64,000 bases of DNA from Raillietiella orientalis (lineage: Eukaryota), in the NCBI GenBank assembly GCA_036172245.1, contig JAYWIR010000035.1, forward strand, positions 744,001 to 808,000, given 5' to 3'. The position numbers were made by a program, and so were the translations under genes. The notes below the pieces were generated by a model. The model had not been told where the DNA came from. It was given only the letters and a program-made list of their open reading frames with translations, and ran no database searches. Shown here one piece after another: positions 1 to 64,000 of the stretch (positions are counted from its first letter, which is position 1; every line of letters begins with the position of its first letter).

Positions 1-292
1 TATCACAATTACATACTGCCACTGAGATGTGAGTAGTGACTGAGGTTCTCTCTAAAAATGCTACACATGCATTTACAAATAAATTAAATGACCATTATTC
101 CTATGACCGTAATCCTATGACCATTATTCCCAAAACTTATCTTATCCAATGATAAAATGTATCCTGTGCTACCATAGTACATGCTGAATCAACCTCCTCA
201 AAACAATTACCTGAAAGTTTAACCAATGTGACCCGAAATTTTAAAACAACGGCTACATAAAGCTAAATTAACGAGTTAATAAAAATACTCAC

Positions 293-464
293 AACAGCAG
301 AATGATGATACCTTGGAGTTGGAGGTGTACCTAATGCAAAAGCTCTTCCCCAACTCTGTTCCTTGACATCAAACCTTAACAAATCATTAAGCATATTCTT
401 TCCATTGTCACCTCCAAAAACATAAATTGCTCCTTTGTATGCAACAACGGTATGTTTACTCCTT
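293..464 (-). CDS. LZTR1: LZTR1 second coding exon (Kelch repeat); gene continues left of the window
   Basis: TTTTAG acceptor, GTGAGT donor, phase-consistent with exon 1. Translates [57 protein letters not shown] (LZTR1: [43 protein letters not shown]). Confidence 0.95.
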
Positions 465-626
465 CTAAAACGATAATCAATACACTTGTCTTCAAATGCT
501 ATGGATAATTAAGTAAAAATAAATAAATTTTAACTTGTGAATCAGCAACACTATGTTATGGAAGAATAATGAAACAAGAAATCTAATCAAAAACTGGTTT
601 TGACTGAATGAGTTTCAAATGATTAC

Positions 627-763
627 TTGGCTCCAACAAATTCATCACATTCAGGCATTTTTTTCCATCTATGTATGGTTTCCAGTGGCCCAAGATCTAA
701 TGTAAGAAATTCTGCTCCTTCATTATTGGAAAAATCAAAATCGCTACCTAATGCTTGAGCCAT
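627..763 (-). CDS. LZTR1: LZTR1 (Kelch-BTB CUL3 adaptor), first coding exon
   Basis: Translates MAQALGSDFDFSNNEGAEFLTLDLGPLETIHRWKKMPECDEFVGAK, closely matching the LZTR1 N-terminus as I recall it (..[29 protein letters not shown]). GTAATC donor follows 627; a TTGTAG acceptor at ~778 implies an upstream 5'UTR exon. Confidence 0.93.
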
Positions 764-3700
764 ATAACGAAATGCAACTACAAAATAAAGAAACAGCTTT
801 CAAGTCAAGAAAATCACCAGATATTTACCTTACATCCAGGTGTAATGTTTTGTTTTAGACTCTTTCTGACATATGATTGCCGTAATTTCTGGAGAACGGC
901 GTCAACGTTTGTTTGCTTGTCTGTTTCATTTACTGTAATATAAAGATTTATTTATTCCAGTCATAATGCATATCAACACTACGATTGTGTTGATTCTATG
1001 TACCTAACGAATTACCAATCCTGGTAGGTTTGTGCTTGCGCAAAATCAAAACCGACTTCCATATGGGCACTTCCTTGGAATTTTTTCACTTCCAGTAAGG
1101 TTATGTATATTACATCTATCTATATTCTATCTCTACGTTCTTACTTCGATTATTCGGTTAGCATAGGATACATAAAAGCTTCACTTCAAGCTTTTAAAAG
1201 AAGTGAAAAATGATTCAGTATTTTTGAAGTGAAAGTATTTTACGAAGCCGTGGACTACGGAAATTCTTTTTCCTAGGTTTTCATTTTCCATTTCTGGATG
1301 GATTAGACATTACTAATGGGTACACGTTGTTGCTGCTAGTAAGAGTATGTTGGTTGTGTGCAATTATCTCGCTATTCGGGTGATATTCTCACATCCACCA
1401 CAGCTAATAATTCTAATTCACTTTTGGTAGAGGTTGGATTAATGATCAGATACTGAAACGGCATTGAATTCAGTAAAAGTCCGTAAGTTTTCTTATAGCT
1501 GTAAAGGCGACTTGAAAGTTAAGCATATTCACACAATTGAAATCTGTTTTCAAAAGAAGTCATTTTTAATTCGTATAATTTGGAATAAAATGAGCGATCT
1601 GTTATAGTTACTCGTCTCACAATTCTAAGCTGAGTTCTTAGGCCCATCTGAAGATTCAATAAATGTTTCCGATTCCATATCAGGATAATTATAAAAAGTG
1701 AAAATGCATTTCTAGTTAATTCGACACCATTAATTGCACGACTGACTTTTTACGTGCAATTTGGAATCTTCAAACAAGCTTCAAGTACGTGCTTTTGCTG
1801 TCGATATATTTATTGCAATTAAAGGAACGTGCCTTTGCTGAATTTTGTTTTTTTTAAAAAAGGAGAATTTATAAAACATACTGCCCATGATTAATGGTAA
1901 TGAAAACAGAGGAACGTGAATTAAGATATGGGGACTAAAAAAGAAAAAAAAATCTCCTGAAAATACTGAATTACATATTATTTACATTTTCTGCCGTTTC
2001 CGTTTCATCGGCTATCGTTCACATTTGCAAACGAAAAACTTTAGAGGAAATATGTGCAGCTAATAAACAAATAAGTTAGCAACTATAATAATTTGATGAT
2101 CATGAGATAAATAAAAAGTTATTTATTCAATAGAGCATGATTATGGCACAACGTTGATGATTTGATGATGTGACCACTGCAATTAGACATATAAGATCAT
2201 CCCTTTCAGCATATAAGATCATGCGTGACACTGCTTCTTTTGCATTGGGTTGAGAAATATTTTCTGTATTCAACGTTTTCAAGAGTAATGTGCCCACTAT
2301 TTGAATGAAGTTTCATAGTTAAAGGTCTTGAATCTACTATGCCATGAAAGGTGTTTTTTAAATTCATTTATTTTCACTGTATCCTTTTAAAATTGTTTTG
2401 ATACTCAGAGCTTTTTATTGTCTCTCATATTTATTTAAAGAGAGTGTATGCAAAGGACGGAGAATTCTTATTTAAATCGTTCATCTTTTCATAAGAGTCT
2501 GACTGGTTTAATCACCTCAACTTTTGCAGTTCACCGATGTTTCCTTTCCATTTTGTTGTTGTTGTTTCAATAGAGTTGTATCTTGATTCATGATACGGAA
2601 TGAATCGTTACAATTACAGTCAAGAAGGAACATAATGGGCCGATACCTTGGTTTATTGCTCATCTGATGAAGAGGAATCTGTTTTTGCCGTGCAGATGGT
2701 GACTACATAACTACTGATATGCTAAACTTTATTCCATTTCATTAATGATTAGGGATTGCAAGGAGAATTTTTTATATGATGAGAAAATTCAGTAAAAGTA
2801 CGTGAATTCTAAATTCTTTGAAAACTTTGAAAATGCATCTTATTGCAAAAATGCTGTCCATTGCTTTTAGCAGAGAATCTCTCTTAAAATTCCAATGCAA
2901 TTCCAATGATTTTTATTTGTTTTTACTTACTTATTCCCTGCTGAATATTCTACTACAGTAATGGGAAAATTGTCAATAAATAAATAAACAAACAAACGAG
3001 TATTCAGTTTTTTTTTCTAAAAAAAAAAAATACAATTAGACTATGTACTGTAGTCCTTTTGATTCCCGATAAGCAAACTTGGCAAATTTTCTTAGCTCCT
3101 TCAGAAATCAACACTCCAACATCATGGATAGAGCAAAACTTCATTGAGATTTAACATCAAAGGTATAAATTCGTTGCATAATCTCGGGTTAAAAGTATGC
3201 AGTGCATCTGTCGTACTCTAAGAGTCTTCACAGGAACTGAGGTTTCAACCGTCGCAGTGACACCCATAGGTGTCATTAGCCTTTCAACCCAGCAGAAATC
3301 TTCTCTGATGTTGTTTGATAAGGACAGTTTTGAACAGTCCGTCTGAAAGTTTTGAGCGCTTTTCACAGATATCCTGAACAAAATCTATACCAAACGGAAA
3401 CGAAAGTTAGAGCGAAGGATTCGGAAGCAAGATTAAAAACTGCAAAAGAACCTATCAAGCCGCTTTTCGAAAGAAAAAATGTTGGTAACCGTGCTTAAAA
3501 CGTAAAGAAAAAATAAGCTCCACTAGTAAAAAAGATGCAAACTTCGAAAGAATTTAAAAACAGCCAGAAAAAACTTTCATTTCGAAAAATTTTGTCGCGC
3601 ATTCGATTTCATATTTCATATTTGGTGTGCAAGCGCTCGTGTATTCGGACTTTTCCTAATGAGAGCACTATTCATTGCATTTCGACTTTAATCCCTCTTA

Positions 3701-4073
3701 GCAGATCATCACTTCTATTCCCTATGCCTCTGTTTTCAAGTAACTGCCTGCATTTCGATCCACTCCAAAATTCTTTGGTGCAAAGGCAAACGCTACCCCA
3801 TTTTTTACAGGAGATCCTCTTTTATGTGATTTTTTCCATGCAAGCTGCTAATGAGAATGACTTGGTAGTCTCTATAGCATTGAAATTAAGCAGTTTATTT
3901 GCTGCATAAAATCAGTACATAGATCTCAATGTGGATTGAGAGACTTTTCCTAGCGATTCAGATCTCTCGGTCCACATGTTGAGTCTCGAAATGTTTTTCC
4001 ATTCGCCAATTGCTTTCTCTGCAATCAAGGCACTTTTATGCATTTTTGGAATCCAGGACTACTTATTGTTTAC

Positions 4074-4440
4074 TTAAGCTGTTAATGATTTTTTGCTCTC
4101 ACCCCTCTGATCTCTTATATAAAAACCGAAGTGCTCACCTCCATAACCAAATGCTGGCAAGCCATTTGGACCTATAGGCTGAAAGAGCAGGACGGGAGTT
4201 GGTAATTCATTACCTTGCAAAATACTCCATTTCAGATCTGAAAGTTCTTTGCATCAGCTCACCTGGCTCATCCTCAACACCAGATAAGAGGTTATTTCTT
4301 CTAGATGATCCAAACAGAGCTTGAACAACACGAAATGGGTTGATGAATCGTTTGGTAGAATGCTCGTCTTCAGATTGCACTTCAGAGTTAACACAAATTT
4401 CCAGATTAGCAAATCTCATTATAAAACTCTCGTGACACAA
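4074..4440 (-). pseudogene. 'GPNG-FGFY' family copy 1 (frameshifted)
   Basis: One frame gives QSEDEHSTKRFINPFRVVQALFGSSRR; after a frameshift near 4235, NGVFCKVMNYQTPVLLFQPIGPNGLPAFGYGGEHFGFYIRDQRGESKKSLTA*. Homologous to the ORFs at 11894 and 17770. Confidence 0.75.
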
Positions 4441-7400
4441 GAAAGTAATAAAATTCCAATCCCGGGAATATTTTCAAATGGAAAGAAAGATTCACATCAT
4501 TCTTAAGATTGGAATTCTTTGATTGATTTTGCTGTTGATTTGGGACAAGCAATTCGCTTTAATTTGAAAAAAAATACCTAGTGGCAAGTCTTTTTTTGAA
4601 AAAGGGACCGCTTATAAAGGCAAGCCATGAGTTCACCTGCGATTCCACTATGATCGGTACAAATCTCACTGAGATGAAGTCCATGAAATGAGTAAAAGAA
4701 TTCTAAGAATGACTCCGTTGGATAATGCGTTTCCAAACCTGGTATTTTGCAAACTATCGTTCTGAATTGCCCGCTACAGTTATTTTATTTTGCAAGCGAT
4801 GATTTTTTGAAAGCATTGAGGGGAAAAAAGCAAAACACAAATCCTCCCGTAGCATTCTCTCTTGATAGAACATTAATGTGTGACTTTGTAAAGCGACATT
4901 ATTTCGACTTTAATCTCGTAAAAAATGGGAATTCAAGACGATTCGATTATTTTTATTCGAATGCTTTTAAAGAAAAAAGTATCAGAATATTATTTTGAGG
5001 TACAGATTTTCAACATGGAAACGGCAAGACACGGAATTAATATGGAATCACTGAGTGGATGCTCTTGGTGTTTCATGGTCGAAGCAACCCGCAATAACGT
5101 TTTATTCCTTTTTTTGCATATTATGGATAACCACTGTTAAGGAATGCAAATATTTTGCACAGCGAATGCAATGTGTCTATAGGATGCTGACATCTGTCTC
5201 GGACACAAACACTTTCGGGTGCTGAGTTTTGGTATGGTTACTCACAAGAGTTTTGATTAAATAAGAGATGACCAAACTCAACAGCAATCTGTCAATTCTT
5301 TCTTTATTTTTTTTGAATGATTCACCACTTTGAATGCTACTAAAGGTGTTTCGATAGTGGTCGACAGCAAGTGCTGTCTTTGGCATTTCTGTTAGATCAC
5401 GTGAATCCATTCAAAGGCGTGCTTCTTGTCCTGTTGTTTTCTACGTCTACTACGGATAGAACTTGCGCGTTATCGTTCAAATAATGGGAGAGAACAAAAG
5501 CTGAAAAACCTTTGAACTGTTTGGTCAGTTCTTGTCGATCTTTTACATGCTTGAAATTATATCAGGCAATTTTCTAGAATAAAATGGCTTTTCCGATACA
5601 GTGTGTTTTCTTTTTTCCTTTTAATCAAGCAAACAGGATAAAGAAATAATCGTGCCAACCTGGTATGCTGCTAGCCCTCAATAGCTGACAACCGATGATC
5701 ACACATATCAGTATCTTCATTGTCATTTCTAAAAAAATGCTGTGAGTTCTACGGAAACTAAAGACAGCAGCGAGCTCAGTAGTTTTTACTTTCCCAAAGG
5801 CATAAGATTTTCGATTTGCATATTGGTAATCAAATAGTCATATAAATACTTCTTGTGTTTTGCTTCGGGCTATTTCTTATCTACTCAAAAGGCTAAAGGA
5901 TAAATATTGTTCGCTCGTTATGCAACATAATTAATAGCCACTTCCTGTTTGGGATCAATTATTTCGAAACTTCGCAATGATACTTTATCCACATCCTACT
6001 TCTTTCCTTCGTAATACGTACAGTAGGACCTTTGAATTATCACACAGCTCTGGAGTCCACTTCCCGTGCTTGCTGTATTTCGAGGGCACAGTTTGACAGA
6101 CAAATCCAGAATGTTAGCTTTCTGGAGCAATGGAAGGTTGGGAAAGAATTTACTTGCATTAAAGCAGCATTTTTTTTTTCCTGAACAGCATCTTCTATTA
6201 AAAAGTGAGGATGTGTTGGCACAATTTTGTTCCCTGGAATTTTTACAGCTTTCTACTGTGAACGGATCCTTGAAAAATCAAATACATGATAGGTGTGTGG
6301 GGTTTTCTTAAACCATTAAATCACATTGCGTCATGGTTTTATAAACTTCGAACTCTGAGTTGAATGCTCAGGTAAGTGCTTTATGTAGCTTAGGAAGTGC
6401 GGGCACGTCTTCAAGATGTAGATTGCGGCCATGCTTGATTTGTGGTGATTTTTCTGGTTGAAGGGTTACCAATTTCTGACGAACTCAACGCTTAGATGAT
6501 TTGCATTTGTTTTCATGGCTGAAATTTGAAACGAGACTCTCAAATTTTGCAGTCCGAATCGCAAACATGCATAAAACTGTTCTCTTCTGACATCTTTGAT
6601 GAACTTTGGCTTCTGATTAATGTGCTAAACAGCGTTCGATTTGTTTACAGGCATTTTAATTTACTTTTCTTCTACTTGTATTCATTCAGATATTTTATAA
6701 GAAAAATACATTCATAATATTTAAGCCATATGAAGAATCGATGCAACACACCTGACTCTTTTCATCCTTAATTCAGAAGGTAATATATGAAATACCTATT
6801 TTCAAAATACAAACTTTTAAAAAATCATCTTAAAAAAATAGAAGGAGCAAGAACAAACGATTTAGTTAAGAAATGCAATTGGTGATTGTGACCTCGTTCT
6901 TGTATGCTGACCGACATCAAAGTTAATTACTTGGAATAGGAGAGTGAACAAATTACGAAAACAATTGTATGCTGCATAATTTGAAGATATTTCTATGAAT
7001 TCACTCTCAACTGATTCGGTTGAACTTTTCGAAAGCACTCCAAATTCTCTTTTAAGAAAAAACTAAGTAGTGGCAGGCGGACGACCAGAAGCATGTCCAA
7101 ACTTTATTCAGCAATACCCTATTGCCTGCTGATCGCTATATTGCTGAAGGACTATTTTGCTCGAATGACCAATGCAATAAATGTTGAAGTAAACATAACA
7201 GAATTCCCATCAGCTGTTCAATAGTAATTTATGCTTATAATCATAGTTTGTTATCAAACAACGTTCTGTGAAGATACATGGTGAATTTTTACACTCCTTC
7301 TAAATGAATCGAAAGATTCATTATAAGATCGAAAGATTACCCACGCATGTTGAATATTCAGAATTCACGTAACTATTCCAACGGCCCCTATTCAAGTACA

Positions 7401-10400
7401 AAGTCAAAAACATTTCAAATTTCGAAGGCTCCGCTGGTGAAACGAGACCGAGAACTATTTTGGAAAGCACAACTGGGGTGAGCCCCAAACGAGGTGAAGG
7501 AAGATATGAGGACAAAAAATAAATTATATCAACAACCCGGGAGACGATTCACATGGCATCTTGAAAGAAATTTGCGACAACGTTCGGGGGTCAGTATTTC
7601 TGTTTCGTTGCACCCTTTTTCTCATCGCTGGGTGCCGTGTTGTTTTGTCGGTATTCTTCCACTCGAGAATCCGACGGGAATCCTCCTCACAGTGGGATCC
7701 ACCTGACTGGAAGGTGAGTATCGGTTTGAACTAGATCCCCGTAATAACATAATAATGCAGTAGCAATACGTGCTGTGAGTAACGTCAACACCATCTTAAT
7801 TCGTTCGTTCATAGTTTTGCTAATCTTACTCACCTGAGTTCATGTGTTTATTTTCGATGGATGCTTGGTTCTCGTTAGAACACGCTCAACGTATCAAAAA
7901 TTCAGTGGTCACATGAAGCAGTAGGTGCAGAGTAGTGAACCTCTTCTGCTCTTCGGGGCAATTCCCTGATTGAAATATTTGCCGAAATCGCCTTTTTTTC
8001 TTGTCGATTTGGCTTGCTCTCTTCGACTCATATGGAATGCGTCCATAGTCATGCCCACCATTCATCATAAAACAGCCCTGTAGCAACTTTGACATTCTGA
8101 AGTCGCAAGCAGATTTTGGTCAATCTTTCGATGAAAACGCATCAACTAGTCTAGAGATCAATATTGCAAAGCGGGTGACTGAAGCATCTTTTCTAAGGAA
8201 ACATCTCGCAGAGAGCGGAAGCAAACAAAATGATTGCTTAAAGTCGATCACTGCACTCGTTATTCAAATCCAATTAGGAAGCGATCTAATTTCCAGCCTT
8301 CCACGTTTTAACTGTCAGTAGGTAATTGTACAGATAGTCCTTATGCATTTAAAAGATACGCAGTTCGGAATCTGAAGTCTTCTGAAAATTAATCAAGGAA
8401 AAATGGGTCAAATCCGATATTCTTAATGCATCTTGGAGCAAATAGCCACACCAAACGCTGGATTTCGCTGTGTGCCTTCTCTTCCTTGTTTTGATATTTT
8501 TATTGTTCTCAATGAGTGACAAATGAATAGACTAATTGCTGAAAAAAACTGTACCGGAGCTGCGCATTAAGGATAACTGAATGATGAGGATATTTACATT
8601 TTAGGAATAAAGACTAGCAGCTTGAGAACAACCTGAGATTCCTCAACTATTACCGATTACTATTAGTAATTAGGCTTTCATGCTTTACAATAATCTTGTG
8701 TTTTCTTACTAGGAGAGTCCTTATAAGGAACAGTTTCCATAATAGAAAATGTTTCTACTTTTGTATAGACTCGAAATGTCACAGTAATCATCTAGAGCTA
8801 TCTGTGCAACAGATACCGTTGAGTAACTTTGCATGTAAAATATACCATAAGTATTAGTTTCTAGTGTCAGAACAGTAGATACGAAATAGGATACAAAAAC
8901 TTAGTGCTTTGTCAACGATCGGCAATTCATTCAAGTGGATGGAGTCACCGTTTATGGTGATTGGGCTATCCATGATGTACAATGAAATGTGAAACATAAC
9001 ATGATTCGGCATCCGAATTACAAAGTAGTTTTGCATGGGGAACAAAGTCATTAAAATTGATGAACATCATAGAATCCCTTTATCTTTATTTCCCTGTACC
9101 TTCCCTAATTTAGGAAGATCAAGGGAGTGATCCATTGTTCAATGAAAACCTAAGATAATGTCTGCCCAGTGCATGTATCGGGAAATATTCAAAGTACTGG
9201 AAACACAAGAGGATGGGTAGACACCAGAACAAAGGATCTGGCAGGACACTCAAGAAAGGAAGGAGGAAGAATTTAACCTTTTTTTCTTTTTCCTAGTTCT
9301 AGTGGCTTCAGAAAAACTAAACTTCGAAGAAAAGAAAACTGAATCGAATCTCCAAATCTGACAGCCCAACTGTCAGGAGATAAGCTGATATTCGTAACAG
9401 TTTATCCCTAGCCATAGTAATGCAGAAATTCTCGATGATCCCTGTTCTCTGTCTTGCAAATACTGGATGTTGAGTCATAGTGTACTCAAGTAAGAATATA
9501 CTGTCGGAGAAGCAAGCAGTGGTTCAAGGATTCATGTCTGGAATCTTTTTCGAGGTGGAAATGCTGCTATACGACGACGACTTGCAATTTGCGTTTTCAA
9601 TCTCATGCGATGGAGCCGCGCAGAGCAAAATGGCGACCAACAGTAAAATACGGTGCACCCGATTCCCAGAGTTGCCAAAATGTACTCGTGTGCGAACTCC
9701 TCAAGTTGTGACTGCTCGCATACGGTGGTGATAGAGGGACGGGAATCTAATCTGTGTTTGATTTCGATTGGGGGGGGGGGGGGGTGACTAATCCAGAAAC
9801 GGAATAAAAATCTACCCCTGAGGACTTGACATCAAAATAAGGTACAATCCTGTCCTCGTTCTCCTTTACTCGAATTGACTGCTCGAAAGTCACATATCAA
9901 ATTCATATCACACGCCCTTTATAATGATTTACTGGAAAGTTTTCGTTCAGACCACTGCCTCACTGTGTCAGATGCATTCTCACTCGACACAAACTGACTA
10001 TCAACACATAATAAGTCACAGCTACCTGCTTTTCTTGAATTTCTCTGTCATTTGGTCCATAGATCTCCACGCACACAGAATCCTTATACCGAACCAGTAA
10101 TACAGTACTATCGATAATTGCAGTCCGGCACCAGAGTTCATTTGGTAGTACTCTTGTCTCCAGAAAACTCGCCTTATTTTGAAACTTACATCATGTATTT
10201 CTGTATCGCAGCAAAAAAGTTAGTACCAAAATAGGCAAGCTGCGTAAATGTAGAATGCTTAGCAGTTATTTCTGTTTGCATTGCAAAGGAAAAGTTTCGT
10301 GCCTCATTCGTGAAAGGATTATACAAAACCACGCTCAGCGAATGCTGAATGGAGACTCTATATGAAAGTAAAAGAATGAAAAAACATGGGAATATTGGAG

Positions 10401-11893
10401 CGCTGAGTGTCCAAAGAGATAAATGCTCGAAAGAAGAAGAGGAAAAAAGTAAAGCATTTCCGAGAGATGAACAAATGCCAATGTCAAAGTCGTTACGATT
10501 GGTTACCATGTTCTCAACTCTTGCTCAAGAGGAAAGCATAGTGGATACAGCATGCTGGATATGCATCTGAGGAAGAATGCCTCTCGGAAGTGGTGCTACA
10601 TTGCTGCTATGCTTCTAGAGCAATGAATAAAGGAGTCGTAGTTTTAGAAGTGAAGATCATGGCCTTTGAATTTATGGTAGCAGAGATCGGTTTTGTCAAA
10701 CTTTTCTTGCCACTGATCGAGATGACACCATCCCAGGAATGGTGTCTCATTTCCCTCTGAGCGGATGGGAAATTCGAGATTCATAAAGCATTCTAAACAT
10801 TCAAAAGGAAGAAGCAAAATGACTGAAGACTAGTGCTTGAGGATCTCTTAAGGAAGCGTTTGGAGGAATCGAAAAACGAGGGAGGGCATTTTTCCATGTT
10901 ATACAAATCTGCGTTATACGGGACTCCACTGTACCAGAAATATGGTGGGACCACTGTGAATGACGTTCGAAATCCGATCGAAACAAAGGCATTTACATGC
11001 CCAAGGTTATCTTGCCAAGGTCGAAGCCAAATATGGTCAACACAGTGGAGTAAACTGCTTAAGCGGAGGAAAAGTATTCTGAGATTGTTCTCGAAACTCT
11101 ACCAAGACGGAATCAAAGCATTTATTCCAGTACCCTCTGCGCAATGTGTTTGGTTGTGGAACTTCCCATTTCGATAGGCACGACGGAGCAAACGGGACGA
11201 GTTTCAAGTTGAAAATGAAGCAAGAGAAAAAGCAATATGCGGAGATCATTGATGAGAGCGCATATGGAATGAAATTTGCTTTTTTGGAAAACAGCCTCGT
11301 GGAAACAAGTTTTTGCTCTTTCCTCACTCCTGTATCTTTTGCAAGGGTGCCAGAGAAGGAAAATCCACCTTTGGGGGGGGGGGGGGTCACCGAACGCTTA
11401 ATGAATCTTTAAAGAGCTTTCAGATGTGGATGTCCGTAACAGTGTGGAAAGGTTTCATTCGTTGAGAAATCTTTCCAGGATGAATACGCAAGAGTTTTAT
11501 CAACTGGTTTATGCAGGACAAAAAGAATACTTGTAGGGATGTGTCGATGAGGAGCCAAACAAGATCAGACAACTCCTTCTAAAAGTCTGATCCTTTGGTC
11601 GTAGTGTTCGCCTGCAACACGCCCGCCTCGGTATGCTGTCGAGTTGGATTTACTTGTTGAGGAATGCTTTTTCCTCAAATGTGTGCTGTCGGAATCTCTA
11701 CTCCGAGGTCTGGTCTTGTAAAACGGTATGAAGTATTTTTCCAAAAAGGTTCAGAGCCTTAGATCCAGGAACAAATACGGTCTCCAGAAAAGAAGCAGCT
11801 TTTAATGTCGGTTCACTTTTTGACAATGCCTATTCAGCAGGCGGATGTTTGAGAAGGAGAAAATCCAAGAACTCATCTTGTCTGCTCGAGAAA

Positions 11894-12226
11894 CTATACT
11901 TTCACAACTCTGTCCGTTTCTCCTTGGTTCCTCAGGTAGAAACCAAAGCGATTGCTTGAAAATCCAATTGCCGGTCTTCCATTCGGTCCTTTTGGTTGAA
12001 AGAAAAATGTTGGTACAAAAAAGTCGCTGGCTCCAAATTGACCTCGAGGAAATGGGAAAACATTGTAAGAAGATGCCGTGTTATCCGTAGGTTGGTAAAA
12101 ACTGTAAGCCTCATCCGGAATTCTCCTGAATGTGTCCCGCGTATTCTCGGCAGACTTGGCAAACAGCAAGGATGCATCCTGATCTTCTACGGAGGTGTCG
12201 CCAGGAAACTCTGAAATTTTCATCAT
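11894..12226 (-). CDS. 'GPNG-FGFY' family copy 2, main exon (start exon uncertain; may be a pseudogene)
   Basis: ORF ..EFPGDTSVEDQDAS...RGQFGASDFFVPTFFFQPKGPNGRPAIGFSSNRFGFYLRNQGETDRVVKV*, with a TTTCAG phase-1 acceptor before EFPG. A hydrophobic stretch lacking an in-frame ATG (TFKTLLSLLLHVTMQTDA) lies at ~12455-12510. Confidence 0.7.
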   Translation of the reverse strand: MMKISEFPGDTSVEDQDASLLFAKSAENTRDTFRRIPDEAYSFYQPTDNTASSYNVFPFPRGQFGASDFFVPTFFFQPKGPNGRPAIGFSSNRFGFYLRNQGETDRVVKV

Positions 12227-15200
12227 AGACGAGATTAATCACAAACTGGACAAAGGAAAAAAAAAATTGTTGGCTGCATCTATTAGGCTGCCCTGCCGGC
12301 AGAACTCTTGAGGCATTGCGATTGATTGCACTCCGAGCGATCAAATGCTTTGTATTACTCTCTGTTTAGAAACTAAACGACGTACCGTACGAGAGGTTGG
12401 TATGGAATTGCCAATCGTTTTGGATTCCAATGTTTTATGAAGGGCTCTTTTGCACGCATCCGTCTGCATGGTTACGTGGAGCAGGAGAGAAAGTAAAGTT
12501 TTGAAAGTTCAATCAGGGGCTGCTTTGATGCTTTCCTTTCGAGTGTGGAGAGGAAGGTACACGGCACAGCATCCGTAGCCATGCGTTTGCTGAAAACTCT
12601 ATGAACTGATCTAGCTTTGCTGCTTGCGCTGATGGAGTTTCAATTGAAAAATCTAAACGATATTATATTGGAATGCACCGTGGATGGAAGGTCACGAAAT
12701 CTGTAAAGAGCAGACGCTTCGATAGTGACGAGAAATGTCAGAGTTGGCTCAGAACACGACATCGATCATTTCGAAACTCATGGAACCAAAGCGATCTGTT
12801 TGAATGACCAAGAAGCGAATCTCGTCTTCCTGAACGAAAAGAGTCCAAAGAGCAGACTGTCCGACGAAAGTTTTTCGAAACATGAAGTGCCCCTGCACTG
12901 CCACAGGCGATCCGAAAAGAAAGAGTTCATACACCAATCTTTGCATGTCTAAACACGGAACCCAATCCGGTCAGCTTGTTAGTCGGCAGAAAAATTCTCT
13001 GAAAAGGAAAGTACGAGACCACCGCTGGCGGTCTCTTCTGCTGCTACGCGGTGTGTTTGTTCTTTTCAGCTTTCCTCTAAGCACTTGGGCTTATGCTGGG
13101 AAATTCCATTGCAACGGATCGAATGGAATACTCGAATTGTAAAATTTAAAAAAAACAGCAGCCCAGCTTAGGAGACTCCTTTGCACCCTTATAAGCATCG
13201 CAAAAAACACCGAAGGCGTGGAAATACGAAGATTTTCTGCCGACCTTCTAGCGCTCTCGAAGAACTCGCGAGTTTTTAGAATCTTTTCTTAATCATTCAT
13301 CGTTCCTAGTGCGGGTCTAAAAGCCTTTCTATTTTAGAATCGTTTACTGCATTTTTGAAAAAATAAAATGAACTAATAATGTCACAGATTCAAAGAGCAA
13401 GAAACTGTTACGAACCGTATTCCTCTATGGTATTTGATGGCCATACGAGTGCGACAATTAACACTATTTTCACGACCATCTTGGCAGAATCAGCTCAGCT
13501 CAGCTTCTATTCTAAAGCTGAAGAAGCCATCTATTTCCCATAAGTCACATGCGTTGACCTTTAAAGCCCCTTTCTTCCGAAACAAGGTGAAGGTCAGTGA
13601 AGAAAGCTTCCGATGAAAAGGTCGGCTGGTAGGAGAATCTCGTTGTTGAGCTGAACCAAACTGTGGATGCACCTTTTGCAAGTTCATACTTCGTGGTGGC
13701 AAAAGACAATGCGGAATGAAATGAGTCCTTTCTGAGCAAATTATTGAGCACATTACCACCAGGAATTCGTCCATGGTGATGACGACTATCAACTGTGTGT
13801 CATCTTGAAGTCTAGGTTTAAACGCTGATCGGCCCTCTATTTTATTAAATGATGCAGATAAATGGTTCGGTTCGAAAATCCAAATAAAAAACTTTCAAAG
13901 CCATTTGAACAGTCATGTTTCAGAGTACAAATACGGGCACACGGAACATTTATTCCTTCTGTTTGTTTCATTTCATCGTGTTGTGAAGGGGGGGGGGTAA
14001 AACGGGTCTCTGAGCTACCAAGCTTGTATACAGAAGCAGCTTTGATTCATCGTGACCAGAGTGGGAAGAAAGTAAGTACCACAAGGACACGTCCAACGTG
14101 TTTCGGATTCGCTAAACACCAATGCGTAACAAGTGGAAACAATTCTAACCATTCGAAGAGAAGCACGGCATTCCGGAGGCGTTCGATTTCTCAACGATAG
14201 ATGAAGTCTGGGTTGCATTCCGGCATCTGGATTGTTACAGCTCTGCGCTGCATTTTGATATCTAGAGGATTCTGAGAATTTTCCCGACAGGAGTAATGCA
14301 TGAGAAAATCACCATAAGGCTCATCCCCCCCCCCCCTCGTTGCCGCAGTGCTTGTTTGCATAGCATGACCCTATCCTAGGGGCAGGCAACGAGAATCACG
14401 TTCTTGTTCCGAGAGAGGGTTGGACATAAAGAAAGACATCGAAGGGAGAAAAAAACGTATGCTTGGTGACGAGACAGGAGACCGTAAGAACTGACTGTTG
14501 ACTGGAATGCAAATTTGATTGCTTTTTGTGATTCATTAAATTTTTCGGCTGTACATAGACTAAACAACGAATCCGAACTTTTCTGTTAGCTGGTGACATG
14601 CTCTGGTGTGATCCTTTGTGCTGTAGCTCAGGCAATGAAATTCTAGGGTGGTGCGGCAAAGAGCTCCTCTAAGATGCCGTTTAAGTGGTGCATAAATATC
14701 TGTCCCATAAGTATCCTTCAAGATAAATCTGCTCAAAATGATTTTCTCTCAAACGTTCTCTTGGGAATCTGCTCACCGAAATCAAACCAAATTGAGAAAC
14801 ACTGCTCTTTGCAGTTTGTGAACTGCCATTTCGCTCCATCCAAATGTCTTGAGAGATCCAAACCTCTTTCAAGACTGATCGGTTTCCTAGCATCTTCGTG
14901 CTCACCATTTGGTGGAGTGAAAACTCAGACAAAAATGAGGATGCCTGCTTAAAGGATGAAAAGATCCACTTCCCCTTCAAAAAGCAAGGAATGATTTAAA
15001 CACAAGAAGAAGAAGAAGCAGAAGGAAAAAAAACAGTAATGTCAGAAACAGAAATTAGTCTGACCAGAGATTCTAGTGCCGTTAGACACTAGAAACGAGC
15101 ATCTAGAGTCAATAAACCATGAGATCAAAAAAAAAAAAAAAAAACATGAAAAAGCTGCAGCCATCTCGAAATGTTTACCAGCTGTGAACAAGAACATTCG

Positions 15201-15699
15201 AAAACGATAGTTTTTACGTCCTGTTTCCAGGCAACAGAGAATTGCAACAAGAATCAAGAACTGCGAATGGTCGCCGGATATGACAGCAGTCATGAGGATC
15301 TGATCGTGAATCTAAATTGGAACGCAAACTTAGAGACATAGAAGCCAAGAACACTTCTAATGTTCGAATCCAGGTCTGTTGAACGTACTCGATACCTTGC
15401 CAAGTTCGCCCACGACTACAAGTATTCTCCAAGGAGTGAAGTCTGTGGTTCCAGAGTGATGTCCATGTAGAAGCTAAGCGTGTGACATCTGTGAGAACTG
15501 TGCCTAACCATATGCCCCTTACACGTCAAAAAGTAGGATGCCAAAAATACGTCCCTGGAAATGTGGGAGTGATACTACTCCTTGGCTACAACAGCACATT
15601 CAAGTCTTCGCAGCTCCATTTCTAAGAGAACTTTTCTTCCTGTCAGGTTCGTGATATAAGTATGAACTATCAGTGGCACGTAATCGTGCCTGTAGGTAT

Positions 15700-17140
15700 C
15701 CGTTTTATATCCTGAAGATTCTTGTGTGTATGAACTTCTGTCTATTGGAAAAGTTTCTCGTGGGCTCTTAGTCTCAGTATTGAACATTTTCCTTACGGTC
15801 TTTATGAAAACTAGATGTGAAGGATGATGGCCTTTCCGGGTCCTGCTGCAGTGCTAAAGAAGACGGGTTGCCACAATGGCAAGAGCGCAGAAAGAAAATG
15901 AACTGAACTAACCGGAGAACACTATATATCGTATATTAATGTACGTATGGCCCATACTGGCCGATGAATCAGACATGTTCATCATGGACAGCTGTCTCAA
16001 ATTACTTCCGGACAATGCTGTCAAGAAATTGACCCAGGAGACGCTCGAAGAAGTGGTTCGAAAGAGAATCCTCAGACCACCATCAGACGAAGATCTCAGG
16101 GAGTTTACGACAGGCACTTGCTCGGGAAACTTTGCCCAGCGTGGCAGGGACATCGAGAGCTTGTGGTCAAAAGGAAGAAGAGCTTCGAGCAGAACGAAAG
16201 CCTGTTGGAAATCCACTGGTGGAGAGGTCAGAGATAACGATTGACAGCGTCACCTTCAGCAGTAGTATGAGAAGATTTATCTTCGGAGTCAGCGCATCGC
16301 AGAGAGAGCACGCGTGGCAATCTCTCGTTTTCAAGAGCATCCCAGTCAAGGGAGGGCCACGCAGTGCGTGGGTACTCATCACGCTTCAAGCTTCTTTCTC
16401 GCAAACGGAGAGTACCTAAGGTTCCCAGATTGTAAATTCATTCACTCAGCACGGCATCCACGCATGGTTCTCCCAACCAGGGGCCGCGTCCAGAAAGATA
16501 ATAGCGGATCGCACATACCGGCGCTGCCGGATAAATGACGAAACACTGCCTCATATCTTAAACCACCGCAAGAGGCACTATCGTCTGTTCAATGCACGGC
16601 ACGATGCGATCCAGGAAATGATCACGATTGCCGCGGTGGATGAAGCGAACTGGACCCTAGTGTCAACAAACCTGAAAGCTAGAAGAGTACACTCCCTCTT
16701 GCGACCAGACCTGGTATGGAAGAAGGGCAATCGCATAATAGTGCTGGACATCTGCTGCTCGTTCGAGGATGGAAGAGAGGCGTTCAGCACCGCTAGGAAA
16801 AACAAGGTGGAGAAATGCACAGAAGTGGCCCTCCAGCTAAACAAGGAAGGGAAGCAATGCAAGGTGCATGCTCTCTTTGTTGGTTCACTAGGGGTCTGGG
16901 ACCCAGATAATGAAGAGGTGCTTCACGATCTTGGAGTCCCTAGGAAGCATTCGGGGAGGATGAGGCACCGGATGGTGACCTCGTGCATCCGATACTTTGG
17001 GGCCATCTACGCGACCTTCACCACAGGAAGAATATCAGATGGGACCGAAGCTTGTGTGCAGCCGGAAAAAAAAACAGAGATCAGCTCCTGCAGGATAGAG
17101 GTCACGATGAGGCTAAGGGGCAACAGGCGCCCCGGATAGA
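15700..17140 (+). mobile_element. Decayed RLE-type non-LTR retrotransposon (NeSL/Utopia-like), post-RT region, Zn-knuckle remnant and restriction-like endonuclease
   Basis: VVRKRILRPPSDEDLREFTTG..DIESLWSKGRRAS; FFLANGEYLRFPDCKFIHSAR; ETLPHILNH..ARHDAIQ; LRPDLVWKKGNRIIVLDICCSFEDG..ARKNKVEKC; FVGSLGVWDP. These are the RHD / PD-(D/E) / KxxKY-type motifs of R2/NeSL-group elements. Frameshifts and stops present. Confidence 0.88.
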
Positions 17141-17769
17141 TAGCTGAGGAAACCCAGAAGGATAAGAGTTTTATTGATGCATTCTCTCAAAAAAATCAAG
17201 TAGAAACTTGAAAGTCTCATGTCAGTTGTCTTCATTTTTTACCTGCTCTCTTGTGAGCAACGCGACTGAGAACTGCTTGTTGAAGATGAGAATTCGGATC
17301 CACAGAGCGTGACACGAACATGAGAGGATATTTTGGCCTATGCCTTCTGCACTTGTTTTACATCTTATTCGATAAAAAGTAGGAGCAATCAAGTGCACAT
17401 CTGTGCCTTTCTTTCTTTGTGAAAGTAAAAGGGAATTTGGAATGCACTTTGGCTTGTCAAAGAGGACTTGTTCTTCGTTCTGCTCCGTCAGCCGCCAGGG
17501 AGTTAGTGATCGTTAGTGAATCAGCTGATCACTTGAGAATCAATTCATCCCTGTTCTGTGCAAACGAAAGAAAAGCTTGGAATCCTCCAGTTTGGAAACT
17601 ATCAGATCTCCCAATTCTCAAAAAGATAATTGTTTCTCCCAACCGTTCCACTTCGTCTATCATCAACAACTAAAACGTTAACTGCTGCTGAATCGGTTGC
17701 AAAGACTCTCGTTTTTTTTTTTTTTTTAATAAACCGGTTGAAAGTATTTTCCTTCCAGGTCAAAAACCT

Positions 17770-18408
17770 TTAAAATTTTCTCTTCGCGGATGGATTCGGG
17801 ACAGGAAGGACAGTTTCGTTTTGTGAGTTTCTATTTCTGATGTAAAATCCAAACCGGGGACCGCTATATGCGAAGGATGGACGGCCATTGGGTCCAGCAG
17901 GCTGGAACACGAAAGTATCTCTCATAGGTCCAAACATCCCGAATCCTGAGTAAAATGGTAACAGATTTTCTATTGTTCCAGGAGGGCTGATGGTAGAAGG
18001 GGTGATGACCGGGGCAATGGTCTGATATCCGTCAAGAGCAATCGAATTAAAGCCATTATAGTGATAATTCGGGCTGGAGTAATGCCCCAAGAGATTACTG
18101 AGGAGCTCTAACGGATTCAGGATCCTTCCCGAACTTGGATACAGGTACCTAGCTTCTTGTCTATCCTCTTCGCGCGCCCTGGACACGTCTTCGCTGTCTC
18201 GGAAGGAGGCATCCGGTAGCTCCGGAACTGCTGCAGTTTGGGCAGAATCTTCAAACAGATCGATGTCATAAGGTACTGGCCAGTATAGTTTAGCAATCAT
18301 GCATTCAGGCTCATCTTTAATATAACACCAAACATGACCGGTCATCAACTTACCCATAATGGCACAACAGTACTGCATGAGCAGCAGGGAGAAACAAGGA
18401 ATTCCCAT
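17770..18408 (-). CDS. 'GPNG-FGFY' family copy 3: apparently intact two-exon secreted precursor (exon 1 18408-18354, exon 2 18230-17770)
   Basis: Signal-like MGIPCFSLLLMQYCCAIM followed by a perfect phase-1 G|GTAAGT donor, a 123-nt intron and a CAG(CAG) acceptor. Then acidic PELPDASFRDSEDVSRAREEDRQEAR, SGR|ILNPLELLSNLLG, and C-terminal FVFQPAGPNGRPSFAYSGPRFGFYIRN. The intron is in frame and stop-free, so the ORF track shows one 240-aa ORF. Confidence 0.75.
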   Translation of the reverse strand: MGIPCFSLLLMQYCCAIMGKLMTGHVWCYIKDEPECMIAKLYWPVPYDIDLFEDSAQTAAVPELPDASFRDSEDVSRAREEDRQEARYLYPSSGRILNPLELLSNLLGHYSSPNYHYNGFNSIALDGYQTIAPVITPSTISPPGTIENLLPFYSGFGMFGPMRDTFVFQPAGPNGRPSFAYSGPRFGFYIRNRNSQNETVLPVPNPSAKRKF

Positions 18409-19001
18409 GTCACAGAAAGCGAAAACATCGGATGGCACTTCATCACAAGTGAATTCGGTCTCCAGGAGAACCGGCGGCTTATATTCCATCACAGACCTAT
18501 TGTATTGTCCCTATATCGACCTTGTCTTACATTGGACGCCACTTTCTGTTCCTTTCGCGTTCGGCATCCCTTGCATGACGTTAGAAGCACGCTGCAGGTT
18601 TCTGGATCGCTTGCGTTCGGCCATCCCTAGCTCTCAGAACGGATGAAGGAAACTGAGGAGCAGTATGTGTGCGCGCGCACTCGGATCAACACGCATAAGT
18701 GTACGCGCATAACCTACCACTCGGTCCATTAAATCTCTTGTCGAACGAAGCTCCGTCTCTACTCTGGTTCTCAGCCATTGGTCTGGAGTTCCCGTGCTCC
18801 TGCCCAAACTCTTAACGCTTTCCGCTGATGGAACCTGCCTCCTCCTCTCCCCCTTTCCGATTCCTGCGACCTGCTGATCCGTTGCTCCGTACCCATGAGG
18901 CACGCCCCCCATTCCGAGATCCTCCTTCTACCTCGCTGGCCCTTTCTGCAGGAGTCCGGATTTCCTGGGGAATTTCGGAGCCACTGTTATGGGGTTCTGC
19001 A

Positions 19002-19426
19002 TTTTCTCCCGGGTGCGCCGGGGCGTTCGTTTCACACAGACAGACAAACAAAAACAAAAACAAAGGGGAATCTCTTGGGATTGTGTGCCCAACCGAGCCT
19101 CTGACAATGTATAGGGGGCCCCGACGGGATCCACAGCATCACGGGAAGGGGAGAGGAAGGGAGGGAAATGAGGAAAGTCACATAAATAGAAGCAGTCTGG
19201 AAAAACGAGGGAGGAGTAGGGAAGGGATCCCGTCTCGTGATGTGGAATCCTCTGCGTCCTTTGCAGGATACCGACGAGCTTCTCCTTATTGCTGCGCAGG
19301 TGGGTCCACCTCGTCGCGACTTCAAGGAACCGGATGGCGAAGAGAGTGGTGGTGGCTCCCTTGTCGCCTGCCGTCTCCTCCCGGCGTCCCTCCTGGAGGC
19401 GCAGCGCAGCGTTGCAGCAGCTGGCA
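19002..19426 (-). mobile_element. Tx1/L1-like LINE 3' fragment (ORF2 C-terminus, 3'UTR, terminal hairpin)
   Basis: LFAIRFLEVATRWTHLRSNKEKLVGILQRTQRIP is homologous to HALRFLRIAARWSRLGAIGTDLAGILKRMRRTP (27.4 kb). T-rich UTR; ends GAACGCCCCGGCGCACCCGGGAGAAAA. Confidence 0.8.
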
Positions 19427-19462
19427 ATCGGGCACTCCTCAAAAGGAGTGCCCGATAGAGTG

Positions 19463-20447
19463 CCTGTTGTTTTTTTTCGGCTTTTCTTCCTTTTGGTTCG
19501 CTAAGTACCTCAAGAGCCGGTCGCGTACCTCGCGGCGCACGTTGCTCTTTAACACGGTTCCACGCCACCCGCGGAGGGTGCATGTAATTCTTCAAGATAG
19601 GGGCACCCCGAAAAGGAGGGATCCGCCCTATGAATCCAGAAAGGGCTCGAAGTCCGTTCCTCTCACGCTTGGGGAGGAGGGATAGAACTTCCCAGCCTGG
19701 TTGTCTCCGAAGGGGAACCCAGAAGGGAATCTCCTTCCTCATTCTCTCCGGAGGACCACCCCGGAGGGCCTCTCCATTTCATCTTCTCCGAAGGGAACCT
19801 GGAAAGGATCCGCTTAATGGGGAGGGGCTGTCCTCTCCATTTCAACTTCTCTGAAGGGAACCCGGAAAGGATCCGCTAGCAGGAATTTCTTCTCCGGAGG
19901 GAACCCGCAAGGGAACCGCTCCTGTTCACTCCTCTGAAGAGAACCCCGAAGGGACGCTTCCGAAATTCAGAAGGGGCGCTGCAGCTTCCTGCAGGGGGAT
20001 CGCTCTCGCTTGCTTCCTTGTGCACTCTGTGAAGAGGAGACGACTCGGAGGGTCCCCCCTGCAACGGGGAGGGTCCGCTCCTTTGAACAACCAGAAAGGA
20101 GAGGTGCCCGTGAGGGCTCCTGCTCCATCTTGAAACCGGAGGCGGTCCCCCGGTGACGGGGGTCCACTCTCCGTTGCACGACAGGAGGGGGAACTTCCCA
20201 TTCCTTTATTCCTGGAAAAACCCGAAGGTCGACTCCCACTGTTCCGGTCTTCATGGGGGGCCTCCGGCTTAAACCACCAGCGGTGCCACGCCCGAATGTC
20301 TCGGCCAACCAGAGCCATTGCAAGAGGAACCCAACGACGCGGTGGCTCAGAACCCAACGGCGCAGTGGCGTCAGTTTCTGCCGGAGTATTCGAACCCGCA
20401 ACGCAAGGTACCACATGCGGAAGCCTTAACCACAAAGCCTCTGACGC
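19463..20447 (-). mobile_element. Full-length ~1-kb tRNA-derived SINE-like element
   Basis: Head GCGTCAGAGGCTTTGTGGTTAAGGCTTCCGCATGTGG..GCGGGTTCGAATAC..CTGACGC (A/B boxes, self-pairing ends), GC-rich body, internal ~40-bp tandem repeats at 19700-19980, A-rich tail. The 5' ~420 nt closely match 62788-63205. Confidence 0.8.
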
Positions 20448-21029
20448 GGGTCCGTTGGGTTGTCCAACGGTGAGGGAAGGGACTCGGAGAAGCGTTTCTC
20501 GTAGCTTCCACAAGGTAGCACATGTCACTGGCAGGTGTGTGTGTGTGGGGGGAAAAGGTCTCCTTCTCTCCGCGGCTGGTGCGGTTGGAACTGGCGCTCT
20601 CCCTCGTCCAGTGGCAGTGGCGCCGCCTGAGGGGAAGGCGCGAGTTACCCGCGATCACTGGGGGGTGCCTGCAGCTCTTCCGGCGGGATGCCGAACAGTT
20701 CACCCCTGCGAACAAGTTCTCAGGGAAAGGTCAAGGTTCCTGCGGAGTCAGCGAGATGACGCCGCAGGTCGGTCGCTAAGAGATTTCCTCCTGCTGCCCG
20801 AGAAACCTCCCGCCTCTCCAGCGGGAAGGCGCCTTGAGCCTCGAGGGCGGAGGACACACACTACAGCGAAGGGGATGGCAGCTGACGGGCAGGCCAGCAA
20901 GATTTCGCATCCGATGCTGCTTTCATCCAAGCCCGAGAGCATCCTGAACATGGAAACGACTTCGTCGGCTCCTCCGTATCCAGGCTGCCGAATCCTCGGA
21001 CACGAAGTACTCGAAGCCTCAGCGTCTTG

Positions 21030-21672
21030 TCCTTTCGTTTGGGTTTGCTCTTCAAGAGTTGGGGGGTAACCCCGGAAGGGGATCACTCTATGAATCTAGG
21101 AAGAGCTTTGGAGGAAGGAGCTCGTTCCTCTCACTCTCGGGAGGAAACCCCGAAGGGAACCCCCCTCTTCCTTATTCTGTTCCGGAGGGACACCCGGTTT
21201 GTGGGGGCCACTCCTCGTTTCCTCTCTGGAGGAAACTCCCGCAAGGGAACCGTTCCGTTTCTTCCTCTGAAGAGAGAACTCCGAAAAGACGCTTCCTGAT
21301 TTCTCTGGAGGGCGATCTCCGGAGGGAGCAGCACGCTTCTTGAAACTCGAGAGAGAAAACCATCCCCCTCCAGGGGAGGAAAGGATGGCCCCATCTCCCA
21401 ACCGGAGGGGAGCCCCATAGGGAACTTTCCCTCTGATGCCCTGGAAGGAACCCCGGAGAGTCGACTTCCAATCCCGGTTAGTCAAAGGGGGGCATCCGGC
21501 TTCCATCCGTGCCAACCGAAGCCGACCAGCTCCATCCTACGGAAGGGAGGGGAAGAGACTCGACACCTACGCCGCAGCCCCCATTCTTGGCGTCTATCGT
21601 TCCCGGGCTGTAGGGTTCGAACCCGCATCGCCTGGTGCCACTCGCGGGGAGACCGCAGCCACCAACGCGCTA
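21030..21672 (-). mobile_element. tRNA-derived SINE-like element, second subfamily, 3'-truncated
   Basis: Head ..GGTGGCTGCGGTCTCCCCGCGAGTGGCACCAGGCGATGCGGGTTCGAACCC; body homologous to 25500-25830; tandem TCTCNGGAGG(A/G)AACCCCGAAGGGA units at 21130-21450. Confidence 0.78.
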
Positions 21673-21734
21673 GGAAGGGGGGGGGGTATCAAGCGAGCAG
21701 ATGACACGAGCCTCATTTTTCACCAAGAGGCTGA

Positions 21735-22438
21735 GCGGTGGCATCCGCTTCAGCAGCCCTGAGGAGTTCTTTCACAGAAGAAGAGCCTCGGCTTTGAGCC
21801 TCAGAGCTTCTTCTCACCCGGATGCACCGGAGCGTTTCTTACTAAACTATCCGGGTACTTTGTTCCCGGACAAAGGACACAGAAAAACGAAGGGAGGGAA
21901 CCCCCACACGCAGGTCGGTAAATCGAGCCTCGAAGCTTCCGTTCCATGCGAGTGACAGGCTGTCTGGCAGGACTGCGTGAACCACAGGGTGGATCGGTTT
22001 CCTCACCTGGCTGAATCCATCCACGCCGCAGGAGGGTGTGAGGATCCCCAATGGAGGGAGAACAAGCGAGGATTTCCGTTTCATCCGCAGGAGGTCCACG
22101 CCATCTGGTGACCGCTCCTTGGGAGTCCCGCTGATCCTTTCAGGATGCTAGAGGCAGACCCGCGTTGCGTTTAGCCTTCCCGCTTCCGAGAAGAATTTCC
22201 TGTGAGGGGGAGTGGGCATGCCCTGGGGGCGTTTTGCGATCTGGAGAAATGGATTCTTTCGCTCCGCAGACTCGTCCTCATTCGCCGAAGGAAGGAAAAG
22301 TCGGCATTTCACCGCGGGATGGTCGGCGGCCCTGAACAGCATCTACGCCGAGCTCCAGATCGGACTCTCACTTCCCTTTCGGGCCTCCTCGAGTGGCACC
22401 GTGAGCTCCTTTCGGTTCAGCCTCGTCCTCATTCGCAT
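21735..22438 (-). pseudogene. SPOP/roadkill-like MATH-BTB pseudogene, intronless, BTB core missing at a LINE insertion
   Basis: One frame with stops: SPIWSSA*MLFRAADHPAVKCRLFLPSANEDESAERKNPFLQI (cf. SPOP [37 protein letters not shown]) and LPDSLSLAWNGSFEARFTDLRVGV (cf. [21 protein letters not shown]). After the insertion, EEALRLKAEALL (cf. SADQLKTQAVDF). Confidence 0.65.
21812..21900 (-). mobile_element. Very short LINE 3'-terminal fragment
   Basis: T-rich stretch then AAGAAACGCTCCGGTGCATCCGGGTGAGAA, matching the conserved LINE terminus. Confidence 0.6.
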
Positions 22439-25400
22439 CCCAGACGCTTCCCTCGCTCGCTTGGATCCACGCGGGAATCGCCCAGGAGACGACGTGCGTC
22501 TTTCACCTCCTTTCGTCTTCCGATTCCACAGATCGCGCGCGCGCGGGTCCGCGGGCCAGGTGTGACCGTCCGTGTGGGGGACGATGGAAGGAGGGGGGTC
22601 GGGGAGCAGCGTACTGCTGCTTCGCGTGTCTCTCGTGCCTCGCGCAGCGTGCACCTCGGTGGCGGAAGGGGGGTAAGAGGGACCTATAAAATGTGCCGGC
22701 CGGCTGCTGCCACCGTCCAGCTGACGTGACCGGGTGGGCGGGTGCAAATCATACATTTGCTCACGCGCCTTTCTTCAGCGTTTCTCCGCTTTCCTACCTC
22801 TCCCGGAAGCCCTGCTCATAGCTGCTCCTCACGAGAAGCAAGAAGCGAGGAAGCGAGTGAGCGCGGCCGGGCTTTGTCCAGCCTCGCTGTTAGGGTGCTC
22901 CGGGTTTGGAGCTCTTCGGATCAGCAGTCGCCGATCCGTACAGGCAAGGGCAGTAGACCAAGGATCTCTGCGACACCCGGGAACGAGGGGAGGAAGTTCC
23001 TGACCCGGGAGTGCGGCTTCGCTTCCCTCCGCTTTTCTGAAGCTGACCTCAGATCGGTTCGGTTAGTTTCTGCGAGGAGGAAGAATGCCCTCGGGATGCT
23101 ACGAATCAGGGAAGGCTGGTGTCTTCCACTCTTCCTTCGGCCCCTTCTCCCAGGACTCTCGTCCTCAGCACATCCCAGCTGAGGGATCTCTGAACACTCG
23201 GGGAAGAGTGTGCCGGGAGGCAGAAAGACTCCGACGTCTCAGAGAGATGTGGCTAGGGGGTCACCAAGCACCGCGCGATGTCAACCTCCGGAGTGGAAAG
23301 GAGATGGAGCGGACTGCTGAGTGACGGTTCCCGGGAGCAACGGCGGGAGTTGGAATACAAGCCCGGGATGTCTTTCCCGGCAAGAGTGAAGGAGTCGCAC
23401 GGCTCTGAACGTCTCGCAGGAGTGGGGCGGGAGATTCCAGGACGGCGGCCACACCGCAAACGGTTCCAGAATGCGGTGCTCACGGAAGCATTCCCAGCAC
23501 AAACGTCGACCCCGCGCCGAAGCGGAGACGCTGACTTCACCACAGCGTCGGATCCTGATACGTCATCCTCTATAGGCCGGGAGTACCAGCAGCATCCGAG
23601 ATCCGTGCAGATGCAGAACGCTTTGTGCATGCCGAGGATGAAGAAGCGCAGCATGGAAACCGAGCACCGAGTGCGCCGTCGAGGGGCTGCGGAGTGGATG
23701 GCAGGTCGGACGTGCTTGACCTGCTGCACCCGAACATCGCCTCGGGTATTCCTGAGGCACAGCACCTGCGGCGGATGTCTGACCATTTCCAAGCTGAACG
23801 TGGACTTCTTCAGGGTCACCAAGGTGGCGCGCACCGGAAGCAGGCGGAAGACACCGCCATGGAGCTGCGCGCGTCCAAGATCCCCAGGAGCCTCCTCCTC
23901 GCGCCAGCGTTCCTCATGTGCCCGCCTGGAGAAAGCTCAGCGGAGATCCCCCTTACGCGTAAGAACTTTCCTGTTCTCGGGACGCCTTCCAAGGGATCAC
24001 CCTTGAGAGAACGACATGGAGCGGAGTGGGGGAAGAGACCCTCGTCGGGAACGGAAGATTCGAGCGACCGCATCGAGTGCCAGGGCTGACCTTTACTTAC
24101 GTCCCTCCGACGAATCGTCGTGTTGTTTGGATTAGTTAACACACTCCGGGTGGTAAAAACCAGCCAATGTGAGGGGGGAAGGAAGGGGGAGGCGCAGACG
24201 CTGCCTCGCGAGAGCCGTTCGTGTCCCGACGGTGGGTTGGCGCTCCGGACGATGCATCGGCCCTTCATCTCCAGAAGCTTCGTAGCGTGGTGTTCTGCGT
24301 TGAGGAGCGGTCCTGCGTGAGGTAAGCAGACCGCAGCGCCGCTTCCGATGGCGGATGGACTCGCAGGACGCGCCTCTGCGAAACGTAGGCGTCTGTGCCC
24401 CGCAGTCTTTCCCGCCAACCCACTGGAACCAGCGTCAGCGGGAGGTCCGCCTCCACAAAGGGTTGACCTGCGGGTCCGCGCATTCAACCGAAAGCGAAAG
24501 CAACCGAGTCGTGAATCGTTCTCGGGCGAGCGCGGCGGTGCGCCGCTGCACATACCGGATGTTCGCTTTGGGCACAGCTTTCCGTCTTCAAGGCTCGCCG
24601 CATGGAGCGCTGCTCTTCGATTTGCGGCGAACAATCCTCCTCCTCCAGGGACGTCCGACGAAGCGCACCCGATGGACGGAGACGCCACGACCCTCCTCCT
24701 TCCTTCAATGACCGTGGCGACCGAGGGATGTGGGACTGGGAAAGGACCGGAGGACGAATCGCTGGAGACGCCTGCAGGGCGTTTCGCCTTCCGCGATGGC
24801 GCTTCCATGCAAGAGGGCCACCTCCGTCGTCTCCACCGTCACCACCTCCCGCGGCTGTCTTCGTTGACCCGCAGCGACCCGCAGAAGATCCTCGAGTCCT
24901 CGAAACCCGCGTCCGCCTCGCGTCCGGACGAGCGCTGGAGGAAAGCTGGCGGCGCCCGGCGATCACCGGAGGCACTGCCGCTGGGGGTCGGCGGTAGGGC
25001 TGAGCCGATTTTCGGGAGCATCCCGCGAGTGCGCACGAACGCTTATGTCCGTGCACTAGAGGGTGCGATGAGAGAGTTCGTGTTCGAGAGGAACGTCCAG
25101 CTCTTCGAAGGCAGCAGGAAAGATGAGCGACGCTGAAAGAAGAGGAAGCGAAGGGACTCCGGTCGGAACTGCCCAAGCCCTGGAAGATCACCTGGAGGCT
25201 CGTCAACCCAGGCTGGTAAGTCCATAACGGCTCCTCTCGTGTGGTGCGTTCTTCATTCTTCCCTTCAAGGAGAACTGGATGCTCCAGAAAACAGCCTCTC
25301 GATTGCCTCTGAGCACTTCGACGCCCGCGGTCGCCTTCTGGATACCGATATGACGCTCACCATAGAGAATTTTCGGTCAAAGAAAAGCAGCCTCGGGTGT

Positions 25401-25494
25401 GCTCTGAATCTGCATTGCATCTGTTCATGCTGGATGTGTGCAAAAGAAACGGCGTCTCCATCGCTCCCTGGGTTGGCAGGGCGAAGAGCCCCTC

Positions 25495-25830
25495 GGCTGC
25501 GTTGGCGGCAGCGTGGGCTGCGGTCTCTCCGCGCGGGGTACCAGGCGTTGCGGGTTCGAACCCTCCAGTCCGCGAAAGATTGAGAACGGGGGGTGCGTCG
25601 TAAGTTTCGAGTCTCTATCCCTCCCCCCCGAAGGATGGCGCTGGTCGGTTGGCTTCGGGTGCGGCGGCACTGGTGGATAACAGACGTCCCGTTGACAGGC
25701 CGGGATTCGAAGTCAACCCTCGGGGCTCCTTCCAGGATCTCAAGGGGGAGGTTCCTTCCAAAGTTTTCCTCTGGCTGGGGGATGAGGTCTTTGTCCTCCC
25801 TCCTGGGTAGGGAACCTCCGTCGCGAGCTG
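25495..25830 (+). mobile_element. tRNA-derived SINE 5' part
   Basis: A-box-like TGGCGGCAGCGTGG, B-box GGTTCGAACCC, body alignable to the reverse complement of 21400-21670. Confidence 0.78.
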
Positions 25831-25831
25831 G

Positions 25832-27758
25832 TTGCCTACGAACATTTCTTTCAGCAGTCAAGACGCGTCTGGCGTGCCCGTTAGGCGCGACATGAGGCAG
25901 GAAGGCAGCCTGAGTCCCCTGCACTTCAGCACCCACTTTGAGTTGGTGCTGAGAGCACACAGGGAGACTCTGGCAACCATTCCGAGCTCGTGCCCTGGCA
26001 CACCTTCCGTGTTGACGTATGCCGACGATCTTCTGCTGCCTCTCCCTATGCTGCCGACCCCCCGCGTCAGCGCACGAGGGCTTCTCCGCTGGACGGCTTG
26101 GAAGGGGACAGGGGAAAATCGTCGGCGATGGATCCGCTTGGGGTTCCTTACGGGAAGGTACTTGAAGTACTTTGGTGTTCAGTGGGGGAACTTCTGCCTT
26201 GAAGAAGCCCGGTCAGATCGTCTCCAGAAGGTAGAGTTGGCGCTCGGCCCGTTCCTGGAGGGCAGGTTGTATTTGTCGGAATGGGCCGTGATCTGGAACG
26301 CGTTCTCCGCTCCTCTCCTCCATCCCCTGATTTTTGTTTGTCTCTCCCCCCAAGAGGCAAAAAATCGGACGAATGACCTCCTACGAATCTCCCTGTGGGG
26401 AGCAATAAGAGGTCCCGAGTCCAGCTGAAGGACCTCTGTGCCGTGCCAGGACGGTGGCCCCGGCCACCTGACGTTGCAGCGAATGGAGATCCATCTGCAA
26501 TGGTGAGCGATATCCATCTCAGAGAAGTATCGGAGCACCCCGTGTCGCGTTCCTGAGTGCCTCCTCGCCAGCCGTGTGTCCCATACGGAAGGACTTGCCT
26601 CTTACCTTTTGTGCTCTGTCCGAAAGGTGAGAAGATGCGGTCTCCTCCTCGGACGCATGGCTACCTTGAAGAAGGAGAGCCTCTGCACGGCCTGCTGCCC
26701 GCCACCTCTAGCGACTGGCTAGAGGAAACTGTTGGCACGTGGGCGAAGATGAGTGAGCCCAGCTCGGAGAGGTTGGCCTGTCTACAACTCGGCATCTGTA
26801 CCTGCTGCTCGCCGCGGAAGATCCTGCAGTGTCCTAACATGATCACGTGAGCGTCCCCTCGCTGCATTGATGCTCTTCCCGAGGAGGGTACTTGACAGCA
26901 GACAACTGTGTGGTGGGAAGTCTCCTGGGAGATCGCAGTCAGGAGGAAGTTGATGAGTCGATGGACCGTGGGGCAGCTGACCGACGCTGCGATTCCAAGT
27001 GCCCTTCCGCGAAGACTAGAACGCTGGGGCGGGCTGCTCGGGAAGACCTGAAGAGGCCCCCAGAGTTCTCAAACAGCAGCGTCCTCCTCCTGAAGTGTTA
27101 GGAGTCAGCACTTTTTCTGTTGCACTGGGTCTCCCCTGCAGCTCCCGCCGACATCATTGGATACTGGGGGGCGTGAGCCTGGACTTTCGCACGTGTAGGG
27201 AACGAAATTTCCTCCCGCACCTACTCGTTGACCGTTGTTGCTTTCCGGCTCCTATGAGAACGTTTTGGGACGACCCTGCGGAATCCAGTTGGCAAGCTCA
27301 GGGATGTGGAAAAACTCCTCTTCTCGCGGGATGCCCTACCGCCAGCTGCAACCTTAGCAGCTCTGTGCTGCATCCGTGGGATTGTGGGGGCATGGAGTGG
27401 CGCTGAAGGAGGACCGTGCGAGAGGGGCTCCATAGAGCACGCACTTCGCTTTTTGCGGATAGCAGCAAGATGGTCCCGCCTGGGTGCAATCGGGACCGAC
27501 CTAGCCGGCATCCTGAAAAGGATGCGGAGGACTCCTCCAGCGGACTATGATCCCTTCGCGGACTGCCATACTGTTTTTATTTATTTTCTTTTTCTTTTGT
27601 TTCCCCCTCCTCTCCGCTGCTTATGTGACCCCCGCCGGTCTGCGCACCTGCAGGAGTCACCATGCACAAACTGAGCGTGATAGTACTACGCATGACCCCC
27701 ACAATTTGTGAGTTTTCGTTTAAATTTTCATAAACACTTCAGCGTCTCCGGGTGGAAA
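25832..27758 (+). mobile_element. 5'-truncated Tx1/L1-clade LINE (RT C-terminal half, zf-RVT-like domain, 3'UTR)
   Basis: VRRDMRQEGSLSPLHF (RQGxPLSP), VLTYADDLL, YLKYFG, CQDGGPG, LGLPC..CRERNFLPHLLVDRC; terminus ATAAACACTTCAGCGTCTCCGGGTGGAAA. Confidence 0.9.
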
Positions 27759-27779
27759 TCAGAGACAACAAGGACAAGG

Positions 27780-28060
27780 GTTCCCTCTCAGGATGGAATC
27801 CGTTCCTCTCACCTTCCTAAGGGTGGGAGGAATGGACTCCATCCTCGGGGGTCTTCCTGTATTCATAGGATGGTTCCCTCCTAGGGTACCCCTTATAACT
27901 TGAAGGCTTACGCGCACCCTCGGGAGGCGTGGCTGTTGCTAAAGAGACTTGTGAGTCTCTCCTAAGAAGGCGAACGGTTCTTCAGCACTTGGAAAACCCA
28001 AAAAAAAGAAAACTTGAAAAAAAAAGAAAGCTGAAAGAAAACAGCAAAAGCAGCAGGAGA
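27780..28060 (+). mobile_element. SINE 3' part with long hairpin and A-rich tail
   Basis: Aligns to the reverse complement of 19470-19690 (ATTCATAGG..CCCTCC..CTTGAAG..GCACCCTC..GGCGTGG..TAAAGAG..A-rich). Contains an ~25-bp imperfect stem at ~27791-27845. Confidence 0.7.
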
Positions 28061-28069
28061 ACCCAAAGG

Positions 28070-28990
28070 GACTTCCATCATCGTTTTGGGTTCTTCTTAA
28101 GGATGGAATCGCATTTCATCGCTCGTGTGAATTCTGACGAAATAGCCGGAAAACCGCATGTGCATACCAACCGGCAAGAAATGCTGTTTGAAGCGGCATG
28201 AAAGTCTAGACCATCCTCCTGGAACTCGCTTCCGCGCCGGAAACCCTATCGCTAGCAACCAAGGTAGCTGCTTCGTTCTTGAGGCTTCACTTCTGATCCA
28301 ACGACCTCCACGTACTCCTCTCTCCTCCACTGATCAGCAGCATCCTTCTCATCTCAAGAGCAACGGTTCCTTCCTCCTTGGTCACTTCCGGTTTTCGTTC
28401 AACCCTTCTGTGATGGTTTCATCCCGTTCTTCGCATGCCAGTTTGCGAGAGCACTCGAGGTAATACGGGTGCTACGGCCAGGTGACCTCGGACCCTTTGG
28501 TAACGAGTACTGGAGCAAGCTACAAAAGAAACGTCCTACCAGCTTCACTTGCTAGGCAGATTCTGCCCCTGACTCACCGCGAAGGTGCCGTCTTCCTCAT
28601 TCGCTGATCCATCACGAACCATCGAATGAGATCCAACCCTCTTGGTTTCGTTTCCATGGGAGCATGCGAAGCTCCTTCACTCCACTGGGAAAGGCATTTT
28701 CGGGATCAGCTGCCATCCTCCATTTTCTTCAGCTCTGGAAGCGGCCTGGATTCCGAAGGGCTCTCCGTTCCTGAGGTGCATTTCGCCTTTTCGCGTTGGA
28801 ACCGCATGGCACTAAGCAAGCCTTCAGCCTTCGCAACGGCTATGCCCTCTGGAACGTCACATTCTTTCTATCGCTCGGCTTCTTCCTGAGCGCTCAGAGA
28901 TCTCCCAGCGGAAATCTTGGAGTCTTCGCCTCCCGTGAGCGCGAGCAGAAGTGCTGTCCACGTGCATTCTTTACTTGCAGAATACGCTAG
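28070..28990 (+). mobile_element. Decayed LINE ORF1-end/APE-endonuclease-like fragment
   Basis: Patchy similarity to 33.0-33.5 kb and 40.9-41.6 kb; NGYA..(ERH)FFLSL resembles the APE NVYAP..FF motif. Confidence 0.4.
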
Positions 28991-30139
28991 ATTTTTTTTT
29001 CCTGAAATACAATAGAAAACCTACTCTCCTCACCCCATTCCTTCCGCCCTTTTAGATAGTCCGTTGACAGCATGGAGGTAAGCAGCTCTCGTTCCAAACG
29101 TGGAAGGAGGCCTTCAGGCCAGGGGAACTCAGGGTCCCGAGACTCGAGTTCTTGTCGTCGAGAGAACGGAGCATGGTGCGGCGCTGGCGAGCTTCGGAGA
29201 GGGTGTGCACCTCCCGAGGGCCCGCTGAAGATGCCTCGACCATTTGGAATGCGGGTCTCAGAGCACCCCCGAAACACTGACGCGGGTGCGGACTCAACCG
29301 GGAACTGGTAGGACTCACTCCCCAAGAAATGAGTGTCGCGAGAAACGCCCGGCTACCGAGGCACCCTTCTCCTCCCGGCTCTGGAGCGGGAAGCCCCTCG
29401 GAAGGGTGCAGTGCCGCGTCCGGGACGTAACTGAAATCCACCCACGCAGGTCATTGCTTCCTCCTGTGCCGCAGCTTGCCTCGCGCCGGCCGGGGAGGAA
29501 CGCTCCTCTTTGCGCGCACGCATTCTTTCTTGCAGTGCTGGTCAACCGCGGAGGAGGAGTTCTTTCCCGTCTATTGGTCCCGGCCTGCATCCTGACTTCC
29601 TCCCCTTTCCAGTCACCGCAGTTTTTGTCGCTGCTCCGCGTCCAGCCTCTCCATCTGAGGGTCTCCGGTGCGCAGAAGCCTCCCATCTTCATCTTCGACA
29701 CGTGTGTTCCTCGGCATGTGATCGCTAGCTCCTTCCTTCCGGTTTCAGGGACGGGTGCGTGAGAACTTGCAGCGGGAGTATCACGCCGACTCACGGATCG
29801 ATCACGGTTCGAGCAGCGGATGATTTTCTAATCAGCCAATTAGCTCAGCGCTTCCCCGACTCCGTTCGAGCGCTTTTCGACTGCTCTGACAGGTGTTCTC
29901 CAGCTGACAGAAGAGAGGGTGGAGGGAGTCTTGGTCCAACCGGGTCATGGGTATCCCTCCTGAATCCTACTCTCTTCCCTTCCTTGAGAGGGATCCTCTT
30001 GGTCCTTTCGTAGTCCCCCCCTTTATAACATCCGAGAGATCTCGAGCTCGTCCTTACCAAGACGAAGATCATCTCCAGCAGCAGATCATCAATGCGGGCC
30101 GTAGCCACACACCCGCATTGGCAGCGGCCCCGCAACTCT

Positions 30140-31190
30140 TGGTGCCACGGCCTCTGCGCGTGGCACAAAGAGTTGCGGGTTCGAGTCCCGCGTGGGGGGA
30201 TCTACGCCGAGAATGGGGAGTGCGTGTGGGTTTCGAGTTCTACTCGCACGATGACACTAGTTGGCCTGTAGGCTTCGGAGTGTGGAGGTATCGGTTGACA
30301 CCCGGTCATGTCGGGGCGTTTATTTATAAAAAATAAACGAACACGTCTGTCGCAGGACGTTTGATCCTGCCACTTTACTTATAACTACGAGAAGGAACCT
30401 GCCGGGAACTGGTACGCAGACCATCAGCGTTCGCCTCTGCAGCACAGAGGAAGGGGAGACAAACAAAAAGAAAAATAAAATAAAACAAAAAACATACGGT
30501 CAAAGAAATGGGGGGGGAGGGGTTCAAGAAGGGATTACTGTGTCCTCTGAATCCTTGCAAGGATGCCGGCAAGTTCCTGTTTCAAGACTCCTAGATGCCT
30601 CTTCATGAGACATCTTGGCTCTGTCTCATGAAGAGGACAGCAAAATAGATGGCGTCCCTGTCAGCCATAATCCCGCCGCGTAGGCCGCACAGTGCTGCTG
30701 GGGAGGCGGCCGGCATGAGGGCGTCTCGCAGGAAGAAGAGCTTTCAAACGTCTCTGACGTTGCTGCCGGGGGTTCCAAGGGTCGTGGCAAAGCGTCCCGA
30801 AAGGGGCCGAAGGGCAATGCAGTCCACTAAGATATGTGGGAGGAATTTCTGCTCCCCGCACCTGGTGCAGTTCGGGTTCACCCCTCCCCCCCTGTGTCCA
30901 ATGATTCCAGCAGACGCTGAACGGAAGGCCCTAGTTCAGCAGCAGCATCAACGCCGACTCCTGCCACTTTAATGGGAGGATGCGGGTGCTCATGGGCACC
31001 AGGGGTCACTAAAAACCTTCCTCCGTAATACTGGAGGTATCGATGGAATCTGGAAACCGAATTTCTCCGTTGACTGGCTACGATTGGAAGCTGACCCTCC
31101 GGCGTCCCTCCAGGAATTAAAGGGGAAATTCCCTTCAAGGTTCCCCTCCGGTTGAGAAAATGGAACCGTCCCTCCGCCCTCAAGAGGTTG
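30140..31190 (+). mobile_element. tRNA-derived SINE split by an antisense LINE insertion
   Basis: Head CCTCTGCGCGTGGCACAAAGAGTTGCGGGTTCGAGTCCC at ~30150. The body resumes at 31043 (GAAGCTGACCCTCCGGCGTCCCTCCAGGAATTAAAGGGG), colinear with other copies. Confidence 0.78.
30294..31031 (-). mobile_element. 5'-truncated Tx1/L1-like LINE with 11-bp TSD
   Basis: TGGAGGTATCG at 30283-30293 and 31032-31042. Interior encodes zf-RVT-like (NPNCTRCGEQKFLPHILVDC) and C-terminal motifs; ends AATAAACGCCCCGACATGACCGGGTGTCAAC. Confidence 0.9.
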
Positions 31191-31370
31191 CATCTCCAGA
31201 GTGTCGAGAAGGCCATCTTCGGAAACTCCACCATCGACGAACCTACGAAGAGGGGCAAGATCACAATGCAAGGCAGAAGAGGAGTATGCCGATCCTAGCT
31301 TCCAGGCATCCAGGTTCAAAGAGGAGCATCCCCTGCGTGGGGCAGCATCGTGCATCGGAGCACTTCCTTC

Positions 31371-31508
31371 GGGTTTGGTTCAGAATCCCGAATGCCAAAT
31401 TTCCGAACGATCATTGAAAATATATATATATACACGTACATTTTATATATCAATATATGCGTGCTTATTACGTTCGGGGACCCGGTGTTCGAAATTTCGA
31501 TCGGCGCC
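31371..31508. mobile_element. Short non-autonomous MULE-like MITE
   Basis: Imperfect TIRs (GGGTTTGGTTCAGAATCCCGAA.. / ..TTCGAAATTTCGATCGGCGCC), AT-rich core, flanks CACTTCCTTC / TATTTCCTTC (8/10 TSD). Same ends as 40139-40512. Confidence 0.7.
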
Positions 31509-31519
31509 TATTTCCTTCA

Positions 31520-34450
31520 TGCCGGAAGGGATGTGAGGCTCGTGTACTTCAGAAGCATCCGTGTAGCTCGATTGAATCTCCCGCCTGCGCGCGCACCACC
31601 CACCAGTAAAGGGGCAAAACAGATACGCAGAAGATGCGAGGAATGGCGAGAATCCCCCCTCCCCGCATCGCGTCGTCGACCACCACCATCCCTGACTCTA
31701 TGAACAGAGAGGGACACGAATAGCTCCCAGGTAGCACGTTCAGCAGGGGAATCCGGCAGCCCAAACCGGGCTGGTTCCATGGTAAGCCAGACTTGGCACT
31801 CTTTGGAGTGCCAAGTCTGGTTTTCCACGAGAAAGGGCACGGTGGTTTATGTGAGAGGGAACGTGGTTGCAATCGCATCCCTCCCACGGCATCAGAGGAG
31901 GCGAGACAGGCGAAAGAGAGCAAACGTTCCCGGACCGGCTGTCCGCCTGGCCTCGACGCGGTGGACCTGAAAACCTCGATGGCGATCGCCGTGGGACCCT
32001 GCGAACGGCAATGTACCCGGGACGCTGATGAACTCAGAAAGAAGGCAGGTGGCTTGGGAGGGAGGTGACCTGAACAACCATCGAACGCTCAAGAGCACCG
32101 TCACTGGAACCACGTTCCAGGTCGCCGTCCGAGTTGATCCCTTCCCTCCAGCCGATGCCAGCAGACGAGAGGAAGACTGGCTATGGAGAACGGCCACACT
32201 GTGCTGACGTTGGACGTCAACCCATCGCTCATCTGCGCCTCCAGGCAGCGTGTGCTGCAATAAACTGCGCTCGCTGTCCGGAAGAGCAGACCGCGCGCTC
32301 CCGTAAGGTGCCCCTCCGAACTCTCTTCTGCGCGGTTGCCGTGGCGAACTGTGCCAGGCCGGCACGAAGCTCGGTGGAGGCCAGCAGAGATGGTGATATG
32401 GCCACAAGAGCTGAGAGCTGGGGAGGAAGGTAAATCGAACAGTCGAACAGCGCTGGGGCCCCTCTGAACTTTCCCTCAGGATGGATGGCGCTCGCTCGCT
32501 GAAGCGGACAGAATGACCTCGACCTATCCCCAAACTTGGAATGGGGGTGAGAAGTCTGCCTTGTTCAAACGCTGAGGCTCGGGCTGCTGGATGCGTGAGC
32601 ACCTACCGGTGGACCTATTCTGGTGAGCAGGGCGCATGGGCAGGATGAACCAAACGAGTTTATCGTCTTTCGGGCGCCGTTGGATTACGGCGCCCCACGC
32701 GATGCTCACCAGATCCCATGGAAGGTGATGCTCACCATGGGCAGTGGGACGGTGGCAACCACGGGAGTCGGAACCCCCGCTACAGCTCGGACCAATGGAG
32801 GTGCGAGTCTGAATGGTCCGATGCGAGAAGGTTCCACACGCAACCACAAGGTCCACGGGAGTACTGTGCAAACTTCCGGATTGCTGCCTGGAGTCGCGGT
32901 CCAGGCACATCCGAAGAGTAAGTTTTGCACTGAGATTCCATCAGAGGGGAGAAACTCCTTCCGTCATTGGAGGAAGACAGCCTCACCTTTCAGTGTCCAA
33001 ATCGCGAACGATGTTACAGACACTTTCACTATAGTTCACTGAAACAAATCTTCGCTTGCTGATGTCGTGGGGAGACGAGGAACATTCTGGAAGTGAAACA
33101 GCCTAAGAGCTCTTCCACTGGGGATTACTGCAGCCAGGAGAGCATCTTCCGTCTTCCGAGACGAATGCTAAACATCCATGCCAGGAACTCTCTTCTACGA
33201 AGTCTGCCTGTCTCCATCTCGAGTTGGCAATCCCGCCCAGCCCCGGAGATGAATTCTGAGCACATCTCAATATCGATTTCATTCCCTCCGCCGGTGAAGA
33301 AAGATCTGTTGGCGGGATGCTGCTTTGTCTTCCGGTGGCGATGTCCATAACTAAACAAATGGACGCCTGGGGCCGCTCCCCGAAAGGTTCGCGAGGAAGT
33401 GCTCCCCGTGTCCTCGGGAACCTGGCGCACGGCGTTCCGGGAGCGAATCGCTTCGCCCCACTGCCGTTTAGCCCGCCCACTTTCTGGATTCCAGGATTGC
33501 TTTTCGGACTTATCCCAGACTCACGGGCTTTGCTACTTCGGAGGTTGAATTGACAGCATTGTCCGCACCTTCTCCCGAAAGGTCTACGCCACCTCTTCAG
33601 CTCCCCCCGGTCAATCACGCTATCATCCAGGCAGGAGCTAAGGGCGCCTCCTGTCATCTGCAGACTTGCAGGGACATCTTGAGTTCTCAGCCTTTCCTTC
33701 ACGCGCTTTTCCCGATCCTCATCTTCTTCTGAGAGAGCAAGTGCTCCCGGTTTTCTGAGCCTTTTGGCTTCCGGCTGCCCGAAAACCTGTCCTGAGTGCT
33801 TCGGTTGGTGTCTTTGGCTTTTCCGACCGGGATGCCGCTGGGATCTCTCGTGACCGCCTGCACGGAGTGGCAAAGATGCCTCGCCAACCCTTTCAGCAGG
33901 GCGGTCGCGCGGGGGCAAATAAGAACAACATGCCTCACCAAAATGCTGCGTTCCCTAAATGGGGTCCACGTTTGCATCTGCCTGTCCAGCAGCACCTGGC
34001 TCGTTTGCCCCCCATTTCCTCCCTTTTCCCCACGAATCGGTGGGAGGTCTCCAAGGAAGCTTCTGTAGTCAGATGACAATCTAAAGAGTGCCTAATCCAC
34101 AGATCTCTCTCCCGCTTCCGACTCGACTCCCCGGGTCCCTGCATCAGGTTGCTACGTGGACTTTGACTTTCTTTGCCATCACAGAAGGGAGCTGCCGGAT
34201 GTTCCCCCATCAGAAGAGAATCCTTGGTGCTTGACTGGTCAGCCCGACTCTGTTCTCTTTCATACCAAATACTGTGGCTCCTTGATGGACTCTTCTTAAG
34301 CCAAAGACCATCCCGAAACCAGACCTAATACATCGAATCCCTGATCCACAGGAGCATCCTTCAAGGGGCCACGATGACCTTCGAGGCAGCGATGAGCTCA
34401 GAGCCTCCGACCACAGATACTTTCCTCACACCTAGAGGGCATTAGTGAGC
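31520..34450 (+). mobile_element. Heavily decayed LINE 5' portion (ORF1-like, APE-like, start of RT)
   Basis: Fragmentary motifs MLNIHAR (xLNVRG), EERSVGGMLL, LLLRRLN (GDFN position), DW..PTL and IESLIH in the expected order; many stops. Confidence 0.5.
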
Positions 34451-34869
34451 TACCCTTGGATGAGCCAAACTTCGTCATTCACACGCGTGTCTTTCTGGTG
34501 CTGCTGCGTCGCTGTGCGCGCGTGATAAATTGGACCCTGATGGGCCACATGTCAAGGGAGAGGATAGCGGGCACGCAATCCGTTTCCTTCCTCCCTCCCT
34601 CCTAGCGACCTCACGGGGATATCTCCACTGTTGGCTGGAATTATGGACATCCTCTTTCGGTCCTTCCATTTCACTGCTTTCCCTTCCAGCTTTCCTCTCT
34701 TTCTTTTTTTAATTCTCAAGAAGTCCTGGAGGACTGCTCGCCCCCTTAGGGTGGGGACCATCGGAGAGAATCGACGATGTCACCACATGGAAGGAGGGAG
34801 GCTCACAAGACTCTTGCAACACCGTCCACGCTCGCCACCCGAGGGGCGAGGTGAGAGTAACTCGGTCAG

Positions 34870-35410
34870 GGGGCAAAACCCCTCATTGATCCGGGAAGAC
34901 TCCGGGGGAAGCAGTCCGTTCCTCTCTCTTGGGAGGGAACCTCCAAGGGAACCTCTCCCTCCGGAGGGATCCCATGATTTGCGAGGGCCACTCCTGGTTT
35001 CTAGTCTGGAGAGGACCCCGCAGGGACGCCCCCAATTTCCTCTGAGGGGCGCTTCCCGGAGGGAACACAGCACGCTTCTGATACTCTGCAGAGGCAACCC
35101 CCCCCTCCAGAGAGCAAACAAGATGAAGGGTCTCCCCCTAGGAAGAGAGGGTGGGAGCGACTCCATTTGCACAGCTGGAGGGGAACCTCGAAGCGTCGTG
35201 ATTTCTGGGAGGACGCTGGGGGGTTAACGGGGACAGACGGTTTCCAACGCGCGTCCCACCAGTGCCGCACTTGATGTCCGTGGGCCAACTGGCGTCATCC
35301 TGCAGGGGGACGCGCACCCCCTGTTCCCGGCGTCGATACTTCCCTGGCTGGGATTCGAACCTGCAATGCTCCGTGCCGCGCGCGTCAGCCGCACGGGCAC
35401 CCGAAACGGA
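34870..35410 (-). mobile_element. tRNA-derived SINE copy
   Basis: GCGCGGCACGGAGCATTGCAGGTTCGAATCCC head; body and tandem units colinear with 21030-21672. Confidence 0.75.
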
Positions 35411-35599
35411 TGGCGAGTATCCCCACAACCCGCTTTCCCCCAGCAGCGTCCCTCGGTAGCGATATCTCCATGAGACCCCAGCGCCAGGGCTGAGTTCCCC
35501 ATGCTCGATTCTCACGGAGGAACCGCTAGTGTCGATGGCTGTCGACTTTGAGCTCCGCTAAAAGAATTCATCCTACTGTTCCACAGCTCATGGAAGCTG

Positions 35600-38500
35600 G
35601 ACCGAAAGCCGCCTCGGGCTCGGACTACACGGCTGTCCCGAAACGACGCTGGCGAAGGCATCCCAAGAGTGTGATCGCTGCCGCGTTCCGACCCCGCGAC
35701 CTGAGGCTCCTGCAAAGCCGTCACTCTTCCGGCGGACCTGCGGCGATCAAAGGCACTGTGAGGGTGAGTGCGCTCTCTGTGTAAGAGGGAAGGGGGGGCA
35801 CCTCCCTGCACAGCGCCGCCTGGACCGCGTGTCGCGAATCGATCTGCCGACCTTGTTGAGAGTATTGCCTCAGATCGCTCGGTCCGCACCGCCATTGATT
35901 CGGGCATGATCGGAATTCGTGCTTCGAGTCAAGGATCTGCACGCTCATGCGGCCGGCTAGCCGGCAGGGATGCTGCGACGCGGGGAGGGAAGGGGAGGGG
36001 TGGAGCAAGAACACTCCCCCCTAGGGTGTGCCCCGACGAGCAGGAGGGAAAAAGGGGGGGTTGCCTTCAACGGTTATTGTGAGCTGCGGACTTCATTCGA
36101 GGAAGAGGGTGAAGACAGAGAGGTAAGGGGAGGGGTCTGGCTCGTCGCTTCTGATGGATCCCAGCGTGCCGGACGGCAAGGCAAGGGGAGGCTGCGGCGG
36201 TTTCGATTCCAGATCTCCGTATGTCCCGCAGCCATGCATGTTGTTTTGCCCTCGCAGTCCCGCGCTCGCTCGGACCTCCACCTCCATCCCTCGGAGTCCG
36301 GCCCTGTGATCGAGCGTCCGGGAGAGCCGCAGCAGGGCTGTCGGGGGAGACTTCTGTTCATCTCGAAACACCGTGGGTGGGGGGTCTGTAGCCCTGGAAC
36401 GCTTCCGTCCGTGTGGCAACGATCCTCGTGACCGGACGTCCGCGATTCGCGATCACCTAAGACGTGTGCGATGCGACTGCTGAAAGGTCACGTGCTCCTC
36501 CCGATTCCCGCCCCTCCTCCACCCTCCTCTTCGGGAAAAGCCAACTTCGCGGCTCTGGCAGCTTGGGCACCGGAAGATGACGGACAAAGATGGACATCAA
36601 CCCGCTGCCCATTGCCCAGCAACAAGGCCCAGCCCACCTTCCGGGCTGCTCTTTCGCGCATCTCGCACGGGGACCGCAGTTCCCGGATGTGGAATCTCAG
36701 CACCTCCTCTCCGCTGGTGGTGCTGGGATTCTGCGGTTCGGCAGACTCGCCGCCGGCGAAGTCGTCGCTGGCGGGGCAGGATGCGAGGATGCGAGACGCG
36801 ATGGACCGACAAGGGGCAAAGTTGGGCGGGCGCCCCCGGTTCATGTAATGAGCACCAGGGTGTGTCCTTAAAAGGGAAGAACTTCCCTTCTGCGTGTGCC
36901 AGTGTGATTCGGCAACATTGGCGGACACACCCGCTGAACGGACCGGAAGGTTGGGAGCACAGCCAGAACATCCGCCCCTCTCTCTCCGAGTCGCGCTTTC
37001 CTGCAGCCACAGCAGAAGGTGCGAGGTCGAGCTCCCCTCGAGGTCGGCTGGCTTCACGCCGGGAGGGGGGGGGGGAGACCAGTGAGGCGCTCGGATAAGT
37101 CACTCGCCCAGTCTTCCACTACTTCGTCCCATCCCCGCGAAGGACGGAGCGGCGGCCATGGTGGAAGGCATCCGCCACCCCGGCTCACCCGCTCGGTGAT
37201 GGACTTCCCAAGGACTTTTGCGCTCCGATCCTCAGGGGAGAGCCTGGATCCTTTTCGGAGTCTAAGGCCCCCCGATACGCGTCCGACCGGGTCCTCTGGA
37301 ATGGTCACATCGAGAGGCTGCTCGGGAGGCGGCGCACCAACCCAGTCGAGCAGCCCCAACGAATGCCCGTTCGAAGAGCGCCTAGAAGGGCCCATGAAAC
37401 CTCGTGGGTCTTCCCCAGGAGAGGAGGGTGTGCCTGTCTCCTGCAGGAGCGCCTTCCCTCCTCGGAATCGCGAGCGCTCAAGTCCCCGCCCTCTCGTCGA
37501 AAGGGGGGACGCCTCCTCGCCTGCCGGCGCTGAGCCGAGCGGATTTCCTCCATCCGGAGTAACTTCCTGGACGTTCCGGGAAGGTGGCGGATGCAGGAGA
37601 CCCCCGTGAGCCAGGGAGATGGGTGTCACTCTCACGGGAGCCACGGAAGCCTGCGGCGCCGGCACCAACTCGCGTCCCCGGACCCAGAAACGGGGAGGGG
37701 TGACGTCGCCGCAGGGAATCGAGGCCACCACCGGCCCACTCCGGAGACCCGCGTACGCGCGCTTTTTGTGTTCTCGACTTCCTCGCGCCTCCCAGCTCAA
37801 GCTGGGAGGCGCGAGGTCCTGGCCGGAAGGGGATCAATCCCCTTCCTGCCAGGGGAACAGAGGAAACGAAATCACAGCTGCAGAATACGCCGAGACCGGA
37901 TGTACCGGAAGTGGCAGTCCCGGGTCATCTTGTAGATGACGGAGGTCGCGAGGTCGTTCCTTACTGCCGTCAGCTCCCTTCTCATACTCGTTGGCCACCT
38001 CTAGGAAGTGACCTAGGTGATCACCCGTCCCCAGGGCGAAGAGCTTCCAGTCGCTGGCGCGGAACCGCTGGCGGTCTCGGAAGGCCCTGGTCCCTCCTTC
38101 GAGGCGGTACATCACGGAGTCACCGCCGCCGCCATTGCCGTTAGAAACCGCCAGGAAGGTGTCCGAGTGGATGCGGAGGATCTCGGTGGTGCGCACCGCG
38201 TCCACGCGGTCAAAGGGCCGCCTGACCACCGGGAGTAGGCACTGTCTTCTCTTCCCCGGGAGGTGCTCTCATGGCCGACCTCCCCGGCGCTGCTGACCAA
38301 CCGGAAGGTCCCGCTGAAGCCGTCGCTGCAAACCTTGACCGCCGAAGGGAAGGACGTCCTCGGAGTCTGCACCTACGCTAGCGAGGGCGCGGAGACCGGG
38401 TAGCGGACGCGGAACGGCGAGGCTACGAGCCGCCTCCGTCGGCCAAGTCTCCGGGTTGAACTTTTTGTATGGGCGTTTCTTGTGTCTTGGAGGGATACAT

Positions 38501-39270
38501 ATCCGTTCAAGTTTGTGGTTTGTTCTCTGAATAAATGTTCCGACGTGACCGAGTTCAAATCTCCGTCGGCGGAGTCGAAGTCACCAGGTGTGAGACATCC
38601 CCGATGGTGACGACCTCGGACTTCCTGGGTGCGTCGGACCCACGCCAGACCTGCCCACCTCTACGAAGGCGCGGTCATCCCCGTCATGGACGGAAAGCCG
38701 GGGGGGTGATCTCGCCCTCCAGGGAGGACACGGAGAGTGTCGGGAGCCCGGTGACCCTCAGGGAGAACAGTGGGACGCGCATCGACCCGGTCAGAGGCGG
38801 CTCCACGCCGTGGCTCTTCCAGATCCCTCAACTGGACCTATACCTGAGGATCTTTCCCGTGCCTCCTCCTTCCCTGGTCTGTCCCTTCCCGGAGGGTCGC
38901 CGCGGACGTCCGCGAACCGGGTCCGCTACTGCTCCACGAGGTTCAGGAACGAGTCATCGAGAGCCGCGTTCTCTCCAGCGGCCGACCTCTCAGCATCTCC
39001 GAGAGGAGGTACGCTCTGCTCCTCCTGCAAGCAGCCAGCACCAAGCGCCGGACACACGGGCCGCGAAGTGCCGGGTTGTAGCACCGAAGGTGTAGCAGAG
39101 ATGTGCGCTCCGCGCTTCTCGGCGGTCCACTGAAAGCGGCCGGGATGCGTCAACGGGTGAGAAGCGGGAGCGTACCGATGCTGTCCGCTTTCCTCCTCCG
39201 CACGGGTCGACCCGACGCGCTGCTTCGCCCTTTGAAAGCGGCTGCAGCAAAGGGCAGCGAACAGGGGGAA
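35600..39270 (-). pseudogene. Decayed EAR/EPTP-repeat (TSPEAR/closca-like beta-propeller) sequence
   Basis: ORF 37834-38229: TEILRIHSDTFLAVSNGNGGGGDSVMYRLEGGTRAFRDRQRFRASDWKLFALGTGDHLGHFLEVANEYE, then VIYKMTRDCHF in a shifted frame; SAYSRWSGG upstream. Matches the EAR consensus FLAVAN..S.IY.W...F...Q....A.DW..F. Outer boundaries are uncertain. Confidence 0.6.
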
Positions 39271-40120
39271 AGGAATGGGAGGTTTGGAATCCTGGCGTCA
39301 GCTCATTCCTTACGCGGACTCTCGTCTTGGCCTTGAGCTCTAGGACGGACGAATGGTCGTCTTGGACGTTTCGAGCGCAATCCTGACTTGCTCAGGAGTG
39401 CTCCAGGGAGGAAAGAGACTGAACACGGGAACATCTCTGGCAGCAGGACACAGGTATTGAAGAGAAGATTATCACTGTCTCATCATCTCATCACTGGAGG
39501 GTCCTGGGCGCACCCGATGATTGCCGGCAAAGTCGCCGGACCATGGGTTGAGGCAGCCGCTCGATGAAGGGCTGCCCAGAATATCGACATCGCCTGCTGC
39601 GGATGCGGGCGGAGGACTCCTGGAAGCGAATTCCTCGAGGAGTGAAGGCATCTGCTCTCGTTGACAGGAAGACGGCGAAATGATCCACGCAATACTTCCT
39701 TTCTCTCAGACGGACACAGTCGCCACTCTGCCGGACCAGCGCCCAGCACTTCCCCTCCGGTCGCAGCAGGCAGCGACGCTCTTCTTGCACTGGGAACCCA
39801 GCGCCGCCGGAGGATGGAGGAACTCGTCGCCAGGTGCGGGGCATCGAGTCGCTCTCGCACCTGCCAGTTAGGACTGTCAGTTGCCCCGCAGCAGCAGGCA
39901 TTCCCTAGAAGCGACCCTCTCCCGCCCAGGAGGACTCCCCTCGACATCTGAGGCGGTTCTTTGCGCCGCCTCAGGCCCTGGACGGCCGCTGCCTGTTCAG
40001 TGCAGCCGCGGTGAGGTGCAGGGCGTCGGAGGACGGCCGTCCACTCCACCTTCCCCCATGAGGAGGGCAGCAAGATGGTGTCTCGCCTCCGGCCAGGAGT
40101 CAATGAGGATCCTGTATCTC
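39270..40120 (-). mobile_element. Possible LINE ORF1-like remnant
   Basis: DVPVFSLFPPWSTPEQVRIALE resembles the RRM-like segment of L1/Tx1 ORF1; weak similarity to 32.0-32.7 kb. Confidence 0.3.
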
Positions 40121-40138
40121 AGGCAGACTGCAAGAATG

Positions 40139-40512
40139 GGGTTCGTTTCAAAATCCCGAACGTCGAAATCCCGAAAGATAATACCAAGAAGGAATATTGA
40201 CATATTGATATAATTATTCATATGTAGATTACTATATATTATAAAGATTATAAAAAAGTATACGCTTATTACATATCTTCTTATTTTTATCCATTATTTC
40301 TAATTGCCACCGTTATTTCTTATTTTTTTATAATCCGATGTTTACATGCCCATTTAATATATACATATTTATTATGTATAATGAATGTACATTTATTTTT
40401 GTGATCTTTATGATACATAAAACATATACCGATGAGCATGTATATTTATTTTTTTGTGATCTTTCGAGATCTTTCTTTGAGATCCTTGACTTTCAGGATT
40501 TCGATCTGCGCC
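40139..40512. mobile_element. MULE-like MITE with AT-rich core
   Basis: Left end GGGTTCGTTTCAAAATCCCGAACGTCGAAATCCCGAAAGAT; right end ATCTTTCGAGAT..TTTCAGGATTTCGATCTGCGCC (degenerate inverted AAATCCCGAA subrepeats); sharp AT-rich island. Confidence 0.7.
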
Positions 40513-40519
40513 TGTACGA

Positions 40520-42754
40520 GAAAGAGTGGTGCTTCATCCCATCCCCACGAGGGATGGAGCGGCGACCCCTTTTATCGAACACGGACAAATACGGCAGGGT
40601 AATCCACCCTTCTTTTCCTCTCCCCTTTTATCTTACGTCCCGGTGGCAGCAACCGCTTCCCCCTGGCGACTTCATTTTATTGAATTTATTGTTGCTTATT
40701 TGTTCCCTCCTCCCCCCTTCGCTTTTGTTATCTCCTCTCTCGAGTGTGTCATTTTTGCCTCCCTGCCGACCCCACGTGTCGGTCCAGTTTGCACTGAATA
40801 GAAAAGTCACCCTTTCTATGCACGTTAACTCAATTCGTTTTTTAGACAAACGGCCGTCGAAAGCGCGCCGTCGTCACTTCCGACGACATTCTCCTGCTGC
40901 ATCATCATCGATGCAACCGGAAACCCTGTTCCAGCTGAGAAACGTCCCAGGAATCCAACCCTGTCGTTCCAGAAAATTTTGCCTATCGTCCAAGGCTGGA
41001 AGCTTGAAGCGGTTCACGTCGGATCTCAAGTCACGTGGGATCTAATTCGAAGCGCAGAAACTTCAAGTCTTCCGCTGCCTTCGGATACCGAACTCGAGGT
41101 CGCAGGCTTCCCGCGCTGACTCGAACTCAGCGAACACCACCACTCCGACGCCTCTTCCTACGGCTCTTTTCTATTCCTTTTCTATTTTCCCATCATGGGC
41201 AGCGCCATGATGGGAAAATGGTTCCATTTCTCCGCATCGACGGCTGTGCGAGAGTTGACCGGTCCGTGAGAGAAGAATGGCTCCCGACGCCTCCGTTAAA
41301 ATTCCACCACGTCCAAAGCAATCCAGGCCTTGAGACTCGACAAAGCGGTCCCTCCTCGCAACGAACGAGTGACCTTTCCTCTACACCTTGCAATGAGGCA
41401 CCCGGTTGCCATCTCTCCCACATGCTCCGCCCAAGAAAGTCCCTTTTTTGGATACCGAACTCACATGCCGACACATGGTCCGTGGAGCTTTTTGTCCTTC
41501 TCTCTTCCTTTGTTTTGTCTTCGTCCTTTTTCGATCACAGCGAGCTTCTTTGTGCTTGGCATGTCCGGTTGCTCTGCAAGCATCCCTGAAGTGCACGGTG
41601 GATCGCTTCCCAGGAAAGTCGGAATCCTAACCTTGTTCACCGTCACCGAAGATTGGTTACCTTGGTACAATGAAATCCCTGAATCTCTGTCCTCCACGCG
41701 AACTGGACTACCTGGCTGCAGAAGTCTGTTTTCGCAAGGGATAAAATCAACGGCACGAGCGAGGCAGAGTGCATCTGCCTACGAAACAGCAGATACGCTC
41801 ACCAGCCTCTGAAGGAGATCCTGGAGAACATAAGGAATCTGCTGTGGGCCTCGTTCACCCCCCTCCCCCCAGTGCTGCCTTCCATAAGTAGAGCAACGGA
41901 CAGCAACACTCCGACAAAGTGGGAGGTGACATGCATTATAGACAATAAAAGGAAACATCTGGATATGTGGACGACTCGGCAACTGACAGATGTTACCACC
42001 CCGAGTGTCCCTCCAAAAGGACTGTCACTCTGGGAAGAGCTACCAGAAATTCCTCCGGAGGAAATACAATGCCCCCCAGCGTGCTGGAACAGCGCGACCC
42101 TCCCCCTGAAGTGGCAGGAGTCGGCGATCCTTCTGTTGCATTGGGGCCTGCCGTGCAACGCCGCCCGCCGACATCACTGGATCCCAGGGAGTGTGAACCC
42201 TAACTGCAGCAGGTGTGGAGAAAGAGAGTCCCTCCCGCACCTGCTCGTGGATTGTTGCCCTCTGTCCCCTGTGGGAACGCTTTTCTGCGTCCCTGTGGAA
42301 TCCCGAGGGCAACCCCAGAGACCTTCTAAAACGCCTCTTCCAGCGCGATGCCAGCAGGCTTAGCAGCACTGTGCCGCCTACGCGGCGGGATCGTTGCTGC
42401 CTGGAGCAACGCCAGAGGCCAAGACGACAGGGACGCCATCCATTTTGCTATCTTCTCCATGAGGATAGCGTCAAGATGGCCCCATCCGGGAACCTTAAAA
42501 CAGGAACTTGCCAGCATCTTGCATAGAATGCAGAGGACACCCTCCTGCACCCGGTGATCCCTTCCCGAAACCTCCCAATTTCATTGTATAAATTTTTTTG
42601 TTGTTTCCCCTTCCCCTCTGCTGTCAAACCTCGCGGGTCTGAGTGCTGTTTCTCGGCAGGTTCCCATGGTTACATTTGTAACGGGGCAGGACCAGGCACT
42701 GACCCGTATGTTTATTTTTTATAAAAGTAAACGCTCCGGCGCAACTGGGTGTCA
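40520..42754 (+). mobile_element. Internally deleted Tx1/L1-like LINE (APE-like start joined to zf-RVT and 3' end)
   Basis: LLHWGLPCNAARRHHWIPGSVNPNCSRCGERESLPHLLVDCC; AGLAALCRLRGGIVAAWS..AIHFAIFSMRIASRW; terminus AGTAAACGCTCCGGCGCAACTGGGTGTCA. The 5' boundary is approximate. Confidence 0.82.
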
Positions 42755-45074
42755 GACCAGCACCAAAGAGGAAGCAAAACCTGGTCCGCTTCCATCGCGA
42801 GAATAACGCTAGAGAAATCCCTTCTAAAACCGATTCTAGCACGTTCGAGCGTTCTTCCTGTACTCTGCAGTCTCGACTCGACTTCATGAAGTACCATGCA
42901 AAACAAGTGCACGTGATTATCACTTGTTTAAAAAAAAAAAAGAATTTTTTTTTCTGCCAGATCGACTGCGAAATTCCAAAATCGATGTTTCCTCTCCTTC
43001 AACAGCGCTCTCTCATCTACCGAGCTCCTTAATCAGCCATGACGTCATAGACGATGTTTTACGGGCCTTGTTTAGAGAATTCATTCTCACCGATGGGAAT
43101 CAGCACGATTCTGCAGCCAGACCGATGCACAAAAGCAGCCCATCAGTCATCATCCGCTCATGCCACCCCCCTGATTTACTTGTCTTCAATAATGCGGTCA
43201 TCTAATTATGAGCTTACAGATGCTCCGTATCGAGGGAAGTTCACTATGATATGGAGCATTCCGAAGAAATTGGGTTGGATTTTCCTTCAACTAGCCACCC
43301 TCTGAGAAATCTCCTGCAAGACGCAAATCACTTGTTGCTGCGTTGCAATGGAAACAAAGTCTTCGTCTTCCTTCAGTAGGCTTAGTATTCTCCTCCAAGC
43401 GCCGGCATCGTGAAGGCATACCCATCGCTTGTCCGATTCTGGTACATGGACCTCTTGCAGATGATGAACCAAACGCGGAACCAGTGGGTCATCACTCAAA
43501 TTGTGGCCATATGCTCCAAGCGATGTCAAGGACAAAGGTGGCACGAGTCAGGAGCCAGCCGGAGAACGGATGGGCAGTAGCACTTCAATGAGAGCAATCA
43601 TACGGAAACAAAACAGATGGAAGGCCCCGATTCCTACGTTATCATCAGAATCGTAAAGACTATGAGAGCATTGGGAAGGAAGGATAGTAACTCTGGACAC
43701 TTTGATGACCGGCTCTGATCAGGCTGGAGCAACGGAAAAGATGGAGAATGCATTTTGGATCATCTATGCACGCTGAAACATAACAGGCAGCTAGCAACCC
43801 ACCGAATGCTACCGGATCAGTTAAGAAAAGGGTGATTCGTTTTGCAGAATCTTACTCACGTAAATCACGCACATTCCAGATGGGTCATGTGATATCGGCC
43901 AGGATTCCTGGTCGACATCCTCTGCTAGTGATCAGTGAAGTATGGGTGAAAGAAAAAAAAAAAATATGCAACCGCGCATCTGGGAAAGCTAAGAAACTTG
44001 AAACCCGGATCATACGCGCGCTCACAAAGAACTAAAATCGCTCAAATCAAAAAAAAAACGATGAGATAAGAATTTAAAACTCGTTGGCACTCCAACTTCT
44101 GATCGAGTTAAGCTGGCCGTTTGAGTAGTAGGATCACGAATAGGGCTCGAAAGCTACCAAAGCACAATAGCGGTGTGTGTGTGTGTGTGTGTTCTTTTTT
44201 TTCTTTTCGTGATGTTTTGGGTGATTGGGTGATTTTCGTGGATAGAGAGTGCCGGTACAAGAACAAAGATCAGGTGGGAGGTAGGAAGCTGCGCTCGTGA
44301 ACTCACTTCCGGGAGATTATTATTTTCCGAGCCTGTTTTGAGAAAGAACCAAGACCCTCCAAGACCCGTGAAGACGCTGATGGACGCTGATGAGCTGGGT
44401 GGAGAAAAATTGCGGACCAATGAAAAAACAGGAACGGAGGTTTTTGTGAAACTGTATGGAATTTACCACAAGTCTGCACTGAAGCTTTCGGAAGGATGTT
44501 CCAAACAGGCGTGGGGAACGCCCACCCCAAAGACTGCAAGCTTCCAGCCAACCTCAAGGAAGCAATGCTTATCTATTCACAGAGAAGGATCCGCAGGAAA
44601 AGAAACGATAGAATATAAAGTAACATGCTGCAGAAATAAAAATACATTTCTTCTAAAGAACATATCATACAAGTACCTACTCGGGAATAGACATCGTAGG
44701 AATTAACGTGTATTTCATCCTAGAGGAAGGATGGAAAAATGGAATTCGAAAAACGCCGATGGAGGTTCCACGGAGAGAGATTCATTGCTTAAACGGTGAT
44801 AATGAAGATGTAAGAATGCCACTACCCAACATCCCACGAAAAGAGCAAGAAGACCAAGTACCACGTGAAACGACATTGGCAGTCGATTGAGTTCTGGTAT
44901 GGGATCGAAGCGATTGAATAGGCTGCGTGGATTTGTGTCAAGTAGGGAAAGAAAGAGCTGCGGGATTCGCGCGGGAGGTTTACCCATCGGAAGTACTCGC
45001 GAAAACGGAATCGGATTTGCTAAGCTTCGACCTGACTCGTGGGCAATCTCGAAAATCCGATGCGTTCGATTCGA

Positions 45075-45855
45075 TTTTCACCCGGGTGCTCCGGGGCTTC
45101 TATTCCAAGAACAAACACATTACAAGAGCTGTGGTTGGACCGCCGGTCCAACCACGCACAATTTCAAGGAAACCTGCCGGGTCACCGGTTCGCAGGCCGG
45201 AGCGGTCCACCACGGCAGCAGAGGGGAGGGAGCGAACAAAAAGAAAGAAAAGAAACAAGAAAATAAAAATACATAAATTATGGGGGGGTTCGGGAAGGCA
45301 TTACTGTCTGCTGGGGGCAGTCCGGTCCATCCTCTCTAGGATGTCGGCAAGGTCTTGCTGGGTATTCCTTTCCAGGTGGGGCCATCGCGTTGCTATCCTG
45401 GTGAATTGGAAGGCGAAGTGGATGGCACCCCTATTGCTGGATCCTCCGGTTGCTTATTCCAAGCAGCGACGATTCCTCGTAGGCAGCACAGGGCTGCCAG
45501 CGAGGCCGCTGGCCGAAGGGCGTCGCGAACGAAGAGGGAAGCGTCCCTGGAGTTGCCTTAGGGGGTTCCCAGGGCCGCGGCAAAGCGTCCCCAAAGGAGC
45601 GGGAGGGCAAGACAGTCCAATAACAGGTGGGGGAGGGATTCCCGTTCAGTTGGGGTCCACACCCCTCCCCCAGTTCTTCCTGCCTACGCGCTTTTTCCCG
45701 TATCCTCCAGGATCTCTCGGAGAACCGTTCGATTCGAAGGCTCCCTCGGGGTACCCAAAACAGAAAGAGCAAGGTCACACCTTTCGAGCACAAAGAAAGT
45801 CAAACGGAGAGAGTCATGGTTTCTGAGAGCTTCCAAAATTCTGAGACATAGGAAA
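45075..45855 (-). mobile_element. 5'-truncated Tx1/L1-like LINE with 10-bp TSD
   Basis: TTCGATTCGA at 45065-45074 and 45856-45865. C-terminal AIHFAFQFTRIATRWPHLERNTQQDLADILERM; ends AATAGAAGCCCCGGAGCACCCGGGTGAAAA. The same 10-mer also occurs internally at ~45728. Confidence 0.85.
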
Positions 45856-46905
45856 TTCGATTCGAGTTAACGACACCAGGAGCGCGCGGTGCCTTCAAGC
45901 GTTCATCTGCCCCGAAGACACGAACACGTACCAGTTGTGTGAAGGAACCCTGAACTCTAATGGAACTTGGTTGCAGCTCGGAAACTTGGCGACGGTTGTT
46001 CCAACAACCTTCGTAACAACGAGATGGGCAGCAGCACTGAATTCGTTTCCGATTTACATATCCATGAAGCTCCACACATGGATTAAGTACATTGCAAAGT
46101 GCGGAAGCACTGATTCATGAAATGCCAAGGAAGAAAGAAAGTCGAGGACAAAATTCAGAAATTTAAAAAAAAATTCAGAATCGAGTTGTTTCTTTTGCTC
46201 TAGACCCATCGTTACGCCCCAACTGGATTCCCTCCCCCCCCCCCCATCAGATTATTTTGGAGTGCATTCCTCCTCTTCATTTTTGCCTCGCGACCTCATT
46301 TGAAACAAGGCATGCATGCACAGGGAAAAATTCTGAAGACCGCTGGTCAGGATGCATTCGGCGACCGGTCGTAGTTGGGCTCCTTGAGGCTGTGGCTTGA
46401 GCCACGGGGAACGAGCAGACCGTGGTTTCCTCGCAGCCAAGCAGCCACGCTGTAGTCGTTCCGACTTTTCCGCGCACTCCAGTTTGGCTCTTGTCAACGG
46501 AAGACCAATGTGACTTGTCTTGCCGCTGCCGCGCCTTGTTGCATCATGAACTCGGGTCAATTCACTTAGGAAATGGCCCGCGACTTCCCGCATTATTGAT
46601 CTGTCTCAACAACCGGACGTTTCCCATTTATAGGTCAAACTGATTATTTTGCAAGAACGGACAAGCTTTCTGTCGATCCCTCTCGTTCTTTTTCGAGAGA
46701 TGCGTGAGATGCGTGCTCTCAGCACGAGAACCCTGCCGAGATGTGGTTTTCGTAAGGCAGCCAGAAAGCGAGGACGGTGCACACCTAACGTAATCATCAG
46801 ATTTGCTTCGTGCCCTGCATCATCTCCTTGAAATGAGGAAATGCGTTTTCGTGTGTGTGTGCGTTTTGTTCTTCCATATTGTAATGCCTCCCCTCCCTGC
46901 CCCCC

Positions 46906-46908
<3 letters not shown>

Positions 46909-46980
<72 letters not shown>
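46909..46980. repeat. Compound (CT)n(CA)n microsatellite
   Basis: Directly visible. Confidence 0.97.
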
Positions 46981-46985
<5 letters not shown>

Positions 46986-47535
46986 TGTGTCTGCACTGAG
47001 AAGCATATCTGAAATTTTGCCAAATTGGTTTCGCATCTCACAATCTGGGAAAACTCCGGAAGTGCACATCTTGCGGTCGGGAACATAGATGGCACGATAG
47101 CATCACAAGGAAGGAAATGCAAAATTAAGCGCGCTCGTGTCCACGAGCGTACGGGAGAGAGGGGGGGAAGGGAGGGAGCGCCAGCGTATACACAGACAGC
47201 TACGTGTGAACTGCCAGGGAGCCCGCACCGGAAAAACTCGAGAGTCTCAGGTCGTTTCCATGCGTACGTCTTCGCGCGCCGGCTGCAGCCAGCTCCAGAG
47301 TAGGCCAGTGATTGCAGCGAGTGACGACTGCTGGCGTCCGAATAGTGTCAGCGCAAACGTGTTCCGTGGCTCTCGCATGAGCCTCTGGCAAGTCGAGTTG
47401 TCTGTGTTTGGGGATCGCGAAGGATCGGGGAAAGATTAACCTTGCGAGAACGTTCTTGTGCGAGGAGGGAATGCTGACAACCACGGAAATAAAGCGCCTC
47501 TGCAAGCCCCAGCGCACGGATGGAGTGATGTGACG

Positions 47536-50500
47536 ATGCTGCACTCTTGGCTGTTTGTGTACCTCGCGTTGTTCGTGCGGCTGTTCGTCCGCTCTTGTGG
47601 GGAAAAGGAAGTGAGGTGCAAAATCTGGAATAACCGCACGTGCTGTGAGGTGCTCCTGGGAAACGAGACGGCGGACGAGCCCGGTGCGAACAGGACGACT
47701 TGGGAATCATTCTGGAAGTGCCAGGATCATTGCCAGCAGTTTCAGTGTTTGGATTTCGAATATTATAAACAGATCAAGGTTTGCGATGCCCCTCTCCTGG
47801 GGAAGTCGCCAGCGTGCACGTCGGAATGGATGAGTGCCAGCAGTACGTATTCGTGTTTTGATATTCAGCTAAAAGGAACTCGAGGCGTTCTTTTGTTTCC
47901 CGCTCCCTCCCGCGAGCTTCCCCTGGACCTCGTTTTCGCTTTGGGATAACACCTTGGTCGACTGTCAATTTCGCACTTCCGTTGCGGAAGCCAGGAAAAG
48001 CGTCTTGAGCACTGTACGCCCAGGCATTTGGTTGTACAGTACACAAGAAATTCCCCCAGCTTGACAGCTGGAAGGAGAGTTTTCGTTGAAAGCTATTCAC
48101 GTTCGAAGGCGAATGGCGTGGGGGAACGCAGCAAACGAGGATCGCCTGCAAATTATTTAATAGGCACGCACGAGCCAATGTTGAAAATAAGGGAACGGAA
48201 CGGCAGGAAAAGCGTACGAGTAATCACTTGAATCTCTCCTGATAATCGTACGCGTATTGCCAAGACGCGCGGCGATTTCGCCAACGAACACGAGTGTTTG
48301 TGTCACGTAATCGTCATAGGGATGCATTCACACGAACTGAAGATGCCAGCATCCAAGAAACGCAGTAAATAAAACAGTGTGGTCAGCGTTTGCAATCAGC
48401 CGATAACGGTGTTGCCGCCAGCCGATTGCAAAACACTTCGCCGTTCATTTGGATTGCACTGCCAGCAGGGGGGCGACGGGAATTCGAAACTTTCTGAATT
48501 CTGTTTTCGATTCCTTTATTCGTGGCATTTCGTGAACACTCGTGGGGGCACGTACACTCTGCAATGCGTGGTTCATGCGTGGACCTCGACGAACGTGGAG
48601 ACGAATCGATTGCTGTTCTAAATCTGTTTGCGTATGTCATCTTCGAAATGCAATCGCCTTTCCCTTATCTATTCACGGTCCCTCGTAGGCAGCGCAGGGC
48701 TGCCAGCGAGGCCGCTGGCCGAAGGGCGTCGCGAACGAAGAGGGGTTTGAAAGCGTCCCTGGAGTCGCCTTCGGGGGTTCCCAGGGCCGCGGCAAAGCGT
48801 TTCCATTTCCCTGGAAAAAAAACGTGTTCCTTCGTGTTCCTTCACGCGGTCTCTCCCGAAGAAAACGAATTTGGCTTGCTGTTCGTTAGAAAGAAATTCC
48901 CGTTTCAAGAAGAATCCGTTCCTCCGGTGAATTCTCCTGCGCCGTCGATTTCGAAGTGTCCTTTCACGCGATCACGACAGGAAGACGAAGAGAATCCATC
49001 CAGCGTTGCGTCCGCTTGTGACTTTGCCTTCCGCACGCCGAGGTCAAATGGGGTAAGAATCTGTGAGCTCCAGCGGGCAGCTCTGGTAAAGCGAAATCAA
49101 TACTTTCCACATGTTGCTACGCGGAGGAAATCTGCATAATTCTCGGTCGTTCAGGACTTCGGTGTCCATCCCCGCCTCCACTCCCAGCCCGCATCTCCAA
49201 CGGTGCCGAAAAATCCACTTGCACGAGCGGCTGGGTCAACATTATGACCGTGCAGGGCACAGTTTCTTTGATACGTGTCATACTTTCGATCTTGAACCCT
49301 TTCCACGGGATGACTGTGGTCTTTGCCGCCATTAATCCTCAGTTTTCGAATTCCAAAAGGCGCGCGAAACCAGGAGATGGTGCAGCTGTATCCATCGAGC
49401 GTCTCCAGTTCGTTCCCTTCTCTCCAGATCTAACTAGCGTTGTACGATTTGGGGAAACCAAGTAGGAATTCACTGGTTCATCCGCGCGTTCCCCACACAC
49501 CCAGGGACCAAAGCTTATTAAAAGGACGCAGGTGTCAAAGTCACCTGACTAAACGTATCATCCACCTTGATTGCAGCCTTTAATGATGAAATTGAAATTT
49601 CGGTGCATTCTTTCCACGTGCGTGTGCTTGTGCGCGCATGGTACTCATGTGCAGCATCTGTGGTAAATCAGTACGTCACTCGGAAGAAAAGTGCACTCTT
49701 ACGCTCGTGAGGCTTAGTCGGATTCAGGAGCATGAAATAAATAAGGATCAGCAGAAACCTATGGGTATAAACGGTTGCCTACACATAAGTATTGCGACAT
49801 AAATTTGTTGCATGGATTTATTCATGCATGATTTGTTTGCTCTGCGTGAACACAAAAAGAATTCGTTGACGTGTGCGACAAATGCTGTGCACACTCTTCC
49901 ATTCATTCTTTTCATCTGTTTCAAATTTGCGATTCAGAATCGAGCAGGCCGTTGGCACACACGGCAGAGTTCTAAGACGAACCGGGAATCTTGAAACGAG
50001 CATCCTTTGACGGAAGGTCCGTCATATGTGTGCGGCTACGTCTTCGTTAACCTTCACAGGAGTCGGTCTTTGTGTGAGCGTCTTTCGTGAATTGCGGCGA
50101 GGACTCTAGAACGCAACGGGCAGCGGAAAGGTCGCATCGGTGGTCATTGAATATTAATCAGATGCCCACAGTTCGCAAGAGTTTCGTTCCCTCTCCTCGT
50201 CAACCAAGGACCTTTCATTTTGAAGTCATTTCGAAGGCTATCAACGTGGCCAGGACTGAGGCACCTGATTTCTTGTCTTCAGAGAAAGTTTCCACTTTCC
50301 TGAGGTTTATGCTCTTCTCGCAAAGATCGGCTTCAGCTGAAGGTTTTCTGGAAACTTATCATTCGCTTTTTTCTCTCTCTTGTCTGTCCTCTTGGGTAGT
50401 GCGCTCAACCTGAATGATTAATGCCTTCTTGTTTTTCATCCGAGTGGGCCGTCCGTCGTTGGTTGCAGCTGCATTTACAAGAATGTGGGAATTCCAATAG

Positions 50501-53500
50501 GACTTTGCGGAAATCACGGAATCGTGGAAGAAATCTGCAGCAGTTTCCCGCTTCTTCGTATTCTCCCTCGCAAATCTTCTACATGCCCGCATGCAAGAAG
50601 TTTCTATTCGTTCCTCGCTTCCCATTCTAAAAAATCAGCTCTCCATGATCTTTAGGAAAGGTCCCATCGAAATGAACGTGTAGCAGAACCGTGTAATTTG
50701 TGTCTGCACGTACTGATTCCTCTACAGTTTCTGCTTTTGATTTTCATCTCGCTTCATTTAGGTGTCAATGGCCTGTGCAAATACGTATTCATTCTATCCG
50801 CAATTCTGTCTCCATCCTCTGCCGGAGGGTCGGAATCGGAACATACATCATTCGCTTCATGTCTTCTGATCAGTACATCGTATTCTTTCATAAATCAATC
50901 TTCGCTGGATCCGATGCTCTTTGCTTTTCTGGTGAGGCTGTTTAGCAACGGGATAGGAATGCTTGCGAACAAGTAAAAGACTGCTTCCTATTCACCCTGG
51001 CTGTTTCGCAGCGTGATTTATTTCGTGGATCGTAACTTCGATGCTTTCCAAGAAGCATCCGAAAAGGAAATCCTCTGCGTGTTCTTTTGCTCCCTGCAGA
51101 ATAGATGGGACATAATACCGTTCAGGCAGCAGCGTGGACGTCCGGTGCGGCGTGTGTGTGGAAAGGGTTCGGTAACGCCGTCTTCTTATCTATCTCAAGG
51201 AAACTGTTACCGTCCCATCCGTACGGTCTTTTGAAAGTGTCACAATGGCTTATGACGTCGACTCATTGCGGTAACTGCGTCTCGTGAGCGTATGCTTAAT
51301 TTGCGTTTGAAAATGAAGACTTTCCTGCTCAGTCAAAGAATGTTTTTTTTTTTTTTTTTTCTTTTACCTTTTATATGATCTGATTTTCTTCTGCGAAATT
51401 CTTCATCTGTATGTGAAAAGTTCTGTGGTCACAATCATGAAGCTTCAACGATTCGACATCTCTCAACACGGTTGGCCGTTGGCAAGCGATTTCCTTATCT
51501 CAAGACGCTCTCATCTCCTAACACCTACCAACAACTCAGTCGCATCACACGTGCGCGTTTCGAGAATGCTGAGGTGGGTGTTCGTGTTGGGTTTTCTTAA
51601 ATGTTGAAATATCTTTGGTGTTTTCTTCGGCGCCAGCTGGCGTTGTCTTCTGGATTGCGTGCCCTTACACGGGGAAAATATTTCGGAGGTCCGACCTTGC
51701 AGCTGGTTTTCAGTGGTGTCCAGGGAAATCGAAGAATGTACCGAGGCAGATGGAGCGATGGTGTTCCTTTTCTGGCAGGTCGTGCCATGCTTAACTACGA
51801 ATAAAAGATCGCCTTTGCGAGCCATAATATTATTTTCTTTTTGCACGAGAAAATGCCGCATTTCTAAAATATTGTGAAAAAATTTCATCATTAAAGGCTG
51901 CAATCAAGGTGGATGATACGTTTAGTCAGGTGACTTTGACACCTGCGTCCTTTTAATAAGTTTTGGTCCCTGGGTGTGTGGGGAACGCGCGGATGAACCA
52001 GTGAATTCCTACTTGGTTTCCCCAAATCGTACAACGCTAGTTAGATCTGGAGAGAAGGGAACGAACTGGAGACGCTCGATGGATACAGCTGCACCATCTC
52101 CTGGTTTCGCGCGCCTTTCGGAATTCGAAAACTGAGGATTAATGGCGGCAAAAGTCGAAACGAATTTCTTTTCCCTGCTCGGGGTTTTGAGTGGAAATCT
52201 CGAGCAAAGGTACATCCCGTGCGAGCAGGACGAAGACACCCATTTCATCAAACGCATCTGCAGAGGGAAAAAAAAAAAAAATCTTTTCAGCTGATTCTTC
52301 GAGGGGGGGGGGGGGCGTTAAGTGATTGCACGTCGTTCTCTATCCTCGGATGTGACTCCGCATCCTTTCAACTGTAGCTTTTCCCACGACATGTGGTTTT
52401 TGCGTCCGTAAGAAGGCTCGCTAATGTGTATGATTTTTCAACTTGCCGATCTGAATCGCTGACGTTTGCGCGCACTTCATTCCGGGACGCACTTCAAATT
52501 ATGCCTTTGGCATTGCATGCAGTTGCCGATGTGTGTGTGTTTTGTGTTCTCTTGATATAATGAACTGGTCATAAAAATTTCATTTCAGCGACCTGTCCCG
52601 TTCCTTTGACTTGGTGGCGGTGAGTTTAGGAAGCATCCATACGGGATTTTCAGTGCTTCACGTAATGGGAGGAAACGCCCTTCAACTTTCGTTCAGAGAG
52701 ACATTTTCTATGGGATGTTTTCATTTTATTTTATTTTATTTTTTTCGGATTTGGATTCATTAGATCGGTGACTTTAATTAAGCGGCATCTTAATGAAGTG
52801 GCTTTATGTTGAACCAATTACAGTGAAAATAGCAAGTGATTCCTGCTAACGCCAGCTCGTTTTTTATTGCCCGCAGGCCGTATCCTTAGAATTCAATAAG
52901 ACTTTGCTCATGAATTCATGATTTCGTGTTACGGAAGTATGCCGGGAGGGACGGGGGGGAGGGATGCATTTCTTGCCTTCAGCAATGAAATGCATGCACA
53001 AAAATAAAACAGCCTGCAGTATTTTACAAGAGTGTTCGTCATAAAACGAGTTGGTGTTCAGTTGGTGGTGCACAAAGAACGAAGGCTACAAACCGATCTT
53101 CCAACTTGCGATTTGTATGTTGGTTTTCGCATGCACTGGACGTTTGCATCTCCACCCCCCCCCCCCCTTTTTTTTTTGTGCATTCCGTTCGTTTTGAAAA
53201 CGTCCATTACCGTGTTGGGCTTTTGCGGAACGTACGCTCACGAAAACAACTGGTAGCTCCGTTCTGGCCGTGGTCCCGCCTTCCTCACACTGAAGAGTTT
53301 TTTGCCTTTCCGAGACGAGCCGTGCAAGACCTGACGTCGATCTGCCGAAACCACCCCAATTGCTTTCGGCGGTGGGGCGGAACGGGTTTTCGGGTTTCCC
53401 GAAGACGAAAATCCAACTCCAATGGCTTCTGGGTACATCGGAAGCTTTCTCCTCCCGTTTCTACAAAGGTGCTCGGGGGAGTCGGGCGGGCGAGGGGGGG

Positions 53501-56500
53501 GGGGGGGGAAAGTCAGTCCCTTCCATGCTTCAGGAAGGAATTTTATCAGCCTCCTCATCTGAAATTAAAATTTCCAGATGATTTCGGATGGATGAGCGGA
53601 AATTTCACTTCGCAGTTTTCCATCCCTTCTCCCAAACCAGCCGTTCGTTTTCTCCCGGAAGTGAACGGTGTTTTCTTTTTCAATGCGGAAAATGCAAGTC
53701 ACCCATGTGGAAAAGCCAAATGCAGTTCTGCATTATGGAGCTATAGTGATGCGCAACGTCATGTGTGAAACGTCAGGACCGGTCGCACTTAAAGTGTGTC
53801 ATAAGCCGCTTGCGTATTCTATCAAATGCTGTCCAAATGCCAGACATGTTTCGTAAATGTATACGGGATGCGTCCTGTGAATGTACAAGTAATCGTACGC
53901 AATTTCCTGGTTGTACGCAGTCATTTTCCAAGTCGATTTTTTCAAAATAATAAATAAATACTGAAGACTCTTTCGTGCTTCTCATTACTTGCAGAATAGA
54001 TGATTAAACTGCTTTTACGTTTCGGAAGATGATGAAAATCATGGTTTTCTTTTGTGTGTGTGTTCCAGAAGCAGAGAAGAGCATTCTCGAATCTTCCGGA
54101 GAAACCGTTTTTCTTACGGAATGGCCGCTGGAATTGTCCGTATTCAGATTTGCCTTCAGAAATTTTCCACACATATTCCGAAACATATATACGTTCTTTG
54201 AGAACATTTGGACGTCCGATTATCCTCTGATGGCAATGAAAAGTTGGGTTGCGGATCCACGACCTCCAGGCGACCAGTCATCCGGACCGAGTCCGTTGCA
54301 GCTTCCTGGATCGGGCAGAGTCGTCAGCAATGAGGTTTCCTTCTCCACGAGAGCTGAAGACGTCGCAAACTCATTCAACTCGGAGGGGAACGACGTCGAA
54401 GAAGCAGTAACGGCACCCAGGAATGTCCCGGACGCTTTCCGACAGAATACGAGTGACTTCGGAGGAGGAGGCAGAAGCGCTATTTTTGGTACGCCTTAGG
54501 CAACAGGTCGATGGATCGTTGGGGTAGGGAGTGAATGCAAATGCCTTCGGAAACTGTCGCTTGTATAATTTTGGCATTTTTGCTTGTCGACTTTGAAATG
54601 CGACGCACGTGATCTCGCGAGGCTAACGGTCCATTCTTTCAAGCTTTCCTCCATGCATGCCTTTTTTTCCTTCTTTCTTTGTCTGTTTCATTTTTGCAGA
54701 GATGCGCTTCTTCGATTTCCCGAAATGGTTTTCTTCTTTTGGTGTTTCCAGAGTGCGAGTGTGTCTTCCGCTATCCCATTTACTGTTTGTTTGTGGATGT
54801 GCTCCTGTGATTGATCTCGCTAATCGATCGCTGTTTCCATCTTCATCGCACTGAATCCATCGCACATCGAGACCTTACTGCATCCGCAGTACGATTTTGA
54901 AACGTTTCAGCGTCTTTAAGGAGGAGCAGAAACGGCGGTCCGAAGAATTTGAGTTCTGTCTTCAAGAAGAACGGATCGGATTCTGCCCATGCCCCTCAAG
55001 CTACCGACCACACGTATCCATCAGCAAAAGAGGAAAATTTGGGTGAGCAAAAAAAAAAAAAAACCTGCGAGTTTCTCGGGTCCCTCTTCCTCCAGACCCG
55101 TTCCATTCTCCGGTGCTTCTCCTAAACACCGTTCGCGAAATAGTTGCATGCGTCACTTCTTTCTCGTTTCATTGACCCAGTGAATGAGGAGTTTTCCAGC
55201 CATCCGATGTGCGCGTCGCTTGCCGGTCTCATTTTGCCGTTCGAAATTTTCGATCAAAAGAAAGTCACTCTCGACACAGACAAGAAGAGGTCAGCGAGGC
55301 ATTCGTTCCAAAGCTTGGAAAGTTGCGGCATCCATTCACAGCGATGCCTGAATCCCGGGCGTGTCGCCGGCCACAGCTAGAGAGCCGTTTCATCAGCTTT
55401 TCCTGCATTTATTGTCTCTATTAAGTAAGAATCGCCATCATCCCAATTGTATTTGCGTTGCATCGTTATTCATCGCTTGCAATCAGTGTTGCGAAATCTT
55501 TGCTTTCACAAAGAGATGCCATTCGAAACGCCATAACATGAAAAGAGGTACCCGTAAAAGCGTTCTCGATGTTCTTCCGATAAGTGTTCAGACAAAGACA
55601 GTGCTTCTTCTTGTAATGATTCCCCCCCCCCTCTCTCTCTCTCAGATGTTGAAGCGAACTTCGTCCATTTCTTTCTTTTTTTTCTCCTCCTCGGCAGCAA
55701 GAGAGGAAGAATACGGGAGAATGAATGGTTCTCCTAATTATGCGGTCTCTGTCCACCGGGCTCCCCCTCCAGTGCGTAGCTCGTGGACGTCACGCGTCCA
55801 CCTCTAGAGGCGTGTGGCATCCACAAGCTCGAGGAGTGCGCCCTCCATCTGCTTCATCCGGATCAACCTTTTCGCTTTCCTCCTGTACGAGTGAAAGAAA
55901 AATCACGCAATGCTCTCTGCCCGGAGATTCGAGCGTGTGCTGCGTTTGGGGCGACGTTTCGTTAGCCGGAAAGTCTCGGAAGTGGCTACCGAGGAAAGAT
56001 AAGGAGGGCGTGCTTGCTTTCGGATTGCGTTATTCAAGAGTTTACTTAAGACCTTGCGTGCTTTGCTGCCGAGTAGGAATGCAACCCGTGTTGCAATCGA
56101 GGGAAATGGCTTCGCGCCTCGGAGCCATTTTCGCAGTGTGCGCCTGCCTCGGGGATTGGGCACTTTTAATTAGCGAAAGAGAAACGAGCCACCTTGAGAT
56201 CGAGCGGCCGAGATAATTTGAATCACTCACTCCTTCTGCCGAGAGAGCTCGGGGAAGTTTTCCTTTCTTCATGTTCCTTTTTGTGTTTCAAAATGGGTCC
56301 TTTACTTGGGTTGTAAAAGAAAGCGTCGGTATCGATGCTTCCATCTGTGTGGCTGAGAACGAAAATCCCCCCAAGGGAGGAAGACCACCCGATATTTCGG
56401 TCTCGCCGTTGCGCAGCACGGGCAGCTCGCGCACCGCTTGCGGTGGTACAGAGCCCCTTTCGTCGTGTTCCCGAAGACAGTGAGTGATCCGCGAAACATG

Positions 56501-57274
56501 CGTCCATTACTAGAAATTCGGAACGTGCAATCTGAGATATGCACGCTGATGGAAGGCTGCTGTGTACCACTTATCTAGGGATTCTGCAATGACAGACGGA
56601 AACGGTTTGCGACGCACGTGTTCTTCCGTAAGCGTCTTTCAGTCTGCTGTGGTTTCGGGTACCTGAGGTTCTGGATCGGTACCTGAGGCGAGTTCCCGCT
56701 GGCGAGCTCTTTCTGGGGTGCGGGAGCGGACGATCTCGATTGCTCGTCATGGAATGCTTTCCCTTTCGAGAAATTAGGACGGGATCCCTAGGTGGCATCT
56801 GTTCTGAGGGGCGAAACCCTCGAAACTCTCCACCAGAATATGGCGCCGGTTCTGCTGATACAACAAGTCGATCGCAACTCCGGTTTGTTTGCTAATCTTT
56901 TCTGTCATTCTTTTATCGTTAGCGGTACGCGAGCTTCCCCTATTCGTTCCCTTTTTCGTTCCAATGTCGAAAGACGAGGGATGGGAAATTCAGTTTGTCA
57001 ATTTTCAGGAAATTCAGCCGCAATGCCGCTGAAAATGGAGACCGTAATACGTAGCTTCCCGTCCTCCGTATGGGATGTAGACGCGATGATTTGGGGAGCT
57101 GTTGGAGGTCTCTTCCTTGTGCTCTCTATCATCGTCATATTATTTACCATCGCTTTGCTGAAAAATCGTAATCGGAAAGAAATAACTCAAGAAAAGATGT
57201 GGGAGATCCAGGACGACAGCAGTCAGTACGGACCTGAAGAGTTGGATGCTGACGTGGCCTTGCAGTACATCTGA
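47536..57274 (+). CDS. Multi-exon type I membrane protein gene. Exons 47536-47842 (or -47875), 49155-49617 (minus 272-bp insert), 51100-51220, 54069-54488, 54911-55042, 57009-57274
   Basis: Signal peptide MLHSWLFVYLALFVRLFVRSCG; Cys-rich ectodomain; low-complexity stalk; TM helix IWGAVGGLFLVLSIIVILFTIALL followed by KNRNRK; tail ending ALQYI*; AATAAA at 57430. All proposed exons have AG/GT borders and consistent phases (1,0,1,1,1), ~478 aa. Further exons (e.g. ~55697) are possible. Confidence 0.65.
48681..48800 (-). repeat. Internal LINE fragment nearly identical to 45475-45588
   Basis: CCTCGTAGGCAGC(G/A)CAGGGCTGCCAGCGAGGCCGCTGGCCGAAGGGCGTCGCGAACGAAGAGGG...CAAAGCGT present at both loci. Confidence 0.9.
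49322..52152. repeat. 272-bp near-perfect inverted repeat pair (49322-49593 and 51881-52152)
   Basis: Base-by-base reverse complement with two substitutions that I could see; also visible as the near-identical peptides FAAINPQFSNS(K/E)RRAKPGDG..GETK on opposite strands in the ORF track. Confidence 0.97.
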
Positions 57275-58858
57275 TTTCCGGAAATGCAGAGCGAACTCAC
57301 TTGAGGTTGCCAATGGGGTATGAAACAGTGCGAGCATATGCAAGAGACTTTCCCCCATATGATACTCAGAAGATAATTCTTTGTCCTAGAATTATAATTT
57401 TATATATATATATGTAATTTTGTATTCCTAATAAATATTTATGCTTGATCTGAAAGGAAGTTCATTGTTTCTCAGGTTGTCTATAAGCCCATGTATGCAG
57501 TCGAGCACACCACTAGTGCGACAGCGAGAACTGTAAGTGGTTTTAAGGAAACATCCGATTCTGCGGACGTCCTGTGGGAGTGCCAGCATTCGATCCTGTG
57601 CTCGCCTTCCCGAGAATACCAACTCAATTGAAAGCATGACTGTTTTGCTGACCCAAACTTCAGTAAAAGGATGGTGTCAAGCCCTGGAAACCAGCATCCT
57701 GAAAGGACCATGACTTCGGATGCAGTGCTTTCGGCGTTCGGATTGCATGGAAACGATAGTCCCCTTCCTGCGGGATCTTCTGGTTTCGGATTTCGTCTTC
57801 TCGCGGATGAAAAAAAAAAAGAGACAAAGAAGCAGGAACTTTGAACACGCGCACCCTATCAGTCTCATCAGCAAAAAATGTGAATTCAAAAACGTGAAGC
57901 GAGCGTGAGGTAATGACAAGCCTTGTGCAAGCAGTGCTGGAGTGGTTCGGCGAGCCTGCCAAGTGTTGCTGCCCCAGCAAACCCACTCACGTTCCACGAG
58001 AGGGGCCCACGCGGACTTTGGTAATGAGTCCGTGTGCCGCCCGCCACATGACCTGTGTGGGACGAAATGATGGCTCGGACACATGATTTCGCCATCCCTG
58101 CTTTACACGTTCATCAGCAGCAGCGTGTCTCTTGGGCCAGCACTCTTGGGGCATCTCACTTGCTTCGTCCGTGCAGAGGCCTCTTGCCGCCATCTGGTTG
58201 GCATTCTGGAACTGCGAAGCGGTGCGCTGGTGCGTGGGGGGTGCCACCTTTCAGTTCGGCAAACTGGAAAACAGGATCTCTGGCAGAGAGCATTAGTGTC
58301 CCCACCCGTCAGATAACTCCATGGCGATGCTGCGAAGGAAAAAAAAAAAAATCTCTATTTCCTGAACGATTCTCGATTGCATGTTCCCGAGGAACACTCA
58401 TCACCCTCTGAAATTCGCTTGTCAGCAAAAACCTCCAACTTCAGGTTCTTCAAAAGGGAGGATCACTTCAGAGCTTTGGCGGGCGATTAGCAAATAGCTT
58501 GTAGCTTCTTCCCATTCCATAGCCGTCACTCCAACAGTTTCATTTGTGCCCCTACTTGAGAAACAACCCATTTCCCGAATCGCCTTCATTAAGTCTCTTT
58601 TGTCTCGTAACAACTTTATTTCTTCCCCTCTTTCCCTCTCATTCCGAAAAATCGGAATACGGTACTTTCAAGAAAAGATGCTTACACATCCTGGAGCTCC
58701 TTAAGATGCTGTTCAAGGAAGCAGACTCCAGTAAGATATACTGAGACTGCCTAAACACCGAACTTTCAGCGACGACCGGTAGCTTTCAAGCACGAAATGA
58801 ATCACTCCATCACAGCTTTTGGAAGAAAAAGTCACAGTTCCACTTAAGAGCTCTTGAA

Positions 58859-61496
58859 CAGACTTGGGCAGCCTGCGGCCCTCGACACTTTTTTCGAATT
58901 GCAATGAAGCTACACACTATGTACCGGCTGATGTAAACATTTAAAAGTACGCAAGGAACTTCCGGTCATACAAAGGGGTCTGCGATCTCAGAGGGCGTTT
59001 GTTTTAGAGAGGGCTATGAAATGTATAAGAAATGGACTTAAACTCGTTCAGTGACTTTTTCCCCTTTCGGGATTTCAACTATTATGTTTCAAGCTTGGAT
59101 AAATAATGCCTCGCCCATATGCCCAAGATGAGTAGAGGGAAGCAAGAAGTTCGTGCAAGTACCAGCAGTTCTCTTCTGCTCGGGCTTGAGGATTTTCCTT
59201 TAGACGTGGACGTAAATGGGAAAGCTGCCCGCCTAGGTGCTTGGCCTCGAATCTGTCGCAGCTACGAAGACAAAGAAAAACATGCCATTTGAGGAAAACC
59301 ATTTGCAACCACAAAGAGTGCAGAACGTTAAGGGTGAAGCACGGAATGGGAAAGCGAAACCAACTCCGGAACTGTTACTGCAGCTTCAGAATTTCGTTGG
59401 CAACAGCAGTTTATGCAAAGATCTCGGGTTGAAACCCAAGTACCGCGGATGCAAGCCACGCGTATTCTCTGGCACGGAAGGAGTGACTGCTGAAGAGTAC
59501 CCCTTGCGACCGGTGTGGAGATCCCGCACCAGGTTAGCCTGTCCGGAAAAGATGGTTTTCGCAGGACTGCAACCGGAAGACCTGACGAGATGGAAACACA
59601 TCGGACCGACTGTGCGTTTGAGAAGTGCGAAAAGTTTCGTTTTCTTCCTTCTTTCGTATCGCTTGATGAGGATTTCGCAAGTCCAGTCCAAGAATTTCGC
59701 TCTCGACCTGCATTTGAGGAGTGAACGAAGGAATGGACGTTTTCCGTGGATCAACCTCGATTCGAGGTGCTGCCACAGGAAAAGACTCGTTCGTGGTACG
59801 ATTGACATGTAGCTCGTCATACGAAAAAACTCGTGGGATTGGCTCGATAGATAGAAAGCTCGGCCGATGATCGAGAAAAACGCAGCGTCTGCTAAGGGAG
59901 GAATGTAAGTTTGGCGGTCTAAATTTTGTCGGAAGTGTGGTGTTCTGATCGTGCACTGTGCGTCAAGATGCTCGTACTGAACTCCTGATTCAGTAATGTC
60001 TGTGGTACATGAATGTATACATTTCACGAGCCATTGCGGTCTCGACTGTCATCAATTTAAGCAATCTGAATCAGAGACAGAATACGAGCACCTTCTGCGT
60101 GGTCCTCTTGCTAAATGGCTTAGTAAAAAGGAAATCGTTAAAGCGTTTGCGGGAAGTCAACGAAGAGATGAAGCAGTTTGCGGAGGTGATTGGTAGGTAA
60201 TCAGGTATCAGAACCTTTGGCTAGCGTTTCTTGTAGATATTCCCCATTTGGTAGGTTGCCTCAGCAGAATATCAGAATCCACTCGCTCTACTGCTATGTT
60301 GCTGCCTTCCAAACGAGCGTTGGGTTGTGGGAAAGTGAATTTCCCAACAAGGACTTTGTACATTTCTGCACAGTACAATCAATGAATACGGTATGGGATA
60401 TGGCGAGGTACCTGAAAAACTTGGAGAGAATCATTGCAAAACAGGTTTGGAGTGTTCGTGAAAATCGGATGGAATGGCAGTTCCTTTCTCTTCCATTTTC
60501 TTGGTACAAGCGGAGATGGCTCCTTTGGATTGTCAGGTTGAATTTGTTCCTTCACAAACTGGCATTTCATTCAGGACGAAAGTCCGCCCACTTTTACTCA
60601 CGGGATCCTATAAGACCTTATGTTTCCATCGAAAAGTGCTTCTTTGTAAAAGACAGGTCTTTGAAATTCAAGCTCTGTTCGGAGATACACACATCGATGT
60701 GAGCCGTTTTTCGCGAGGGCGACCATGGTACGATGTAAAAGTAGGCGTAGGTTCACGGGAGAAAATCCTCGCAACCAACTCGGCATTTTTGATTCGAGTC
60801 CCGTGCTGCCACAAACAAGCTTCCACGCAAGAGAAGCAAATAGAGAAATCCCGTGAAGATGCATTTCCAATCAGCCACGATAATAAACAATCCATTTATG
60901 AAGATGAAAATCTTGCGTCCATTTTTTTCATCGGCTTCTTTACTGGCGTGTACAATACGGGGAAGCATGATCGATGCCACAAACTATGTACAACGAACTT
61001 CAATGGATTCGTTATTGCTTCACTGAATGTTTTTAAACTGTAAAAAGGGGGAGAAAAGGTGGACTTTTCGTACCCACATAGAAATTGCACTTAACCTACT
61101 TGAGAAAAACGAATGACGAATGACAGAATTTCGGTAATCTGGTCGAGTTGGTGCGACTGAGACAAAACATTCCAAGGTTTGCTTCCGGTCTTTTCGTTTT
61201 CCCTCCATAGTCGTTTGGTTTCACTTCTAGTGAATGTGACTTTAACCTTCGAAGCTTGTTTTTCCTATCGACTTCATTTATTTTCTTTGAAACCCATCCC
61301 TAGCGGCGACAGCCCGAGAGGGATAACTCACCTCATACTCTGGACCAACAAACATGGGACAGCATTAAAAGAAAAAAAACGAATAAAGAGAAAGAATCTC
61401 TCTTGTCTAAAGTCTAAATTTACGAAGCCGGCGTGGGTGGCATGCATCCAACAACAGTCTTGCGGCCCCCCGTCGCACCAAGGCTGCTCACTACTG
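58859..61496 (+). mobile_element. Decayed hAT (Buster/Charlie/SPIN-like) DNA transposon
   Basis: TIRs CAGACTTGGGCAGCCT and (reverse complement) CAGTAGTGAGCAGCCT (12/16), each with subterminal TGCGGCCC. The right flank TAATACAA fits nnnTAnnn; the left flank does not match it. Confidence 0.8.
59070..60900 (+). pseudogene. hAT transposase remnant
   Basis: FVSLDED (LDEST), LIVHCASR (HCxxH), VMSVVHECIHF..CHQFKQ..EYEHLL..KWLSKKEIVKAF..EEMKQF (HRQF..EY..RWLSRG..RF..L.EEI..F), LFGDTH..SRFS (FGSTY.CEQ.FS). Confidence 0.85.
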
Positions 61497-62786
61497 TAAT
61501 ACAATACAATACAGATATGCACAATATTTTTATAATTTCGAGGGTATTGGAAGGGTTTTTACGGACCCGGGATCAGTGGGTAGGGGAATGACGCTATTCA
61601 AAATGCAAATTTTAACTCTTTCTAGCGCTGTTATGCGAGAAATACAAAAAGTGTCGGAATGGCGGTTGAGCAAATCAGTGGGTCGCATACTTCTTCATTC
61701 AATTCATTCAGCTATGGGTGAGTAAACCTTATCGATGTGGATCTACCCGTTTCGTGATAAGCCACATTTTCTTACTGCAGGTCAATTAAAGTTGCCTGTA
61801 TTTTTAATCGTTCGAGTGAACTGATTGATTTTAACGGAAGTGTGCGAATTTCGCGGGTACGAATGTGATCTGTCTGAATAGCTTTTTCTGTTCACAGCCC
61901 AGTCACACCGGGGCGTTTACTGTGAAATTCTTTTACGTATGGACAGTCATCACACTTTAAAAATAATTCATCCATTCGCGGTGGAACTACAACTCCCACT
62001 ACATCCGCCCGATTGCTGGAGACGTCTCCTCTAGCAAGCAGTCCCCCCAGTGGGGTCCACTCAGGGAAAGGTGGAAAGGGAGGAAAAAATAACGTACATA
62101 CACAAAAACGGGGTCATCCTTTTAAGCGGGAAGAATGCGGGAAGTGATCGCAGCATGATCCCCTGAGTCCTCTGCATCCTATGGAGGATGCTAGAAAGTC
62201 ACTCCTTGTAGCACCACAGCTATGATCACCTTGTGATCCTGGTGTAAGAATACTCGATGAGAGTGACAGTTGGCCTCTCCTATCCTGTGCTTCCAAGCCG
62301 CCACGATTGCGCGTAGGCAGAAGAAGGTTGAGACTGCCGTAGCAGGCGTCCTGACTCTTAAAGAGACGCTGCAAAACGTCTCTCTCGTTGTCCAGCGGGT
62401 GCTGCAGGACCGTGACGAAACATACCCAAATACGCCGGAAGGCTCTAACAGGAAGGACTCGACTTCACCGCTCCGGGCACAATGCGGGTTCACGCTTCCC
62501 CCTGTCCAGGAGTACAAAAGAGTGGCTTTTTGTTTGCCCTCCTCCCAGAGCTATCAAAAAGCAGACCGAGGAAGTCCTCTGAGGAAAGCCCTGTGGGGCA
62601 AAGGAGGATGCTGTGTCCGACCTGAAGACTTGCTGGCACTGATCTGACGCTGGAGCAAATGGAGCGGCAGTTCCAATTCAGAAGACTGGCCCAGGTGGCC
62701 AATGTGTGGTATTGGACTACACACTGGTGTACACTTCCTTGTTGTGCGTGTGGCCGGTTGCGAAAGACTGTCCTACTCCGGCGGCT

Positions 62787-63645
62787 CGCGTCGGAGGCCT
62801 TGTGCTTAAGGCTTCCGCGTGTGGCACCATGCGTCGCGGGTTCGAATACTTGGGCAGAAACTCTGACGCCACTGCGTCGTCGGATTCCGAGTTTCTCCTG
62901 CAATGGCGCTGGTTGGCCGAGACATTCGGGCGTGGCACCGGCGGCGGATTAAGCCGGAGGCCCCCGATGAAGGCCGGAACAATGGGAAATTGACCTTCGG
63001 GTCTTCCCAGGAATAAAGGAGTGGGGAGTTCCCCCTCCGGTCGTACAACGGAGAGCGGACCCCCCCCACCGGGGACCCCTCCGGTTTCAAGATGGAGCAG
63101 GAGCCCTCACGGGCATCCCTCCAGTTGTTCAAAGGAGCGGACCCTCCCCGTTGCGGGGGGGACCCTCCGAGTCGTCGCCTCTTCACGGAGTGCAAGGAAG
63201 CTGCAGGACGCCCTGCAGCCAGCTGCAGCCCTTGCAGCACTTTGCTGCATCCGAGGCATCGTGGTGGCATGGAGTGATGCCCAGGACGAAGAAGTTGATG
63301 CCAACGAGATGGAAGTCATCCCGTATGCAGTTCGCTTCATGCAGAGCTGCCGGAAGGCCCCAACTGGGACAGATGCAGATGTACCTCGAGGGCATCCTGC
63401 GAAGGATGGGCCCTCCTCCCAGTGGGCAGTGATCCCTTCCCGGCCCTCCAAACTCTTTTTGTTTTTTTCTTATTTTTATTTTTTTCTCCCCCATCCCATT
63501 CCACTGCCGAGGAGAGTCCCACCGGGCTGCATCCCGGCGTCCCGACAGGTCCGGTGTTGCGTGGCCGTTAGTGGTGCCTTGTACGACGTTTTGTGTTGAC
63601 CATGAACGAGTTTTAAATAAACGTCCCGGCGTATCCGTGTGGCAT
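62787..63645 (+). mobile_element. Chimeric retroposon: tRNA-SINE 5' half fused to LINE 3' end, bounded by an 11-bp TSD
   Basis: CTCCGGCGGCT at 62776-62786 and 63646-63656. 62788-~63205 matches the SINE at 20447 (minus); the remainder encodes AAALAALCCIRGIVVAWS (LINE C-terminus), a T-rich UTR and AATAAACGTCCCGGCGTATCCG. Confidence 0.9.
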
Positions 63646-64000
63646 CTCCGGCGGCTATGCGCAGCCACCGAAGCATGGCTCAGAGCGGGCTTCAGCTTCT
63701 ACAAATGGTAACCCTTTCAAAGGAGAACTCTTCGATATCCGGCAGCCCCACGAACTGTAGTACTGGTTACAGGAAGCAGTTCAAAGGTGAGGGTAAATCC
63801 AGGAGACGAGCCCGGAGTAATTCGCGTCTGCGATTCTCCAGGTACGCTTGTCGAAGGAGATCGTACAGAGCCCCAGGAAGAGAACTTGGGAGGAAAGTAC
63901 CCCTGTTATCTGGGTGCTGCCCCTCCCTGCGGGAGAACGGTAGCCATCTGGCAAAATGGAAGGTTACCTGCGAGACCTCAGGGAGAATGAAACTCATTGG

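Follow-up and report, generated by a model that had tools for sequence, protein, structure and literature searches.

A 32-residue module, predicted to form a hairpin, conserved in three tandem loci of an unnamed, probably secreted protein family

Arthropod structural matrix genes typically occur as tandem clusters of short genes with TATA promoters, and encode low-complexity Gly/Tyr/Pro sequence. Genomes of the arthropod type also harbor many unannotated secreted low-complexity genes that are missed by profile libraries. According to Cornman 2010 (PMC2932725), the low-complexity cuticular proteins (CPLC/CPG-type, and those bearing GYR/YLP motifs) are secreted proteins encoded in tandem clusters and sharing one short conserved block, with conserved aromatic residues that are thought to mediate contacts with chitin or protein. 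The crustacean cuticle_1 domain, as described by Kuballa et al. 2007 (PMC2222620), consists of two repeated 15-residue motifs with a spacer of 9-12 residues. Here we describe three loci, from a window of 64,000 nucleotides of Raillietiella orientalis DNA (the whole stretch analysed), which share features with these systems and differ from each of them. Minus-strand exons at the three loci encode the same 32-residue module, with the pattern xFQPxGPNGxP-x8-FGFYxR, and the three peptides singled out in a preliminary description of this DNA were located in the following open reading frames (ORFs):

17770-18510, minus strand: ORF of copy 3, with an ATG at 18408
17827..17922, minus strand: conserved module of copy 3 (RDTFVFQPAGPNGRPSFAYSGPRFGFYIRNRN), from tblastn, alignment, profile match and AlphaFold2
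11894-12238, minus strand: ORF of copy 2, containing the module
11921..12016, minus strand: conserved module of copy 2 (VPTFFFQPKGPNGRPAIGFSSNRFGFYLRNQG), from tblastn, alignment and profile match
4074-4253, minus strand: ORF of copy 1, the open frame starting at 4253
4104..4199, minus strand: conserved module of copy 1 (TPVLLFQPIGPNGLPAFGYGGEHFGFYIRDQR), from tblastn, alignment and profile match

The distance between GPNGxP and FGFY is identical in all three copies, as first described, but amounts to eight residues and not seven, and the conserved block extends over about 32 residues rather than the approximately 26 given earlier. In tblastn searches of the whole window copy 3 recovered copy 2 (E 8.4e-12) and copy 1 (E 3.8e-9), and copy 2 recovered copy 1 (E 4.5e-9); the next-best matches of each copy had E values of at least 0.2, and a fourth copy was not found. 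A profile constructed solely from seven external relatives matched exactly three of the 2334 ORF segments of the window, namely the three copies (E 5e-12 to 1e-10), with the next match at E 1.2. Comparison of the three loci by blastn (word 7, E<=1) aligned nothing over the genes, bearing out the earlier remark that the surrounding DNA is unalignable, and no repeats were found flanking the copies at any of the three loci. Outside the module the three copies show no significant likeness in a shuffle test.

Among the window copies pS is saturated (0.83-0.99) and pN is far below it (0.24-0.31). When the codon positions of the module are compared separately, the identities are 0.61-0.71 (first), 0.75-0.82 (second) and 0.25-0.36 (third). 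The randomization of third positions combined with the retention of second positions indicates that the duplication is old and that the module is under purifying selection, as the preliminary description had proposed for an old tandem family. The module is the sole part of these proteins under strong constraint. All three modules retain the invariant residues, open frames and a coding signature by codon position. It is very likely that the window loci belong to a real protein-coding family.

Searches beyond the window recovered several relatives of these proteins. The main exon of copy 3 encodes 152 residues (P0001), and in a homologous-protein search with this sequence alone none of 12 candidates was significant. 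With phmmer one relative, P0002, was found at E 2e-4 among 1.84 billion representatives; a further sequence listed by phmmer, the repetitive P0003 of 1120 residues, was dropped as unrelated since its best match lay outside the module. Profile searches yielded at least six relative clusters (P0002 and P0008-P0012; E 1.7e-25 to 1.2e-6), all of them unnamed, a lower bound because the search scored the 8000 candidates sharing most words and low-complexity words may crowd out relatives. Conversely, the module exons of two genomic loci, L001 (E 4e-16) and L002 (E 3e-11), were matched by a profile made from no sequences other than the window copies. Each of these loci is a single, compact gene about 1 kb long. 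It has a TATA box and a hydrophobic signal exon whose end is in phase 1; next come an acidic start, a low-complexity region rich in Tyr/Pro/Gly/Asn/Gln, the module and finally a tail. The module is 44-59% identical between window copies and relatives, occurs once per protein in both, and in several relatives is followed by a long acidic tail. We read the three loci as paralogues that arose by old tandem duplication; the small animal gene family to which they belong has no name and is probably an arthropod one, which fits the arthropod assumption of the preliminary description.

The preliminary description had recognized the motif from no named family, and none emerged in broader searches. Pfam gave no family at E<=1 for the three window copies and none at E<=0.01 for six relatives, and even at E<=10 no family was common to more than one of 11 members; chitin-binding and cuticle domains (R&R/chitin_bind_4, cuticle_1, Tweedle and others) were absent from every member scanned. 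A sequence-profile search of the PDB returned no match at E<=10, and a fold search with VIA-align against 48,161 PDB chains none with Z>=2. The ESM Atlas gave no usable match for P0001, and the neighbors of P0010 therein, kappa-casein and arthropod-hypothetical proteins, fell below the lead threshold of 0.9. None of 45 pattern matches in viral contigs and none of 92 in prokaryote genome contigs was confirmed. In a search of paper texts the strings GPNGRP and RFGFY were not found, and the single matches for NFGFY and NFGFF appear to be in papers on unrelated subjects.

An R2-type retrotransposon fragment is present at 16420-17139, between copies 2 and 3, in a repeat-rich region; a homologue search with the ORF at this position among longer proteins found none. 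With regard to the other ORFs of the window, Pfam gave nothing above threshold for 83 of at least 105 aa outside the GC-rich block at 19.8-40.2 kb, only a Kelch exon at 266-508 among 110 of 55-104 aa in 1-19 kb, and nothing for 150 of the 186 of 60-104 aa from 40 kb onwards. Neither an Rfam search nor a tRNA scan gave a match.

The repeat-rich surroundings, including the R2-type fragment, might be taken to suggest that the modules resemble one another by chance or that they belong to the ORF of a transposon or virus. However, the tblastn E values of 1e-9 to 1e-12, the lack of flanking repeats, the failure of every viral-contig match to be confirmed and the presence of the relatives in ordinary spliced genes leave this explanation with a negligible probability.

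Copy 3 has the same plan as L001 and L002:

17770..18230, minus strand: main coding exon of copy 3, bounded by the phase-1 acceptor and the TAA stop codon (17772-17770)
18231..18353, minus strand: putative intron of 123 nt (GTAAGT...CAG), with a phase-1 intron at the same place in L001 and L002
18354..18408, minus strand: putative signal-peptide exon of copy 3 (MGIPCFSLLLMQYCCAIM plus 1 base), the sole candidate in 18230-19500
18478..18483, minus strand: TATAAG, a putative promoter-like element 75 nt before the copy 3 ATG
17725..17730, minus strand: ATTAAA, a possible poly(A) signal 40 nt past the copy 3 stop, continuing into an A run

The phase-1 GTAAGT donor noted earlier after the signal-peptide exon was located at 18354|18353 (G|GTAAGT), and the acceptor (CAG|) lies at 18231. 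The intron preserves the reading frame and contains no stop codon, which makes read-through possible. An FTZ-F1-like element was found upstream of just one of the five genes examined, and was accordingly rejected as a hint of regulation by moulting.

The first exons of copies 2 and 1 were sought by a scan for hydrophobicity and phase, which yielded candidates with weak GTT donors:

11894..12210, minus strand: main coding exon of copy 2, bounded by the phase-1 acceptor tttcag|AG and the TAG stop codon
13416..13479, minus strand: candidate signal-peptide exon of copy 2 (MVVKIVLIVALVWPSNTIEEY plus 1 base), with a predicted donor G|GTTCGT in phase 1
4074..4237, minus strand: terminal exon of copy 1 (model i), from the phase-1 acceptor tttcag|AT (4238|4237) to the TAA stop
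5660..5726, minus strand: candidate signal-peptide exon of copy 1 (MTMKILICVIIGCQLLRASSIP plus 1 base), with a predicted donor G|GTTGGC in phase 1
4213..4379, minus strand: alternative upstream frame of copy 1 (model ii), acidic (QSEDEHS...) and out of frame with the module

The candidate of copy 2 is the most hydrophobic of six, three of which are in phase 1; it lies 1205 nt upstream of the main exon and, when joined to it, gives a frame open up to the stop. That of copy 1, the top candidate in 4254-11800, gives an open frame of 76 codons when joined to 4237. These two candidate exons resemble each other marginally, with 136 of 2000 shuffles scoring at least as high. In both copies 2 and 3 an acidic start directly follows the phase-1 acceptor; this shared start, already pointed out in the preliminary description, is visible, but the N-terminal parts are no more alike than they are after shuffling (the observed score was attained in 1445 of 2000 shuffles). 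Since the QSEDEHS frame is out of frame with the module, it either lies outside the gene or copy 1 has a frameshift within 4213-4253. Homology of this frame (4213-4377) to copies 2 and 3 was found to be unsupported: BLASTP gave E 0.95 for one and no match for the other, and 78 of 2000 shuffles reached its score against the copy 3 N-terminus and 814 of 2000 that against copy 2.

The consensus GTAAGT donor, nearby TATA-like site and short intron occur in copy 3 alone, and together with the weak donors of the other candidate first exons and the out-of-frame acidic frame of copy 1 they could mean that copy 3 is the only working gene, with copies 1 and 2 being decaying relics or orphan exons devoid of a first exon of their own. 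This appears improbable given the coding features kept by all three modules, the 105-codon open exon of copy 2 behind a good acceptor, the intact model of copy 1 with its phase-1 acceptor at 4238|4237, and the phase-1 hydrophobic ATG exon found about 1.2-1.4 kb upstream of each of these two copies. Another possibility is a single gene, in which the signal exon of copy 3 might be spliced alternatively to any of three mutually exclusive terminal exons; the donor (18354) is compatible in phase 1 with each of the acceptors (18231, 12211 and 4238 or 4380). Each module exon, however, terminates in its own stop codon, copies 1 and 2 have plausible separate first exons, the R2-type fragment separates copy 3 from copy 2, and L001 and L002 are each a compact gene of their own, which together render such an arrangement highly improbable. 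Separate paralogous genes remain the preferred reading of the three loci.

Regarding the encoded proteins, copy 3, L001 and L002 each have a hydrophobic exon with an ATG, and there are candidates for such an exon in copies 1 and 2. The proteins of this family are likely to be secreted. The three window copies contain no Cys. In the two full main exons and in six relatives, G+P+S+N+Q account for 36-55% and aromatics for 10-18% (the former for 31-55% over all ten sequences compared). This speaks for a low-complexity secreted protein and agrees with the Gly/Tyr/Pro/Ser-rich composition, with few or no Cys, of low-complexity cuticular or eggshell matrix proteins; the window copies are poorer in Gly/Tyr than the relatives, of which P0009 has 27% Gly, with GGGYG-type runs, and a pI of 10.2. 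AlphaFold2 predicted the same beta-hairpin with a GPNG turn at the module of two members (module pLDDT 74-85 and 74-91), the strands in P0001 being residues 105-109 and 118-122 (pLDDT 74-85), whereas much of the rest had a pLDDT below 50, chiefly the low-complexity stretch before the module. These models suggest that the module folds as a beta-hairpin and that the remainder is mostly disordered. No Tyr is invariant in the module, some members having Phe or Leu instead; this speaks against dityrosine cross-linking as the central task of the module.

Based on these features, a gene of this family would begin with a short exon for the secretion signal, which a phase-1 intron separates from a single main exon. 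The main exon would specify a Cys-free, largely disordered protein that starts acidic, continues through a variable Pro/Ser/Gly/aromatic-rich stretch and ends with the module and a tail. The module would form a beta-hairpin of aromatic character, with the GPNG(R)P turn as its loop and packing of the FGFY after it; its length is an invariant 32 residues, and a basic R-x-K/R/Q turn-off leads into the short variable tail. Such secreted proteins could serve as building blocks of an extracellular matrix such as cuticle or eggshell, in which the disordered part would supply bulk and the hairpin would act as a unit docking to chitin, another matrix partner or itself. We tentatively regard the family as lineage-restricted secreted low-complexity matrix proteins, though our confidence in such a matrix or structural role is a little short of even; the preliminary description had listed cuticle, egg coat, glue, venom and antimicrobial roles as possibilities. 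Equally, so tightly conserved a unit of 32 residues, set in a protein that is otherwise free to vary, might act as a receptor ligand. A bolder and rather doubtful proposal is that the GPNG-hairpin/FGFY unit is an undescribed extracellular mini-domain, which defines a new and widely distributed arthropod family of secreted disordered proteins and is dedicated to docking to chitin, a matrix partner or a receptor.

The charge distribution raises another alternative, namely that these are precursors of bioactive peptides (antimicrobial, hormone-like, venom or salivary), whose processing would strip off the signal peptide together with an anionic propiece and leave an active cationic Pro/Gly/aromatic-rich C-terminal peptide with the module. 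Gly-rich and Pro-rich arthropod antimicrobial peptides have a similar composition and an acidic propiece; comparably, an acidic stretch directly follows the signal-exon junction in copies 2, 3, L001 and L002, both the module and the residues just after it are basic (each of the ten aligned members has R-x-K/R/Q behind FGFY), and P0009 combines Gly-richness with its high pI. Yet nine of the ten aligned members lack a basic cleavage site before the module, none of the ten has a Gly-Lys/Arg amidation signal after it, several relatives continue past it into long acidic tails, and a module identity of 44-59% between window copies and relatives, despite saturated synonymous sites among the window copies themselves, is unusual for fast-evolving immune or venom peptides. 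Hence, we consider peptide precursors unlikely. A neuropeptide or prohormone, as defined by basic cleavage sites on both sides and often a C-terminal Gly for amidation, was likewise set aside, with Lys/Arg before the module lacking in nine of ten members. The family offers a testable handle in the form of a strongly constrained, fixed-length module, predicted to form a hairpin, in otherwise freely drifting genes. Were the module a matrix-docking or receptor-binding unit, one small domain would be added to the known parts of the extracellular matrix, and annotators would gain a profile for a family that has no name; should the mini-domain proposal hold, the module could be used to recognize a new class of components of cuticle or eggshell. 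The family has no bearing on a long-standing open question.

Several known systems resemble the window family in part. The module seems to resemble the 15-residue repeat of Drosophila pro-resilin exon 1 locally, in the run Asn-Gly-(Gly)-Arg-Pro-Ser-x-x-Tyr-x-x-Pro within a disordered secreted protein. Unlike resilin, the window proteins have one module rather than many tandem repeats and no match to the R&R/chitin_bind_4 model of Pfam, and the module Tyr gives way to Phe or Leu in some members; a resilin-like elastomer, marked by many tandem repeats and an R&R domain, was thus rejected. With kappa-casein and other SCPPs the family shares a secreted-disordered Pro/Gln-rich composition and tandem occurrence; the language-model scores for P0010 are 0.79-0.85, below the lead threshold. 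The SCPP genes are, however, a vertebrate family with phase-0 introns, whereas those of the window family are in phase 1, and as Casein_kappa of Pfam gave no match, membership of the SCPP/casein group was discarded. Gly-/Pro-rich arthropod antimicrobial precursors are similar in that a signal peptide, putative in the window family, precedes an anionic propiece and a cationic C-terminal part rich in Gly, Pro and aromatic residues, but the window family differs from them in lacking a dibasic processing site before the module in nine of ten members and in a conservation unlike that of immune peptides. As in the cuticle_1 proteins described by Kuballa et al. 2007, a short Gly/Pro-containing conserved unit is embedded in otherwise unrelated proteins with no homology outside the domain; unlike cuticle_1, the window module has no internal repeat and does not match the Pfam model. 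The module also differs from the cuticular families in having no match to the Pfam cuticle, GYR or YLP motif models, and from the CPLC/CPG-type proteins of Cornman 2010 in being a 32-residue predicted hairpin unit with no invariant Tyr. With the latter proteins the window family nevertheless shares putative secretion, low-complexity Gly/Tyr/Pro-rich sequence, one short conserved block and an organization in tandem genes.

The three minus-strand loci encoding the conserved module (copies 1 to 3) were recovered as initially reported, with each peptide quoted in the preliminary description lying in its own stop-to-stop ORF:

4074-4253 (-): copy 1 stop-to-stop ORF, containing the quoted peptide
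11894-12238 (-): copy 2 stop-to-stop ORF, containing the quoted peptide
17770-18510 (-): copy 3 stop-to-stop ORF, containing the quoted peptide
4104-4199 (-): module of copy 1
11921-12016 (-): module of copy 2
17827-17922 (-): module of copy 3

The spacing between GPNGxP and FGFY is indeed identical in all three copies, but the gap is of 8 residues rather than the 7 first given, and the shared C-terminal module extends over about 32 rather than about 26 residues. In tblastn searches of the whole window each copy matched only the other two (E 8.4e-12, 3.8e-9 and 4.5e-9), all remaining matches having E ≥0.2, and an HMM of the conserved block recovered no fourth copy in the window (next match E 0.39). 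At the DNA level no similarity over the three genes was detected by blastn with word size 7, in agreement with the claim that the surrounding DNA is unalignable.

A phmmer search with the mature copy 3 protein (P0001) against 1.84 billion representatives returned two matches at E≤0.001. One of these, P0002, aligns precisely over the module (E 2e-4); the other, P0003, a long protein of repetitive sequence whose match lies outside the module, was dropped. A profile search recovered at least six clusters of relatives (P0002 and P0008-P0012; E 1.7e-25 to 1.2e-6), a lower bound given that 8000 word-sharing candidates were scored. All six are unnamed, and the contigs carrying them are small ones in ENA, Logan, NCBI or JGI. 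Their module consensus is VPYINFQSxGPNGRPAxTYxSPNFGF(Y/F)xR(N/K)(K/R), with Q, P-N-G, P, F-G-F and R as invariant columns. When the profile was made from the seven external relatives and no window copy, it picked exactly the three copies among 2334 ORF segments (E 5e-12 to 1e-10; next-best segment E 1.2), so that their recovery is not circular. Module identity is 53-59% within the window copies and 44-59% between these and the relatives; the window copies are therefore as distant from each other as from outside members. The module marks a real, conserved family with three old tandem paralogs at this locus, which is unnamed in the libraries searched.

The codon-level comparison proposed in the preliminary description was made over the 28 ungapped module codons of the three copies. 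Synonymous differences are saturated, at a proportion of 0.83-0.99, versus 0.24-0.31 for non-synonymous differences, a ratio biased low by the choice of the block for its conservation. Identity is 0.61-0.71 at the first codon position, 0.75-0.82 at the second and 0.25-0.36, approximately random, at the third, and this codon-position pattern is not accounted for by choosing a conserved block. As judged from the codons, the duplication is old and the module is held by purifying selection in this frame, as had been proposed.

The gene model of copy 3 comprises the following elements, among them the signal-peptide exon with its phase-1 GTAAGT donor, found as described earlier:

18408 (-): ATG, followed by 18 hydrophobic-rich codons and a G/GTAAGT donor in phase 1
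18353-18231 (-): putative intron of 123 nt, GTAAGT to CAG at 18231, in frame and without stops
from the CAG acceptor to TAA, 461 nt (-): main exon
75 nt 5' of the ATG (-): TATAAG, a putative promoter-like site
40 nt 3' of the stop (-): ATTAAA, a possible poly(A) signal

The spliced frame is open for 171 codons. Being in frame and free of stops, the 123-nt interval could conceivably be read through instead of spliced, which would insert 41 residues, including three Cys and two Trp, into an otherwise Cys-free protein. A phase-1 intron is present at the same place in both relatives with DNA (2/2), carried by contigs L001 and L002, in each of which a single module exon is picked up by a profile made from nothing but the window copies (E 4e-16 and 3e-11, respectively). 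Both genes are compact. A TATA box precedes a signal exon that is hydrophobic and ends in phase 1; then come an acidic start, a Tyr/Pro/Gly/Asn/Gln-rich middle that a second phase-1 intron divides, the module, and an acidic tail closing with an I-x-F-like motif. This layout indicates that conservation of the copy 3 exon plan extends beyond this genome. An I-x-F-like motif also lies shortly 5' of the stop in P0008, P0010, P0011, P0012 and L001, possibly a second small likeness; the C-terminus of copy 3 reads K-R-K-F (17773-17790). About 500 nt 3' of the family member in L002 lies an F-box exon (2281-2469, + strand; Pfam F-box-like, E 6e-7).

The main exon of copy 2 is open for 105 codons behind a phase-1 tttcag/AG acceptor, and the module frame of copy 1 is open from 4253, with a phase-1 tttcag/AT acceptor at 4238/4237. 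A scan for hydrophobic peptides that begin at an ATG and run into a GT donor, which at copy 3 returns the originally described exon as its sole candidate, yielded putative first exons for the other copies:

5726-5660 (-): copy 1, top candidate first exon, phase 1, weak GTT donor
13479-13416 (-): copy 2, top candidate first exon, phase 1, weak GTT donor

We infer these two as the first exons of copies 1 and 2; joined to the main exons they would give open frames of 76 and 126 codons, respectively. Their mutual likeness (M-x-x-K-I...) is marginal, its score being reached by 136 of 2000 shuffles. An acidic frame upstream in copy 1 (4213-4379) resembles the copy 3 N-terminus by eye but does not share the module's reading frame; the resemblance is weak (78/2000 shuffles; BLASTP E 0.95), and either this frame lies outside the gene or copy 1 is frameshifted within 4213-4253. 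The acidic start said to be common to copies 2 and 3 stands as a likeness of composition and position, but not of sequence, because 1445 of 2000 shuffles reach the score of their N-terminal parts, which show no significant similarity. The reading that only copy 3 is functional seems unlikely to us, and a single gene with three alternative terminal exons is far less probable still.

AlphaFold2 runs on P0001 and P0010 used a shallow 11-row alignment, giving the predicted fold moderate weight, and overall confidence was low (mean pLDDT 56.7 and 56.1). The module behaves alike in both, with predicted strands at 105-109 and 118-122 in P0001 (pLDDT 74-85) and 57-61 and 70-74 in P0010 (pLDDT 74-91), connected by an x-G-P-N-G-R-P loop. 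Outside it, long low-complexity stretches fall below pLDDT 50 and no region averages above ~65. The window copies have no Cys; aromatic residues make up 10-18% of the full exons and relatives, G+P+S+N+Q 31-55% over all ten rows, and Gly reaches 27% in one relative.

The window is animal DNA. The exon at 266-508 (-) encodes the first Kelch repeat of LZTR1 (51/60 residues identical to PDB chain 9mey_B; Pfam Kelch models, E 2.6e-14); the LZTR1 ortholog continues past the window's left edge, and on the same strand copy 1 is upstream of this exon. Between copies 2 and 3, a 239-codon ORF (16420-17139, +) matches the C-terminal region of R2 retrotransposon proteins (9nl2_A residues 941-1109, zinc-knuckle and endonuclease region, E 6.5e-8); it has no Pfam match and resembles a truncated non-LTR element. 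Throughout the window, CpG observed/expected is 0.75-1.16, a level unlike that of vertebrate DNA and fitting many invertebrates. An arthropod affiliation may provisionally be assumed from the appearance of the relatives' genes and from general background. GC is 33-43% over copies 1 and 2 and 55-64% over 19 to 40 kb; the shift is abrupt, delimiting a block at ~18800-40200 (~21 kb) in which CpG observed/expected is 0.8-0.9 and each of the six frames has long open stretches, possibly a compositional domain or a repeat-rich insert. Further to the right, inverted-repeat arms of 272 nt (49322-49593 and 51881-52152), 99% complementary and 2287 nt apart, probably belong to a terminal-inverted-repeat or foldback element of young age. 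Four collinear inverted matches (71-97 nt, 87-96%) link 20021-20448 with 62787-63194, 42 kb apart, apparently a pair of copies from a dispersed, GC-rich family of repeats, and a perfect (CT)20 microsatellite adjoins a perfect (CA)16 at 46909-46980.

Consistent with the original statement that no named family was recognized, Pfam gave no matches at E≤1 for any of the three copies and none for the six relatives, and at E≤10 no family common to more than one of 11 members; the PDB sequence profile search gave none, and the structure search no chain with Z≥2. A transposon or viral ORF had also been considered: none of the 45 pattern matches in viral contigs, nor of the 92 in prokaryote contigs, was confirmed, and no repeats flank the copies. 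Given these null results, a chance match, a viral or mobile-element ORF and membership of a curated family are excluded for the libraries searched. Literature searches on the module strings returned nothing relevant in the main texts covered. Language-model neighbors of the kappa-casein type (0.79-0.85) fell under the lead threshold and reflect composition.

The combination of a secretion-type first exon, disordered body, constrained hairpin and old tandem paralogs is best fitted by a secreted matrix family, a reading we favor tentatively, at slightly under an even chance. In such a family the body runs free, a single fixed hairpin is strongly constrained, and this hairpin, with its aromatic residues, would be the docking element. 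The main rival, which we consider improbable, is a precursor of a bioactive peptide in which the propiece is anionic and the C-terminal product cationic. The acidic start favors it, as does the basic exit of the module; against it, a basic site N-terminal to the module is absent in 9/10 members, an amidation signal is absent in the aligned members and the module conservation is deep. The initial observation and its cautious reading stand with small corrections, and the family makes a helpful annotation, more a modest lead than a surprise.

Among known systems, the module has what we take to be a local likeness to the pro-resilin repeat, whose string turns up in 23 papers; the comparison breaks down on copy number, the absent R&R domain and the non-invariant Tyr of the module. 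The secreted matrix proteins proposed here have their next closest counterparts in kind in the crustacean cuticle_1 proteins, whose domain is made up of two 15-residue repeat motifs plus a spacer (PMC2222620), whereas the module has no internal repeat and matches neither cuticle model; closest in kind are the low-complexity arthropod cuticular proteins with their short conserved motifs (PMC2932725).
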